From: Deltaproteobacteria bacterium
GTDB taxonomy: Bacteria; Desulfobacterota; Syntrophia; Syntrophales; UBA2185
Direction of reading: 5' to 3'
NCBI GenBank assembly: GCA_026388545.1
Contig: JAPLJS010000046.1
Span: 23,396-87,395 of the forward strand
DNA: 64,000 nt
Positions within the stretch are counted from its first letter, which is position 1. Each line of letters starts with the position of its first letter. Below are positions 1 through 64,000 of this stretch, in pieces. Below the pieces are notes generated by a model. The model worked only from the letters and a program-made list of their open reading frames with translations. It made no database searches and had not been told where the DNA came from. The position numbers and the translations under genes were made by a program.

Positions 1-488
1 GCAGAGCATTTCAGGTGAATGTCAGGATCCAGCCCGAGTTCTCTATCGATCTGTTCTATAACTTGTTCAATGTTTGCAGAGGGGAGATCGATCTTGTTGA
101 TAATGGGGATGATTTCGAGGTTGTGTTCCAAGGCAAGGTAGAGATTGGCTACGGTCTGTGCCTGTACGCCTTGGGCCGCATCGATCAGGAGGAGAACGCC
201 TTCGCAGGAAGCTAAGGAACGTGAGACTTCGTAAGAAAAGTCCACATGTCCCGGTGTATCGATCAGATTAAGGTTATATGTGTTTCCGTTTTTCGCCCGA
301 TAGGGGAGAGAGATGGCCTGGCTCTTTATTGTTATCCCCCGCTCCCGCTCAATATCCATTGTATCCAATATCTGGTCTTTGCAGGTGCGTGCATCACTGA
401 CTCCGGTATACTCGATAAGCCGGTCGGCGAGGGTTGACTTGCCGTGGTCAATATGGGCGATAATACTGAAATTGCGTATGTTATTCAT
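1..488 (-). CDS. lepA: Elongation factor 4 (LepA), N-terminal part; the gene runs off the left edge of the window
   Basis: Reverse-strand translation from the ATG at 486-488 reads [42 protein letters not shown]. This is the LepA N-terminus with G1 motif AHIDHGKST. It is absent from the ORF track because no stop lies in the window. Confidence 0.88.
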
Positions 489-500
489 AATTTTACAGTC

Positions 501-533
501 AAAAAAGCCTCCCCGTACATACATGGAAGGCTT
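501..533 (-). terminator. Stem-loop plus T-run downstream of adk; possible terminator or attenuator
   Basis: The minus strand reads AAGCCTTCC-atgtatgtac-GGGGAGGCTT followed by TTTTTTG. It lies between the adk stop (560) and the lepA start (488). Confidence 0.4.
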
Positions 534-559
534 CTTGAGAACTTTATTACAGAGGTTTA

Positions 560-1234
560 CTATTTCAGCAATTCAAAGAGGTTCTTGGAGACCTCTTTAA
601 CGCCGGGAAGAGAATCCACCTGAATGACCGTTACTCTTTCTTTGAAGTAATTAACGGCAGCCTGTGTACCTTTTTTTATATCAAAATAGATGCTGTGTCT
701 CTTATCAATGGCCGCTTCATCCTGATCATCAGCGCGGGATAACAAGCCTTCGCGGCCGCATACCCGGCAAAACAACTTGCCATCCTTCTCTACGGGTAGG
801 TTTTCTTTAACATAAATATTATTTGGGTGGTTGTTGTCATTGGGACACAACCGCCTTCCCATGATACGCCTCTTTGCCATTTCCCTGCTGATTTCCAGCT
901 CAATAACATAATCCAACGTGATCTTTTCCTTCCGGAGCGCAGTCCAGAAGGCCTCCGCCTGAGTTATATTCCGCGGGAATCCGTCTAACAGCCATCCATT
1001 TTTGCAATCATTTTCTTTCAGGCGGTTCAGAAGCATGGGTATGGTGACATCATCGGGAACCAGTTCACCCTTATCAATGTAGGCCTTTGCCTCTTTTCCC
1101 AACGCCGTCCCTTTCGAGATGTTCTCTCTGAAAATCACCCCTGTTTCTACCTGCGGCATTCCAAACCTTTCGCACAGGATCGCTCCAAATGTCCCCTTAC
1201 CGCTGCCATTCGGTCCAAACATAAGAATATTCAT
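560..1234 (-). CDS. adk: Adenylate kinase
   Basis: 224 aa. P-loop [12 protein letters not shown]-binding region, and a Cys-containing lid (CPNDNNH...CRVCG). Confidence 0.93.
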
Positions 1235-1457
1235 TGTATTCGTCTCTTTCTGAAAAATATTTTTTCACGTATCGAAAAACTGTTCCTTTGTCATTTCAAC
1301 TGAAACAAGAAATTGTAAATGACGTTAGGCTCATTTTTTCAAAGCTTACATTTTAAGATGTGATGCTTATAGTAAATTACGGTTTTTTTTACAATGAAAA
1401 AATATTGCCAGTCATTTCGTTGAAGTGGCAACCTGCCACACGTAATTAATGCGAGCC

Positions 1458-1661
1458 TCATGATCCACAGGATGTCGCCGCACAGGACGAGCAGCTTGCC
1501 GATGAAGTACTGCCAACCTTTCCGCCGAATATCGACATTAACTTCTCTGTCTTTTTTGATTTGCATGCGGGGCAGGATACTGCAAGGCTTTCATTGCTGG
1601 ATCTGAATAATATCTCAAAAACGTTGCTGCATTTTTTGCATTTAAATTCGTAAATAGGCAT
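1458..1661 (-). CDS. FmdB-family zinc-ribbon protein
   Basis: 67 aa. MPIYEFKCKKC...CPACKS with a Ser/Cys-rich tail, the typical CxxC-CxxC_SSSS pattern. Confidence 0.75.
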   Translation of the reverse strand: MPIYEFKCKKCSNVFEILFRSSNESLAVSCPACKSKKTEKLMSIFGGKVGSTSSASCSSCAATSCGS

Positions 1662-1830
1662 ATTTCACTCTTTTGTTTATGATCTTTCTATTTTCAAACC
1701 TTAGACACTGAACGCCTAAAAGTCAAGGGTATAAAGACAAATTGAGGTTACTCTGTTGGTTCATGTCTCTGCCTTCTACCAACATGGCATTACCCTGAAT
1801 TGAACCATATTCTTTTATTCCTCAAACATG

Positions 1831-1950
1831 TATCAATCTTTCGAATATGCATGGGAACGATCACTAATCGTTAGTGACATAAGGTAATCAGTAGGCATCC
1901 CTGATTATGTCTGACAGATAGCGTCAATCTATTTATTTTCTTCTGTAGTC
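1831..1950 (+). repeat. Repeat family A, copy 1 (about 120 nt, hairpin-rich)
   Basis: Near-identical to 3841-3964, with about 8 substitutions and two short indels by eye. Contains stems AACGAT/ATCGTT and GACA..TAATCAG-loop-CTGATTA-TGTC. Confidence 0.85.
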
Positions 1951-1955
1951 ACCGT

Positions 1956-1984
1956 TTGACATAACCCAAAGGAAAGCGTAGATT
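1956..1984 (+). promoter_or_regulatory. Candidate sigma70 promoter for ygiQ
   Basis: TTGACA (1956-1961), 17-nt spacer, TAGATT (1979-1984), about 45 nt upstream of the ATG at 2030. Confidence 0.35.
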
Positions 1985-2029
1985 ACATTCAATATTCCCC
2001 CTCTGTGCCGGAGGATCTTGATTTAAAAC

Positions 2030-3727
2030 ATGTTCGTTCCAACAACAAGCGAGGAATTAAAAAAATTAAAGTGGGACAAGCTTGATGTAATTCTCGTTAC
2101 CGGAGATACTTACATTGACAGCCCTTTTATCGGTGTTTCCTTAATTGGCAATGTTCTTGCCGGCGCGGGATATCGTGTGGGAATCATCGCCCAACCTGAT
2201 ATTCATAGCGATATTGATATCTGCCGGTTGGGAGAACCTCGCCTATTCTGGGGAATCACCGGCGGTTGTATGGATTCTCTGGTCGCCAACTATACAGCTA
2301 CCAGGAAAAAAAGGCTGACCGATGACTTGACCGCGGGAGGGAAAAATAACCGCCGCCCCGATCGCGCTGTGGTTGTCTATTCCAATCTCATCCGGCAGTA
2401 TTTTAAAAATACCAAACCGCTGGTGCTGGGCGGGGTAGAGTCAAGTCTGCGCCGCATCGCCCATTATGATTTCTGGTCTGATTCTATCCGCCGGTCGATT
2501 CTGTTTGATGCCCGTGCTGATATTCTTATCTATGGCATGGCCGAAAAGGCTATTCTTGAACTGGCGAAAAAACTAAACAGCGGACAGGAGACAAAAGACA
2601 TTCGCGGCACTTGCTATATTTCATCAGCTCCACAGCCCGATTACACCGAATTACCCGCCTACGAGGAAGTTGTTACAAATAAAAAATCTTTCATGAAAAT
2701 GTTCGATACATTTTATCACAATAATGATCCGTTGACCGCGAAAGGTTTGTTTCAGCAGCACGGCCCGCGTTACCTTGTGCAAAACCCGCCGCAACCAGCT
2801 TTGACTGTGGCTGAATTAGATCTATTATACGCTCTTGATTTCGCCCGCGATGTTCACCCTTATTACCGGACCTGGGGCAAAGTACGGGCAATGGAAACCA
2901 TTAAATTTTCGATAACGACTCATCGCGGTTGTTTTGGTGAGTGCAATTTCTGTTCGATCGGTCTTCATGAAGGAAGAACTATAATCAGCCGCAGTGAGAA
3001 ATCAATACTTGACGAGGCGAAAAAAATTACTGAGCTGCCCGATTTTAAAGGTTACATTCTGGATGCCGGCGGTTCCACAGCGAATATGTATGGTATTGAT
3101 TGCCGGCGCAAGCAGACTCAAGGCGCCTGCCAGGACAAGAGATGTCTTTATCCGCAAGTATGTGCGTCCTTGAAAGCTGATCACAGCCGCCAGATTAATT
3201 TACTCGAACGCCTGCGTAAGATCAAAGGCGTCAAAAAAGTATTTGTAGCATCCGGTATCAGATACGATTTGCTTTTCAGCGATAAGAAGCATTGCGCAAG
3301 TTACATGCAGGGGCTGATCAAACATCATATTTCCGGCCAGTTGAAGGTGGCGCCGGAACATACTGCTCCACGTGTCCTGAAGCTGATGGGTAAGCCGCAG
3401 GCTAAGTCATTGACAGACTTCAAACAGCTTTTTGAAAAAATGACTGAATCATCAGAGCAGAAACAATTTCTTACTTATTACTTTATTGCTGCCCATCCGG
3501 GATGCGAAGAAGAAGATATGCGCGAACTTAAATCTTTCGCCACCAGAGAGCTGAAAATTAATCCGCAGCAGATACAGATATTTACACCACTTCCTTCCAC
3601 TTATTCCGGGCTGATGTATTTTACCGGAATTGATCCCTTTACCGGCAGGAAGATTTTCGTGGAAAAGAATATCGCGAAAAAACAGAGGCAAAAAGATATT
3701 GTTGTTGGAAGAAAAGTTAGCAAATAG
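2030..3727 (+). CDS. ygiQ: YgiQ-family radical SAM protein (UPF0313)
   Basis: 565 aa. N-terminus DVILVTGDTYIDSPFIGVSLIGNVL..GYRVGIIAQPD and radical-SAM cluster motif HRGCFGECNFCSI. Confidence 0.9.
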   Translation: MFVPTTSEELKKLKWDKLDVILVTGDTYIDSPFIGVSLIGNVLAGAGYRVGIIAQPDIHSDIDICRLGEPRLFWGITGGCMDSLVANYTATRKKRLTDDLTAGGKNNRRPDRAVVVYSNLIRQYFKNTKPLVLGGVESSLRRIAHYDFWSDSIRRSILFDARADILIYGMAEKAILELAKKLNSGQETKDIRGTCYISSAPQPDYTELPAYEEVVTNKKSFMKMFDTFYHNNDPLTAKGLFQQHGPRYLVQNPPQPALTVAELDLLYALDFARDVHPYYRTWGKVRAMETIKFSITTHRGCFGECNFCSIGLHEGRTIISRSEKSILDEAKKITELPDFKGYILDAGGSTANMYGIDCRRKQTQGACQDKRCLYPQVCASLKADHSRQINLLERLRKIKGVKKVFVASGIRYDLLFSDKKHCASYMQGLIKHHISGQLKVAPEHTAPRVLKLMGKPQAKSLTDFKQLFEKMTESSEQKQFLTYYFIAAHPGCEEEDMRELKSFATRELKINPQQIQIFTPLPSTYSGLMYFTGIDPFTGRKIFVEKNIAKKQRQKDIVVGRKVSK

Positions 3728-3740
3728 GATTAGATCGTTT

Positions 3741-3840
3741 GACAACTTCGTAAAAAGTCAAATAGCATCAAGAACATCATTCCGGCGAACACCCTGATAA
3801 CCTGAAGGTTACGCGAGGGCACGAGAGCCGGAATCCAGTG
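3741..3840 (+). repeat. Composite degenerate repeat: TAAAAAGTC motif plus nested inverted repeats
   Basis: GACAACTTCGTAAAAAGTCA (3741-3760), then ATTCCGGC (3779-3786) ... TAACCT-ga-AGGTTA ... GCCGGAAT (3827-3834). It abuts repeat A copy 2. Confidence 0.7.
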
Positions 3841-3964
3841 TATCAATTTTTCGAATATGCATGTGAACGACCAGCAATCGTTAGTGACATCAGTTAATCA
3901 GTAGACATCCCTGATTATGTCTGACAGATAGCGTCAATCTATTTATTGTTTTCTTCCTGTAGTC
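3841..3964 (+). repeat. Repeat family A, copy 2
   Basis: Direct repeat of 1831-1950 in the same orientation. Confidence 0.85.
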
Positions 3965-4162
3965 TTGTTTTTGGCAATTTTCTTCAGAATGCAACATTTC
4001 AAATGAAACTCAGCAATGTAAGGCAAATTACGGAATCGAATTTTCCCTTTGACTGTCCGTGCAGATGAGAGTATGGTTTACTATCCCTAATTAATCTAAC
4101 AACCTAACATCTAGCCTTTTGGAGTGTGGTATGAGAGCGTGCTTCCGAAAGGTACCAATATG

Positions 4163-4219
4163 AAGCCTCCACGGGGACATCAATGTCCTTATGGGGGCTT
4201 TTCTGTATCTGATTTTTGT
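4163..4219 (+). terminator. Terminator-like hairpin in the 5' leader of the MBL-fold gene; possible attenuator
   Basis: AAGCCTCCA (4163-4171) pairs with TGGGGGCTT (4192-4200) and encloses the palindrome GGACAT-ca-ATGTCC. It is followed by the T-rich tract ttctgtatctgattttt and ends about 25 nt before the RBS TGGAGGTGG. Confidence 0.3.
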
Positions 4220-4242
4220 GAATTCAAAATTGGAGGTGGGTT

Positions 4243-5286
4243 ATGAAAGACGGAATGGACCGCAGAGAATTTCTGAAGTTTTCCATCGCAACGGGTGTGC
4301 TTATCGCGGCAGGAGATGAAATAATAGAAAGCGTGATGGCACAGGCTAACAGGGGAGTCACCGAAGTAGATAAGTTGACTGTTTGGGTGGTGACGGACAA
4401 TTACTATGATGCGAATAGACGGGACAGCAAGATCACGAAGAGGTACCGTGTGGGGCCCGGCAAGTCGATCCACGCCGAACACGGGCTCTCTTTTTATTTG
4501 GAGACGGTGGTCAACGGGAAGAAGAGCACCTGCATGTACGATTATGGACTCTACCCGGTGGGCGTGATGAATAACATAGCATTGCTGGGTCTTGACATTG
4601 GAAAGACAAATGCCTTCAGCCTGAGCCATGGCCATTATGATCACTTTATGGGTGCAGTCAGTATCCTGAAACAGAATCAGTCACGGATCGCCGGAGGGAC
4701 GCCATTCTATGTAGGTGAGGAGGCTTTTGCGCGGAGATACAAGCTCAATCCCGGAGCAACTGAGCTTGCAGATATCGGACAGCTGAGGAAAGAAGATATC
4801 GAAGCTCTGGGGCTGAAGGTTGTGGAGGTGAAAACCCCGATAGAGATCGTCCCCGGCGCATACTTTACCGGGAAAATCGAGCGAGTTACAGCCTATGAGA
4901 AAGCGCCGACGAACTTAAAAATAAAGCGCGGCGAAAAGATCGAGAACGATACTTTTCCGGGTGAACAAGGTCTCTTCTTCAATATAAAAGGAAAAGGCCT
5001 GGTGGTTCTTTCCGGTTGTGCGCATGCAGGGATCGTTAATACAGTCAAACAGGCGCAAAAAGTTGCTGGCATAGACAAGGTCCACACGGTAATGGGAGGT
5101 TTTCATCTCATTAATGCGAAGCCTGAGGTCATCCAGAATACGGTGGCCGATATAAAAGCGATGAAGCCGGACTATATCCTGCCGACCCATTGCACTGGAT
5201 TCGAAGCAATCGTATCCTTCAGCAGGGAGATGCCGAACGAATTCATTCTTAATACTGCTGGAACCAAGTATTCCTTTGGGGCGTAA
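4243..5286 (+). CDS. MBL-fold metallo-hydrolase with a twin-arginine (Tat) signal
   Basis: 347 aa. The N-terminus MDRREFLKFSIATGVLIAAG matches a Tat motif, and SHGHYDHFMG is the HxHxDH metal-binding motif. Strong RBS. Confidence 0.8.
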   Translation: MKDGMDRREFLKFSIATGVLIAAGDEIIESVMAQANRGVTEVDKLTVWVVTDNYYDANRRDSKITKRYRVGPGKSIHAEHGLSFYLETVVNGKKSTCMYDYGLYPVGVMNNIALLGLDIGKTNAFSLSHGHYDHFMGAVSILKQNQSRIAGGTPFYVGEEAFARRYKLNPGATELADIGQLRKEDIEALGLKVVEVKTPIEIVPGAYFTGKIERVTAYEKAPTNLKIKRGEKIENDTFPGEQGLFFNIKGKGLVVLSGCAHAGIVNTVKQAQKVAGIDKVHTVMGGFHLINAKPEVIQNTVADIKAMKPDYILPTHCTGFEAIVSFSREMPNEFILNTAGTKYSFGA

Positions 5287-5697
5287 GCGTCAAAACGGGA
5301 TATAGGCGTATTCCGCGCCAAGGGTCAGCAAAGGGGGCAAGAACTGGTCAACTTCGGCTAAAAGGCTGATGCGATACAGAGGGTAGGATCGTGGACCATA
5401 ATGAAAACCAAGAAAGGGGGATAGGCAATTTCTCGATAAGAACAGCCTGTCTCCCTCGGGTACCTCTTACCTAAGTCACATTGCCTTTCTCACTTTCCAA
5501 TGGAAATGAACAAATCTTGATGTGCTATTGACCCGCTCTTTGTAGGTGGATACAGCGATTTTAAATAGCAACCCGATGTGAAAAATGTTGAAGGGAATAT
5601 TTCTTGACTGTAAGTGTAATTTCTTGAACCAGGGATACTATAAGCCATTGAACTCGATATTGATTTAAAGAAACGTGGACCGGAACATCCATGTCCT

Positions 5698-5888
5698 GAA
5701 CTTCATAAAAAAGTCTTCAATTCAGTATTTTCTTAAAGAAGACGTAACTTCGCAATCGTAATACTTCCAAATAAACCCGAAGGGTGCAATCAGAAAATCC
5801 GAAACATTCCTGGATTCAATCTTTAGCAGGTATGACTGGGAGGTGGCTATATTTCTGAATTCTCGCCTTTGCGGGAATCACAGGGAGG
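5698..5888 (+). repeat. Degenerate composite repeat: TAAAAAGTC-like motif plus two tandem units of about 45 nt
   Basis: GAACTTCATAAAAAAGTCTTC (5698-5718). Tandem units are TGGATTCAATCTTTAGCAGGTATGACTGGGAGG (from about 5811) and TGAATTCTCGCCTTTGCGGGAATCACAGGGAGG (from about 5856). These produce the repeated peptide PVIPAK in the spurious ORF 5816..6052. Confidence 0.6.
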
Positions 5889-6069
5889 CGGATAGATTTG
5901 TAGTTTCCTGCCTGTGCGAGAAAGACAAGGGAATGATTGGAAATGACTGTATTTAAGCATTTAGTAGCCGGAGCAATAATTTGAGGCAATTCGTCATATT
6001 GACGTAACAGGCATGCTGTGTTAATGACCTGCGAGATACATTGCATTCGCATGCGTTGAGGAGTTCATT

Positions 6070-7251
6070 ATGCCTATTTCCAGAAAAGTGCACGGATATA
6101 TTTCTCAGTCTTCATGGATCAGAAAGATGTTTGAGGAGGGGAACCTCTTAAAGAAGCAATACGGGGCCGGGAATGTATTTGATTTCAGCCTCGGTAATCC
6201 AAGCGTCGAGCCACCGGTTGAGTTTAAGGAAACGCTCCGCAAGATTGCAGGAGAGGATCTTCCCGGCATTCATGGATATATGTCAAATGCGGGATACCTG
6301 GAGACGAGAGAGGCTATTGCCGCGTCTGTCAGCAAAGAACACGGTATGTCTCTGAATGCCGATCACGTTATTGTAACCTGCGGCGCAGCAGGGGCGCTCA
6401 ATGTGATTTGTAAGGATTTCCTTTAGCCGGGCGACGAGGTTCTTATTCCCACGCCATGTTTCCTGGAATACCGGTTTTATGTCGATAACGCAAACGGCGT
6501 TGCAACATTCGTAAAGACAAAAGCCGATTTTTCCCTCGATCTCAATGCGATACGAGATGCTCTTACGGAAAAGACAAAGATATTCCTCATCAATTCTCCC
6601 AATAATCCGACGGGGAAAGTGTACGATGAAGCATCGATACGAGGGCTTGCTGAACTTTTGGAAGAGAGGAGCAGGGCATACGGCAGGGATATTTACCTTG
6701 TATCAGACGAGCCCTACAGAGATATTGTCTATGACGGCGTCACGGTCCCGAGCTTATTGAAGGCCTATAGAAACAGCATGATTGCCACTTCCTATTCGAA
6801 AAGTCTTTCCCTTGCCGGTGAAAGGATTGGATATTTAGCGGTAAATCCGGGCATATCCGATTTTGAAGAGGTTATGAGCGGCCTGATTCTGTACAACAGG
6901 ACTCTCGGTTTTGTCAATGCCCCTGCACTTATGCAGAGGGTAATAGCAAAGATACAGGGCGTGAAGATTAATGTGGGGGAATACTGGAGGAAGAGAGAGC
7001 TCCTCTGCGACGGCCTTTCATCCTTAGGTTATGAATTTTCAAGGCCGGATGGGAGCTTTTACCTCTTTCCCAGGACACCGATTGAAGATGATATTGAATT
7101 TGTCAGGGCGTTGCAGAAGAGGCGAATACTGACGGTTCCCGGCAGCGGTTTCGGAGGGCCGGGGTATTTCAGGATTGCATTTTGTGTTGATGATGCCACC
7201 ATCATAAATTCAATGGAGGGTTTTGGAGAGACGTTTACGGAATACCGTTAG
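6070..7251 (+). pseudogene. Class I/II (AspC-like) PLP aminotransferase interrupted by one in-frame TAG at 6424-6426
   Basis: ORFs 6070..6426 and 6619..7251 are in the same frame. Translation across the gap reads ...ALNVICKDFL*PGDEVLIPTPCFLEYRFY..., a continuous aminotransferase sequence. The SYSKSLSLAGERIGY region carries the PLP lysine. Confidence 0.7.
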
Positions 7252-7520
7252 GTGATAATGCGAAAGTCCCGGAATTCTCCGGTATAGGTTTGCTCGCTCG
7301 CTTCGAGTTCATTGACAATAGCGTGCGGTGGTCCTTTTTTACACCATTCCAGCATTGACTGAACATTTGTATCTTCCCCTTCAAAGACGATTTCAACTCT
7401 GCCATCGGGAAGATTTCTTACCCATCCGGTTAGTTTTAAAGCCAGGGCGGTCTCTCTGGTATATGCCCGGAAGAAGACGCCCTGGACCCTCCCGGAAACG
7501 ATAACGTGCATCCTATTCAT
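7248..7520 (-). CDS. acyP: Acylphosphatase
   Basis: 90 aa. VSGRVQGVFFRAYT...GWVRNLPDGRVEIVFEG. Confidence 0.9.
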   Translation of the reverse strand: MNRMHVIVSGRVQGVFFRAYTRETALALKLTGWVRNLPDGRVEIVFEGEDTNVQSMLEWCKKGPPHAIVNELEASEQTYTGEFRDFRIIT

Positions 7521-7536
7521 TTCTTTACTTCTTGCC

Positions 7537-9975
<2,439 letters not shown>

Positions 9976-10010
9976 GATTACGATTACCTTTTATTGGATT
10001 TTTTAAATAG

Positions 10011-11045
10011 TTACGATAGCTTTGAAAGAGAGGATTGAAGATTTTCTTTCTTTTTTTGAAGGCCGAGTTTACTTCTTATATTTTTCCTGTGAAAATCAAC
10101 GGTCCTTCCGGAGACATTCAGCAACGCTGCTATGTCTTTGCTGATCTTTCCCTCTTTGATAAGATTCGCGACCTGAATTTCCTTGGAAGTAAGGTTTAGA
10201 TATTTTGAGGACAACGTTTGTGAAAACGAAGATGTAATATTTTTAAGATTTGATTCGATGATATTTACGTATACTGCGGCTTTGGTTTCTTTTAAAATGG
10301 TCTTTTTCAATTTTTTAATATGGGGCATAATGAGGTTCTTGATATTTGCCATTACCCACTCTTCGAGAGATTTTTTATCTGCTTGCCTCTGGTTGAGCAA
10401 AACTTTCAGGGCGGTATTGAATTCCTCAAGCTTCTGGGATTTGAGCTCCAAATTCACCTCTGTGCGCTTACGCTCTTCAATTTCTTCACTCAGTTGACGG
10501 TTTTTCAGCAAGAGTTCGGTAGTTCGCTCCTCTACCATCAATTCTAAATTCTCGTTTGCTTGCCGCAGGGCCTCTTCTGCTTGCCGTTGTTCCGACAATG
10601 TTGCAGTTAGTCGGGAAATCAGGTATTTTTCATTGTCTTTTTTTTTCTTCAACTCTACATGTGTACGGACCCTGGCAAGTAATTCAGCAGAGTTAAAGGG
10701 TTTTGTCACATAATCCACAGCTCCTGCATCGAATCCCTTCACGATGTCTTCAATTTCATCCTTCACGGTTAGAAATATGACGGGAATGTCCATTGTGCTC
10801 GCTAATCCCTTCAATGTTCTACAGACTTCAAAACCATCCATTCCGGGCATCATTACATCCAAAAGAATAAGATCGGGCAAAATCTTCTCGACATTATCCA
10901 AAGCCTGTCTACCGTTCATGGCAACCACGGTCTGATATCCTTCCATGCTGAGGGCCGTCGCCATGATTTGAATCTCTATCCGGGTGTCATCAACAATCAA
11001 AACAATTGGTCGTTTCGGTTCTGAAGGAATACAATCATTGTTCAT
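10011..11045 (-). CDS. Response regulator: REC, coiled coil, LuxR/GerE-type HTH
   Basis: 344 aa. REC (LILLDVMMPGMDG...DYVTKPF), a long heptad-rich linker, and C-terminal LTSKEIQVANLIKEGKISKDIAALLNVSGRTVDFHRKNIRSKLGL. Confidence 0.9.
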   Translation of the reverse strand: MNNDCIPSEPKRPIVLIVDDTRIEIQIMATALSMEGYQTVVAMNGRQALDNVEKILPDLILLDVMMPGMDGFEVCRTLKGLASTMDIPVIFLTVKDEIEDIVKGFDAGAVDYVTKPFNSAELLARVRTHVELKKKKDNEKYLISRLTATLSEQRQAEEALRQANENLELMVEERTTELLLKNRQLSEEIEERKRTEVNLELKSQKLEEFNTALKVLLNQRQADKKSLEEWVMANIKNLIMPHIKKLKKTILKETKAAVYVNIIESNLKNITSSFSQTLSSKYLNLTSKEIQVANLIKEGKISKDIAALLNVSGRTVDFHRKNIRSKLGLQKKKENLQSSLSKLS

Positions 11046-11110
11046 CGTTTAACGGCTCCTCGAACATATTACCATTTTCTTCACTTTATTGTGCTCCATA
11101 TTCGGCATAA

Positions 11111-11746
11111 TTAATCCTTCAATACTCTTGAAGCAAACGCAGGGTAGATTTTTTTTATGCAGTCAGGGCAAACACCGTGGGTGAATCGTACATCAGAATG
11201 GTTCGAAAAATACTGTTCCAACTGTTGCCAGTATCCTTCATCATCCCTGATCTTTTTGCATCCGGAACATATGGGGAGAAGGCCGGATAGTTGCTTGATC
11301 TCCGCCAAGGCGGCCTCTAGTCTCGATACCAGTTCCTTTTCACGGTCTCTCTTTTTCTTCAACTCCACATGGGTCCTGACCCTGACAAGTAATTCCGAAG
11401 AGTTGAAGGGTTTTGCCACGTAATCTACAGCCCCGGCTTCAAATCCATGCACGATATCTTCCGCTTCGGTCTTCGCCGTTAGAAAAATAACGGGAATCTC
11501 CATCGTATTTCTAGATCCCTTCAATATTCTGCAGACATCAAACCCGTCCATCTCAGGCATTACGACATCAAGAAGAATAAGGTCAAATATGATTTCCCCG
11601 ACCTTTTTGAGAGCGGTTCTTCCATCTTGGGCAAAGGCCATCCGGTAACCTTCATTTTGCATTATATTTGCGATTACTTGTATATCTTGGGGAACATCAT
11701 CGACTATCAATATACTGCAATTATTATCTTGCTTAACGTGCGTCAT
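11111..11746 (-). CDS. Response regulator: REC plus C-terminal four-Cys module
   Basis: 211 aa. REC (LILLDVVMPEMDG...DYVAKPF), then LLPICSGCKKIRDDEGYWQQLEQYFSNHSDVRFTHGVCPDCIKKIYP. Confidence 0.85.
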   Translation of the reverse strand: MTHVKQDNNCSILIVDDVPQDIQVIANIMQNEGYRMAFAQDGRTALKKVGEIIFDLILLDVVMPEMDGFDVCRILKGSRNTMEIPVIFLTAKTEAEDIVHGFEAGAVDYVAKPFNSSELLVRVRTHVELKKKRDREKELVSRLEAALAEIKQLSGLLPICSGCKKIRDDEGYWQQLEQYFSNHSDVRFTHGVCPDCIKKIYPAFASRVLKD

Positions 11747-11770
11747 TGCGTTTCTCCATATGAAAAAAAT

Positions 11771-14700
11771 CTACTTCAGTGACTTTATTTTATCAACAAG
11801 TTCCGGAAAAGAGTTTAGGAGAAGGTTAATATTTTCGATGTCGTAACTACTAACGTGCGCAATCAGGTCGTCTCCGAATTTCTCCAGGTGTTTTAGACCG
11901 TAGTTTTCTCCCTGTGCTTTTACATGCAGTCCGAATCTGCTGATTTCATCAAAAAATCCTCGCTGTTTTGCAATCTCCCATAATGGTATACTCTCCTCTT
12001 CAAGCCGTATGATCGCATCCTTAAGCGCTGCTGGATTATTGAACGCCCATTTAATGTCCCCAAGATCTTTAACAACTTGTTCAGTTATCTCTGTACCAGA
12101 ATATTCGAAACTTTTAACTGATTCTACCACTTGCGTCAAGAAGTGTTCGAAAGTCTCTAAAAGGTTGTCAAGCTTTCCCGGAATTTGTTGCTTAATTCCC
12201 TTTTCCAGTTCAGAGGCAGACCTCTGCAGATCCTTGGCTGATAAATTACCGGCCACCCCTCTTATGGTATGTGTCAATCGTACTGCTGTCTCTGTATCTT
12301 TACGATTCAGTGCGGCTTTAATCTCATCTGTCATACCGGCATAATCACGGGAAAACATTTTTAATAGCTTGGCGAACAGTTTCCTGTTTCCACTTAGTCT
12401 TTCCAGCCCGGATACAATATCGATACCGGGTAGAGTATCGGGAAGACCCGGGTCATTTGCCTGAATATTTACTTCATCACATACTGCTGCAGGCTCATCA
12501 CACCAAACGTGTAACCGGGGTCTCACCCATCGGTTGAGGACTGAGAACAACGCCCCTTTGTTTATCGGCTTTACAACATAATCATTCATTCCCGCCGCCA
12601 GACATTCCTCGCTTGCTCCCTGCATGGCATGGGCTGTCATCGCGATGATCGGTAGCTTCGTGTAGCGGGGATCATCGCGGATCACACGGGTTGCTTCATA
12701 TCCGCTCATTACAGGCATCTGAACGTCCATGATCACTGCGTCATAGTCACATGCACGAATCGTTTCCACTGCTTCTCTGCCGTTATTCGTCACATCAACC
12801 ACCAAACCGGCGCTCTCCAGAATCTCTTTTGCCACCTGTTGATTGATAATGTTGTCCTCAACCAAGAGTACCCGTGCACCGATGATGCTCGTAATCAACT
12901 CAGGTTGGGTGACATCTTTTTTTTTCTTCTTCTGCTCGTCATCCGACCGCCGGGTAAAGTCCGCCGTAAAATAAAAGGTGCTCCCTCTACCAGGGGTGCT
13001 TTCAACCCAGACCTCACCACCCATCACCTCAACAAGTCGTTTGCAGATGCTGAGCCCTAAACCGGTACCGCCATATTTCCTGGTTACGGAACCATCCAAC
13101 TGGGTAAAGGTATCGAAGATTTTCTTCAATGAATCTTGGGGTATCCCGATACCGGTATCCCTGACGGCAAACCGGAGCCGGACAGTTTGAGCTTCCATCT
13201 TTTCCAGACAAACCATAATCGTAACATCCCCTGTGTCGGTAAACTTGATCGCATTGTTGATCAAATTGATTAGTATCTGCTCAAGTCGTAAGGGATCTCC
13301 GACCAGGATTGAAGGTACATCCCCGGTATTCGAAAAGTTCAATTTTATTCCCTTCTCAGCGGCCCTGTCGGAAAACATACTGTAGAGATGATCCATAATA
13401 CTTTCCAGTTCGAATTCCTTATGATCAAAATCCAACTTGCCCGCCTCGATTTTGGAAAAATCGAGTATGTCACTGATGATACCCAGGAGGTTCTGGGAGG
13501 AAACGTATATCTTATGTAAATAATCATGCTGCTTGTCCGATAATTCTGTCTCCAATGCGAGATTGGTTAATCCGGTGATGGCATTTAAAGGGGTTCTGAT
13601 TTCGTGGCTCACGTTGGCCAGAAAGGTGCTCTTGGCACGGTTTGCGGCTTCGGCAACGCGGTAAGCTTCTTCGGCGGCGTCTTTTGCCTGAAGAAGCTCT
13701 ATCTGCGCCTTTTCGCGATCTGCGATTTCTTGTTTCAGAAGAATATTGGTTTTTGATAGCTCGGCGGTCCTTTTTTGGACGCGCATTTCCAATTCATCAT
13801 AAAGCATGGCATTGGTAAGCGAAATCGCTATCTGACCGGAAAGAAGGTGCAATATTTCTAACCGCTCCGGGGTAAAGGCGTTTGTGGTCAGGTTGTTTTC
13901 CAGGTAAAGAATACCACTCAACTGGCCCTGATGAAGCAACGGCATACAGATAATGGATTTTGGTTTTCGAGCCAAAATATCGGGGTCAAGCGTGAAGGTG
14001 CCGTTGTGGGAGGCATCTGCCAAGACCACGGTTTCTCTGGTTCGGGACACATAATTGATAATGGAGACGGGGACTTCTTCATTGATCGACCATCGTCCAT
14101 TTTTTTCCAATACAAGAAAGGCTCGTTGCGCACCTGCGTTCTCGATGAGGATCGACATCAACTTGTCTACCAGCCGATTCAGCACGATCTCGCCGGAAAT
14201 GGCTTGCGAGGCTTTGATCACACTGTTAAGATCAAAGGCGCTGGCGATTTGTTGCTGGGTAGTGAATGTGATTGCAGGTTTTGAGGTGACATTGTCGCGG
14301 CCCGCCGTTGCCTGGGCTAACACCTCGGAATAGCGCGCTTCCAAATCCTGCACCTTGGCCAAAGCCCCCCAGCGCAAATAGGCGTAGCGGGCATCATGCA
14401 AGTAACCTTGAGCGATCTTTGTTTGACTTCGCGCAAGATAGAATTTACCCGCGAGTTCATAAGCCAGGGCTTCATCATTGAGAAATTCGTTTTCGTGCGC
14501 CAGAGCAATGGCTTTATCGTAATACCCTCCGGCTTCCTCGTGGCGGCCTAAAATGCGGGCACACTCTGCCGCTACCAGAGTGAACTTGTGCATATTATTC
14601 ATCGGGGCATGATGCGCCCACTTGGAAAGCTTCTTCTGGTTAAGGCTGACCTTTTTCAGGATGCGTTTTTGTTCAGCCCTTGAAGAGGAACCATAGACCG

Positions 14701-17700
14701 CTATCCGGGCAAGTGAATCGTAAAGACATAAGTAGGGTTCATTTACTGATGCCAACGCTCCTCCTATATGTCTTTCGGCTGCGTTTGCATCTTCAATGGC
14801 TTGAGGGAACTGTTCAAACTGATAATTGCCGAGAAGATTACAGAAATGTGTATACAAAGCAAATACTTGGTCATTCACTTGCTCCTGCGGCAGAATACAC
14901 TTTTCGTCAACACTTTTGAAAATTATCCGGTGTGAGGTTTCACTTCTCCCCAGTAATTTCAAGACAAGCCGGTGAAAAGGTTCAAAGAAGCGTAAAGGCG
15001 ACTCTTGTTTGAGCTGACGTACGGCATTACTGAATACGGTCATGTCACGCTCGACTTCCTCCAGTTGCCTGCCGACGAAGAATGAGCGGACACAGTAGGA
15101 GTGGATGCAACGAGACGCAAACTCTACGTCTCCGGTTTCCAGGCCGCTTTGATATCCCTCACGCAAAGGGGTTAATGTTTCCCAAATAGATTCCTTCCAA
15201 TGTCTTATGAAGGCATTAAATGCAAAAAGAGTCCTGGTTTTGAGTCTTGTGGCGTTGATCTGTTCCAGCATACGTGAGGCGAGCCTTCCGAAACGATAAC
15301 CGCCGTCAATATCTCCTGTTACTCCGCAGAGTATCGTGCCGTACGCAACATAGGCAAATGCAGACTCGGCAGCAGTGCCGTATCTTATAAATAAAGTGAT
15401 CCCTTTAAACGCTATCAATGGCATCAGGTTGGGAGCGGCAATATAAGTTGCAGATCCGATTTTTGCCAGGATGCGCATTGCGGCCAGCTTATGGGGGTCG
15501 GTCATAGCAGGAAGGTAAATCAAATCATCAATATGCTTTCCCGCCAAAGCCATCTTAGTCCTCAGCAATCCGAATAAGATATGTAGTTTATTGGGCCTTT
15601 GTGGAATCTTTACCCCCAATAGTTTAAGTATATAGAGCGCAATTTGCACAGCTTCCATCTGTTTGTTTTGAGCTATACAGGCCTGAATCTTGACCTCATA
15701 CACTTTCACTTCGTCTATCAATGTCTTGGCATTTTTTAGCACAGCCTCTGCCAAGCTCTCCATGGCCTCAAAGTTTCCGCTGAGATAGGCCGCTTCAGCT
15801 GCCTCGACGTACAGCGTCAAGGACAAATCATACTGTGTTTCCCATCCATCCCTTCTCAAAAGTTCAATGCCTGACTGCAAGTAGGAGAATGCCGGATCAT
15901 AAGCCGCAGAGGATTTTGCCTTCTGCCCAGCCAGCAGATTCAATTCAGCCCATTCCTCGCGAATGGTCTGATCTTGAATCAGTTCCCGTCCCTGGTTCAA
16001 TTGATTGACAATATCAAAGATCCGTGCATCGCGCTCAGAGGGTGATGCATTCCGCAGCAGAAGCTGGCCCACCTGCATGTGGATGGCCTGTACTTCTTCC
16101 CTGGAAATGAGCGAATAGAGTGCCTGATGTACCCGGTCATGCGCAAACTTATATTCGACGATAACTTCATCCGCCAACCCCTCCATCTCCAGTGATACAA
16201 ACTTATAGGTCTTGCTCAGCGGTAAGACCATCCCGGCAGTTAATGCCGGCCATAAATCAGCCGCTGTCTCACTTGGCGACTTTTTATACACATCCGCCAA
16301 TATCTTCAGGTCAAATTCATTGCCGATACAGGCCGCTAGTTTTAATGCCTGCTGTGTCTCCGAATGCAACTGCTGCACCTTGCCCGCAATCAAGTCGACT
16401 ACGTTATCCGTGATGCCCTGTGCCTGGATTTGTGCCAATTCCCACTGCCAGCTGCCGTGTTGAAAGTCAAACACAATGAGACCTTCATCATAAAGGTTTT
16501 TCAAGAACTCAAGCAGAAAGAAGGGGTTACCGCCGGTTCTCGCCAGCACCAATTCTGCCAATGGCGTGGCTTGGTCGATAGGGCAGTGTAGGGTATCGGT
16601 TATCATCCTGGTGACATTCAGTAAATCCAATGGTGCGAGGGTAATGGCATTTACCGTCAATCCGGATTTTTTAATCTCTTCCACCGTCTGCATGAGGGGA
16701 TGGGTCGGGCTTACATCATTATCACGGTACGATCCGACGAAGAACAGACATTTGCTTTCAGGAGTCATCAGGAGAAGCTCTATTAACTTCAATGACGCCA
16801 CATCGGCCCATTGCAGATCGTCGAGGAATATCACGAGGGGATGTGCAGGTTTTGTGAATACCCGGATAAAGTTTTGAAATACAAGACCAAAGCGGTTTTG
16901 CGCTTCTATCGGGGCCAGCGCAGGCACGGCAGGCTGTGGACCGATGATCAGCTCCACTTCAGGAATTACCTCAAGTATTACTCCTCCGTTTGGTCCCAGC
17001 GCCACCTGGAGCTTCTCGCGCCAATCCGTGATAGCCATTTCGCTTTCAGTTAAAAGCTGCCGGATAAGCGAACGAAACACCTGAATCAATGCTGAGTATG
17101 GGATGCTGAAATGTAACTGGTCAAACTTGCCGGAGATGAAGTAGCCGCGCCGGAGCGTCACCGGCTTGTAAATTTCCTGCACCAAGGCCGTCTTGCCAAT
17201 GCCGGCATAGCCCGAAATCAGCATCATTTCGGCAGGCCCTGCACTGATTCGCTCGAAAGCGGTAAGCAATGCCTCAATCTCTCGCTCTCGCCCGTACAAC
17301 TTCTGGGAAATCTGAAAGCGGTCAGAGACATCACGTTGTCCAAGCGGGAATGGCTCAATCTTCCCGGCGGTCTGCCACTGTTGAAGACATTTTTCCAGGT
17401 CGGCAAGAAGGCCGTGTGCAGATTGGTAGCGATCTTCGGCATCTTTAGCAAGAAGTTTTAAAACAAGATCAGAGACTGCCATGGGGATATCCGGCTTGAG
17501 TTCATGAGGGGCGGCAGGTTGCTTGGCGATGTGGCAGTGCACTAATTCCAATACATCGCCGGTCGGGAAAGGTATCTGTCCCGTCATCAATTCATAAAAT
17601 GTTGCTCCCAGCGAGTAAAAGTCCGTGCGATAGTCAACCGCCCTGTTCATACGCCCCGTCTGCTCCGGAGAGAGATACGCCAATGTGCCCTCCAACATGT

Positions 17701-18232
17701 GCGGGTTGCTGAAAGTTGGATTTTCCCTTGAGAGGGAGGTTGAAATGCCAAAGTCGATGATTTTGACCTGGCCGTTATTCTTGTTGAAAATGATATTAGA
17801 GGGGTTTATATTTTTATGAATGATTTGCCTCTGGTGGATCTGGGCGAGGGACTTGGTCACCTGGATGGCAAGGGGTAAGAATGTGGCCAGCCCGTTAGCC
17901 GGCAGAGTTGTCTCTCCGTTATTCATCCAACGATCCAACGAAATACCGCCGAAATCTTCCGAGACTATTACAAAGCTAAGATGATGTTTCTCTATACTGT
18001 AAGTAGCTACAACCCCGTCTACTGGATCTTTGGCGCAGGGCCCGGAATTCAAGCCGTGAGCGATTTCGTACTCCCGTTTGAATTGAGCGATTCGTTCCGG
18101 CAAAGGATACTCTTCTCTCAAGGTTTTAAGGATAACAGAAAGATTATCGGCCATCCGATAGGCACGAAAGACAAGAGAATTGTTGCTTTCATAAAGCGTT
18201 TCGCGAATTTTATAGCCTGAGATTGTGAGCAT
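11771..18232 (-). CDS. Multidomain sensor: protein-kinase-like, P-loop (AAA_16/STAND-type) ATPase, helical repeats, GAF, HisKA/HATPase_c, REC, HPt, unassigned C-terminal region
   Basis: 2153 aa. Kinase motifs VILKTL, IIHKNINPSN, DFG, SPE. Walker A GYAGIGKT (aa 341-348). GAF at about aa 1330-1480. H-box SHEIRTPLNAI (His1543, codon 13604-13606). GGTGLGLSICKRLVE. REC Asp1836 (12725-12727). HPt HTIRGVAGNL (His1988, 12269-12271). Confidence 0.92.
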   Translation of the reverse strand: MLTISGYKIRETLYESNNSLVFRAYRMADNLSVILKTLREEYPLPERIAQFKREYEIAHGLNSGPCAKDPVDGVVATYSIEKHHLSFVIVSEDFGGISLDRWMNNGETTLPANGLATFLPLAIQVTKSLAQIHQRQIIHKNINPSNIIFNKNNGQVKIIDFGISTSLSRENPTFSNPHMLEGTLAYLSPEQTGRMNRAVDYRTDFYSLGATFYELMTGQIPFPTGDVLELVHCHIAKQPAAPHELKPDIPMAVSDLVLKLLAKDAEDRYQSAHGLLADLEKCLQQWQTAGKIEPFPLGQRDVSDRFQISQKLYGREREIEALLTAFERISAGPAEMMLISGYAGIGKTALVQEIYKPVTLRRGYFISGKFDQLHFSIPYSALIQVFRSLIRQLLTESEMAITDWREKLQVALGPNGGVILEVIPEVELIIGPQPAVPALAPIEAQNRFGLVFQNFIRVFTKPAHPLVIFLDDLQWADVASLKLIELLLMTPESKCLFFVGSYRDNDVSPTHPLMQTVEEIKKSGLTVNAITLAPLDLLNVTRMITDTLHCPIDQATPLAELVLARTGGNPFFLLEFLKNLYDEGLIVFDFQHGSWQWELAQIQAQGITDNVVDLIAGKVQQLHSETQQALKLAACIGNEFDLKILADVYKKSPSETAADLWPALTAGMVLPLSKTYKFVSLEMEGLADEVIVEYKFAHDRVHQALYSLISREEVQAIHMQVGQLLLRNASPSERDARIFDIVNQLNQGRELIQDQTIREEWAELNLLAGQKAKSSAAYDPAFSYLQSGIELLRRDGWETQYDLSLTLYVEAAEAAYLSGNFEAMESLAEAVLKNAKTLIDEVKVYEVKIQACIAQNKQMEAVQIALYILKLLGVKIPQRPNKLHILFGLLRTKMALAGKHIDDLIYLPAMTDPHKLAAMRILAKIGSATYIAAPNLMPLIAFKGITLFIRYGTAAESAFAYVAYGTILCGVTGDIDGGYRFGRLASRMLEQINATRLKTRTLFAFNAFIRHWKESIWETLTPLREGYQSGLETGDVEFASRCIHSYCVRSFFVGRQLEEVERDMTVFSNAVRQLKQESPLRFFEPFHRLVLKLLGRSETSHRIIFKSVDEKCILPQEQVNDQVFALYTHFCNLLGNYQFEQFPQAIEDANAAERHIGGALASVNEPYLCLYDSLARIAVYGSSSRAEQKRILKKVSLNQKKLSKWAHHAPMNNMHKFTLVAAECARILGRHEEAGGYYDKAIALAHENEFLNDEALAYELAGKFYLARSQTKIAQGYLHDARYAYLRWGALAKVQDLEARYSEVLAQATAGRDNVTSKPAITFTTQQQIASAFDLNSVIKASQAISGEIVLNRLVDKLMSILIENAGAQRAFLVLEKNGRWSINEEVPVSIINYVSRTRETVVLADASHNGTFTLDPDILARKPKSIICMPLLHQGQLSGILYLENNLTTNAFTPERLEILHLLSGQIAISLTNAMLYDELEMRVQKRTAELSKTNILLKQEIADREKAQIELLQAKDAAEEAYRVAEAANRAKSTFLANVSHEIRTPLNAITGLTNLALETELSDKQHDYLHKIYVSSQNLLGIISDILDFSKIEAGKLDFDHKEFELESIMDHLYSMFSDRAAEKGIKLNFSNTGDVPSILVGDPLRLEQILINLINNAIKFTDTGDVTIMVCLEKMEAQTVRLRFAVRDTGIGIPQDSLKKIFDTFTQLDGSVTRKYGGTGLGLSICKRLVEVMGGEVWVESTPGRGSTFYFTADFTRRSDDEQKKKKKDVTQPELITSIIGARVLLVEDNIINQQVAKEILESAGLVVDVTNNGREAVETIRACDYDAVIMDVQMPVMSGYEATRVIRDDPRYTKLPIIAMTAHAMQGASEECLAAGMNDYVVKPINKGALFSVLNRWVRPRLHVWCDEPAAVCDEVNIQANDPGLPDTLPGIDIVSGLERLSGNRKLFAKLLKMFSRDYAGMTDEIKAALNRKDTETAVRLTHTIRGVAGNLSAKDLQRSASELEKGIKQQIPGKLDNLLETFEHFLTQVVESVKSFEYSGTEITEQVVKDLGDIKWAFNNPAALKDAIIRLEEESIPLWEIAKQRGFFDEISRFGLHVKAQGENYGLKHLEKFGDDLIAHVSSYDIENINLLLNSFPELVDKIKSLK

Positions 18233-18410
18233 AGGAGTTAGTGTAAGATAATAAAATTTTCATGGTATCTATCATAATTCATTTAAAAATACCATCTTTC
18301 GTATATCAGGTGAAAATTGTCGATTGAGGAGTTTGTTGCAGTGATGAAGATATGAGAACGATTTACATAAATCATGCGGTAATGAGGGATGCGGTGTAAC
18401 TTAGGCTTTC

Positions 18411-18430
18411 GGACTTTTTATAAAGTCGTC
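18411..18430 (-). repeat. Solo copy of the GACnnnnTTnnTAAAAAGTCC motif
   Basis: The reverse complement reads GACGACTTTATAAAAAGTCC. Compare GACGGCATTGTAAAAAGTCC at 42700-42719. Confidence 0.5.
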
Positions 18431-18439
18431 AAATAATGC

Positions 18440-18467
18440 TTGTCTTTTTATGCTGTATCTATATAAT
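18440..18467 (+). promoter_or_regulatory. Candidate sigma70 promoter for the 18496 operon
   Basis: TTGTCT (18440-18445), 16-nt spacer, TATAAT (18462-18467). RBS GGGGAGGGG lies before the GTG at 18496. Confidence 0.4.
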
Positions 18468-18495
18468 TCGTGCACACTAAGGGGAGGGGTAAATC

Positions 18496-18981
18496 GTGAA
18501 AGTAGGCGTCATATCAGATACTCATCTTACCGGCTATGACGAGAGACTCAGGCGTCTTTTCGATGATTATTTTTATGATGTTGACCTGATTCTGCATGCA
18601 GGAGATTTGGTTGATATAAAAGTACTTGATGCATTTGCGGGAATAGATGTAAAAGCGGTATGTGGCAATATGGATCAACCTTCCGTCAGACAGTTCCTCC
18701 CTGATCGGCTGATTCTCAACCTGAACAATTTTAAGGTTGGGCTCATTCATGGATGGGGAATGCCTTTCGGTATTGAAAATAAGCTCGTGAAAGAAATAGG
18801 GCATGTGGATTGTCTGGTTTACGGTCACACGCATCGGCCGGTAAATGTAGTTAGGGAGGGGATACTCTTTTTCAATCCCGGATCAGCAATGGATAAAAGA
18901 TTTGCATCTCGGAATACTGTCGGCATCCTTGAGATTGGGGAAAAGATTAAAGGGGAAATTATGGAACTTAATGATTTATAA
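18496..18981 (+). CDS. Metallophosphoesterase, YfcE/MJ0936 family
   Basis: 161 aa. VISDTHL, HAGD, GNMD, GHTH motifs. Confidence 0.85.
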   Translation: MKVGVISDTHLTGYDERLRRLFDDYFYDVDLILHAGDLVDIKVLDAFAGIDVKAVCGNMDQPSVRQFLPDRLILNLNNFKVGLIHGWGMPFGIENKLVKEIGHVDCLVYGHTHRPVNVVREGILFFNPGSAMDKRFASRNTVGILEIGEKIKGEIMELNDL

Positions 18982-18992
18982 GGTTTCTTTCA

Positions 18993-19478
18993 ATGGAAAA
19001 AATATACGCACCCTGGAGAATGGCATACATCAAGAGTGAAAAACCGGCAGGTTGTATTTTTTGCAAGGATTCGATCAGGAGCGATAACCTCGTTCTTTTT
19101 GAAGGGAATACTGCTTTTGTAATGATGAATCGTTACCCCTATATAAGCGGTCATCTCATGATCATTCCTTTCAGGCACATAAGTCAGATGGAAGATCTTC
19201 TCACTGAGGAAAAACTGGAAATATTTAACCTGCAGGATATCTCTGTCAGAGTTTTAAAAAAAGCTATGAACCCCGATGGTTTTAATATAGGAATGAACCT
19301 TGGGAAAGCAGCTGGTGCCGGAGTAGACGATCATATCCATGTACATATCGTGCCAAGGTGGAGCGGGGATACCAATTTCATGAGCGTTGTTGGGGACGTA
19401 CGTGTCATTCCCGAAGATATTTATACGACGTGTGAGCTACTTCTGCCGCATTTTAAAGAATATCGTCCGGAGGTCTAA
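18993..19478 (+). CDS. HIT-family nucleotide hydrolase/transferase
   Basis: 161 aa. Histidine triad DDHIHVHIVPRW. Confidence 0.88.
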   Translation: MEKIYAPWRMAYIKSEKPAGCIFCKDSIRSDNLVLFEGNTAFVMMNRYPYISGHLMIIPFRHISQMEDLLTEEKLEIFNLQDISVRVLKKAMNPDGFNIGMNLGKAAGAGVDDHIHVHIVPRWSGDTNFMSVVGDVRVIPEDIYTTCELLLPHFKEYRPEV

Positions 19479-19479
19479 G

Positions 19480-19794
19480 ATGAAGGTTATCTATACGGTT
19501 ATTATTGTTTTGGTTATGCTTTTTGTTATCACGTTTTCGTTGGAAAATACGTTACTCATCAGGTTAAAATATTATGATCTTATGAATATATCGTTGCCAA
19601 CCTATATGCTTGTCTTTATTGCGTTTCTGATCGGCGTCATCTTTACGGGCTTTATGGGAATCGTGGAGAGATTCAGGCTGAACAGGACCATAAATAAGTT
19701 AAATAAAACAATTAGAGAACTCAGAAGAGAAGTCAGAGATAGTAAAAAAGAACCTTTAATTGAGGATGAATATAAAACTCCCGGCGATCAATAA
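19480..19794 (+). CDS. LapA-domain (DUF1049-like) small membrane protein
   Basis: The ATG at 19480 lies one nt after the HIT stop, with GGAGG upstream. Two TM helices are followed by a basic coiled tail. The upstream part of ORF 19387..19794 overlaps the HIT gene and is unlikely to be translated. Confidence 0.65.
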   Translation: MKVIYTVIIVLVMLFVITFSLENTLLIRLKYYDLMNISLPTYMLVFIAFLIGVIFTGFMGIVERFRLNRTINKLNKTIRELRREVRDSKKEPLIEDEYKTPGDQ

Positions 19795-19821
19795 TAAGCG
19801 CATAATAAATCGAATTGCTTT

Positions 19822-19913
19822 ATCTCCGAAAAAGTTGTCAGTTTTTTCAGGATTAGCTGACAGCTTTCAGCTGAATCCTCAAATCCTTTTTGCAACTATA
19901 ATAGGAAAAGAAC
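19822..19913 (+). repeat. Repeat family B, copy 1 (about 90 nt with a 12-bp hairpin)
   Basis: ATCTCCGAAAAAGTT...AGGATTAGCTGA (19849-19860)-cagctt-TCAGCTGAATCCT (19867-19879)...TTGCAACTA. Related copy at 56879-56969. Confidence 0.8.
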
Positions 19914-19939
19914 TATAGATTTGGATACAGTGCTTACAA

Positions 19940-20407
19940 GTGAAGTTTTTAACGGATGTTAATCTCGGAAAATTGGCCAAGTGGCTACGTATTTTAGGCT
20001 ATAATACCGTATATCATACGGGAAATGCGGATCGGAACTTTTTAAAAAAGGCGGCAACGGAGGGAAGAATTGTTCTGACAAGAAAAAAAGATATGGAAAG
20101 GAGGCAGTTTTCAGGCCGGCTTGTCATAATCCACAGTGATCATGTCGAGGAGCAAATAAGCGAGGTGATGGATAAGCTGTCTTTTTCCCCTGATCCTGAG
20201 CGGATATTTAGTATTTGTCTGAGATGTAATGAAGGTTTAGTAGAGGTTAATAGAGAAGAAGTTTTCTGCATGGTTCCAAACCATGTGTTTTTAAGTCATA
20301 CCGAATTTTTTATGTGCCCACTATGCAAGGGTGTCTTCTGGCCGGGCACACATAGAGACAATGTTCAGGGTTATCTCAGGACCCACATTCAGCGTCATCG
20401 CCTCTGA
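19940..20407 (+). CDS. Mut7-C RNase-domain (PIN-like) protein with C-terminal zinc ribbon
   Basis: 155 aa, GTG start. MKFLTDVNLGKLAKWLRILGYNTVY and CLRCN...CPLCKGVFWPGTH. Confidence 0.8.
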   Translation: MKFLTDVNLGKLAKWLRILGYNTVYHTGNADRNFLKKAATEGRIVLTRKKDMERRQFSGRLVIIHSDHVEEQISEVMDKLSFSPDPERIFSICLRCNEGLVEVNREEVFCMVPNHVFLSHTEFFMCPLCKGVFWPGTHRDNVQGYLRTHIQRHRL

Positions 20408-20867
20408 TTTTTTCAACTGCGTGTTTCAATGCAGGCAGGATGACCGCAAGATTCTCCCGGACAGCCTTTGGAGAGCCGGGGAGATTCACAATCAGTGAGT
20501 TACCCCGGATCCCTACAACAGCCCTTGATATCATTGCATGCGGCGTCTTTACAGCACTTGCCCGCCGCATTGCTTCTGCCATACCCGGCACTTCTTTATC
20601 AATTACTTCAAGAGTTGCATCCGGTGTTACGTCCCTCGGACTGACACCAGTACCACCGGTCGTTATAATAAGATCAATGCCCTTTATATCGGCATAGTCA
20701 ATAAGGGCTTCTATTATTTGATCTTTTTCGTCAGGGATTATTTTTGTTTCAACAATGTCGAGACCGATATCCCTTAACATCATCATTATTTCCGGACCGC
20801 TCTTGTCTTCCCTCTCTCCACGGAACCCTCTATCACTTATGGTTATGACACTTGCGTGAATTAACAA
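20376..20867 (-). CDS. MogA/MoaB-family molybdenum cofactor biosynthesis protein
   Basis: 163 aa. ITISDRG..EDKSG, TTGGTGVSPRDVTPDAT, NLPGSPKA. TTG start. The 3' end overlaps the convergent Mut7-C gene by 32 nt. Confidence 0.88.
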   Translation of the reverse strand: MLIHASVITISDRGFRGEREDKSGPEIMMMLRDIGLDIVETKIIPDEKDQIIEALIDYADIKGIDLIITTGGTGVSPRDVTPDATLEVIDKEVPGMAEAMRRASAVKTPHAMISRAVVGIRGNSLIVNLPGSPKAVRENLAVILPALKHAVEKIRGDDAECGS

Positions 20868-20868
20868 T

Positions 20869-22947
20869 TTACTGTTGTTCCTTCTTCGACTCGGCTATTA
20901 TTTTCTCTGCAAAAAAGGGCGGAACCTCTTCATAATGCGAGTGCTCATAGGTAAACGTTCCTCTCCCGCTTGTCATTGATCGGATATCAGGTGCATATCT
21001 CAGTATTTCAGCAAGAGGGACCTGTCCTTTTACAATCCTGTTTGCCCCTTTTGATTCCATCCCCAGGACTTTACCACGCCTGCTATTTAAATCACCGATG
21101 ACGTCACCCATGTATTCATCCGGAATCTCGATATCCAGATTAACAATAGGTTCGAGGAGAACTGGCTGGCACTCCAGAACACCCTTCTTGAATCCCATAG
21201 AGCCTGCTATCTTAAAGGCCATTTCTGATGAATCAACTGTGTGGTAGGAACCGTCTACGAGTAAAACCTTAACATCGACAACGGGATACCCGGCGAGAAC
21301 ACCTTCACCCATTGCTTCGATAATTCCTTTCTCGACAGCGGGCCGATACTGCTGCGGAATAACACCGCCGACGATCTTATCTACAAATTCGAATCCTCCG
21401 CCTCGTGGCATGGGTTCTATGTCAAGCCAGCAATCTCCGAACTGCCCACGGCCTCCGGATTGCTTTTTGTACTTTCCCTGGATATTGGTTTTCCCTTTGA
21501 TTGTCTCCCTATAAGGGACCTTGGGCGTTTTTAACGTAACTTCAACACCGAATTTTCTTTTCATTTTTTCGATGGAGACTTCGATATGAATCTGCCCCAT
21601 TCCGGACAGGATCATCTCCTTGGTCTGTTCTTCGCGGTGAAATGTAAGGATTGGATCTTCCTCGATTATACGATTGATAGAGGAAACGATCTTGTCCTCA
21701 TCTCCCCTGCTCTTTGGGGCCACGGCAAAAGACATAATGGTCGGTGGCGGTACTACCATTTCAAAAATTATGGGGACTTTCTCGCCGCATACCGTATCAC
21801 CGGTGGCTGTTTCCTTCAGTTTCGCGACTGCAGCAATATCTCCCGGAACGAGCGATTCAACCGGTTTTTGGTTTTTACCCTCAAGAAAAAAGATATTTCC
21901 AAACCTTTCTGTGATTTTTCGTGTTGAATTGTAAAACGTTGAATCAGAGGTGACTGTTCCCGAAAAGACACGAAATAATGTCAACCGTCCGGCGTATGGG
22001 TCTGCAATGGTCTTGAAAACGAGTGCAGAAAAGGGAGCAGATTCTTCTGGATTCCTGATTTCCGCTTCGTCATTACCCGGTTTTTTCCCGGTAACCGGGC
22101 CGCGATCCACGGGGGAGGGAAGGGCAGTGATAATCAAATCGATCATTGATGCGACGCCAATATTCTTTGTTGCCGAACCGCACACAACAGGTACGAGGGT
22201 GCCGGATATTACACCCTTCTTCAGGCCAATTTTCAGTTCATCAGCGCTCAGTTCGCCTGCTTCCAGGTACTTTTCCATGAGTGATTCGTCGGATTCAGCG
22301 ATATCTTCCACCATATTCTCCCGGTATTTTTCGACAGTGTCCAACATATCAGGCGGGATTTCTGCTGATTTATAGGTACCCTTGAGATTATCAAAGATCA
22401 GGGCCTTCTTGTTTATAAGGTCAACTACCCCCTTGAAGGTTTCTTCTTTGCCGATCGGCAGGACTATGGGTGTGGCCTTTTTACCCAGACGGCTATTGAT
22501 ACTCTCGACGGTTTTTACAAAATCAGCCCTCTCACGGTCCATTCTGTTGATAAAGGCGACTCGGGGCAGTTTGTACTCGTCCGCATATTCCCAGACCTTC
22601 TCTGTTTGAAATTCTACACCTCCAACAGCATCTATGACGACAATGACTCCATCGGCAATACGGAGACAATTCTTTGTATCATAGGCAAAATTGGAATCCC
22701 CCGGCGTGTCAAGAATAGTAATTTTATGTTTTTCCCATTCGAAGAAATTTGTAGCTGCACTGATAGAAATATGCCGTTTCTGTTCTTCCGGTTCAAAATC
22801 CATACAGGAAGTTCCGTCATCAACCTTCCCCGGCCTGTCTGTTTTACCAGAGATGAATAGGAATGATTCACATAGAGACGTCTTTCCTGTTGCTCCGTGC
22901 CCTACAATTGCCACATTTCTTAAGTAATTAGATTCATATTTTGCCAT
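20869..22947 (-). CDS. Elongation factor G paralogue (EF-G2 / EFG-II type)
   Basis: G1 motif is VGHGATGKTS rather than AHIDAGKT, with DTPGDSNF and NRMDRE. All five EF-G domains appear to be present. The ATG at 22947 is preceded by AAGGAG. The 10-codon upstream extension in the ORF track is unlikely. Confidence 0.9.
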   Translation of the reverse strand: MAKYESNYLRNVAIVGHGATGKTSLCESFLFISGKTDRPGKVDDGTSCMDFEPEEQKRHISISAATNFFEWEKHKITILDTPGDSNFAYDTKNCLRIADGVIVVIDAVGGVEFQTEKVWEYADEYKLPRVAFINRMDRERADFVKTVESINSRLGKKATPIVLPIGKEETFKGVVDLINKKALIFDNLKGTYKSAEIPPDMLDTVEKYRENMVEDIAESDESLMEKYLEAGELSADELKIGLKKGVISGTLVPVVCGSATKNIGVASMIDLIITALPSPVDRGPVTGKKPGNDEAEIRNPEESAPFSALVFKTIADPYAGRLTLFRVFSGTVTSDSTFYNSTRKITERFGNIFFLEGKNQKPVESLVPGDIAAVAKLKETATGDTVCGEKVPIIFEMVVPPPTIMSFAVAPKSRGDEDKIVSSINRIIEEDPILTFHREEQTKEMILSGMGQIHIEVSIEKMKRKFGVEVTLKTPKVPYRETIKGKTNIQGKYKKQSGGRGQFGDCWLDIEPMPRGGGFEFVDKIVGGVIPQQYRPAVEKGIIEAMGEGVLAGYPVVDVKVLLVDGSYHTVDSSEMAFKIAGSMGFKKGVLECQPVLLEPIVNLDIEIPDEYMGDVIGDLNSRRGKVLGMESKGANRIVKGQVPLAEILRYAPDIRSMTSGRGTFTYEHSHYEEVPPFFAEKIIAESKKEQQ

Positions 22948-23112
22948 GGAAACTCCTTTCAAAATTACCGGTAACAAATGTTCTCTATGTTCGCGGTGTG
23001 TAGCGTATTGTCCCTTGCAAAGTCAAGTCAATTTTCTGAAATGTACATAAACTCTCCTTGACTTTTGATACGTTTATGGTAGTTTTACGGTTCTTCATTT
23101 ATATGAGGAGAT

Positions 23113-24033
23113 ATGAAAGGAATAAAGATGCCCAATAATTTTTATACCTTCCTGATAATCCCCAAGAAAAAAAGTTCCACCAAGAAATTTACGATTTCGA
23201 GTAAACTTTTAAAAGGCATTGTATATTGCATTATAATTATCAGCCTGTCTTTTATGTATACATATTATGACTATATTAAAATAAAGAGGGATAAGAGTGA
23301 ACTGGATCGCTTTAAAAGACTAACGAAAGAACAAAATTTACAGATAGAGGGTTTAGTTGAAAAGGTAAATAATTTTGCCATGAAGATGGAGGAACTCAAT
23401 CAGCTCGATAAAAATGTTAGGGTGATGGCGCATCTTGAAGATAATCGCTATAAAGGACAGATGCTTGGTATTGGTGGATCGATAAGTGAAGAAACAAGAA
23501 TAAAATCAAGCGTCGATACCGATCAAAAGATGGTCATTGCGAAAATTCAACAGAATATCGATCAAATGACGAAAGACGCAACCGACCAGAAGAACAGTTT
23601 TCATGAGTTGCTTAAGTTTCTGAAAGAACGGAAATCCATAATTGCTGCTACACCATCAATTTGGCCTGTTCAGGGCTGGGTTACGTCGGAGTTTGGATAC
23701 AGAACATCACCACTGGGAGGAGCAAAGGAATTTCATAAAGGAATTGATATTGCAACGCGAGTGGGTCTACAGATAGTGGCCCCTGCTGATGGTATGGTTA
23801 CCGAGATAGCTTATGATCGAGATGTGGGACATATGATTAGGATAGATCATGGACACGGGGTGACCACCTGGTATGGTCATCTCCTGAAAAGTGCAATTCA
23901 ACAGGGAAGTATGGTAAAGAGGGGAGATCTGATCGGTTATGTTGGAAATTCCGGTAGGAGTACAGGTTCGCATCTCCACTACACCGTATTACTGAACGGT
24001 GTTCCTGTTAATCCGCGTAAGTATTTGAATTAG
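23113..24033 (+). CDS. M23-family (LytM-type) metallopeptidase with N-terminal TM segment and coiled coil
   Basis: 306 aa. HKGIDIA...GHLLK...GNSGRSTGSHLHY. Confidence 0.85.
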   Translation: MKGIKMPNNFYTFLIIPKKKSSTKKFTISSKLLKGIVYCIIIISLSFMYTYYDYIKIKRDKSELDRFKRLTKEQNLQIEGLVEKVNNFAMKMEELNQLDKNVRVMAHLEDNRYKGQMLGIGGSISEETRIKSSVDTDQKMVIAKIQQNIDQMTKDATDQKNSFHELLKFLKERKSIIAATPSIWPVQGWVTSEFGYRTSPLGGAKEFHKGIDIATRVGLQIVAPADGMVTEIAYDRDVGHMIRIDHGHGVTTWYGHLLKSAIQQGSMVKRGDLIGYVGNSGRSTGSHLHYTVLLNGVPVNPRKYLN

Positions 24034-24126
24034 ATTTTGCCCATCGGTCCTTTAATAATGCATGATTGATGGTTATTGTTATCGAACAGCCCGGTATTAT
24101 ACCGGTTTTTTTTTAGAGGGGCAGGT

Positions 24127-26643
24127 ATGTTTTTTTCACTACTGGAAAAGATAATAGGCAGTCAAAATGATCGCGAATTAAAACGACTGTCTTTGATCCT
24201 TGATGAAGTAAATGATCTTGAGCCGTCCATGATGGCACTGAGTGATGGGGAACTCAAAGCAAAGACGCTGTATTTTAAAGAAAGACTTCAAAATGGTGCA
24301 GAGCTTGGCGACATACTGGTTGAGGCATTTGCAGTCGCCAGAGAAGCAGCAAGACGCACCGTATTTATGAGACCGTTTGATGTTCAGATTATCGGAGGTC
24401 TCATCCTCCATGAGGGGAAAATTACCGAAATGAAAACGGGAGAGGGGAAAACCCTGGCAGCAACCCTCCCGCTCTATCTCAATGCGCTGACAGGCGAGGG
24501 TTGCCATTTGGTAACGGTAAATGATTATTTGGCACAGAGGGATGCCCAGTGGATGGGGCCAATCTATAACTTCCTGGGACTTTCAGTCGGCGTTATTGTT
24601 CATGGCATGGATGATGACGAAAGAAGGAAAGCGTATCATGCCGATATTACCTATGGCACCAATAATGAATTTGGGTTCGATTACCTCCGTGATAACATGA
24701 AATTCACCCTTGAAGATTATGTTCAACGGGAGTTCAATTATGCAATTGTTGATGAGGTGGACAGCATCCTCATCGATGAGGCAAGAACACCCCTTATAAT
24801 ATCCGGCCCATCGGAGGAGTCTACCGATAAGTACTACAAAATCAATCAGATCATACCCGTATTGAGAAAGGAAAAAGATTACACGATTGATGAAAAGAGC
24901 CGTACGGTAGTTCTTACGGAAGAAGGTGTAGCACGGGTAGAAAAAAATCTCAAAGTTCAGAACCTCTTTGAGCCCAGGAACATAGAGCTGCTCCATCACG
25001 TAAACCAGGCATTGAAGGCTCATACACTCTTCAGACGCGACGTTGATTACCTTGTAAAAGAGGGACAAGTGATCATCGTTGACGAATTCACGGGAAGGGT
25101 CATGCCGGGAAGGAGGTACAGTGACGGCTTGCATCAGGCCCTGGAAGCAAAAGAGAAAGTAAAAATAGAGAGAGAAAATCAGACGCTTGCGTCAATAACA
25201 TTTCAGAATTACTTCAGGATGTATAAGAAACTGGCGGGAATGACAGGTACTGCCGATACCGAAGCCGCCGAATTCAAGAAAATATATAATCTCGATGTAA
25301 TCGTTGCCCCAACAAATATGCCGATGATACGAACAGATAATCCCGATGTGATCTACAAAACAGAAGCAGAAAAATTTAATGCCGTTATTGAAGAGATTAA
25401 GATTCTGCACAAAGAAAAAAGGCCAGTCCTGGTCGGTACGATATCGATTGAAAAGTCTGAACTCTTAAGCAGGTATCTTTCGAAGACCGGGATCAAGCAT
25501 CATGTCCTGAATGCAAAGCAACATGATAAAGAAGCAGAAATCGTTGCCCAGGCAGGACAGCCGGGCATGGTGACCATATCAACGAATATGGCAGGTCGAG
25601 GAACCGATATAAAGCTTGGTGAAGGTGTCGCTGAGCTCGGAGGTCTCCACATTCTCGGAACGGAAAGACATGAAAGCCGTCGCATTGATAACCAACTCAG
25701 GGGCAGGTCGGGACGCCAGGGAGATATGGGATCTTCACGGTTTTACCTTGCTCTTGAAGATGATCTCCTGAGGATATTTGGCGCCGAAAGGATTTCATCA
25801 GTAATGGACCGGATCGGCATGGAAGAAAATCAGCCGATTGAACATAAGCTTATTTCAAAGGCAATTGAGAATGCACAAAAAAGGGTGGAGGCTCATAATT
25901 TCGATATTCGCAAGCACCTGTTGGAATTCGACGATGTTATGAACAGGCAGAGGCAGGTAATTTACGAGCAGCGTAAGCGGGTACTGAAGGGTGAGGATCC
26001 ATGGGCGGATATTGAAGACATGATTGAGGAGATCGTTGAGGGAATTGTTCCAGATTTTATTGACGAAAAGTCTCATCCCGAGGAATGGAACCTTAAGGGA
26101 CTGGATGACATGGTTTTCAAACAATTTTCCCTACGATTAAATTTCAGCGAATCAGGGAGGAATATCGATGGGGACGCCATTGTGGAAGAAATTATTTCCG
26201 GGGTAAAAAGCATGCTCAGAAACAAAGAGCAGGAATACGGAAAACCAATTATGGATTATCTCATTAAGGTAATCATGCTGCAGTCCATTGATAATCACTG
26301 GAAGGATCATCTCCTGAACATGGATCACCTGAAGGAAGGCATTGGCCTCAGGGGATACGGACAAAAAGATCCCGTCAGGGAATACCAGAAAGAGGGTTAT
26401 GAAATGTTCATGGACATGACCCACCGCATTAAAGAAGATACCATCGAAAAACTCTGTATTGTCAGGATCCAGAGGGAAGAAGAGATCGAAGAAATGCGAG
26501 AACAGGAACGTCAGGATTATATCCTGAGCCGGGGAGAAGATACAGCGGCGCCAACTACAGTGAAGAGTGATGCTAAGAAGGTTGGGAGAAATGACCCGTG
26601 TCCGTGCGGGAGCGGGAAGAAATTCAAGAAGTGCTGCGGATAG
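24127..26643 (+). CDS. secA: Preprotein translocase ATPase SecA
   Basis: [21 protein letters not shown] start, Walker [30 protein letters not shown]-terminal zinc motif [14 protein letters not shown]. The start is chosen at the internal ATG of ORF 24076..26643. Confidence 0.97.
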
Positions 26644-26673
26644 AATCAAATAACGGGAGATTATGGAAATACT

Positions 26674-27873
26674 ATGACTGAGAATACAGATACATACATC
26701 GTTCCGGGATTTCTGGCCAACGGTATTCACGCCGGCATCAAGGAAGCTGGCATGGATGACCTTGCTCTTATTTATTCTATTGTGCCTGCAAAGGCGGCAG
26801 GGGTGTTTACGGGAAATTGCTTTAAAGCAGCACCGGTTCTACTCGATATGGAAAAGATAAAGGCCGGAGTAGCCCAGGCAATTCTGGTAAACAGCGGTAA
26901 TGCGAATGCAGCAACCGGTCAGGCTGGATATCAGGATGCAGTGAGCATGTCCAAAAGCGCTTCCAATACACTGAATATTAGGGATGAACTTGTTTTAGTA
27001 GCATCTACAGGTATAATTGGTCACAGGCTTCCCGTAAAGAAAATTGAATTGGGTATGACCACGTTGATTAATGGTTTGCATCCGAACGGTATTATTACAG
27101 CGGCAAATGCGATCATGACAACAGATAAATTTCCCAAAATGGCTTGCCGGAGGAGAATTATTGGTTCAAAAAAAATCACGGTATGCGGTATTGCAAAGGG
27201 AGCAGGTATGATAGAACCCCATATGGCAACCATGCTTGCGTTTGCCATGACCGATGCAGATATTGATCCTTATACCCTGAATACAGTTTTTAAGCAGGCG
27301 GTAAACGGGAGCTTTAATGCAATATCCGTAGACGGATGCATGAGTACAAATGATACGGCAATAATTTTAGCCAATGGTGTTGCCGGAAATAAACAACTTA
27401 AGGGAGGTTCCAGGGATATATCTCTGTTTAAGGAAATGATTTTCAATGTCTTGTCCGAACTATCGCAGGCCATGGTCAGGGATGGTGAAGGGGCGACAAA
27501 GGTTATAGAAATCTTCGTTGATGAGGCAAAATCTAGAGGAGATGCAAAAAAAGTTGCCTATGCCGTCGCTAACTCAAATCTGGTTAAAACCGCCTTTTTC
27601 GGTTGTGATCCCAACTGGGGGAGAATCCTGGGGGCTGCCGGTTCAGCCGGTATTCATTTACCTGTTGATGCTCTTAAACTATACTTTGACGAAATTCCGG
27701 TGTTTGCTCATGGATGTGGGATTGATGGTCATGAAGATGAGCTTTCAGAAATCATGTCCAGGGCTGACATTAAGGTACATCTTAAACTTGGCATGGGGAA
27801 TAAAGCATATAGAGTATGCACTTCTGATCTTTCCTTGGAATATATAAAAATTAATGCCCACTATCGTACATAA
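26674..27873 (+). CDS. argJ: Bifunctional ornithine acetyltransferase / N-acetylglutamate synthase
   Basis: 399 aa. Autoprocessing site HMATMLAFAMTDA. Confidence 0.95.
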   Translation: MTENTDTYIVPGFLANGIHAGIKEAGMDDLALIYSIVPAKAAGVFTGNCFKAAPVLLDMEKIKAGVAQAILVNSGNANAATGQAGYQDAVSMSKSASNTLNIRDELVLVASTGIIGHRLPVKKIELGMTTLINGLHPNGIITAANAIMTTDKFPKMACRRRIIGSKKITVCGIAKGAGMIEPHMATMLAFAMTDADIDPYTLNTVFKQAVNGSFNAISVDGCMSTNDTAIILANGVAGNKQLKGGSRDISLFKEMIFNVLSELSQAMVRDGEGATKVIEIFVDEAKSRGDAKKVAYAVANSNLVKTAFFGCDPNWGRILGAAGSAGIHLPVDALKLYFDEIPVFAHGCGIDGHEDELSEIMSRADIKVHLKLGMGNKAYRVCTSDLSLEYIKINAHYRT

Positions 27874-28099
27874 ATATAAGAATAATTTTGGCGGATGACT
27901 GATTAGAAAAATCATATGATCATGCATTGCCCTTCATTATAGACTTCACCATTTTTCACTTGCTAATTGTGAATCTTTATGCTATCTGCCAGCGAATTTC
28001 ACACATCCTTTGATTGTCGGGGTGTTGCTTTTATAAATGAAAAGTTCCCCGTGCAAAGAGATAAGGGTGGCGGTAAAAAAACATAAAAGGAGTTAAGGT

Positions 28100-28906
28100 A
28101 TGGCAAATATTTCCATGAAATTGTTACTTGAGGCGGGCGTCCACTTTGGTCACCAGACGAATAAGTGGAATCCAAAGATGAAACAGTACATATTTGGGGC
28201 GAGAAACGGTATTTATATCATAGATCTGCAGCAGACCGTAGGAATGTTTAAGGCCGCTTATGATTTTGTTGTTGATCTGGTGGCAAGAGGAGGAGAAATT
28301 CTCTTTGTCGGAACCAAAAAGCAATCTCAGGAAGCCATAAAAGAAGAGGCAGAAAGGTGCGGGATGCCTTATGTCAATCAGCGCTGGTTAGGTGGAATGC
28401 TTACCAATTTTCATACCGTCAGTAAGAGGATTGATAGGCTCAACACCTTGGAAAAAATGTTTTTAGATGAAAGCGTTAAGGCCTTTCCCAAAAAGGAGAT
28501 TATGAAGCTTCAGAAAGAGATGAACAAGCTTGAAAAAGTCCTGGGAGGTATAAAGAAGATAAAACGACCTCCTCGAGGCTTGTTCGTCGTAGATCCAAAG
28601 AGAGAGAGTATTGCCGTCAAGGAAGCACAAAAGTTAAAAATTCCCCTAATAGCTATTGTAGATACCAATTGTGATCCAGATGACATTGATTATGTCATCC
28701 CGGGAAATGATGATGCCATTAGGGCAATAAAGCTTTTTGCTTCAAAGATTGCAGATGCAGTGATTGAGGGCAAAAAGGTGTTTGATGAAAATATTCAGGC
28801 TGATACTGACAAGGAAGTACAGGCTGAAGTTTTAGGGCAAAGTGAAGATCCGGAATCAGATGTTCCTGAATCTGTCGAAACAAAGGATGGAATAACTGAT
28901 TATTAG
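28100..28906 (+). CDS. rpsB: 30S ribosomal protein S2
   Basis: [19 protein letters not shown] and an acidic C-terminal tail. Confidence 0.97.
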
Positions 28907-28969
28907 GAAGCTTTTGAAGGTGATATAAAGCGAAATATAAAATGAGAAATGAGGGGGAGGTAGGATAAA

Positions 28970-29575
28970 TTGAGCATTACGTCAACAATGGTTAAAGAAC
29001 TGAGAGATAAAACAGGCGCCGGTATAATGGATTGCAAGGAAGCCCTCAATGTATCTGTTGGGGACTTTGAAAGGGCAATCGATTATTTAAGAAAAAAAGG
29101 TATGTCCGCAGCTACCAAGAGATCATCAAAGGCGGCAAAAGATGGCGTTGTTGCATCGTATATACATATGGGAGGAAGAATAGGTGTTTTAGTAGAGGTT
29201 AATTGCGAAACAGACTTTGTAGCTAAAACAGTTGATTTTCAACTTGTTGCGAAGGATCTGGCAATGCATGTAGCCGCAGCAAACCCTCTATATGTCAAGC
29301 CTGAAGAAATACCTCCCGATATTGTCAGCCGAGAGAAGGAAATTTATAAAAGCCAGGCCCTGGCGGAAAAGAAACCCGAAAAGATTTGGGATAAAATAAT
29401 AGAAGGCAAACTTAAAAAGTACTATGAGGATGTGTGCCTTCTCAATCAAAAGTTCATTAAAGATACGGATATTACCGTTGAAACCCTGATCAATAATATG
29501 ATCGCAAAAACAGGCGAAAATATTGTCATCAGAAGATTTGCGCGGTTTCAGCTCGGCGAAGAATTGAAGAAATAA
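28970..29575 (+). CDS. tsf: Elongation factor Ts
   Basis: TTG start. VKELRDKTGAGIMDCKEAL and the position after rpsB. Confidence 0.95.
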   Translation: MSITSTMVKELRDKTGAGIMDCKEALNVSVGDFERAIDYLRKKGMSAATKRSSKAAKDGVVASYIHMGGRIGVLVEVNCETDFVAKTVDFQLVAKDLAMHVAAANPLYVKPEEIPPDIVSREKEIYKSQALAEKKPEKIWDKIIEGKLKKYYEDVCLLNQKFIKDTDITVETLINNMIAKTGENIVIRRFARFQLGEELKK

Positions 29576-29578
29576 TCA

Positions 29579-30295
29579 ATGGATCAATCTGTTTACAAAA
29601 GAGTTCTTTTAAAATTGAGTGGTGAAGTCCTTATGGGGAAGGGCTCTTATGGGATAGATTCTGATGCGGTTTCAATCATTGCCGGAGAAATTAAGGACGT
29701 TGTTGAACTCGGTGTACAGTTGGGTGTGGTAGTTGGCGGTGGAAATATATTTCGTGGATTTGAGGCCAATTTGAAGGGGATGGATCGAACATCTGCAGAT
29801 TATATGGGTATGCTCGCCACAGTAATAAACAGCCTTGCTCTTCAGAGCGCCCTTGAAAAATTGGATGTTGTAACGAGAGTTCAAACCGCCATTGAAATGA
29901 AAGCGGTTGCAGAGCCTTTTATCCAGAGGAGGGCTGTACGTCACCTGGAAAAAGGAAGGGTTGTCATATTTGCAGGCGGTACAGGTAACCCTTACTTTAC
30001 TACGGATACGGCTGCTTCGTTAAGGGCCGTAGAGATAAAAGCTGATATTATCGTGAAAGCAACCAAAGTCGATGGGGTTTATGACAAAGATCCGGTTAAA
30101 TATGGCGATGCAAAGATGTTCGAAAAGATCACTTATAACGATGTGCTGATGAGACATCTTAAAGTTATGGATGCGACTGCTATTTCTCTGTGTAGAGAGA
30201 ATAATCTTCCCATTGTCGTCTTTAATTTGCAGAAGGCCGGGAATATCAAGCGTGTAATATGCGGGCTATCTGTAGGAACAATTGTTAGAGGTTAG
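29579..30295 (+). CDS. pyrH: UMP kinase
   Basis: [11 protein letters not shown]...[10 protein letters not shown]...[16 protein letters not shown]. Confidence 0.96.
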
Positions 30296-30296
30296 A

Positions 30297-30854
30297 ATGA
30301 AGGATTTAATCTTTGAGGAATTGAAAGACAACATGGAAAAAGCGATCCGCGCTTTTGAAAAATCCTTGAATAAAGTAAGAACAGGGAGGGCATCACTGTC
30401 CCTTTTTGATGGTATTAAAGTGGAATATTACGGAGTTCCGACACCGCTAAACCAGGTTGCAACACTATCCGTACCGGAGAGCCGCCTGATTGTAATATCA
30501 CCGTGGGATAGCAGTATTATAGGAAGTATTGAAAAAGCTATACAGAAATCTGATCTTGGTCTGATGCCGACAAATGACGGAAAATTAATTCGCATTTCTA
30601 TTCCTCAACTGACTGAAGAGCGAAGAAAAGAACTTGTAAAGGTTGTAAAAAGGCTCGCAGAAGAATGTAAAATAAACCTGAGAAATGTGAGAAGGGAGAC
30701 GAACGATCAGTTAAAGACTCTAAAAAAGGATAATGATATCTCCGAAGATGAATTTTATGCACACCAGGAGGAAGTTCAGGAGATAACCGATAAATACATA
30801 GAAAAAACCGACACTATCTTTGTTTCCAAAGAAAAAGAAATAATGGAAATATAA
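30297..30854 (+). CDS. frr: Ribosome recycling factor
   Basis: The ATG at 30297 directly follows the pyrH stop. KVRTGRASLSLFDGIKVEYYG. Confidence 0.95.
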   Translation: MKDLIFEELKDNMEKAIRAFEKSLNKVRTGRASLSLFDGIKVEYYGVPTPLNQVATLSVPESRLIVISPWDSSIIGSIEKAIQKSDLGLMPTNDGKLIRISIPQLTEERRKELVKVVKRLAEECKINLRNVRRETNDQLKTLKKDNDISEDEFYAHQEEVQEITDKYIEKTDTIFVSKEKEIMEI

Positions 30855-30880
30855 ATATATATTCGTGCATAATAGATACG

Positions 30881-30910
30881 AAGGGAGCCTTTTGGCTCCT
30901 TATTTGTTTT
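30881..30910 (+). terminator. Rho-independent terminator after frr
   Basis: GGAGCC-tttt-GGCTCC followed by TTATTTGTTTT. Confidence 0.7.
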
Positions 30911-31080
30911 GAGAATATAATATTTAGATCTTTTACACGTTATACGTTTTGTGATTTTTATTAAAATACTTTACAATTCTTTGTTTTTTCATTCGTGTGC
31001 CTTGATATTTATCCGGGGTTGTGTTACTTTAATAAAATAATAATTATCAGTAGATGTATATAAGAATAGGTATATGTTGA

Positions 31081-31833
31081 ATGAAAAGGATTGATTATAA
31101 AAAACTTCCCCAACACATTGCCATCATCATGGATGGTAATGGCAGATGGGCCGAAAAGCATACGCTCGGAAGAATATCGGGTCATAAAAGAGGCGCCAAA
31201 TCTGTTAAGCTTACCGTTAGAGCCTGTCGAGAAATTGGTATAAAATACCTTACCCTGTACGCACTTTCTATTGAAAATATGCTTCGTCCTCAAGAAGAAG
31301 TGGGAGCTTTGATGGATTTATTGGGGAAATACCTCCGATCAGAACTTCAAGAAATGCTTGATCACGATATCCGGTTGACAACAATTGGTAATATTGGGGC
31401 ATTAAAAGAACCTGTAAGAAATATGCTCAGGGAGGCAATGGAAAAGACGGCATATAACAAAGGGATGGTTCTCAATCTGGCGTTGAGTTATGGAGGGAGA
31501 GATGAGATTGTCGAGGCCGTGAAAGGCGTTTTAAAGGATAGTAGGGAAGGCAAAATTCTCTCTCAGGATGTAACAAAGGAGCTTTTTTCAAAGTATTTAT
31601 ATACCGCAGATATCCCCGATCCGGACCTGCTCATCAGAACAAGTGGTGAATACCGATTGAGTAATTTTCTATTATGGCAGACCGCTTATACAGAATTTTA
31701 TTTTACTGATGTCCTGTGGCCTGATTTTCGAAGAACACATCTCATAGAAGCCATTGCTGATTTTCAACAGAGAGAGAGGAGATTCGGATTAACGAGTGAC
31801 CAGCTTCAGAGGGGTGGTTCGGATATAGGATGA
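31081..31833 (+). CDS. uppS: Undecaprenyl diphosphate synthase (isoprenyl transferase)
   Basis: HIAIIMDGNGRWA...RTSGEYRLSNFLLWQ. Confidence 0.95.
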   Translation: MKRIDYKKLPQHIAIIMDGNGRWAEKHTLGRISGHKRGAKSVKLTVRACREIGIKYLTLYALSIENMLRPQEEVGALMDLLGKYLRSELQEMLDHDIRLTTIGNIGALKEPVRNMLREAMEKTAYNKGMVLNLALSYGGRDEIVEAVKGVLKDSREGKILSQDVTKELFSKYLYTADIPDPDLLIRTSGEYRLSNFLLWQTAYTEFYFTDVLWPDFRRTHLIEAIADFQQRERRFGLTSDQLQRGGSDIG

Positions 31834-32636
31834 GCCCCCACATTAAAAGATGGATTTCCGCGATTATCGCAATACCCATCCTCTTTACCATTATATTTTA
31901 TGGTTCTGAGGTTGTATTTACTGTCTTTATCGTACTTGTTATCCTCGGAGCTGTTCTTGAGTATAACAGGATGGTTTTTAACGGGGGATTAACCTGGGAA
32001 AAATGGGAAGGATTATTGGTTGCTTTGTTGATTCCTCTCGCTGTTTTTTCAGGTGATTTTCGTATTGTTCTGGCCGTCATTTCATTATCCATGTTAAGCG
32101 TTTTCTTTATCTTTCTCCTGAGGATAAACAGCAAGTCTTTTGATCTCGTTCCCGTTACCAAACTTGTTTTTGGCTTTATGTATATACCCCTCATGCTGTC
32201 GCATTTTATACTCCTGCGGCTTTCTGAAAACGGGATCATATGGATCTTCTTTATCCTGGTTTTGGCATTTTCGGGGGATATAGCTGCGTACTATTTAGGT
32301 AAAACAATTGGAAAGAGAAAACTGAGCCCCCTGATAAGTCCGGGAAAGACCGTGGAGGGAACGATTGGCTTATTCATAGGAAGCGTTCTCGGATGTGCTT
32401 TATTTCGATATTATTTTTATCCGACGCTTCCCATTGTTCACGTAGTAACATTGGGGATTATTGGAGGTATTCTCGGTCAACTGGGCGACCTTTGTGAATC
32501 CGCTATCAAAAGAAGTTCCGGTGTTAAGGATTCCGGATCTCTCATTCTTGGACACGGTGGGTTACTGGATCGTCTGGATTGTCTTATTTTCATTGTCCCA
32601 TTCGTATACTATTATCAACTATTTTTAATAATATGA
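31830..32636 (+). CDS. cdsA: Phosphatidate cytidylyltransferase
   Basis: Multi-TM protein with SAIKRSSGVKDSGSLILGHGGLLDRLD. Overlaps uppS by 4 nt. Confidence 0.9.
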   Translation: MSPHIKRWISAIIAIPILFTIIFYGSEVVFTVFIVLVILGAVLEYNRMVFNGGLTWEKWEGLLVALLIPLAVFSGDFRIVLAVISLSMLSVFFIFLLRINSKSFDLVPVTKLVFGFMYIPLMLSHFILLRLSENGIIWIFFILVLAFSGDIAAYYLGKTIGKRKLSPLISPGKTVEGTIGLFIGSVLGCALFRYYFYPTLPIVHVVTLGIIGGILGQLGDLCESAIKRSSGVKDSGSLILGHGGLLDRLDCLIFIVPFVYYYQLFLII

Positions 32637-33802
32637 AGAATATATCCATACTCGGGTCAACAGGTTCCATTGGGGTCAATGCATTAGATGTAATAGGGAA
32701 TAACCCTGACCGATTTAAAATTGTTGCACTTTCGGCAGGTACGAATGTTAAACTGTTAGGACGTCAAATTGATCAATTCAGGCCGGAGGTTGTTTCGGTT
32801 ATTGACGAGGAACATGCCCGTGAATTGAAGAAAATAGTAAATCCTTCCCTGAGAACCGACATTCTTTTCGGACCAGAGGGTTATCGTGAAGTAGCATCCG
32901 TAAAGAAAGCGGATATGGTGATTTCAGCTATGGTGGGTTCGGCAGGTCTCCTTCCCACAATAGAGGCTATTGAAGCCGGCAAAGATATTGCCCTTGCCAA
33001 CAAGGAAGTAATGGTCATGGCGGGAGCGCTTGTTGTTGAGAAGGCACGTAATAAGGATGTAAAGATATTGCCCGTAGACAGCGAGCACAGTGCTATATTT
33101 CAATGTATGGCAGGCCACAGGGGGCAGGATATAAAGCGAATAATTCTCACTGCTTCAGGCGGCCCCTTTCTCCACTTATCAAAGGAAGAGCTTAAAGAGG
33201 TAAAACCTGTTCAGGCATTAAAACATCCCAGCTGGCAGATGGGACAAAAAATTACCATCGATTCTGCTTCCATGATGAATAAGGGTCTTGAGGTTATTGA
33301 AGCAAGGTGGTTTTTTTCTGTTGATATTAATAACATCGAGATACACATTCATCCACAAAGTATTGTCCATTCTATGGTGGAATATGTCGATGGATCGGTA
33401 ATAGCGCAGCTCAGTGTGCCGGATATGAGGATACCCATAGCATATGCCCTTTCTTTTCCCGAAAGATTCCCCCATGGAGGTCATCGCCTTGATTTGTTGA
33501 AAATCGGTATCCTTGAATTTTTCAGCCCCGATGTTGATAAGTTTCCAAGCTTGAGGCTTGCCTATGAAGCTGGAAAAGCAGGGGGAACTATGCCGGCAGT
33601 TCTCAATGCGGCCAATGAGGTAGCGGTGGAGGCATTCTTAAACGAAACTATTCAGTTTACAAATATATCAAAAGTAATAGAAGAAGTACTTTCCTGTCAT
33701 CAAATAAAGGAATTTCCTACCCTCGGAGAAATTCTTGAAGCAGACCTATGGGCCAGGGACAGTGCGAAAATAACTGTTGAAAGGATGAAGGTTTTATCGT
33801 GA
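32633..33802 (+). CDS. dxr: 1-deoxy-D-xylulose-5-phosphate reductoisomerase
   Basis: MKNISILGSTGSIG start at the internal ATG (ATGA overlap with the cdsA stop). LANKE, DSEHSAIFQC. Confidence 0.95.
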   Translation: MKNISILGSTGSIGVNALDVIGNNPDRFKIVALSAGTNVKLLGRQIDQFRPEVVSVIDEEHARELKKIVNPSLRTDILFGPEGYREVASVKKADMVISAMVGSAGLLPTIEAIEAGKDIALANKEVMVMAGALVVEKARNKDVKILPVDSEHSAIFQCMAGHRGQDIKRIILTASGGPFLHLSKEELKEVKPVQALKHPSWQMGQKITIDSASMMNKGLEVIEARWFFSVDINNIEIHIHPQSIVHSMVEYVDGSVIAQLSVPDMRIPIAYALSFPERFPHGGHRLDLLKIGILEFFSPDVDKFPSLRLAYEAGKAGGTMPAVLNAANEVAVEAFLNETIQFTNISKVIEEVLSCHQIKEFPTLGEILEADLWARDSAKITVERMKVLS

Positions 33803-34902
33803 TAGGTATAAGCATTGTATCTGTAATAATATTGCTTGGTGTTCTCATTTTCGCCCATGAGGTCGGCCATTTCCTGGTGGCCAAATATTCGGGTGTTGGC
33901 GTACTGAAATTTTCCCTTGGATTTGGGCCAAGATTAATAGGGAAAAAGGTGGGGGAGACGGAATATCTTATTTCACTGATACCCCTTGGCGGTTATGTTA
34001 AACTCCTTGGTGAATCTGAAGGTGAGGAACTCTCGGAGGCGGATGCGAAAAGGTCTTTCCTGAAACAACCGGTCTCAAAAAGAATAGCCATTGTGGCCGC
34101 TGGTCCAATCTTCAATTTTTTGCTGGCCATTGTGATTTTTACCATTGTTTATATAGTCGGTGTTCCGACCCTGACCAACCAGATTGGTGGGGTTCAGGAG
34201 GGGTCTGCGGCAATTGAAGCGGGTATCGTGGAAGGAGATATCATTGCAGCAATCGACGGAAAAGAGATAACACGATGGGAGACACTTGCAGAAATCATTA
34301 GTAAAAGTGACGGCAGGGAATTGACGATCACAATAAGAAGGGATGATCAAATACGTGAAGTCGTATTAAAGCCAAGATTGACAAAAACAAAAAACATTTT
34401 TGGCGAAGAAATCGAGTCTTATAAGATGGGTATCAGTCCCTCATCACAACATACTGTAATTGAGAGAATGAATCCATTTACAGCCTTTTGGACAAGCCTG
34501 AAGCAAACGTGGTTCATAAGTAAGTTGACGGTAGTAAGCATTATTAAGATTTTTGAAGGTGTCGTTTCTCCGAAAACACTGGGTGGTCCCATTCTCATTG
34601 CCCAGATTGCCGGGGCTCAGGTAAAGGAAGGCATTATACCATTTGTGCTATTCATGGCTTTATTAAGTATCAATCTCGCTATTCTCAATCTATTTCCTAT
34701 CCCCATCCTCGATGGGGGACACCTTTTATTCTATCTTGTAGAAATTGTAACCGGCAGGGAAGTCAATATTAAATGGAGAGAAATGGCTCAGCAAATCGGC
34801 TTCGTCATGCTGATAATTCTCATGATATTTGTTTTTATCATGGATATAGAGAGACTCAATATTAATTTATTTGACGATATAAATAAAGTATTTAGCCGAT
34901 AA
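33799..34902 (+). CDS. rseP: RIP metalloprotease RseP (M50 family, one PDZ domain)
   Basis: GTG start. HEVGHF zinc motif, a PDZ-like middle region, and NLFPIPILDGGHL. Confidence 0.9.
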   Translation: MIGISIVSVIILLGVLIFAHEVGHFLVAKYSGVGVLKFSLGFGPRLIGKKVGETEYLISLIPLGGYVKLLGESEGEELSEADAKRSFLKQPVSKRIAIVAAGPIFNFLLAIVIFTIVYIVGVPTLTNQIGGVQEGSAAIEAGIVEGDIIAAIDGKEITRWETLAEIISKSDGRELTITIRRDDQIREVVLKPRLTKTKNIFGEEIESYKMGISPSSQHTVIERMNPFTAFWTSLKQTWFISKLTVVSIIKIFEGVVSPKTLGGPILIAQIAGAQVKEGIIPFVLFMALLSINLAILNLFPIPILDGGHLLFYLVEIVTGREVNIKWREMAQQIGFVMLIILMIFVFIMDIERLNINLFDDINKVFSR

Positions 34903-34904
34903 TT

Positions 34905-35594
34905 ATGTTGATTTTAGCAGTTGATACTTCTACAAAAACGGCTGGCATTGCGCTGCTCAATGATGATGATATACTGTTTGATATTTTCGTAAATCTGGGT
35001 GTAAATCATTCCATTGTGTTGTTGCCCGCCTTACATGATTTATGCGTACTGTCATGTGTAGACATTGGCAGTATTGATCTTTTCGTGTGCACAATAGGGC
35101 CTGGGTCATTTACAGGGCTTCGAGTTGGTGCAAGTACCGTAAAGGGACTTGCCATGGCAACAGATAAACCGGTTGTCGGTGTATCAACTCTGGACGCCTT
35201 GGCGTTTAATATCGTCGGCTCGGAGAAATTAGTGTGCCCTATGTTGGATGCAAAGAAAAACCAGGTCTATACGACACTCTTCAGGATTGGGCAAGATAGC
35301 ATACTTGAAAAAATTGAAAGTGAAAAGGTGATTGATGTCGAGGAATTTTTACAGCGCATGTACGAAGATGTCATATTCGTGGGTGATGGAGCTATAAAAT
35401 ACGCCGGACTCATTAATGACATATTGCCAGGCAAATCTTTTTTCGCATCTTGTTGGCATCAATATGTGAGAGCATCAGCAGTAGGTCTTTTAGGGAGAAG
35501 AAAATATTCTGAAGGAGATGTTTTGGATTCTCTTACCTTTACACCGAGGTATCTCCGTCCTTCTGAGGCGGAGGTGAAACACACCTTACGGTAA
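34905..35594 (+). CDS. tsaB: tRNA t6A37 biosynthesis protein TsaB
   Basis: MLILAVDTSTKTAGIAL...GPGSFTGLRVG. Confidence 0.88.
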   Translation: MLILAVDTSTKTAGIALLNDDDILFDIFVNLGVNHSIVLLPALHDLCVLSCVDIGSIDLFVCTIGPGSFTGLRVGASTVKGLAMATDKPVVGVSTLDALAFNIVGSEKLVCPMLDAKKNQVYTTLFRIGQDSILEKIESEKVIDVEEFLQRMYEDVIFVGDGAIKYAGLINDILPGKSFFASCWHQYVRASAVGLLGRRKYSEGDVLDSLTFTPRYLRPSEAEVKHTLR

Positions 35595-35704
35595 TTATTT
35601 ACTTATCGGTGGGAAGATGCTCAGCGACCGAGGGAATATAAGGAATATGAAGTGTTGACAAGCGTTTTCGTTTAATATAAAAATAATAGCAGGAGGATGT
35701 ATAT

Positions 35705-35926
35705 ATGGAAGAGGCTGATGAGCTCTTGATCAAAAAATATATTCATCAGGATGAGGAGTTAAGGAATTACATTGAAAATCACGAAAAACTTGAAGCGGAT
35801 ATTGAGAATTATAACAAGCGTATCTATCTGACGGCTGAGGAAGAAATTGAAAAGAAGAATTTACAAAAAAGGAAACTCCGGGGAAAAGAGCAGATATACA
35901 GAATCCTCCATAAGTACCGTGACTAG
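35705..35926 (+). CDS. DUF465 (YdcH-like) coiled-coil protein
   Basis: 73 aa. HEKLEADIENYNKR...EIEKKNLQKRKLRGKEQIYRIL pattern. Confidence 0.6.
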   Translation: MEEADELLIKKYIHQDEELRNYIENHEKLEADIENYNKRIYLTAEEEIEKKNLQKRKLRGKEQIYRILHKYRD

Positions 35927-35986
35927 CCATTAGAGAGATCAAGGTAAACGCCATGAAGAGATTTTAAAGAGTGTATAATATAAAAA

Positions 35987-36628
35987 ATGGATCATGACAG
36001 CATCATAGCCCGTGAGGGTCTTCCATTCATCGTACCGCTCGTTATTTTTACTATCGGGTTCGCTTTTTTCAATATCTTTTGGCTTGCATCTCTCTTTTTT
36101 ATTGCTACTGCTTTTGTGACCTGGTTTTTCAGGAATCCTCAGCGAAAAGTACCCGATGATGCAAATGCCATTATATCTCCTGCAGATGGGGAAATTATTA
36201 AGATAGAAGGTGTTCTTGAAGGAGATTATCTCAAAGGTCCATCAAAAAAAATAAGTATATTCATGAATGTCTTTAATGTTCATGTCAACCGGATACCGTA
36301 TTCGGGAACGGTGGAAAGCATACACTACAATAAAGGAGATTTTTTTTCTGCAAGTTTGGATAAAGCATCATTACATAATGAAAAAAATTCAATTATTATT
36401 AAAACCGATGACGGCAAAAAAATTTTAACGGTACAGATAGCAGGATTAATAGCAAGAAGGATCGAATGCTGGATAAAAGAAGGGATGTACGTTAACAAAG
36501 GCGAGCGATTTGGTCTTATACGATTCGGTTCGCGTCTTGAAGTCTTTCTTCCTTCCGATTCGATAACATCCGTAAAAGTGGGCGATAAGGTGAAGGCAGG
36601 AGAGACACTGATAGGATGGCTAAAATGA
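35987..36628 (+). CDS. psd: Phosphatidylserine decarboxylase, short form
   Basis: 213 aa. Processing-site region IRFGSRLEVFLP and N-terminal TM helices. Confidence 0.88.
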   Translation: MDHDSIIAREGLPFIVPLVIFTIGFAFFNIFWLASLFFIATAFVTWFFRNPQRKVPDDANAIISPADGEIIKIEGVLEGDYLKGPSKKISIFMNVFNVHVNRIPYSGTVESIHYNKGDFFSASLDKASLHNEKNSIIIKTDDGKKILTVQIAGLIARRIECWIKEGMYVNKGERFGLIRFGSRLEVFLPSDSITSVKVGDKVKAGETLIGWLK

Positions 36629-37416
36629 AAAAGAATGCCACATTTAAAAGAGAGCGTGTAAAAAAAGGAATATATTTATTGCCCAACCTCTTAACAACGG
36701 GAAGTATTTTTTGTGGATTTTATTCTATAATCGCCTCCATGAAAGGAGAATATTGGCTAGCGGCGGTAGCTATTTTGATAGCTTTCGTCCTTGATGGTCT
36801 GGACGGCAGAATTGCACGAATGACGAACACGACCAGCAAGTTCGGTTCGGAATACGACTCCCTGTCAGACCTGGTGGCCTTTGGTGTTGCACCGGCCATT
36901 CTCACCTATACGTGGGCTCTTTCAGTATACGGGAAATGGGGGTGGCTTGCAGCATTTCTTTTTGTCGTCTGTGGTGCACTACGTCTGGCAAGATTCAATA
37001 TTCAGATAGGCTTAATTGAAAGCAAGGTTTTTAATGGGCTCCCGATTCCGGGAGCAGCCGCTGTTGTTGCAACCGGGATATTGCTTTTCTTCTACCTTGG
37101 AGGAGAGGGGAAATTTAATAATCTATCGATATTGATAGGTATGGTAATTTTAGCATTACTGATGGTAAGCAATATCAAATTTTACAGTTTTAAAGACCTA
37201 AACTATTTTTCAAGAAAGCCCTTCATGTCTTTTGTTTTGATTGTGCTTATCATGATTATTGTTATTGCAGAACCTCAGATTATGATGTTTACCTTTTCTT
37301 TCGGTTATAGTTTGTCCGGTCCGATATGGCTGATGATGAAGGTAGGCAAAAAGGCATACACAGAATTGAAGTCAAAAGGGTTTAGGGTTTATTCAAAGCG
37401 GATGCTGAAAAAGTAA
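36616..37416 (+). CDS. pssA: CDP-diacylglycerol-serine O-phosphatidyltransferase
   Basis: DGLDGRIAR...SLSDLVAFG CDP-alcohol transferase motif. The true start may be the ATG at 36625, which forms an ATGA overlap with the psd stop. Confidence 0.9.
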   Translation: MAKMKKNATFKRERVKKGIYLLPNLLTTGSIFCGFYSIIASMKGEYWLAAVAILIAFVLDGLDGRIARMTNTTSKFGSEYDSLSDLVAFGVAPAILTYTWALSVYGKWGWLAAFLFVVCGALRLARFNIQIGLIESKVFNGLPIPGAAAVVATGILLFFYLGGEGKFNNLSILIGMVILALLMVSNIKFYSFKDLNYFSRKPFMSFVLIVLIMIIVIAEPQIMMFTFSFGYSLSGPIWLMMKVGKKAYTELKSKGFRVYSKRMLKK

Positions 37417-37529
37417 AAAAGTGGGAATAAACGCAAGAAGACGCGCCTCCTCTCTTCGATGGTGATACATACACGGGGACCTTTTCAGCGGTCTTGAATT
37501 TAAAAATATCTAAGGCGAAGGATAATTTT

Positions 37530-38546
37530 GTGAAGGCATATCATGTTGCGGTAGTTGGCGCCACGGGCGCTGTCGGGAATGAGATGGTTAAGATTCTTGA
37601 AGAAAGAAGATTTCCCGTTGGCCATATAACGCTCCTTGCTTCAGAACGTTCAATCGGAAAGGATCTAAAATTTAATGGTAAGTCGATTCCCGTTCAAGTG
37701 TTGAATGAGAAGTCATTTTCAGGAGTCGAAATAGGGCTTTTTTCGGCTGGAGGAAGCATCAGTCAGCGTTTTGCCCCTATTGCCGTGGCGTCTGGATGTG
37801 TTGTGATTGACAACACAAGCGCATTCAGGATGGAGCCTGATGTCCCTCTCGTGGTACCCGAGGTAAATCCTGAAACAATCGGCATGTACAAGAACAGAGG
37901 GATAATAGCAAATCCGAACTGTTCTACCATTCAAATGGTCGTAGCCCTCAAACCGATTCACGATGCGGTGAAGATCAAGCGAGTTGTTGTATCTACGTAT
38001 CAGGCCGTATCGGGGACGGGGAAGAAAGCCATTGAAGAGCTGATAGAGCAGACGAGGGCTATTTTAAGCAATTGCGTACCGGAGGTTAAGGTATATCCCC
38101 ATAGGATAGCATTTAACTGCTTGCCCCATATTGATGTGTTTTTGGATAATGGCTATACCAAAGAAGAGATGAAGATGGTAAATGAAACCAAGAAGATTTT
38201 CAATGATCAAACGATCGCCGTAACTGCCACTACGGTAAGAGTGCCCGTTTTATATGGACATTCAGAGTCTGTAAATATCGAAACGGAAAGAAAGATTACC
38301 GCAGAAGAACTAAGGAGCATTCTTTCTTGTGCACCCGGAGTAACGGTGATGGACGATGTGAAAGGAAATATATATCCGCTTCCCATTGATGCGGCGGGCA
38401 AAGATGATACGTTTGTCGGAAGGATCAGGGAAGATGAATCCATAGAAAACGGTATCAATATGTGGATTGTTTCGGATAATGTGAGAAAGGGTGCCGCATT
38501 GAATGCTGTGCAGATTGCTGAAATTCTTATCAGAGACTACCTATGA
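37530..38546 (+). CDS. asd: Aspartate-semialdehyde dehydrogenase
   Basis: VAVVGATGAVG, active-site NPNCSTI. A GTG at 37530 after AAGGA is preferred over the TTG at 37494; the start is uncertain. Confidence 0.92.
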   Translation: MKAYHVAVVGATGAVGNEMVKILEERRFPVGHITLLASERSIGKDLKFNGKSIPVQVLNEKSFSGVEIGLFSAGGSISQRFAPIAVASGCVVIDNTSAFRMEPDVPLVVPEVNPETIGMYKNRGIIANPNCSTIQMVVALKPIHDAVKIKRVVVSTYQAVSGTGKKAIEELIEQTRAILSNCVPEVKVYPHRIAFNCLPHIDVFLDNGYTKEEMKMVNETKKIFNDQTIAVTATTVRVPVLYGHSESVNIETERKITAEELRSILSCAPGVTVMDDVKGNIYPLPIDAAGKDDTFVGRIREDESIENGINMWIVSDNVRKGAALNAVQIAEILIRDYL

Positions 38547-39100
38547 GAATTATTGGAGGTGATGCCAAGGGCAGACACATCCATTTACCAAAAAAAAGTA
38601 AAATAAGGCCTACCTCGGACGGGATCAAGGAATCACTTTTCAATATACTTCAAGAATTTACCGGTAAGTTATTCCTTGATCTTTTTGCAGGGAGCGGGAA
38701 TGTGGGCTTGGAAGCTTTAAGCAGGGGCGCCGCAAAGGTAGTTTTTATTGAAAAAAATGCTGCTATGGTGAATGCCATAAGGAAAAACATTGTGGAATTA
38801 GGCTTCAGCGGCAGGTACGAAATTATAGCAATTGAGGCCGCAAGGGGTATAAGGCAACTGCAAAAAAGAAGCGAAAGATTTGATTTCTTATTTGCTGACC
38901 CACCGTATGAAAAAGGGTTTATCAGTGAGATTTTCCAATGTCTTGGTGAAGGGAATGTGGTTTCCGACGACGGAGTTGTAATAATCCAGCATTCAATAAG
39001 AGAAGATGTGCATGAACAGTATCCGGGTGATTTTATATTGACAGATCAGAGAAGATATGGCGATACGCTTCTTACTTTTTTAAAAATAAGAAGGCTATAA
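38543..39100 (+). CDS. rsmD: 16S rRNA (guanine966-N2)-methyltransferase
   Basis: RIIGGDAKGR...RPTSDGIKESLFNIL...FADPPY. Confidence 0.88.
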   Translation: MRIIGGDAKGRHIHLPKKSKIRPTSDGIKESLFNILQEFTGKLFLDLFAGSGNVGLEALSRGAAKVVFIEKNAAMVNAIRKNIVELGFSGRYEIIAIEAARGIRQLQKRSERFDFLFADPPYEKGFISEIFQCLGEGNVVSDDGVVIIQHSIREDVHEQYPGDFILTDQRRYGDTLLTFLKIRRL

Positions 39101-39113
39101 AAGGAATGTATAT

Positions 39114-39599
39114 ATGAAAAAAATGGCTGTGTATCCTGGTTCATTTGATCCTATTACCAACGGACATGTCGACCTTATAAAAAGGGGATCGAGAATATTT
39201 GATGAGATTGTTGTTCTTATAGCTTATAACCCGAATAAGCCAACGTATCTCTTTTCTGTTGAAGAGCGGATGGAAATGATCAGTGAAGTAATTATGAGTT
39301 ATGAGAGAGTGCGAGTAGATAGTTACGCAGGACTTCTCGTTGATTATGTCAAACAGTCCGGTGCAAATATCATATTAAGAGGTTTGAGAGCAATTTCCGA
39401 TTTTGAATATGAATTTCAGCTGGCCCTTATCAATCGAAGACTTAACAACGATGTGGAAACCGTATTTCTTATGACAAGTTACGAATGGTTTTTTACAAGC
39501 TCTCAAATAATCAAAGAAGCGGCCAGTTTGGGGGGATCTGTACAGGGACTGGTTCCGGATATTGTCTGTAAGAAGTTAAAAGAAAAATACGCAAAGTAA
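39114..39599 (+). CDS. coaD: Phosphopantetheine adenylyltransferase
   Basis: AVYPGSFDPITNGHVDLI...ISDFEYE. Confidence 0.95.
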   Translation: MKKMAVYPGSFDPITNGHVDLIKRGSRIFDEIVVLIAYNPNKPTYLFSVEERMEMISEVIMSYERVRVDSYAGLLVDYVKQSGANIILRGLRAISDFEYEFQLALINRRLNNDVETVFLMTSYEWFFTSSQIIKEAASLGGSVQGLVPDIVCKKLKEKYAK

Positions 39600-39613
39600 G
39601 AGAACGAATATTT

Positions 39614-40807
39614 ATGAAACTATCATCAAGGATATCTGCGATAAAACCATCAACTACACTGGCAATTACTGCCAAGGCAAATGCATTAAAGGCAGAGGGC
39701 AGGGATATAATCGGTTTTGGTGCCGGAGAACCTGATTTTGATACCCCGATCCATATCAAAATGGCAGCCATAAAGGCAATAGAGGAAGGGTTTACGAAAT
39801 ATACACCCGTTGATGGAATTGTTGAATTGAAAGATGCGATCATCCATAAGTTGCAACGGGATAATCAATTAAGTTACGGCAGATCCCAGGTTGTTGTCTC
39901 CTGCGGAGCAAAGCATACCCTTTATAACCTTATCCAGGTATTGTGTGAGGAGGGCGATGAGGTTATTATCCCATCTCCCTATTGGGTCTCTTATCTGGAC
40001 ATGGTCGTTCTTTCCGGTGCACGACCAGTAATTATTAAAACCAATGAATCACAGGGTTTTAAAATGCATCCACAGCAGCTTGAAGGTACGATCAATGAAA
40101 AAACAAAAGTGATCATCTTAAACAGCCCGTCGAATCCTGCTGGTGTGGTCTATAATGCTTCGGAACTGGATGCCCTGGCTAAAATAATACTCAAAAGAGG
40201 TATTCTTGTCATATCCGACGATATCTACGAAAAAATCATCTACGATGGTTTGCCATTTAGTAACATTACATCCGTCAATGAAGAGATGAAGAATTTAACG
40301 ATCGTTGTCAATGGTGTTTCCAAAGCTTATTCCATGACGGGCTGGAGAATAGGATATGCCGCCGGTCCCGAAGAGATTATTGCTGCCGTGACGAAACTTC
40401 AAAGTCAAAATACATCGAATCCAACATCTATTGCTCAAAAAGCAGCCGTAGAGGCTTTGAACGGAAATCAAGATGGTGTGGCTGAAATGGTAGCAGAGTT
40501 CAGAAAGAGGAGAGATGTCATCGTGGAAAAACTCAATGCCATACCCGGCATTACCTGTATGAATCCACAGGGAGCTTTTTATGTTTTTCCCGATATTTCT
40601 GCGTTATTCGGACGTTCATATCAGGGAAGAACAATATCTAACTCATCTGATCTGACAGAGTATCTCTTGGATGAGGCCGATATCGCCGTCGTTCCAGGGG
40701 ATGATTTTGGTCATGATGATCATATTCGCCTTTCCTACGCCACATCCATGAAGAATATAGAAGAAGGACTGAAGCGGTTAAGAAGTGCCGTCATGAATCT
40801 TTCATGA
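39614..40807 (+). CDS. Aspartate/aromatic aminotransferase (class I)
   Basis: 397 aa. GAGEPDFDTP, NSPSNPAGVVY, NGVSKAYSMTGWRIGY. Confidence 0.9.
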   Translation: MKLSSRISAIKPSTTLAITAKANALKAEGRDIIGFGAGEPDFDTPIHIKMAAIKAIEEGFTKYTPVDGIVELKDAIIHKLQRDNQLSYGRSQVVVSCGAKHTLYNLIQVLCEEGDEVIIPSPYWVSYLDMVVLSGARPVIIKTNESQGFKMHPQQLEGTINEKTKVIILNSPSNPAGVVYNASELDALAKIILKRGILVISDDIYEKIIYDGLPFSNITSVNEEMKNLTIVVNGVSKAYSMTGWRIGYAAGPEEIIAAVTKLQSQNTSNPTSIAQKAAVEALNGNQDGVAEMVAEFRKRRDVIVEKLNAIPGITCMNPQGAFYVFPDISALFGRSYQGRTISNSSDLTEYLLDEADIAVVPGDDFGHDDHIRLSYATSMKNIEEGLKRLRSAVMNLS

Positions 40808-40956
40808 AAGTATAAGGAAACCCGCTCAAACTACATGCAACACGGCAGTATCTGGGATGCATTCACGGTAAAAGAGTCGATCAGTCAAACTCTTCCATCC
40901 GCTGAGAGAAATTTCTTTGAATAATACATGTTCATTTTTGCTGAGGAAGGACGAAT

Positions 40957-42354
40957 ATGGGTGGTCTGTTTGGAGTAATTTCAAGTGAAGACTGTTCCAA
41001 AGCACTTTTCTACGGTACCGATTATCACTCTCATTTAGGTACAGAAAATGGAGGGATGGCTGTCCTTGGTCCTAATGGCTTTTATAAAGCCATACATAGG
41101 ATCAGTCAGGCACAGTTTAAATCAAGATTTTATGATGATTATAAGAGGTTGAAGGGTACCATGGGGATTGGTGCCATTGATGACGAATCGCCCCAGCCTC
41201 TTATTGTGCGGTCAAAGTTCGGCACATACGCCATTGCCGCAACGGGCATGATTACAAATAAAGATGTCCTGACAAAAAATCTGCTCGCCGAAGGTATGTC
41301 ATTCAGCGAAATGACGGGTGGTGGTGTGAACACTGTTGAACTCGCGGCAAAGCTTATCAACTCGGGAGATAATCTTGTTGCTGGTATTGAAAAGATGCAG
41401 GATGCGATAGAAGGATCCATATGTGTGCTGATCATTACGTCAGATGGTATTTATGCTGCCAGAGATAAGCATGGAAGATTTCCCTTGGCGATAGGAAAGA
41501 AAGGCTCTGAAGGGGAATTTGCGGTTGCCGTCGAAGCGAGTTCATTCAGAAATCTGGGTTATGAATTGATGAAGTTCCTTGGTCCCGGGGAGATTACGTT
41601 GCTTTCCCCACAAGGATTAAGAACCCTGAAACCGGAAAATAAAAATAAGAAGATATGTGCCTTTCTCTGGATATATACGGGAGATCCCTCATCGATATAT
41701 GAAGGCGTCAGTGTTGAAAATGCCCGGGAAAGATGTGGAATGGCAATTGCGACGAATGATGAAGTCGATGCGGACTTCGTGACAGGTATTCCGGATTCTG
41801 GAATAGGTCATGCCATAGGGTATGCCATGGCTTCCGGTATTCCTTACAGGAGACCTCTTGTAAAATACACTCCGGGTTACGGCAGAAGTTATACGCCGCC
41901 ATCTCAGGATATAAGGGATTTGGTTGCTACGATGAAACTCAATGCCATAAAAGACGTCATAAATGGTAATCGAATGATTGTTTGTGACGATTCGATTGTG
42001 AGGGGAACACAATTGAAAAACTATACTATCAAGAAACTATGGGATAGTGGGGCCAGGGAAATACATATCAGGCCTGCTTGTCCACCGCTTATGTACCCTT
42101 GTAAATATGCGTTTTCAACACGGTCGATTTCGGAACTTGCATCACGCAGGGCAATAAGGGCTATTGAAGGAAAAGATAGTGAGCATATTGAAGATTATCT
42201 TGACCATCGCTCAGAAAAGTACAGAAATATGGTTGAATGGATACAAAAAGACTTAAATGTCACTTCTCTGAGATACTTAAGTATTGAAGATATGGTTAAT
42301 GCAATTGGCTTACCAAAGGAGCAATTGTGTCTGTATTGCTGGCGCGGCCACTAA
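40957..42354 (+). CDS. Amidophosphoribosyltransferase-like protein (PurF paralogue) lacking the N-terminal catalytic Cys
   Basis: 465 aa. Collinear with PurF: PRTase motif MIVCDDSIVRGTQ, TGIPDSGIGHAIGYA, and putative Fe-S Cys at KICAF, YPCKY, CLYC. The N-terminus is MGGLFGV where PurF has MCG or CGV. Strong RBS GAGGAAGGA. Confidence 0.85.
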   Translation: MGGLFGVISSEDCSKALFYGTDYHSHLGTENGGMAVLGPNGFYKAIHRISQAQFKSRFYDDYKRLKGTMGIGAIDDESPQPLIVRSKFGTYAIAATGMITNKDVLTKNLLAEGMSFSEMTGGGVNTVELAAKLINSGDNLVAGIEKMQDAIEGSICVLIITSDGIYAARDKHGRFPLAIGKKGSEGEFAVAVEASSFRNLGYELMKFLGPGEITLLSPQGLRTLKPENKNKKICAFLWIYTGDPSSIYEGVSVENARERCGMAIATNDEVDADFVTGIPDSGIGHAIGYAMASGIPYRRPLVKYTPGYGRSYTPPSQDIRDLVATMKLNAIKDVINGNRMIVCDDSIVRGTQLKNYTIKKLWDSGAREIHIRPACPPLMYPCKYAFSTRSISELASRRAIRAIEGKDSEHIEDYLDHRSEKYRNMVEWIQKDLNVTSLRYLSIEDMVNAIGLPKEQLCLYCWRGH

Positions 42355-42698
42355 ATTTTTTTCATTAAGTGTCATTGTTTAATTAATAATACATTTCAGG
42401 TCTTAAGATTCCCGTTAGATTAATACGCTCTTCATCATTAAAATTAGGAAAAGCTGAGGAGTATTTACCAAGTAAAATCAATCTGTTAATCCCATAATGA
42501 AACTCACCGCCAAAGAGACAGGGTTTCCTGGCAAAGAAGGTATCTTTACCGTGCGCCCCTGTAGGCGTGTTCACGGAAAATGCTCCGGTTCAAGCCTGTA
42601 CGAAGGCAGAAGTCGTTATTAAAACGACGAAAACGTATGGGATTACCCATTGATTGCAGTCACTGCTTCGTGTTATATAAAATCACCTATGTAACGTA

Positions 42699-42869
42699 TG
42701 ACGGCATTGTAAAAAGTCCCCCTGCCTTCACAGGGGAAGGCTCCTGTTGAGTTGCGCTTCATCCTCCCACCGTATCGAGTGCGGGGCAGGCTATGCGACG
42801 TACATCCAAGTACGCCTCATTCTTCAGGGTTCGTGCGCCTTGCCTCTGGCACTTTTTACGGAAGCGTCA
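42699..42869. mobile_element. MITE-like element (about 171 bp) upstream of and overlapping the ispG ORF
   Basis: Inverted termini are TGACGGCATTGTAAAAAGTCC (42699-42719) and GGCACTTTTTACGGAAGCGTC (42848-42868). The interior is GC-rich and gives rise to two overlapping spurious reading frames. Confidence 0.5.
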
Positions 42870-42891
42870 CTTATGTTTGGGGTGTATTGTA

Positions 42892-43971
42892 TTGGAAGCC
42901 TGTATAGAAAGAAAAAAAACGAAACCTGTTTTTCTTGGTGATCTCCAGGTCGGCGGGAATGCTCCTGTTGCGGTTCAGTCTATGACCTGCACCGATACCA
43001 GGGATGTGAGGGCAACAGTTGAGCAGATAAAAAAGCTTGAGGAAGCAGGCTGTGAGATCATCCGGGTTGCTGTTCCCGATAGAGAAGCAGCTGCTGCGCT
43101 TTCTGACATCAAGAAGCAGATCACCATTCCCCTCATTGCTGATATCCATTTTAATTATCGCCTTGCTCTTGACGCAATGCGAAATGGCGTGGAAGGAATC
43201 AGAATCAATCCAGGCAATATCGGTAAAGAAAAAATAGTAAAGATTATTGAGTTTGCGAAAGCGAGTGGAACTGTTATTCGCATAGGTATCAATGCAGGTT
43301 CTCTTGAAAAAGATTTATTGAAAAAATATGGAGGACCGACCGCCCCTGCTTTGGTCGAGAGTGCTTTAAAAAGTCATGCTTTTCTCAGAGACTCAGGTTG
43401 TGAAGCGATAAAATTATCTGTTAAATCGTCGGATGTAACCACGATGGTAGAGGCTTATCGGGAATTATCAAAGAAGACAAATTGTCCCCTTCATCTTGGT
43501 GTCACAGAGGCAGGGAGTATCGTTAATGCTGCCGTTAAATCTTCCATTGGGATGGGAATTCTTCTCTATGAAGGAATTGGTGATACAATCCGAGTATCGG
43601 TGACGGGGAATCCTGTTTCTGAAATTGGCGTGGCGTATGGGATCCTCAGGGCTATGGGTATCAGAAAAGTAGGACCGGACATCATATCCTGTCCTACATG
43701 TGGTCGTTGTGAGATAGACCTTTTCAAGCTTACACAGGAGGTTGAAGAGAAATTAACAGGTATAAAGGCATATATAAAAATTGCCTTGATGGGTTGCGTT
43801 GTAAACGGACCCGGAGAAGCCGCTGAGGCGGATGTAGGGATCGCCGGTGGTAAAGGTTATGGGCTGCTTTTTAAAAAAGGTCGTGTTATAAAAAAAATAA
43901 AGGAAACAGAATTAATGGCAGCTTTGATGAATGAAATTCATTCGATGGTTGCTGAAATTAAGGAGGGATAA
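42892..43971 (+). CDS. ispG: 4-hydroxy-3-methylbut-2-enyl diphosphate synthase
   Basis: ERKKTKPVFLGDLQVGGNAPVAVQSMT..., CPTCGRC, GCVVNGPGE. ORF 42793..43971 extends into the repeat. The likely start is a TTG at 42892 or 42877, but this is uncertain. Confidence 0.9.
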   Translation: MEACIERKKTKPVFLGDLQVGGNAPVAVQSMTCTDTRDVRATVEQIKKLEEAGCEIIRVAVPDREAAAALSDIKKQITIPLIADIHFNYRLALDAMRNGVEGIRINPGNIGKEKIVKIIEFAKASGTVIRIGINAGSLEKDLLKKYGGPTAPALVESALKSHAFLRDSGCEAIKLSVKSSDVTTMVEAYRELSKKTNCPLHLGVTEAGSIVNAAVKSSIGMGILLYEGIGDTIRVSVTGNPVSEIGVAYGILRAMGIRKVGPDIISCPTCGRCEIDLFKLTQEVEEKLTGIKAYIKIALMGCVVNGPGEAAEADVGIAGGKGYGLLFKKGRVIKKIKETELMAALMNEIHSMVAEIKEG

Positions 43972-45683
43972 TGCGTTATTCGGAAATATTCTTGCCTACA
44001 ATAAGAGAAGTGCCTTCAGATGCGGAAATTATCAGCCATCAACTCATGATAAGAACAGGAATGATAAGAAAGTTGACAAGCGGTATCTATACGTACCTTC
44101 CTTTAGGCTACCGGGTTATTCAAAAAGTGGAGAAGATAATACGGGAGGAGATGAACAGGGCGGGAGCCCAAGAGATCTCTATGCCGACGATTCAGCCACG
44201 TGAACTATGGGAAGAATCTGGTCGGTGGAACCACTATGGTAAAGAACTTCTGAGGTTTAGAGATCGTCATGAGAGGGAGTGCTGTTTGGGGCCGACACAC
44301 GAGGAGGTTGTCACCGATCTTGTCAGGAATGAAATTAAGACGTATAGACAACTTCCTAAGAATCTCTATCAGATCCAGACGAAATTTCGTGACGAGATCC
44401 GACCGAGATTCGGTGTCATGAGATGCAGGGAATTCAGTATGAAGGACGCGTATAGTTTCGACGTAAACGAGGAAGGTGTCGATATAAGCTATAAAAAAAT
44501 GTTTGACGCCTACAGTAGAATATTCCAGCGGTGTGGTCTGAAGTTCAGGGCAGTAGAGGCTGATACAGGCAGTATTGGAGGGAACTTTTCCCATGAATTC
44601 ATGGTGATTGCCGATTCAGGTGAGGATGCCCTCGTCTTTTGCAGTAATTGTGAGTACGCAGCAAACCTTGAAAAGGCGGAGGTTTCTATACCCAATCGAA
44701 GAGAAATTCGAAAGGAAGATTTCCTTCCCCTTGAATTAGTCCATACACCGGATATGAAGAGCATTGAAGAAGTGTCTACATTTCTCAACGTAACTTCATC
44801 TGATGTTGTAAAAACCATGATATATAGCGCTGACAATGTGCCGGTTGCTGTTCTTGTCAGAGGGGATGAAGAAGTCAATGAAATTAAATTAAAAAACTAT
44901 TTGGGGTGTGATGCCGTCGAGAAGGCGTCTGACGACATGATTTATGAAGTTACAGGAGCCCCTCGTGGATTCGCAGGGGCTGTTGGAATAAAAGCGAAAA
45001 TGATTGCTGATTATTCTTTAATCAATATGGCCAATTTTGTGATGGGTGCAAATAAACCGGATTATCATGTGAAAAATGTAAATATCGGAAGGGACTTTTC
45101 CGTGGACGCCTTTGCTGATCTAAGAATAGTCAGGGAAAATGATTTATGTCCTCGCTGCGGCTCTCCTCTCAAATTTGCTCGCGGTATCGAGGTCGGGCAT
45201 GTTTTTAAACTGGGTACAAAGTACAGCAAAGCAATGAAGGCCATTTACCTCGATAAGAATGGAAAGGAACAGTACATGGTAATGGGATGCTACGGCATCG
45301 GTATCGGAAGGACTGTTGCTGCCGCCATTGAACAGAATTACGATGAAAATGGTATTATATGGCCACTACCAATAGCCCCCTACCATGTGATCATTACCCC
45401 GGTTAATGTTAATGATGAACCCATTAGGAGGGTATCGGAAGATTTGTATAAGTCCCTATCGGAAAAAGGTATTGAAGTTATTCTTGATGATAGAGATGAA
45501 AGAGCAGGTGTGAAATTTAAAGATGCAGATCTCATCGGCATCCCCCTGCGCGTGACGATTGGACATAAATCACTCGCCGAGGGGAGGATAGAAATTAAAA
45601 TCAGAGCATCAGGTGAGGTTAACAGTCTGACCATTGATCGGGTAGATGAGTTTATTGTCAATTATATAAATGTAGGCGTATAA
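43971..45683 (+). CDS. proS: Prolyl-tRNA synthetase (bacterial type with INS editing domain)
   Basis: 570 aa. QLMIRTGMIRKL, FRDEIRPRFGVMRCREF. The ATG overlaps the ispG stop by 1 nt. Confidence 0.97.
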   Translation: MRYSEIFLPTIREVPSDAEIISHQLMIRTGMIRKLTSGIYTYLPLGYRVIQKVEKIIREEMNRAGAQEISMPTIQPRELWEESGRWNHYGKELLRFRDRHERECCLGPTHEEVVTDLVRNEIKTYRQLPKNLYQIQTKFRDEIRPRFGVMRCREFSMKDAYSFDVNEEGVDISYKKMFDAYSRIFQRCGLKFRAVEADTGSIGGNFSHEFMVIADSGEDALVFCSNCEYAANLEKAEVSIPNRREIRKEDFLPLELVHTPDMKSIEEVSTFLNVTSSDVVKTMIYSADNVPVAVLVRGDEEVNEIKLKNYLGCDAVEKASDDMIYEVTGAPRGFAGAVGIKAKMIADYSLINMANFVMGANKPDYHVKNVNIGRDFSVDAFADLRIVRENDLCPRCGSPLKFARGIEVGHVFKLGTKYSKAMKAIYLDKNGKEQYMVMGCYGIGIGRTVAAAIEQNYDENGIIWPLPIAPYHVIITPVNVNDEPIRRVSEDLYKSLSEKGIEVILDDRDERAGVKFKDADLIGIPLRVTIGHKSLAEGRIEIKIRASGEVNSLTIDRVDEFIVNYINVGV

Positions 45684-45688
45684 AATTT

Positions 45689-47839
45689 GTGCTGCGTATT
45701 ATAGACATACTCGATAAAACCCAATCCTATTTATCTCCGGAAGAACAGGAGATAATAGAAAAGGCGTACATCTTCTCAGCATCTGTGCATCAGGGGCAGG
45801 TACGCCTGTCAGGAGAGCCTTATCTCACCCATCCCGTGGAAGTGGCAGGAATACTGGCTGATATGAAACTCGATGCGGCTACCATTGTAACAGGCATCCT
45901 CCATGATACGGTAGAGGACACGCTGGCTACACTTAAGCAGATAAAGGAGGCATTCGGTAAAGAAATCGAATTCCTGGTTGAGGGATTAACAAAGATAAGT
46001 AGAATCACCTATGGGAGCATGGTTGAGCATCAGGCGGAAAATTTCAGGAAGATGATTCTGGCAATGTCTTCCGATATCCGGATACTTCTGGTGAGACTGG
46101 CTGACAGAACGCATAATATGAGGACTCTTGAATTTCAACCTCCGGAAAAACAGAAATTTATCGCTGAAGAAACCCTTGAATTGTATGCTCCTTTAGCGAA
46201 CCGTCTTGGAATTAACTGGATAAGAATAGAATTGGAAGATCTGGCTTTCCGTTTTCTCAATCCTGAAGCTTATTATGAGCTGGACAGCCGTCTTGCAAAG
46301 AAGGAAGAGGAAAGAGAACGATATACCAAAGAAGTGAAAAATATCATCCAAACGGAGATCGATAGATTTGGACTGAAAGGTGATGTTGAAGGGAGAGCGA
46401 AGCATTTATATAGCATATACAGAAAGATGGAGGAACAGCGTTTAGACTTCGATGACATATACGACCTGATTGCCTTCAGAATCATCCTTGATACAGATAG
46501 GGAAAGTGAATGCTATGAAGCTCTCAGCGTTGTCCATTCTCTCTGGAAGCCGGTACCTGGACGTTTTAAAGACTATATTGCCATGCCGAAGGCAAATAAC
46601 TATCGTGCATTGCACACGACTGTAATCGGCCCCTATGGTGAAAGGGTGGAAATTCAGATACGAAACAGGATTATGCATGAATGGGCAGAGGGAGGTATCG
46701 CCGCACACTGGCGGTATAAAGAGGGGCGATCGTTTATTAGCGATGAAGATGATCAAATAAAAAAGTTAAGAGATTTGCTGGAAGTTCAACAGGAACTTAA
46801 AAATCCCCGGGAGTTCATGTCTAATCTGAAAATGGCCCTTTTCCCGGATGAGGTATATATATTCACACCGAAAGGTGATGTAAACTCCTTTCCCAAAGGA
46901 GCAACTCCTATTGATTTTGCATACAGTATTCACACTGATGTGGGACACCAGTGTATTGGAGCGAAGGTCAACAGAAACATAGTGCCTCTCAAGTATGAAA
47001 TGCAGAATGGTGATACTGTCGAGATTTTAACACAGACGGGACACCACCCCAGTAAGGATTGGTTGAAATATGCAGTAACATCGAGAGCAATATCGAAAAT
47101 CAGAAACTGGGTTAAAACGGAAGAAAGAAAAAAGAGTGTCTCTCTTGGCAAGGATCTCCTGGAGAAAGAATTCAAAAAGCATCACCTTAAATTCAGTCAA
47201 ATTGTCAAGTCCGAAGAAATCAAGAAAATTTACACAGAATATTCGGTAAATACAATTGAAGACTTGATGGCAATTATCGGTTATGGGAAGGTATCGGCAA
47301 AGCGGATTGTTAATCAATTTCTGCCCGAAGAGGAAGTAAAGACTGACGCGACAACCCTTATAAAGGAGAAAAAGAAGGGGGGTGCATCCGCATCCGTAGG
47401 CATTTCCTTAACGGGGATTGAGGATATTATGGTCAGATTTGCAAGATGCTGTAATCCAATTCCAGGAGACGATATTTTGGGGTATATCTCACGGGGAAGA
47501 GGAGTTACCGTTCATACGGTCAATTGCTCGTTTGTTGAAGGCCTGGATATGGAAAGAATCGTAGATGTATCGTGGAATATCAAAGAAAAGCAGACGTACC
47601 CGGTGAATATGAGGGTTGTATGCCGGGATAAGAAGGGCCTGCTCGCTGAAGTCAGTACGGTAATATCGTCTTTGGATATTAACATCAGTCACGCTGAAGT
47701 TGATACGAGGCTGGCAGACATGCAGGCAATATTAAGCTTTAAAGTGGATGTAAGTGATCTACAACAGTTCAACCAGGTATTATTTGCGATCAAAAAACTC
47801 AAAAGCGTCATTTCGGTTGAGAGGCTCAGAAAATCATAG
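45689..47839 (+). CDS. rel: Bifunctional (p)ppGpp synthetase/hydrolase (RelA/SpoT homologue)
   Basis: 716 aa, GTG start. HD hydrolase motif (HPVEV...LHDTVEDT), synthetase region (YRALHTTV), TGS and ACT-like C-terminus. Confidence 0.95.
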   Translation: MLRIIDILDKTQSYLSPEEQEIIEKAYIFSASVHQGQVRLSGEPYLTHPVEVAGILADMKLDAATIVTGILHDTVEDTLATLKQIKEAFGKEIEFLVEGLTKISRITYGSMVEHQAENFRKMILAMSSDIRILLVRLADRTHNMRTLEFQPPEKQKFIAEETLELYAPLANRLGINWIRIELEDLAFRFLNPEAYYELDSRLAKKEEERERYTKEVKNIIQTEIDRFGLKGDVEGRAKHLYSIYRKMEEQRLDFDDIYDLIAFRIILDTDRESECYEALSVVHSLWKPVPGRFKDYIAMPKANNYRALHTTVIGPYGERVEIQIRNRIMHEWAEGGIAAHWRYKEGRSFISDEDDQIKKLRDLLEVQQELKNPREFMSNLKMALFPDEVYIFTPKGDVNSFPKGATPIDFAYSIHTDVGHQCIGAKVNRNIVPLKYEMQNGDTVEILTQTGHHPSKDWLKYAVTSRAISKIRNWVKTEERKKSVSLGKDLLEKEFKKHHLKFSQIVKSEEIKKIYTEYSVNTIEDLMAIIGYGKVSAKRIVNQFLPEEEVKTDATTLIKEKKKGGASASVGISLTGIEDIMVRFARCCNPIPGDDILGYISRGRGVTVHTVNCSFVEGLDMERIVDVSWNIKEKQTYPVNMRVVCRDKKGLLAEVSTVISSLDINISHAEVDTRLADMQAILSFKVDVSDLQQFNQVLFAIKKLKSVISVERLRKS

Positions 47840-47932
47840 AAAGAGGAAAATTTGAAAATAAAGCCTAACGTTTATTCATTGACAGAAAATACATATTTGC
47901 TGTATGAAACGCACACCAAAAAAACAAATAGC

Positions 47933-48646
47933 ATGAAAGGGATAATATCAATTGGGATGAAGCTTTGGGTAGTGAGAATTTTTCTAATATTATTAATTGT
48001 GATTGTTCTTCCGCTTTACAGCGCGGTAGCCCAGCAACCTCAGAATAAACATCTGGTAATAATAGACCCTGCACATGGTGGAACGGATTTTGGTGTTAAA
48101 ATATCTGATAAGGAATATGAAAAAAAGTTAACCCTTGCCATATCGTTATTAATAAAAAAAGAATTGGATAAATCTGGAAACATTCGAATACAACTGACAA
48201 GATCATCCGATGAGGATGTATCATTATCTGAAAAGAAGAAGAAAATAGTGGCATTGAAATCAGAGTTGATTGTGAGCATTCATGTTAATGCGGGTTTCGG
48301 TAAAAATTCAACTGGATACGAATTGTATTTTCCTGGATTTAAGACAGCTTCAGCAGAAAAAAGTGATTCAAAGGAAATTCTCAAGGATATGGCAAGAAAC
48401 AAATATCTGAATGAATCTGTAAGGTTAGCACAATTGATACAGAAAAACATGGATAGTGTCTTTCCGAAAAAAAGTAGAGGTCTCCGGGATGCGCCCATAG
48501 CTATCCTTGAGGGCTTATCACTACCGGCAGTTATCGTAGAAATAGGTTTTGCCACGAATCCGGAAGATAGAAAAAAGATTGTAGATGGAAATATTCAAAA
48601 TGAGATTGCGCTTGCGTTAAGCAAAAGCATAAAAGACTACTTTTAA
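47933..48646 (+). CDS. N-acetylmuramoyl-L-alanine amidase (Amidase_3)
   Basis: A signal/TM segment is followed by VIIDPAHGGTDFG...SIHVNA. The internal ATG at 47933 is preferred over the TTG at 47852. Confidence 0.82.
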   Translation: MKGIISIGMKLWVVRIFLILLIVIVLPLYSAVAQQPQNKHLVIIDPAHGGTDFGVKISDKEYEKKLTLAISLLIKKELDKSGNIRIQLTRSSDEDVSLSEKKKKIVALKSELIVSIHVNAGFGKNSTGYELYFPGFKTASAEKSDSKEILKDMARNKYLNESVRLAQLIQKNMDSVFPKKSRGLRDAPIAILEGLSLPAVIVEIGFATNPEDRKKIVDGNIQNEIALALSKSIKDYF

Positions 48647-48683
48647 AAGTTATGATGTGCGGAAATAAAGAGCAACAGGAGTC

Positions 48684-49415
48684 ATGCAGGTTATGAGGGC
48701 TAACGGGCGCGGGTGGAATGAAATCAGAGAAGTGAAGATTACAAGGGAATATTTGAAATATCCTGAAGGGGCTGTCCTGATTGAAATGGGGAACACTAAA
48801 GTCATCTGTACAGCTACAATTGAGAATAAAGTGCCTGCGTTCTTAAAAGGGTCCGGCAAGGGCTGGCTGACAGCCGAGTACTCAATGATTCCCATGTCGA
48901 CTCAAAACCGTACGCCCCGTGAATCAGCAAGAGGCAGAATAGGTGGGAGAACACATGAAATTCAGAGACTGATCGGCAGATCACTGCGCGCTGTTACTGC
49001 TTTGGACACATTTGGCGAAAAAACAATTTATATAGATTGTGATGTGATTCAGGCAGATGGCGGAACAAGAACTGCCTCAATTACAGGTGGTTTTGTTGCT
49101 TTAGTCGATCTTTTTCGAAAATTAAGACAGCAGGGAATAGTGAGCGGAATTCCAGTTGAAGATTATGTATCCGCTGTCAGTGTTGGAGTTGTAGGTAGCC
49201 AGATATGTCTCGATCTGGAATATGAGGAAGACTCAAGGGCTGCAGTAGATATGAATTTCGTAATGACAGGGAAGGGACTTTTCATAGAAATTCAGGGTAC
49301 TGCGGAAGAAGTCCCCTTCAGCCGTGATGAATTTAATAAAATGACTGATATTGCTGTCCAAGGTATCGCGGAGATTACAAAAAAGCAGGTGGAGGTATTG
49401 GGAAAATTAACCTGA
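48684..49415 (+). CDS. rph: Ribonuclease PH
   Basis: [12 protein letters not shown]...[15 protein letters not shown]...[18 protein letters not shown]. Confidence 0.95.
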
Positions 49416-50008
49416 TGCGAATCATTTTAGCTTCTCGAAACGAAGGGAAAATAAGAGAAATTAACGCTATTCTTGAAGATCTGGACATAGAGATTCTTTC
49501 TCTTAATGATTATAAAGATCTTCCCGATATCAACGAAGACGGTACGTCATTCTTTGAAAACGCTCTCAAAAAAGCAAGAATAATTTCTGAACTTACGGGT
49601 GAAATGGTCCTTGCCGACGATTCAGGATTGGAAGTGGAATGTCTCGGTGGAGAACCGGGTGTTTACTCATCAAGATATTCAGGAAATGGGGCGACAGATA
49701 GCAGCAATATTAAAAAGCTTCTTGAACGTATGGAAGGAGTATCTGTCGAAAAAAGAAGCGCTTCTTTCAGATGTGTTCTTGTTCTTTATGAGCCAGATGG
49801 AGGATATGTGTCCTTTGAGGGCAGTTTGAAAGGAATAATAAATGATAAACCAGTTGGTGCCGGAGGCTTTGGTTATGATCCGGTATTTTTTCTGCCGGAA
49901 CTGGGGTTAACAGTAGCGCAGATTCCGCTGGAGATGAAGAACCGACTCAGCCACAGAGCCCGGGCTGTTGAAAAATTTAAAGAAGCATACAAGAGAAAGA
50001 GTGTATAG
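49415..50008 (+). CDS. rdgB: dITP/XTP pyrophosphatase (RdgB/HAM1)
   Basis: [13 protein letters not shown]...[19 protein letters not shown]...FGYDPVF. Confidence 0.93.
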
Positions 50009-50032
50009 AGTAAAATAATTCGATAAAGAAAA

Positions 50033-50109
50033 CGGGGCGTAGCGCAGCCCGGTAGCGCGCCTGCTTTGGGAGCAGGATGTCCCAGGTTCAAATCCTGGCG
50101 CCCCGACCA
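50033..50109 (+). tRNA. tRNA-Pro (anticodon UGG), CCA encoded
   Basis: Acceptor CGGGGCG/CGCCCCG, anticodon arm CCTGC-TTTGGGA-GCAGG, T-arm CCAGG-TTCAAAT-CCTGG. Confidence 0.93.
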
Positions 50110-50119
50110 GTAAATGAGA

Positions 50120-50159
50120 GGAGTTAGCGAATATCGTTAACTCCTTTTCTTTTTAATCT
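50120..50159 (+). terminator. Rho-independent terminator after tRNA-Pro
   Basis: A 10-bp stem GGAGTTAGCG-aatat-CGTTAACTCC followed by TTTTCTTTTTAATCTTTTT. Confidence 0.8.
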
Positions 50160-50167
50160 TTTTGGCT

Positions 50168-50245
50168 ATAATTCCCCGCCGCTTGCGGCGAATGAAATAT
50201 AACTCCCCGAGATACCCCGCTGTTTGCGGCGGGGTCGTTCATTGT
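50168..50245. repeat. REP-like GC-rich double hairpin element
   Basis: CGCCGC-tt-GCGGCG (50177-50190) and CCCCGCTG-tttg-CGGCGGGG (50215-50234), flanked by AATGAA...TTCATT. It underlies the spurious ORF 50162..50437. Confidence 0.6.
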
Positions 50246-50406
50246 GAGGATTTTTCATTGACTTGCTTCTTACTGCTTTCTGATATTCTTTTGGAATATT
50301 CTCAAAGACATCACCAATCAGTTGAAAATGGCAAGCAAGAAGGAGCCTTTTTTGTAAACAGGATAATTTATTGCTTTTATGATGTGCTATGGAGAATCGG
50401 AGTAAT

Positions 50407-50631
50407 TCACGATGATGTTGATTTATCTTTATCTTGATACCCTATCGTAAAAGTCTCCGGTGAATAGTCCCGTTCTGCTATTTGTTCACAGGATTGACAA
50501 TATTTTCTTGCAGGTATCTTTCCAGTCCAGAATATCATCTTTTTATGGTTAACCTTGCACCTGGGGCATATACAGGGTGTTAATTTTTGTCGAGTAGGTG
50601 TCCAATTATTATTTTTATTACTGCTACCCAT
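50407..50631 (-). CDS. Small hypothetical zinc-ribbon protein (74 aa from the internal ATG)
   Basis: CICPRCK...CQSCEQ (CxxC...CxxC). The ATG at 50631 is preceded by GGAATTGGGGAAA. Isolated in an AT-rich gap, so the coding status is uncertain. Confidence 0.35.
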   Translation of the reverse strand: MGSSNKNNNWTPTRQKLTPCICPRCKVNHKKMIFWTGKIPARKYCQSCEQIAERDYSPETFTIGYQDKDKSTSS

Positions 50632-51129
50632 TTTCCCCAATTCCTTTCTCATAAGCAATCGCCATGTATCATGATAATTCCGGTATCTCTGCTACCAACA
50701 TTGAACAGTATATTACTGCTCTATAAGACAAATAGAGTACACGGCAAGGTGATGAGGTAATTACGTATCAGCTCTTTTAGGAATATGTCAACGTTCCTTC
50801 TTCATAATATTTCTTATGTGTTTTAATAGGTAAAACCATATATTTTTATCCGGTTATCTTCTATTAACCTTTCATACATTTACTTTCATTAGCGTCGATG
50901 GAGCATTTTAATATCTTTTCTCATTATATATAGACGTACCTAAAAAAAATTTTCTGATACAGTAAATCTGATACTCCTTGCGTGATTGGTCTTGTGAGAC
51001 ACATTCATCGTCATGTAACAAATTGCTTTTTGGCAATCCCCGTGCTAAAAGCTTCAAGAATGTAAATTGTTTGTGAGTAGTGAAGTATTTTTTTATGCTG
51101 ATAATTCAGTATACAATTTTAGCACCTTA

Positions 51130-52359
51130 ATGAACACTTCGTCCCTGGATAAATATGGTTGTTACGCCCTCCTCTTGCTTCTTAGTGTTAATTTCTTAAA
51201 TTATATCGACAGGCAGATTTTATATGCCGTATTTCCACTTATCAAAGACGATTTCGGACTGACGGATACTTCACTCGGCTTTCTGGGCAGTGCCTTCATG
51301 CTTTGTTATATGGTATCGGCTCCCGTACTCGGGTGGCTGGGAGACCGTATAAGCCGTGTGAAACTTGCCTCTGCCGGGTTGGTTGTCTGGAGTGTGGCCA
51401 CGTCACTTACGGGCATTGCTTCCCGCTATCATACGCTTCTTTTAGCAAGAGTATCGGTCGGGATAGGCGAAGCAAGCTTCAGTACGGTATCTCCGGGCCT
51501 TCTGGCCGACTACTTTCCAAAAGAGAAACGAGGACGAGTACTTTCACTTTTTTATCTTGCAATTCCTGTCGGGAGTGCATTTGGCTATATTTTAGGTGGA
51601 ATTCTTGGGCAAAAATTTGGCTGGCAAACAGCATTCCTTATGGTCGGAGTACCCGGAGTTCTTCTGGCTATTCCTTTATGGTTTCTTAACGAACCAAAAC
51701 GCGGCGGCAGTGAAGGAAAAGTTACGGGAGACTTGATGCAGTCAGGAGGCTACAGTTCTCTGTTTTCAAATCGTCCCTTTATTATCAATACCCTGGCTAT
51801 GACGGCAATGACATTTGCGATGGGAGGTCTGGCACAGTGGGTTCCTACGTATCTCTACCGCATTCATGAACTCGATTTGGTTACTGCGAATACTTATTTT
51901 GGCTGTATCACGGTACTTGCAGGGATAACCGGTACTCTGATTGGCGGTTGGCTGGGAGATTATTTTCAGAGAAAGACCCCGAAGGGGTACCTCTTAGTGT
52001 CCGGTTGGGGTTTTCTATTTGGGGCTCCAATGGCAGCTTATGCCCTCGTTACACCGACACTGAGCAATTGCCTTGCGGCAATATTTTTTGCCGAATTTTT
52101 CCTGTTTTTAAATACCGGTCCACTCAATACTGTCATAGTGAACGTGACGCATCCAGACGTACGAGCCAGGGCCTTTGCAGTAAACATTTTTATCATTCAT
52201 GCCCTTGGAGACGCCTTCTCACCCACCGTATTGGGGTGGTTGTCAGACCTCTGGGGGCTCAGGTATTCTCTCCTCATCACCCCTATTGCTATCATCGTAG
52301 CGTCTTTTTTCTGTTTTTTATGCGGCCGCTTTATTGGAAAGGATAATACGAAGATATGA
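51130..52359 (+). CDS. MFS transporter (Spinster-like)
   Basis: About 12 predicted TM helices. FLNYIDRQIL...GWLGDRISR motif. The internal ATG at 51130 is preferred. Confidence 0.85.
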   Translation: MNTSSLDKYGCYALLLLLSVNFLNYIDRQILYAVFPLIKDDFGLTDTSLGFLGSAFMLCYMVSAPVLGWLGDRISRVKLASAGLVVWSVATSLTGIASRYHTLLLARVSVGIGEASFSTVSPGLLADYFPKEKRGRVLSLFYLAIPVGSAFGYILGGILGQKFGWQTAFLMVGVPGVLLAIPLWFLNEPKRGGSEGKVTGDLMQSGGYSSLFSNRPFIINTLAMTAMTFAMGGLAQWVPTYLYRIHELDLVTANTYFGCITVLAGITGTLIGGWLGDYFQRKTPKGYLLVSGWGFLFGAPMAAYALVTPTLSNCLAAIFFAEFFLFLNTGPLNTVIVNVTHPDVRARAFAVNIFIIHALGDAFSPTVLGWLSDLWGLRYSLLITPIAIIVASFFCFLCGRFIGKDNTKI

Positions 52360-52368
52360 GCAGCGTAG

Positions 52369-53742
52369 CTATTGCAGGCGCCTTTTCATTATATCGTAAA
52401 GAACGTTCTCAATTAATTTTCTTATGATGTGTAAACGTTCCTCTGTCGAGGCCTCAAAGCGCAGAACTAAAACGGGCTGGGTATTGGATGAACGTACGAG
52501 ACCCCATCCATCACCGAAGGGGATTCTTACACCGTCGATATCGATAATTCTATAGTTTTTCCTGAAATAATTTTTGATCTCTTCAACCACCTTAAATTTA
52601 ATATGGTCTGGACAGTCTACCTTAATCTCAGGAGTGCTGAAGGTCGGAGGAACATCGGAAAGGATTTCACTGATTTTTTTACCTGAAGCGGATAGGATTT
52701 CCAGCAATCTTAGAGAAGCATAGATGGCATCGTCATAACCGAAATACCGGTCTGCAAAGAACATATGACCACTCATTTCACCTGCGAGAAGGGCTTTTTC
52801 CTCTTTCATTTTGCTCTTGATCAAAGAGTGGCCGGCTTTCCACATGATTGGTCTACCGCCATGTTTTTCAATATCGTCATAAAGCTTTTGCGAGCACTTA
52901 ACCTCACCGATAATGGCTGCACCAGGCGTTTTCTGAAGGATAAATCTGGAAAAAAATAAGAGGAGTTCATCTCCCCAGAGGATATCACCCCGGTCGGTTA
53001 TTACACCGATTCGATCCGCATCGCCATCGTAAGCAATGCCTATATCGGCTTTCTTCTCTTTAACGAGGCCAATCAATTCAGTGAGATTTTCGGGAATAGT
53101 CGGATCCGGGAAATGGTTAGGGAAGCGGCCATCCGGGTCGCAGTAAATATCAGTAACATGACAACCAAATCGTTTAAAAAGAGGGAGCGCAAAAATACCT
53201 CCCACACCATTTCCAGCGTCTACAACGATATTCAACCCTTCATTTATCTCAATGTTGTTAAACAAATAATCTTTATACGGTTTTGAAATGTCCGCGAAGC
53301 GGGAAGATCCTTTTCCGGCTAAATACTTGCCGCTTTCCATGATTTTCCTCAGCTCTTGAATATCCAGGCCATAGATGGTATCAGGCCCCACACATATCTT
53401 AAAACCGTTGAATTCGGGAGGATTATGACTTCCTGTCACCATCACACCGCCGTCTGCGTTAAAATGTCTTATGGAAAAATAAAGCATTGGGGTGGCGCAC
53501 AGACCGACATTAATGATATTTATCCCCGTTGAATTAATGCCTTTTCCGATTGAGTTGCAGTATTCGGGAGAACTGAGTCGGCAATCCATGCCAAAAGTCA
53601 TGGTCTTAACTCCGCGAGGAATCGCGTAAGTTCCGATCGATCTTCCAAGATTGTAAACAAAGTCAAAGTTAAAATCTTTGTCAACGATGCCCCGGATGTC
53701 ATACTCTCTGAAAACTTCAGGGTTTATTACAGTGCCGATCAT
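52369..53742 (-). CDS. Phosphomannomutase/phosphoglucomutase
   Basis: 457 aa. Active-site TGSHNPPEFNGFK, metal site YDGDADR, and GEMSGH. Confidence 0.93.
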   Translation of the reverse strand: MIGTVINPEVFREYDIRGIVDKDFNFDFVYNLGRSIGTYAIPRGVKTMTFGMDCRLSSPEYCNSIGKGINSTGINIINVGLCATPMLYFSIRHFNADGGVMVTGSHNPPEFNGFKICVGPDTIYGLDIQELRKIMESGKYLAGKGSSRFADISKPYKDYLFNNIEINEGLNIVVDAGNGVGGIFALPLFKRFGCHVTDIYCDPDGRFPNHFPDPTIPENLTELIGLVKEKKADIGIAYDGDADRIGVITDRGDILWGDELLLFFSRFILQKTPGAAIIGEVKCSQKLYDDIEKHGGRPIMWKAGHSLIKSKMKEEKALLAGEMSGHMFFADRYFGYDDAIYASLRLLEILSASGKKISEILSDVPPTFSTPEIKVDCPDHIKFKVVEEIKNYFRKNYRIIDIDGVRIPFGDGWGLVRSSNTQPVLVLRFEASTEERLHIIRKLIENVLYDIMKRRLQ

Positions 53743-54788
53743 TATGAACCGGAAAACTCCTTCAAGTCGACATGCTTTTTAATCATTTCTTCAATGAGAA
53801 GCATCTTTTCGGTATCATCTTTCTGGAGTAAAGGTTCAATGCAATCGACCTGTTTTGCAATCTGGTATGTATCCGGCGATACAAGAAGAAGAGGGATTTT
53901 GAGAGCTGATGCTTTTGAGATGAGGTCCGGGGAAGGTTCGATATTACATGTGAGTATAATAGCCGCTGTACTGCTTTCCAGAGCGGCCGAAATCATATCA
54001 TTGCGGTCACCACTGGTAATAACGACTTTGTTTTCTTCATGAAAGATAGGACTTTGTACTGCGGCACGGGCGGACATGGAGCCTATGATAATATTCTTTA
54101 CCGGGCGATTCAGAAATGATTCACCCGTTATAATTCTTGCAAACAGACGGTCAGCCAGGAAATTTACGGTAAAGTGGGACAATTCCTCATAATACGGGAT
54201 TACCCCGAGTACTTTAATATTTAACTGTTCTATCTTGGGAAGGTGGACATTGTTGAAGTCTTCCAGGTTAGGTACTTTATTAATAATAATTCCTTTGAAA
54301 TTGACTGTACCAAAATTAACGTGGTTTTTTAAAAAGATGATGTCGTCGATGATTGTTTCTTCTTTTCCGCTGATCACAACCAATAGTTCGGCAGCTAATG
54401 ATTTTGCTAAAGATATGGCATCAAGGTGGACAGAAATACCGTACGGTATTTCCTTTCCGCCTTCGATAAACAAGATATCCTTATCTTTGCCGGCGCTTTC
54501 TTGCAGCTCAAGAACCTTTTGTGTTATGGTTTCTTTGTCAAATATATAGAGAAGCTTGGCATGATCAAAGCCGATACTCATTTCCGCTGGGTCTTCCCCC
54601 AGACCGAATATGCTATTAATCAGTGCGGTATCATAATCCCACAGTCTTTTTTTACGATAGAGCAGCCTGTCTCCAAAAGGTTTTATATAGCCGAATTTTT
54701 TTTGTAATGCCTTTGACAAACCGATTATTATACTTGTTTTGCCTGCATTTTGGTGCGTGGATGTTATTACCAGCCTGTGCATTATCAT
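53742..54788 (-). CDS. Pta N-terminal-like protein: P-loop (BioD/CobQ-type) domain plus DRTGG domain
   Basis: 348 aa. STHQNAGKTS P-loop and the VVITSGDRNDMISAAL DRTGG motif. No phosphotransacetylase catalytic domain. The stop overlaps the phosphomannomutase ATG by 1 nt. Confidence 0.78.
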   Translation of the reverse strand: MIMHRLVITSTHQNAGKTSIIIGLSKALQKKFGYIKPFGDRLLYRKKRLWDYDTALINSIFGLGEDPAEMSIGFDHAKLLYIFDKETITQKVLELQESAGKDKDILFIEGGKEIPYGISVHLDAISLAKSLAAELLVVISGKEETIIDDIIFLKNHVNFGTVNFKGIIINKVPNLEDFNNVHLPKIEQLNIKVLGVIPYYEELSHFTVNFLADRLFARIITGESFLNRPVKNIIIGSMSARAAVQSPIFHEENKVVITSGDRNDMISAALESSTAAIILTCNIEPSPDLISKASALKIPLLLVSPDTYQIAKQVDCIEPLLQKDDTEKMLLIEEMIKKHVDLKEFSGS

Positions 54789-54799
54789 ACCTCTCCGTT

Positions 54800-56725
54800 T
54801 TATAATTCTCGTCTGCTCTCAGGAGTCTTAAAAGCCATTTTCAAATGATACACGCCAACCTCTGTTTGCCTTGTGATGTCAAATCCGCCCTGCTCAAATA
54901 CCTGGAGCATGGGTTTGTTTTCAACAAGAACTTCAGCCGTAAAGCCAAGTAAACCTTCTCTCTTTGCAAGATAGGTCATGTAGGATAATATTTCACTCCC
55001 GATGCCTCTGTTTTGATAATCATCCCTTACGGCAACGGCAACTTCCGCCGTGTGTGTGGCTTCGTCAACACCATACTGGCCCAGCCCCACGATGATTTCA
55101 TTTTCCTGACTTCCGACAATCGCCAAGATGGAAATTTCTTTTGTATAGTCAATAATAACAAAATCCTGTAAACGTTCGTGGGGTATGTCCGTCCGCCACG
55201 ACATAAATCTACGGTGAAGGCTTCTGTCTGACAGAGCATAGAAAAAATCTTTCAACAAGGGTTCATCCGTAATTTTAACGGGCCTCAAAAAGAGTTGAAA
55301 TCCTGTCTTTGAAGTTCTGTATGTTTCCAAAGTTTCAGGGTATCTGCCTCTCTCGCCGGGTATATATGCCTGATCCTGATAAATCAGCCCTCTCTTTTTC
55401 GCCTCTTCAATCAGCCAGGGACGGAATTTTGGATGAGCAATGGAGATCAATGCCATGGCCCGCTCCCGGATATTTTTCCCGTGCAGATATGCGATTCCGT
55501 GCTCGGTAACAACATAACGGACATCAGCTCGATTGAGGGTAACGCCGGCTGATGCGCTCAGGGTCGGCACAATTCTGGATAAGGTCTCATTTACCGCTGT
55601 TGATTTCATTGCCAGGATCGTTTTGCCGTTTCTTGCAAGGAGCGCTCCTCTCATGAAGTCATGAAAACCGCCTATCCCGCTGTAAAACATGCTGCCTATC
55701 GATTCCGATGTGGCTTGTCCGGTAAGATCGATTTCAAGGGCGCTGTTAATAGCGACGATGTTGTCATTTCGGGCGATAATCATTGGATTGTTTGTGTAAT
55801 CTACGGTTCGGAATATAATAGAGGGGTTGTCATGAATATATTGGTACGTTTCACTTTTAGCCATGCAGAAGGTGGCTACCGTTTTTCCACGGTTCAAGGT
55901 TTTTTTTGAGTTGTCTATTACACCAGCCTTGATTAAGTTTACAATACCCTCGGTCAGAAGCTCCGTGTGAATGCCTAAATTCTTTTTATTATAGAGATGA
56001 GCCATAATGGCATTGGGGATACTCCCATATCCTACCTGCAGCGTGTCAGCGTCCTGAATAAGACGCGAAACATAAATTCCTATCCGCTGCAACGATAGTG
56101 TCTTCTCTTCAGAAAATGATCTCTGGATTTCAAGGAGTGGCGCGTCATGGGGTATAATGAAATTCACATCTTTAATATGTATAAAGCCGTCCCCATGAGT
56201 TCGAGGCATATAAGAGTTGACCTGGGCGATAACCAGAGAGGCTTTTTCCGTTGCTGTCTTGACCATGTCGACACTGACGCCGAGGCTCAGAAATCCATGC
56301 TCATCGGGAAAACTGGTCTGAATGAGCGCTATGTCTATGGGCACAATACCGCTGTTGATCAATGCCGGAATGTCTGAAAGAGATATAGGGGTGTAGTCTG
56401 CCGCTCCCTTATTGACGTTTTCTCTTGTATTATTGCCGATGAAAAAGGAATTATGGCGAAAATTGCTCTTGAACTTTTCATGAGTGTAGGGAGCTATGCC
56501 AAGAGAGTAGATTTGTATGATCTCCGCATCAAAAAAAGCCTTGGGGTTGGATTCCACATATTTTGTCATGGCGCTTATGAGATACTGCGGTTCACCGCAA
56601 CCTGATGTGACGAATATATGTTGACCGCGACGAATATGTTTGAATATCTCGTTCTCACTGGCAAACTTTTCCGGATAAATCTTTTTCCATTCTTCAAGCG
56701 ACGTCGCACTATTTGCAAAACTCAT
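54800..56725 (-). CDS. Fusion protein: acetyl-CoA hydrolase/transferase family domain plus C-terminal Pat-type GNAT acetyltransferase
   Basis: 641 aa. The N-terminal two thirds show CoA-transferase family features (TSGCGEPQYL, IDLTGQATSES). The C-terminus has LRPVKITDEPLLKDFFYALSDRSLHRRF...IDYTKEISILA...YQNRGIGSEIL. Confidence 0.85.
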   Translation of the reverse strand: MSFANSATSLEEWKKIYPEKFASENEIFKHIRRGQHIFVTSGCGEPQYLISAMTKYVESNPKAFFDAEIIQIYSLGIAPYTHEKFKSNFRHNSFFIGNNTRENVNKGAADYTPISLSDIPALINSGIVPIDIALIQTSFPDEHGFLSLGVSVDMVKTATEKASLVIAQVNSYMPRTHGDGFIHIKDVNFIIPHDAPLLEIQRSFSEEKTLSLQRIGIYVSRLIQDADTLQVGYGSIPNAIMAHLYNKKNLGIHTELLTEGIVNLIKAGVIDNSKKTLNRGKTVATFCMAKSETYQYIHDNPSIIFRTVDYTNNPMIIARNDNIVAINSALEIDLTGQATSESIGSMFYSGIGGFHDFMRGALLARNGKTILAMKSTAVNETLSRIVPTLSASAGVTLNRADVRYVVTEHGIAYLHGKNIRERAMALISIAHPKFRPWLIEEAKKRGLIYQDQAYIPGERGRYPETLETYRTSKTGFQLFLRPVKITDEPLLKDFFYALSDRSLHRRFMSWRTDIPHERLQDFVIIDYTKEISILAIVGSQENEIIVGLGQYGVDEATHTAEVAVAVRDDYQNRGIGSEILSYMTYLAKREGLLGFTAEVLVENKPMLQVFEQGGFDITRQTEVGVYHLKMAFKTPESRREL

Positions 56726-56878
56726 AAAGGTCCAACCTTTTTATGTAAAGAAGAGGTCTTTTCCGATAAAGGAATGTAATATTTTTAACGTCTCAAACTA
56801 ATCGATAAGTTATATCTCTGTCAAGAAAAGAATGCCGGAAGAGTATAAAACCAAGAATTTTTCTCATGATTTATGTTC

Positions 56879-56969
56879 ATCTCCGAAAAAGTTAATAGCA
56901 TCTTCAGGATTAGCTGTCAGTTGAAAGCTTTCAGCTGAATCCTTTCTTGCAACTAAATGGGAGAAGAAC
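56879..56969 (+). repeat. Repeat family B, copy 2
   Basis: Same orientation as 19822-19913. It shares ATCTCCGAAAAAGTT, TTCAGGATTAGCTG, CTTTCAGCTGAATCC and TTGCAACTA, and has a 7-nt insertion in the hairpin loop. Confidence 0.8.
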
Positions 56970-56984
56970 CAAAAATACAGATAC

Positions 56985-57647
56985 TTATAGCAGAACGCCG
57001 ATAATATCTGCTGCTTTGTTAACAATAAGATCTGCCCCCGCATTTAACAGGTCGCTTGTTGTTGAATATCCTGATAAGACACCTACTGTGAATGTACCTG
57101 CATCTTTCCCCATTTTGATATCCATAGGATGATCACCGACCATGTATGTGAATTCCGGCGCCGCATCAAGTGATTGTAAGGCTGTCATGAGGTGATCAGG
57201 GTGGGGTTTGACGTTGTTGGTGAGTTCTCTTGTTATGACAGTATCGCAATATTCGAGGATATCAGGGAACACCCGCATGACTGCCGATTTACAGTTTCTG
57301 GTTACAACTCCCGCTTTAATGTTACATTTTTTCAGCTCGATGAGCATATCTCGTGTACCGTCTATGAGTTCCCCTTTGCTTGCCGCTTCGATTTCGATAT
57401 GTGCAATCAAGTTACTCGCTTGCTGAAAAAAGAAAGTTTCTTTTCCAGGATGTTTACGGGAAATTAATGTCTTCCCTGCATTGATCATCTCGAGAACGAA
57501 TAGATCACTGAGTCCGTCCAGGGGGATCTGGTAAGATTCGATGAGACTAATAACAGACTTTCTCATCTGGGGGAAATTGATATTCAGTTTTGCCAATGTA
57601 CCGTCGAAGTCAAAAACGATGGCTCTTATCGATATTCCAACTTTCAA
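56985..57647 (-). CDS. HAD-superfamily hydrolase (phosphoglycolate phosphatase-like)
   Basis: 220 aa. FDFDGTL motif I, VVTRN, GDHPMDI. The TTG start overlaps the upstream stop (TTGA). Confidence 0.85.
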   Translation of the reverse strand: MKVGISIRAIVFDFDGTLAKLNINFPQMRKSVISLIESYQIPLDGLSDLFVLEMINAGKTLISRKHPGKETFFFQQASNLIAHIEIEAASKGELIDGTRDMLIELKKCNIKAGVVTRNCKSAVMRVFPDILEYCDTVITRELTNNVKPHPDHLMTALQSLDAAPEFTYMVGDHPMDIKMGKDAGTFTVGVLSGYSTTSDLLNAGADLIVNKAADIIGVLL

Positions 57648-58792
57648 ACTTTGTACGTTTCCTTTAGATATTTTTCAATACGATTTATGCCTTCCTCGAT
57701 GTTTTCAAGTGAATTAGCGTATGAAAATCTCAAATACCCTTCACAGTTTTTACCAAAGTCAATACCCGGAGTTACACCAACCCTGGCCTTTTCGAGAATC
57801 TCAAAGGCCATTTTATATGAGTCATTGGAAAACGACTTAATATTTCCGAGGACGTAAAACGCACCGGTGGGCTCCACTTTGATACCTAGCCCTATTTCGC
57901 GAAGTCGTTTGATTAAAAACATTCTCCTTTCATTATAAATGTTTCTCATACGGATTACTTCACCGCCCGCTTCCCGCAGGGCAGTTACACCACCCCATTG
58001 AACGAATGAATTGGCAGATATGAAAAGGTTCTGCAACAACTTCTGCATTGGCCTGATAGTGTATTTTGGTGCGATTAAATATCCAAGCCGCCATCCTGTC
58101 ATTGCGTATGTTTTTGAAAAGCCATTGAATACAAAGGCGTTGTCTGTAAACTCAAGAATACTGTGTGCCTTATCTTCGTAAACAAGACCGTGGTATATTT
58201 CATCGGAGATTACGGGTACGTCCAGAGATGCAATTTCTGCCATTCTTTCTGCACTGAGAAGGTTGCCTGTCGGATTGGAGGGTGAGTTGATCATAATACC
58301 TTTTGTACGCTTGGTTATTTTCTCCTTTATTGCCTCTGAAGTATATTGGAAACCTTCATCTTCATAAACGTTTACGCTAACAGGGATTCCTTCATAGAAT
58401 CTTATAAAGTTGGGATAACAGGCATAATGGGGGTCTGAAATGATGACCTCGTCACCCCTTTCGAGTATTGCAGCGAAGAGAATCAACATAGCGGGAGAGG
58501 TACCGGAAGTAACCAAAACTTGATCCGGTGAAATAGTCACATTATATTGATCAAAGTAGTGTTCACAGATTGCCTCTCTCAGTTCGAGAAGTCCGAGACT
58601 GTTTGTATAATGGGTTTTCCCATCTCGCATCGCTCGGCAACACGCTTCCCTGATGCACTCCGGGGTATCAAAATCCGGCTCACCGACTTCAAGATGAATG
58701 ATATCTTCTCCTCTCCTTTGCATCTCCTGGGCTTTTTCAAGGACGTCCATGACGATAAAAGGAGGAATTTCTGATGCTCTTTTCGTAATCAT
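57644..58792 (-). CDS. Class I/II PLP aminotransferase
   Basis: GEPDFDTP, NSPSNPTGN, NGFSKTYAMTGWRLGY. The internal ATG at 58792 (MITKRASEIPPF) is preferred over the TTG at 58900. Confidence 0.88.
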   Translation of the reverse strand: MITKRASEIPPFIVMDVLEKAQEMQRRGEDIIHLEVGEPDFDTPECIREACCRAMRDGKTHYTNSLGLLELREAICEHYFDQYNVTISPDQVLVTSGTSPAMLILFAAILERGDEVIISDPHYACYPNFIRFYEGIPVSVNVYEDEGFQYTSEAIKEKITKRTKGIMINSPSNPTGNLLSAERMAEIASLDVPVISDEIYHGLVYEDKAHSILEFTDNAFVFNGFSKTYAMTGWRLGYLIAPKYTIRPMQKLLQNLFISANSFVQWGGVTALREAGGEVIRMRNIYNERRMFLIKRLREIGLGIKVEPTGAFYVLGNIKSFSNDSYKMAFEILEKARVGVTPGIDFGKNCEGYLRFSYANSLENIEEGINRIEKYLKETYKV

Positions 58793-58921
58793 AGAATTAT
58801 GGAAATAACCTCGCTTATATAAACATTTTTGAAGCTCAACCCACAGAGAGGAAAACTTCAGATATGCATCGTAAGTAACTGCATGATTGTGCCTTGTCAA
58901 TAAAAAAAATTAATCCTCAGG

Positions 58922-59797
58922 CTATTTTTGATGACCTGTTAAGTATTCAGGCCCAAGGGTTCTTTTTATGATTCTTTTTTTATGCAAATCAGGAATTTCG
59001 AAATTAAGGACGATTTTCAGGAAGTTTACAATGATAGTGAAGGTAGCCCCCCAGAGGATCTCTTCTTTGCCCTGATTGTCACGGGTGATAAGGCAGGGGA
59101 ATTCTCTTGGATTCTGTTTATTTGTATTTAACTGGTTGGAAGTCTCAATATGATAAAGCCCGTAGTTACTTTCATCGAAAAAATTCATCAGGGGAATTTC
59201 TACAATAGTGTCAACCTCTTGATTGGGATGGAAATGCCATTCCCTTTTTACAAAACCTACAAGGGGGAAGATCGTCCGCCTAAACAAATGGAGTGAGTAA
59301 GAGGGAAGGGGACCTAAAAAAAGAATCTCCCAAGGTCTCAGCCCAGTTTCTTCCCAAGCTTCCCTCAGGGCATTGGTCAGAAAAAGGGTAATTATCCTGG
59401 AGGTGTCGATTTCCCTCATCTGAACGTATTTCAGCGCGTCACCCTGCAAAGGTGAGATGAGTCTGCTCGTAATGAAAGGCCTTAGGAGGGGATCTAAAAA
59501 ATTGTGTAACAAACCACCGGGGCAACTGAGGTCACCGGGTTGTGTTACTTTTGAGGAACGTTTAATGAGCTGGAAAAAGAATTCACCTTTATTATTATTT
59601 CCCGGCATTGATTCAATGCTTTTGAAATATAAAAGCAGAAAAACACCTGCAGCAAAATGAACATTCTCAGTTTTACGGGTCGTTTGAACAAAACGCATCT
59701 TTTCCGTATAATCAATGGAACACCTACCGAGACTTTTTACGACTAATGTGAGAAACTGATCCTTGTTCGACAGACATTCGGTATCTATGGCACTCAT
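58922..59797 (-). CDS. Nudix-like hydrolase, CoA pyrophosphatase-like, with an atypical split Nudix box
   Basis: 291 aa. ...QLIKRSSKVTQPGDLSCPGG..., about 45 aa, then ...ALREAWEETGL. The REx2EExG core is present. The ATG overlaps the stop of the upstream hydrolase (ATGA). Confidence 0.65.
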   Translation of the reverse strand: MSAIDTECLSNKDQFLTLVVKSLGRCSIDYTEKMRFVQTTRKTENVHFAAGVFLLLYFKSIESMPGNNNKGEFFFQLIKRSSKVTQPGDLSCPGGLLHNFLDPLLRPFITSRLISPLQGDALKYVQMREIDTSRIITLFLTNALREAWEETGLRPWEILFLGPLPSYSLHLFRRTIFPLVGFVKREWHFHPNQEVDTIVEIPLMNFFDESNYGLYHIETSNQLNTNKQNPREFPCLITRDNQGKEEILWGATFTIIVNFLKIVLNFEIPDLHKKRIIKRTLGPEYLTGHQK

Positions 59798-60774
59798 CCT
59801 GTTTTTTCCAACCGGGAAAATATTTGCTCAATTATCCTTTCATACCAGCATTCGAAAGGGAAAAAATCGATGAATCCGCAATGTCCTCCGTAGGTCTGAA
59901 GAGAAAGCCGCAGATAGCTGTTTTCCTTTAACCCATAAACGTCATGAATTGGCACTATCGGGTCATCTTCAGAGGCAATGATGGTAACAGGTATGGAAAG
60001 ATCGTCAAACACATTGTCCCGTAAAGTATATTGATTAAAGTATTCCCTGTAATTGCGAAACTCCGGATAGTAAGGCATGATAGCCTCTGTAAGGTCCATA
60101 CACGTTTTTATTTTCATGATATCAGAAAAATCATATTTTTCAGGGAAAAGCGACTGCTTTTTTATTAAAGATCTTTTCCATTTATTAAGAAAGTAATATC
60201 GATAGATGGGAAGAATTTCATCGATGGATAACGTGGCTTTATAGGGATCCAGGGCAGGACTGATGGCGATGATATGCTTAAGATTTGGGATTTTTGATAC
60301 AGAGTGTTTGAGTGCTATGCGAAGCGCATAATTTCCACCGAGGGAAAAGCCAATGACGTAATATGGCTTGTCATTGGATAAACGAGAGATAGTGCGAACG
60401 GCATTAAATGTCTCGTCTATGAGAGCTCCATGAAAAAGACCTTCATTGAGATGATGAGAGTTACCATGGTCTCTCAGGTTAAGACGGAATATATCATAAC
60501 CTTTATCGTAAAAATATTTTCCCGTGGACACGACGTATGTCGAATCAGAACTCCCTTCCCATCCATGAAGCAATGTGATGAGGCCTCTTCCATTTTTTAA
60601 AGGTTGTGTGGAGTAATATCCGAGAAGACGGACGCCATCTTCTGCATCAATTATCATTTCTCTTGCGAGGTCAACCATAGGATGTCTACCCCGGTATCGC
60701 ATTTTTAAGCTGCCCAAAATCGTCTGCAAGTGAGGATTTTCGGCCCAGGGTTTGGGAATAAATTTATCCTGCAT
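59794..60774 (-). CDS. Alpha/beta hydrolase, YheT/COG0429-like
   Basis: FIPKPWAENPHLQTI N-terminus, HGWEGSS, nucleophile elbow GFSLGGN. An ATG at 60774 or a TTG at 60780 could be the start. Confidence 0.85.
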   Translation of the reverse strand: MQDKFIPKPWAENPHLQTILGSLKMRYRGRHPMVDLAREMIIDAEDGVRLLGYYSTQPLKNGRGLITLLHGWEGSSDSTYVVSTGKYFYDKGYDIFRLNLRDHGNSHHLNEGLFHGALIDETFNAVRTISRLSNDKPYYVIGFSLGGNYALRIALKHSVSKIPNLKHIIAISPALDPYKATLSIDEILPIYRYYFLNKWKRSLIKKQSLFPEKYDFSDIMKIKTCMDLTEAIMPYYPEFRNYREYFNQYTLRDNVFDDLSIPVTIIASEDDPIVPIHDVYGLKENSYLRLSLQTYGGHCGFIDFFPFECWYERIIEQIFSRLEKTG

Positions 60775-60855
60775 GTGCAATTGATCGATTATGCATGGAG
60801 ATTCTGATTTTAATATAAAGTTTCAGACCCACTTTGAGACGCTTTTAGTGTGGAT

Positions 60856-60887
60856 ACACAAAAGCCTGGGTGAATACCAGGCTTTTA
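60856..60887 (-). terminator. Rho-independent terminator downstream of tRNA-Met
   Basis: AAAAGCCTGG-gtgaata-CCAGGCTTTT. On the minus strand the stem is followed by TTTTGTGT. Confidence 0.7.
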
Positions 60888-60899
60888 AAGAGTTTCAAA

Positions 60900-60976
60900 T
60901 GGTGGCGGTGCGTGGAATCGAACCACGGACACTACGGATATGAGCCGTATGCTCTAACCGTCTGAGCTACACCGCC
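60900..60976 (-). tRNA. tRNA with anticodon CAU (Met; an Ile2 identity cannot be excluded), CCA encoded
   Basis: The reverse complement is GGCGGTGTAGCTCAGACGGTTAGAGCATACGGCTCATATCCGTAGTGTCCGTGGTTCGATTCCACGCACCGCCACCA. Anticodon loop CTCATAT. The anticodon stem lacks the three G-C pairs of an initiator. Confidence 0.88.
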
Positions 60977-61045
60977 ACGGCTTAATTAAAGTAAAAGATA
61001 TTTAGAGATCATCCATTTTCGTTTAACGCAGAATCATTGTTGGGA

Positions 61046-61074
61046 TTAATATATAAAACGAACATAATTGTCAA
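61046..61074 (-). promoter_or_regulatory. Candidate sigma70 promoter for tRNA-Met
   Basis: Minus strand: TTGACA (61074-61069), 17-nt spacer, TATTAA (61051-61046). Confidence 0.5.
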
Positions 61075-61080
61075 CCCCTG

Positions 61081-62775
61081 TTAAGGATTCTGTTGAGGGA
61101 TCATCTTATAAGAGACAATGACGCTTTTATCTGAAACGGATGCGCCCGTAGACAAAATGAGGGCAAGTACAATCTCATTTTGCCCATCGTTATCGATGTC
61201 CTTAAATTGATAATCAGCTACATATCCGTTGATCTTTCTCGTTTTCCAGTTTTCGACAAGACCAAGACCATCCCATTCGAGATTGTACACCTCGCTAGAT
61301 GTGAAAAGTTTTATATTTTTGAAAAGTCTTGCAGTCGAAGATAAATTTTTCACGATAATGACTTCTTTTTTGCCATCTTTGTTGGTATCGAATGTTAAAA
61401 TTCTTAAATTAATATAGGTATATTTATCTTCCGCATCTATTTTAAGATCGGTATTTTCGACAGCGGTGTTGCTTCCCCCATAAACATCATCACTCTTCCA
61501 GATACGTTCATCATTTCCTCCAAATGTCTGGAGCCTTGCGAGCGGTTTGTCTGTTTGTTCGTATAGGTTAAGGTAATCATAGTCATCGAGAGCTATGATT
61601 TTTTCACCTCCAGAGGTTCCCAAATTGTCTATGGTGAGACCATAGACAGAGAGCCCTTCAGGGATTTTCATTTTCTTGCCCGCTTTGTATTGTCCATCTT
61701 CCCAAACTATCTCATAGATAGGGTTACTAAAAGGTTTGTCAAAGCCACGCCGTTGACCTAACAGCAGCGGCCCTGAAGCAGTATCGATAATCCGCAAAAA
61801 CCAGGGCAGCTTTGAAGCAATCTTGACAAATTTCCCATCCTTGTATTCGAGGACAAAGGATTCGACGGTGTTTCTTACTAAGCTGGTAACGATGATTTCT
61901 TTAATGCCGTTTTTATTGATATCGGCCACATCTACGGCTATATATTTCTCATGAGATCTTCCCGGTATTTTGTAAATAAGATTAAAATCACTATCTTTTT
62001 TTTGATATACCATGACATTATGACTATCGATAATGACAACCTTATTTAAACCATCACCCGTCACATCTCCAATATCCATACCCGTAAACTCGATGGGGAA
62101 TTTCTGGCTCATCCAGAAACCTTTTCTATCGAGGGGCCTTGCGGCATTTATGAAGTCAGGATTAATGATAGAGGTAAAGGTTCCTCTTTTGCTTGTTTTC
62201 ATTCCCGCAATCATTTCTGATTCACGGACATTTTGCGGGGTCTGCTGTTGTGATGCTGCGGCTTGTGGAGGCGCAGACGCTGATGTAAACGTTGAGGGCA
62301 CCATACCAAGAATATGATTGTCGATGTTACGGGCAAAGTCATTAATCTTTAGTATAACCTCATCCATGCCCTGAGTCTGAGTAAAGATAGTTACTGTTGA
62401 TTTATTTGCGGCTATGTCGATAAGCTTCCCATCAATGCTCATACTGTTGCCAATCTTAGTAATGCTTCCGAACACAACAAAATCGACATTCATCTTTTTC
62501 CCAAGGCTGTAAACGTCTGCGAGGGCAAGATCTTTCCCCTCCTTTTCTTTCATGGCCTGAATGACAATTTCCTTACTGAGAACCTCAATCTTTTCAATGA
62601 CGGTTATTCGGGAAGACAGCATATCCCATATACCTTGTCTTACATAGTCGATATTTTCAGCACTATGGACGGTAAAAGGAAGGACAGCGACCGTTTTTTC
62701 TCCCTTTGCCTCAAGCGAACCGGATACTGCAAACAAAAGAAGGAGGCTTATTGCCAATTTTATAATGTTTTTCAT
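61081..62775 (-). CDS. Secreted protein: N-terminal LpoB/CsgG-like VAVLPF module plus FG-GAP/VCBS-type repeats
   Basis: 564 aa. Signal peptide MKNIIKLAISLLLLFAVSGSLEA. Repeated Ca-binding-like loops DVTGDGLNKVVII, DINKNGIKEIIV, DTNKDGKKEVIIV, DIDNDGQNEIVLA. Confidence 0.8.
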   Translation of the reverse strand: MKNIIKLAISLLLLFAVSGSLEAKGEKTVAVLPFTVHSAENIDYVRQGIWDMLSSRITVIEKIEVLSKEIVIQAMKEKEGKDLALADVYSLGKKMNVDFVVFGSITKIGNSMSIDGKLIDIAANKSTVTIFTQTQGMDEVILKINDFARNIDNHILGMVPSTFTSASAPPQAAASQQQTPQNVRESEMIAGMKTSKRGTFTSIINPDFINAARPLDRKGFWMSQKFPIEFTGMDIGDVTGDGLNKVVIIDSHNVMVYQKKDSDFNLIYKIPGRSHEKYIAVDVADINKNGIKEIIVTSLVRNTVESFVLEYKDGKFVKIASKLPWFLRIIDTASGPLLLGQRRGFDKPFSNPIYEIVWEDGQYKAGKKMKIPEGLSVYGLTIDNLGTSGGEKIIALDDYDYLNLYEQTDKPLARLQTFGGNDERIWKSDDVYGGSNTAVENTDLKIDAEDKYTYINLRILTFDTNKDGKKEVIIVKNLSSTARLFKNIKLFTSSEVYNLEWDGLGLVENWKTRKINGYVADYQFKDIDNDGQNEIVLALILSTGASVSDKSVIVSYKMIPQQNP

Positions 62776-62981
62776 ATTGTTTCTCCTGATTGACGGGGAA
62801 CGTATTCGAAAACGCGCCCTATACCACTATCTTGATTTCTAAAAAACCCCTTTTTAAGCTGAGGACTTTGATAAGTTGCATCTACTAACATTTAAGTGTG
62901 ATTAATTCAAGCATCGTTTCTTTAATACGAGCATCATTATTAATTTTCACAAAAAAGGATTCCTTCACTCCCATAATCATA

Positions 62982-64000
62982 CTATTTGGAGTTTCTTATT
63001 CGCTCGTTATCAATTATTTTTTTTGTAGTCAAATCGGTTACTGATTCAGGGTGCTCAGAAAACGGGATTGTAAGATGGTAAACTCCAGATTCAACGATAG
63101 CCTGGATTGGATAGCCCAATTTTTCATAGACTTTCATCATGGCCTTGTTGTCGGCAAGGACGTCAGCGGTAAAGCCTTTAATGCTCTGTTCGCGTGCAGA
63201 AGTAATAAGCATGTCGAGGATGAACTTCGCAATGCCTCTTCCCTGATATTTTTCGTCAACGACGAAGGCGGTGTCGGCAAAGGGACGATCCTGGAGGAGA
63301 ACATAACGTCCCTCTGCAATGAGGCGCTCAATTCCTCCTTCCCTGATAAGACCGACTATGGACATACGGCGTCTGTAATCCACATTGACATATTCCTGCA
63401 TTTTGACATGGGGCATGACTTTTATGGGAGTGAAATAGCGGTAAAAAACCGCTTTATCGGAAAATCTATAGAATAACCTGCGCATTTCCTCTTCATCTGA
63501 AGGCTTTATTGCACGGAAGTGGACGCTCAGTCCATCCTTGAAAATGTGGGTGCAGGCAATCCTGTCCGGATAGAGCTGTCCCGATTCTTCTAAATAGATC
63601 TGATCAGGGTAGAGTATATTCGCCGCTATGGCCTTCCGGACAAGCTCGGCTCGGTCGTCGGGATGAGAAATTTCGATCAATGCCTGTGCTCGTTCACGTA
63701 CTGTTCTGCCGAACATGGATGCAATGCCGTACTCCGTGATAATCAGATCTAAGGATTCACGATTTGTGAACTGGTTCGGGAAATCATCTGCAGAAAGGAG
63801 GATGTTAGACTCTCCCTGCAGATTCCGGCTTGGAAGGGCGAAGATTGTCCTTCCGCCACGCGAGTGTTCCGCGCCTGCGAAGAACTCCTGGGCTTGGCCC
63901 GGTCCCGGCGTTACATTACCTTTACCAATGGGAAGGGCAATGCCTCCCGTAAGGTCAACTTTTCTTGCAGGAAGAATGGCAATCATCTTGTTATTCAAGC
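62982..64000 (-). CDS. Second acetyl-CoA hydrolase/transferase::GNAT fusion (C-terminal part); the gene runs off the right edge
   Basis: VDLTGG...ITEYGIASMFGRTVRERAQALIEISHP aligns with IDLTGQ...VTEHGIAYLHGKNIRERAMALISIAHP of 54800..56725. The GNAT part has IKPSDEEEMRRLFYRFSDKAVFYRYF...YQGRGIAKFIL. The reading frame is open to position 64000. Confidence 0.8.
   Translation of the reverse strand, partial: LNNKMIAILPARKVDLTGGIALPIGKGNVTPGPGQAQEFFAGAEHSRGGRTIFALPSRNLQGESNILLSADDFPNQFTNRESLDLIITEYGIASMFGRTVRERAQALIEISHPDDRAELVRKAIAANILYPDQIYLEESGQLYPDRIACTHIFKDGLSVHFRAIKPSDEEEMRRLFYRFSDKAVFYRYFTPIKVMPHVKMQEYVNVDYRRRMSIVGLIREGGIERLIAEGRYVLLQDRPFADTAFVVDEKYQGRGIAKFILDMLITSAREQSIKGFTADVLADNKAMMKVYEKLGYPIQAIVESGVYHLTIPFSEHPESVTDLTTKKIIDNERIRNSK

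Follow-up and report, generated by a model that had tools for sequence, protein, structure and literature searches.

A CoA-transferase fused to a Pat-type acetyltransferase domain, and the gene cassette from which its locus derives

The question raised by this locus is what a protein may do that joins a CoA-transferase to an acetyltransferase, and whether the protein encoded beside it is its partner. The locus lies in a stretch of 64,000 nucleotides from a bacterium of the Syntrophales (the whole stretch is called the window here; all features described are on its reverse strand). One gene (54800..56725) encodes a protein of 641 amino acids, a CoA-transferase followed by a GNAT domain. Eleven nucleotides downstream is a gene (53742..54788) encoding 348 amino acids, called PtaN here, whose stop codon overlaps the ATG of a phosphogluco/phosphomannomutase (phosphohexomutase) of 457 amino acids (52369..53742). 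An initial annotation of these three open reading frames, which placed all of them correctly, proposed that the first two constitute an acylation module responsive to acyl-CoA and acetyl phosphate.

A CoA-transferase joined to the GNAT module of Pat

The fusion is no artifact of assembly, because its protein is found in several records (100% identity on an NCBI record, 100% rounded identity in others from JGI and ENA) and has hundreds of orthologs of the same length. Its CoA-transferase body is followed by a linker and a GNAT domain, both of the Pat type, and a confident AF2 model (pLDDT 92.3, pTM 0.89) covers all three. Pfam recognizes AcetylCoA_hydro at residues 14-194 (2.9e-47), AcetylCoA_hyd_C at 292-442 (4.5e-61), and GNAT at 478-621 (about 1e-8 to 1e-9).

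The N-terminal domain (residues 12-445; 55391..56692) belongs to the class I CoA-transferases of the 4-hydroxybutyrate / butyryl-CoA:acetate family, matching 3eh7 and 9vag in the PDB by phmmer (both about 1e-113) and 2oas, 3gk7, and RipA by Foldseek (target TM 0.93-0.95). With the 4-hydroxybutyrate CoA-transferase AbfT, Yersinia RipA, and the butyryl-CoA:acetate CoA-transferases it has in common the fold, the nucleophilic Glu, DLTGQ, and GxGG, at 35-42% identity, but those enzymes stand alone, with about 430-450 residues and no GNAT. The predicted nucleophile is E255 of the motif HTE (codon 55961..55963, checked), aligned with residue 238 of Clostridium aminobutyricum AbfT (3gk7), the catalytic residue of that enzyme. 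The oxyanion-hole motif GxGG, located by family alignments, appears as GIGGF (residues 350-354; 55664..55678, codons checked), with F in place of the Q in the GGQ of known CoA-transferases. Against TIGR03948, the protein scores 263 bits, short of the cut-off of 675 bits.

The remainder is of the Pat type, as the initial annotation had it for the GNAT. The linker (residues 446-475; 55301..55390) includes YPETLE, aligning with YPHQLEE at 710-716 of PatZ, and the GNAT domain (residues 476-632; 54830..55300), assigned by Pfam, NCBIfam, alignments, and Foldseek, carries RPVKITDE, R506, A560-E561, Q571-N-R-G-I-G576, and N603. Together they align end to end with residues 710-878 of E. coli PatZ (E 3.5e-16), with the motifs YP..LE, RP..(E)DE, AE(F/V)A, and (Q/R)..G.G in common. 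E561, the predicted catalytic Glu (codon 55043..55045, checked), aligns with a motif that reads AEFA in PatZ and AEVA in SlPatA and that holds the catalytic Glu of Pat. The best NCBIfam match of the domain is mycobacterial Pat (NF058543, 2e-19). Among solved structures, the GNAT of S. lividans PatA (type II; 4nxy, 4u5y) ties PatZ as the closest by sequence (3.6e-16) and is the closest by fold, through 4u5y, where it is in complex with the C-terminal domain of Acs (target TM 0.93).

Like the fusion, Pat/PatZ/YfiQ, the type I GNAT lysine acetyltransferase of Salmonella and E. coli (9it0, 9isq), has the linker and GNAT at its C-terminus, behind a large domain whose ancestor was an enzyme handling acetyl-CoA and acetate. 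The folds of the N-terminal domains are unrelated, however: a class I CoA-transferase in one case, and CoA-binding, succinyl-CoA-ligase, and ATP-grasp domains in the other. Moreover, the fusion protein (641 residues, vs about 886 in Pat) keeps its catalytic residues, while the domain in Pat lacks its catalytic His (PMC8556138). A different acyl-CoA-binding fold thus appears to have taken the position of Pat's inactive sensor, which resembles an ADP-forming acyl-CoA synthetase (ACD), much as had been supposed from the first.

The supposition that the architecture has no characterized member also stands. No PDB entry covers both domains, by sequence or structure comparison; no NCBIfam model reaches its own cut-off on the protein; and the architecture is absent from the five GNAT types of a 2021 review and from the survey in a PatZ preprint (10.1101/2024.11.12.623305). 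Nothing that covers it was found among the solved structures, curated family models, and papers searched. The family itself is large and widespread. It forms about 70 clusters at 50% identity, occurs in the genomes of at least 595 species, and has passed by horizontal transfer among anaerobes, both bacterial and archaeal.

Which of the two domains does the family preserve? In the window's clade, both. The catalytic Glu is kept in 69 of 74 members and GxGG in 66-70, with DLTGQ also strongly conserved; mean identity is 60% for the transferase and 57% for the GNAT, and the catalytic residues of the former are as well conserved as the motifs of the latter. The active site in the window, with E255 and GIGG intact, is apparently a working one, apart from the change of Q to F. 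Over the whole family the picture differs. The nucleophile is retained in 42 of 72 clusters, as compared to 36 of 43 enzymes that stand alone, many clusters have a degenerate GxGG, and altogether about 40% of the family shows a decayed transferase active site. The GNAT motifs, by contrast, remain intact and nearly invariant (out of 72 clusters, R481 in 67, D487 in 69, R506 in 67, G574 in 66, and N603 in 69; position 561 has E in 57 clusters and D in another 10). It follows that the constant element of the family is its effector, the GNAT, and that the transferase fold can do its part even where it is no longer catalytic.

The window contains an instance close at hand. About 6 kb from the first fusion is a second, paralogous one by Pfam (62982..64000), its N-terminus cut off by the end of the window. 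Its sequence identity is 33% to the first fusion and 76% to a complete gene from a related locus (L001), in which HTE has become HTY and GIGG has become APGQ but the GNAT motifs are kept. Two other relatives have lost the nucleophile and carry a C-terminal domain of the histone-deacetylase family, and so would be fusions of writer and eraser. That family also takes in amidohydrolases of small molecules (acetylpolyamines), so the added domains are no proof of a protein substrate.

PtaN and the fusion-ACD-PtaN cassette

PtaN comprises a BioD-like P-loop domain (AAA_26, residues 5-204, 5.6e-22) and DRTGG (residues 211-314, 4e-22) and matches only the N-terminal half of the long phosphate acetyltransferase (positions 2-367 of 708 in PRK05632, 1.2e-34), bearing out its first description. 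Its AF2 model finds BioD, AF1212 (2ioj), and the N-terminal domain of E. coli Pta (7t85) by Foldseek. The 11 nucleotides before the gene contain the ribosome binding site GGAGAGG, whose spacing, together with the 346-residue length of homologs, makes the second ATG, at 54782, the probable start. A Walker-A-like AGKT (54735..54746) is invariant in 34 orthologs.

The same pair of domains makes up the regulatory N-terminus of class II phosphotransacetylases (E. coli and Salmonella Pta, 7t85) and the proteins DVU3031, in the pta-ack region of D. vulgaris (PMC4481167), and AF_1212, which, to judge from locus tags, adjoins the ACD AF_1211. All of these, PtaN included, are tied in the genome to enzymes that convert acetyl-CoA to acetate. 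PtaN, with its invariant Walker-A Lys-Thr, differs from class II Pta in lacking the catalytic PTA_PTB domain and in having an ACD, not Pta, as its partner.

That partner emerges from related loci. PtaN is linked to the fusion across phyla in 32 of 80, so synteny does extend beyond the window, but in about 30 of the 80, spread over many phyla, an intervening ACD gene puts PtaN 2.1 kb downstream. What is conserved, then, is the unit fusion-ACD-PtaN. That wider context had escaped the initial annotation, and the idea that PtaN is primarily the fusion's partner in a two-gene unit gives way to it. In about 30 loci the fusion and ACD genes are directly adjacent, with overlapping stop and start codons, and the cassette ACDs, recognized as such by Pfam and with both catalytic His motifs in 29 of 29, are catalytically intact. 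De novo clustering of neighbors in 83 loci produced only four recurrent families tied to acetyl-CoA/acetate metabolism: ACD (31 loci, position +1), PtaN (30, +2), a stand-alone CoA-transferase (7, -1), and AMP-forming Acs (3). Each of them acts at the acetyl-CoA/acetate node; the conserved neighbors are ACD and PtaN only, in the order given.

The window clade is nested within cassette-bearing clades in a simple neighbor joining tree without support values. The window's Syntrophales lineage evidently lost the ACD and kept fusion and PtaN, a derived arrangement found also in L004 and L001/L002, while four close relatives of the window (L003, L005, L006, and L008) lost PtaN and kept the fusion; L007 has the order ACD-PtaN-fusion. 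The other neighbors in the window are specific to the lineage. They include the phosphohexomutase, named at first as a candidate substrate, which is a neighbor only in close Syntrophales loci.

What the fusion protein may do

In Pat, GNAT activity requires that acetyl-CoA be bound to the regulatory domain (PMC8556138; 10.1101/2024.11.12.623305). The fusion may be a lysine acetyl(acyl)transferase of the Pat class acting on the acetate/acyl-CoA node, an account in which we have about even confidence. According to it, the CoA-transferase, substituting for Pat's regulatory domain, would bind acyl-CoA and, in the window's clade, probably still turn it over through a glutamyl-CoA intermediate at E255, linking the acyl-CoA/acetate pool to the activity of the GNAT or to its supply of donor. 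The GNAT would acylate lysines on ACDs, AMP-forming acyl-CoA synthetases, and CoA-transferases. PtaN may bind a nucleotide or metabolite and regulate the circuit as one of its subunits, primarily as a partner of the ACD; in the window it would act in trans. The logic resembles that of Bacillus AcuA-AcuB-AcuC (acetyltransferase, trans-acting regulatory protein, and deacetylase controlling AcsA): a GNAT writer and a separate small regulator, in some relatives with a deacetylase-type eraser, beside the enzyme controlled. AcuA, however, is a single-domain GNAT and AcuB a CBS/ACT protein, and no CoA-transferase, ACD, or DRTGG takes part. In S. lividans PatA, the GNAT is N-terminal and precedes an ACD-like domain, whereas in the cassette the GNAT ends one protein and an active ACD is encoded by the next gene.

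Some observations count against the Pat-like account. Neither ACD nor PtaN is near the fusion in 42 of the 80 loci with downstream sequence covered, about half, and the cassette is absent from the fusion locus in three more distant members examined. Also, the conserved transferase residues of the window's clade would be no less expected of a metabolic enzyme at work than of a sensor. A sensor's position had been claimed for the CoA-transferase fold, and that much stands, but an obviously dead sensor it is not; with Glu and oxyanion motif conserved like the GNAT motifs, it may be an active CoA-transferase, which the initial annotation had counted as an outcome against its proposal.

Perhaps, then, the fusion is primarily a metabolic CoA-transferase, the ancestral cassette coupling it to the ACD to conserve ATP (acyl-CoA + acetate -> acid + acetyl-CoA; acetyl-CoA + ADP + Pi -> acetate + ATP + CoA), with the GNAT merely a feedback device, acetylating itself or the ACD, for example, rather than a general regulator like Pat. 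Cycles of CoA-transferase and synthetase are an established route to ATP. The conserved DLTGQ, catalytic Glu, and GxGG would be expected, as would the likeness to characterized 4-hydroxybutyrate/butyryl CoA-transferases (37-42% identity, target TM 0.93-0.95), an intact ACD directly adjacent, and hosts that are fermenters and syntrophs; S. aciditrophicus, a cultured relative, lacks Pta/Ack (PMC4992975). We nevertheless think this rather unlikely. The nucleophile is lost and the GNAT kept in about 40% of clusters, in the nearby paralog, and in both deacetylase fusions; the window's lineage retained the fusion despite the loss of the ACD; and the separate CoA-transferase directly upstream in seven loci suggests that the main metabolic work is not done by the fused copy.

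It is more doubtful that fusion and PtaN form a dedicated two-component module responsive to acyl-CoA and acetyl phosphate, with PtaN the direct regulator of the GNAT. Their genes are 11 nucleotides apart, and the pair persists without ACD in the window, L004, and L001/L002, with the evolutionary rate of PtaN unchanged (57% vs 58% identity with or without an ACD in cis, at about 72% fusion identity). But PtaN directly follows the ACD, not the fusion, in 30 loci, close relatives dropped it while keeping the fusion, DRTGG proteins elsewhere adjoin acetate-forming enzymes without any such fusion, and no fused PtaN-GNAT protein was seen among the domain architectures examined. As for acetyl phosphate, there is no sign of its binding, and nothing points to its being sensed.

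Finally, it is very improbable that the GNAT acylates a small molecule made by a biosynthetic cluster of aminotransferase, HAD phosphatase, and phosphohexomutase, with acyl-CoA supplied by the CoA-transferase: those genes are tightly packed on the fusion's strand, GNATs often acetylate small amines, and the deacetylase family has its acetylpolyamine members, but the three genes occur only in close Syntrophales relatives and in no other phylum, L003 lacks the first two, and linker and GNAT are specifically of the Pat type, the fold matching a Pat GNAT caught with its protein substrate (4u5y).

In the window, the fusion and PtaN are the remnant of a cassette of three genes, widespread and unstudied, which, if the Pat-like account is right, probably tunes the enzymes leading from acetyl-CoA to acetate in anaerobes.

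A CoA-transferase joined to a Pat-type GNAT

ORF calling places the fusion, a 641-aa protein, at 54800-56725 of the window (minus strand). After a gap of 11 nt comes PtaN, a stand-alone BioD-like P-loop and DRTGG protein of 348 aa (53742-54788, minus strand), whose stop codon overlaps the ATG of a 457-aa phosphohexomutase (52369-53742, minus strand). All three positions match exactly those of the initial annotation. The 11-nt gap contains the ribosome binding site GGAGAGG, the spacing of which agrees with a start of PtaN at the second ATG (54782); homologues of PtaN are 346 aa long. A scan for promoters and terminators from 52000 to 57700 gave no signal above shuffled controls. The source organism belongs to the Syntrophales and is uncultured. 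The fusion is genuine, since one NCBI record is 100% identical to it, JGI and ENA records match it at 100% rounded identity, and orthologues of equal length number in the hundreds. Its database label, "acyl-CoA hydrolase/GNAT superfamily N-acetyltransferase", is automatic only.

The architecture first read from the sequence, a CoA-transferase body followed by a GNAT, is reproduced by Pfam, which finds AcetylCoA_hydro and AcetylCoA_hyd_C (making up the N-terminal 445 aa) and GNAT. Searched against PDB by phmmer, aa 12-445 are a class I CoA-transferase, nearest among solved structures to the 4-hydroxybutyrate CoA-transferases 3eh7 and 9vag (about 1e-113) and to AbfT (3gk7), with Yersinia RipA also among the matches. 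Sequence motifs are shared with AbfT-type enzymes, as is the fold: E255, in the motif HTE, aligns with AbfT residue 238, which we take to be the catalytic glutamate, and the fusion has the motifs DLTGQ and GIGG, the latter followed by F where Q is usual. TIGR03948 scores 263 bits on the fusion against a cut-off of 675, and no NCBIfam equivalog reaches its cut-off there; the same is true of all curated NCBIfam models, for both the fusion and PtaN. The AlphaFold model of the fusion, made from 72 family members, is confident overall (pLDDT 92.3, pTM 0.89), and its N-terminal part has the two-domain alpha/beta fold, matching 2oas, 3gk7, and RipA with target TM of 0.93-0.95. A fold search with the model found no PDB entry covering both parts of the fusion.

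The remainder of the protein is a complete C-terminal module of Pat, the bacterial protein lysine acetyltransferase, which here has another acyl-CoA enzyme fold attached to it. From one end to the other, residues 446-632 can be aligned with 710-878 of E. coli PatZ, through the linker YP..LE, RP..(E)DE, AE(F/V)A (E561 in the fusion), and QNRGIG. The Pat-specific N-terminal extension is there (RPVKITDE, with the linker YPETLE before it, both matching motifs of PatZ and S. lividans PatA), as is the acetyl-CoA motif Q/R-x-x-G-x-G/A (QNRGIG, aa 571-576), and AE(F/V)A presumably carries the Pat catalytic glutamate. The Pat-type assignment made in the initial annotation is borne out by this alignment, by the fold of the C-terminal part of the model, which matches the GNAT of S. 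lividans Pat as solved in complex with the C-terminal domain of Acs (4u5y; target TM 0.93), and by the top NCBIfam match of the GNAT, mycobacterial Pat (NF058543, 2e-19; 69.5 bits, below the 460-bit cut-off for the whole protein). The fold also matches 4nxy, and the GNAT of S. lividans PatA ties with that of PatZ as the closest solved relative.

What is absent from the fusion is the regulatory domain resembling an ADP-forming acyl-CoA synthetase (ACD) that defines Pat types I and II; a CoA-transferase stands there instead. Because the N-terminal 445 aa are AcetylCoA_hydro and AcetylCoA_hyd_C, the fusion falls outside both types. Prokaryotic lysine acetyltransferases have been divided by regulatory domain into five types, none with a CoA-transferase (PMC8556138), nor is such a regulatory domain included in the structure-based survey of the PatZ preprint (10.1101/2024.11.12.623305). 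Literature searches found no published study of the CoA-transferase::GNAT architecture or of the PtaN-ACD pair. By sequence and modelled fold, then, the protein is a Pat-type GNAT plus an AbfT-type CoA-transferase, with both activities predicted, and it represents a large unstudied family.

Spread and variation of the family

Cluster representatives at 50% identity were scanned in full with HMMER, which gave about 70 clusters of full-length fusions at identities as low as 30%; a scan of genomes by pattern, one genome per species, gave at least 595 fusion loci. Over the C-terminal 241 aa, the best 80 of these at least 595 loci show 58-90% identity. They come from bins labelled as bacterial (Syntrophales, Nitrospirota, Thermotogota, Bipolaricaulota, Dehalococcoidia, Leptospirales, Neomarinimicrobiota, Zixibacteria, and Bacillota) and as archaeal (Thermoplasmatota, Methanotrichaceae, Hodarchaeota, and Woesearchaeota). 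Sequence identity so high across domains of life implies that the family has spread horizontally among anaerobes.

The GNAT motifs are near-invariant across 72 clusters (R481 in 67, D487 in 69, R506 in 67, G574 in 66, and N603 in 69), and at position 561 there is E in 57 clusters and D in 10. The transferase nucleophile is Glu in 42 of the 72 fusion clusters, as against 36 of 43 stand-alone relatives; it is Asp in 14 more and Gln, Phe, Gly, Tyr, or others in the remainder, and GxGG is degenerate in many of the 72. A similar case lies within the window itself, where a paralogous CoA-transferase::GNAT fusion, 33% identical to the first and 6 kb upstream of it, is cut by the window end (62982-64000, minus strand). 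Its complete counterpart in a related genome (locus L001, 2053-3945; 76% identical between the two genomes) has HTY for HTE, AFYSGS for QVGYGS, and APGQ for GIGG, and it retains the GNAT motifs. The loss of nucleophile and GxGG in many clusters and in the paralogue, with the GNAT motifs kept, argues that the transferase fold can serve the GNAT without catalysis, much like the ACD-like domain of Pat, which is inactive (PMC8556138).

In the clade of the window's first fusion, E255 is kept in 69 of 74 members and GxGG in 66-70 of 74. Mean identity there is 60% for the transferase vs 57% for the GNAT, and the transferase site is as tightly conserved as the GNAT. Judged by this conservation, the window copy is probably still an enzyme at its CoA-transferase site. 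One genome region with an intact and a dead copy of the transferase offers a ready comparison for the change from enzyme to allosteric sensor.

Some relatives are longer. In P0168 (1013 aa, locus L085) and P0182 (955 aa, L084), both triple fusions, a histone-deacetylase-family domain is joined to the CoA-transferase and GNAT, so that one polypeptide holds writer and eraser; both proteins are without the transferase nucleophile, having HTD and HSG. In P0128 (967 aa) and P0130 (960 aa), the CoA-transferase::GNAT is preceded by an N-terminal extension, about 340 aa long, that bears 4Fe-4S cluster motifs, and this form may be a redox-sensing variant. A Rosetta-stone link, in which relatives of 960-1013 aa would contain a fused DRTGG domain, was ruled out, their extra parts being histone-deacetylase or 4Fe-4S domains. 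Nothing was learned from the genomic contexts of three distant members or from those of the two deacetylase fusions.

Gene neighborhood and the PtaN protein

ORFs were called in 83 related loci, with the window proteins used as queries. The phosphohexomutase, HAD phosphatase, aminotransferase, NUDIX-like, and alpha/beta-hydrolase neighbors were found only in the closest Syntrophales loci (L001-L008), and a role for these five as conserved partners was rejected on account of that limited occurrence. The linkage of the fusion to a DRTGG gene, proposed from the window alone, does recur: PtaN is present in 32 of 80 genome loci (the best 80 of at least 595), in about 30 of them at a fixed distance downstream (2.1 kb) and on one strand with the fusion. 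The gene between fusion and PtaN encodes an ACD of about 710 aa (CoA_binding, Succ_CoA_lig, Ligase_CoA_2, and ATP-grasp_5), with both catalytic His motifs intact in 29 of 29 full-length cases and with stop and start codons that often overlap those of its neighbors. This fusion-ACD-PtaN cassette is found in about 30 genomes of bacterial and archaeal phyla (loci L009-L075; e.g., L022 8798-13896 and L014 8831-13924).

De novo clustering of neighbors yielded few recurrent families, and those with a tie to acetyl-CoA and acetate metabolism are the ACD (31 loci, usually at position +1), PtaN (30 loci, usually +2), a stand-alone CoA-transferase paralogue (7 loci, usually -1), and acetyl-CoA synthetase of the AMP-forming type (3 loci, position variable). 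The remaining small clusters are lineage-specific Syntrophales genes or are unrelated (e.g., sensor kinases). The stand-alone CoA-transferase (449 aa) is the immediate upstream neighbor of the fusion and shares its strand in L070 (7450-8799), L045, L059, L037, and others; L023 (11592-13562) is cited with these loci.

How does the window, with only two of the three genes, relate to the cassette? In a simple neighbor joining tree, the window clade falls inside clades that bear the cassette. Within the window clade, the order is ACD-PtaN-fusion in L007 and fusion-PtaN in the window, L004, and L001/L002, while L003, L005, L006, and L008 have the fusion alone; tblastn found no ACD gene in the 64-kb window. 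From the nesting, the gene orders, and the ACD-free window it follows that the window carries a derived two-gene remnant of the cassette, the ACD having been lost.

Among solved structures, the cassette ACD (L022 10720-12855) is best matched by the ADP-forming 4-hydroxybutyrate-CoA ligase 8wzu (4.7e-150). That both the ACD and the transferase domain have 4-hydroxybutyrate relatives may reflect a common C4-hydroxyacid substrate, or perhaps only a bias in what structures have been solved. The GNAT end of the fusion followed by the ACD gene is a two-gene version of the order in type II Pat, S. lividans PatA (GNAT, then ACD-like), and this order may be a clue to the origin of Pat-type enzymes.

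Elsewhere in the window, a gene whose 291-aa product weakly matches NUDIX / CoA-pyrophosphatase (PRK10707, 7.5e-8; 58922-59797, minus strand) overlaps by 4 nt that of a YheT-like alpha/beta hydrolase (59794-60780, minus strand). In all the close Syntrophales loci the pair accompanies the fusion, also in L003, where the aminotransferase, HAD phosphatase, and PtaN are absent, and the pair may be a lineage-specific tie to CoA metabolism. A 2153-aa ORF (11771-18232, minus strand), followed by two response-regulator-like ORFs, is unrelated to the fusion.

Pfam finds AAA_26 and DRTGG in PtaN, in keeping with the composition (P-loop and DRTGG modules) that had been claimed for it. The protein shares these N-terminal domains with class II phosphotransacetylases but matches only positions 2-367 of the 708-position PRK05632 (long phosphate acetyltransferase), ending after DRTGG; the PTA_PTB catalytic domain is absent, and PtaN is therefore not a Pta. 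The homologues retrieved are all stand-alone and uncharacterised, with source names "BioD-like phosphotransacetylase family protein" or "DRTGG domain-containing protein". An AF2 model from a shallow alignment (pLDDT 71.6), adequate for assigning the fold but not for detail, matches dethiobiotin synthetases, MinD/HypB-type ATPases, AF1212 (2ioj), and the N-terminal domain of E. coli Pta (7t85). Conserved features are an AGKT P-loop, the segment GYxKPxGDRLxYxKKRxWDYD, and a TSGDR motif. The most conserved segments (aa 37-51, 70-81, and 112-119; GDRLLYRKKRLWDYD, SIGFDH) are modelled worst, with pLDDT <50, and such loops would fit ligand or partner interfaces. PtaN diverges at an equal rate with or without an ACD in cis, a rate that speaks for no decay of PtaN in the window-type remnant.

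DRTGG proteins are found beside acetate-forming enzymes elsewhere: AF_1212 adjoins the ACD AF_1211 (an adjacency inferred from locus tags), and DVU3031 lies in the por-pta-ack region of D. vulgaris (PMC4481167). It thus seems that PtaN is a trans-acting partner, of general use, for enzymes that lead from acetyl-CoA to acetate, and not a dedicated partner of the GNAT fusion.

Possible function and its consequences

Class I CoA-transferases bind an acyl-CoA and then form a glutamyl-CoA thioester. In Pat, GNAT activity requires acetyl-CoA on the large regulatory domain, which with its acetyl-CoA helps form the substrate pocket (PMC8556138; 10.1101/2024.11.12.623305). In S. aciditrophicus, a relative in culture, there are nine genes for ACDs, while Pta/Ack is absent (PMC4992975). 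In the reading that we prefer, the transferase domain would report the acyl-CoA/acetate pool to the GNAT (and in the window clade would probably interconvert that pool for it), the GNAT would acylate lysines of enzymes at the acetate/acyl-CoA node, and PtaN would supply a nucleotide or metabolite input, mainly via ACDs. We give this reading as a whole about an even chance of being right.

Its main rival makes the transferase the primary function, an ATP-yielding couple with the ACD, and the GNAT only a feedback device. The cassette ACDs do keep their His motifs and the window clade its transferase site; across the family, it is the GNAT motifs that are near-invariant and the nucleophile that varies. 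We consider this rival possible, if on the unlikely side. Taken literally, the two-gene model of the initial annotation, fusion with PtaN, describes the pair as it stands in the window; with an ACD between the two genes in the cassette and PtaN looking like a partner of wider use, it seems quite improbable. A small-molecule biosynthetic cluster is very hard to credit. That the GNAT would acetylate the active-site Lys of AMP-forming acyl-CoA synthetases, or other proteins, is a prediction to which the evidence points only indirectly: AMP-forming Acs adjoins the fusion in three loci, and the family includes HDAC-domain fusions.

The preferred reading, of a lysine acyltransferase informed by a transferase domain, bears on organisms whose energy yield is set by acetate/acetyl-CoA flux, for the hosts include syntrophs, acetoclastic methanogens (Methanotrichaceae), Thermoplasmatota, and bins labelled as Asgard and DPANN archaea. 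We know of no enzyme that writes lysine acylation in such organisms, and to our knowledge the regulation of ADP-forming acetyl-CoA synthetases is essentially unknown; the cassette is a concrete candidate for the latter. Lysine acylation is reported to be heavy in S. aciditrophicus (PMC8942843).

A further reading goes beyond this, and we think it unlikely: that the transferase is active and mechanistically coupled to the GNAT, and together with the ACD and nucleotide-binding PtaN makes up a mobile acyl-CoA/acetate homeostat. Perhaps the transferase would make or edit the acyl donor on site, from whichever acyl-CoA or acid abounds, the lysine marks then being butyryl, crotonyl, glutaryl, or 4-hydroxybutyryl; or perhaps its covalent glutamyl-CoA state would be the switch. 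Were this so, the homeostat would be self-contained and horizontally mobile, the fusion would be a sixth type of prokaryotic lysine acyltransferase, one with an enzymatically active sensor, and ADP-forming acyl-CoA synthetases would have, in this system, their first known regulator.
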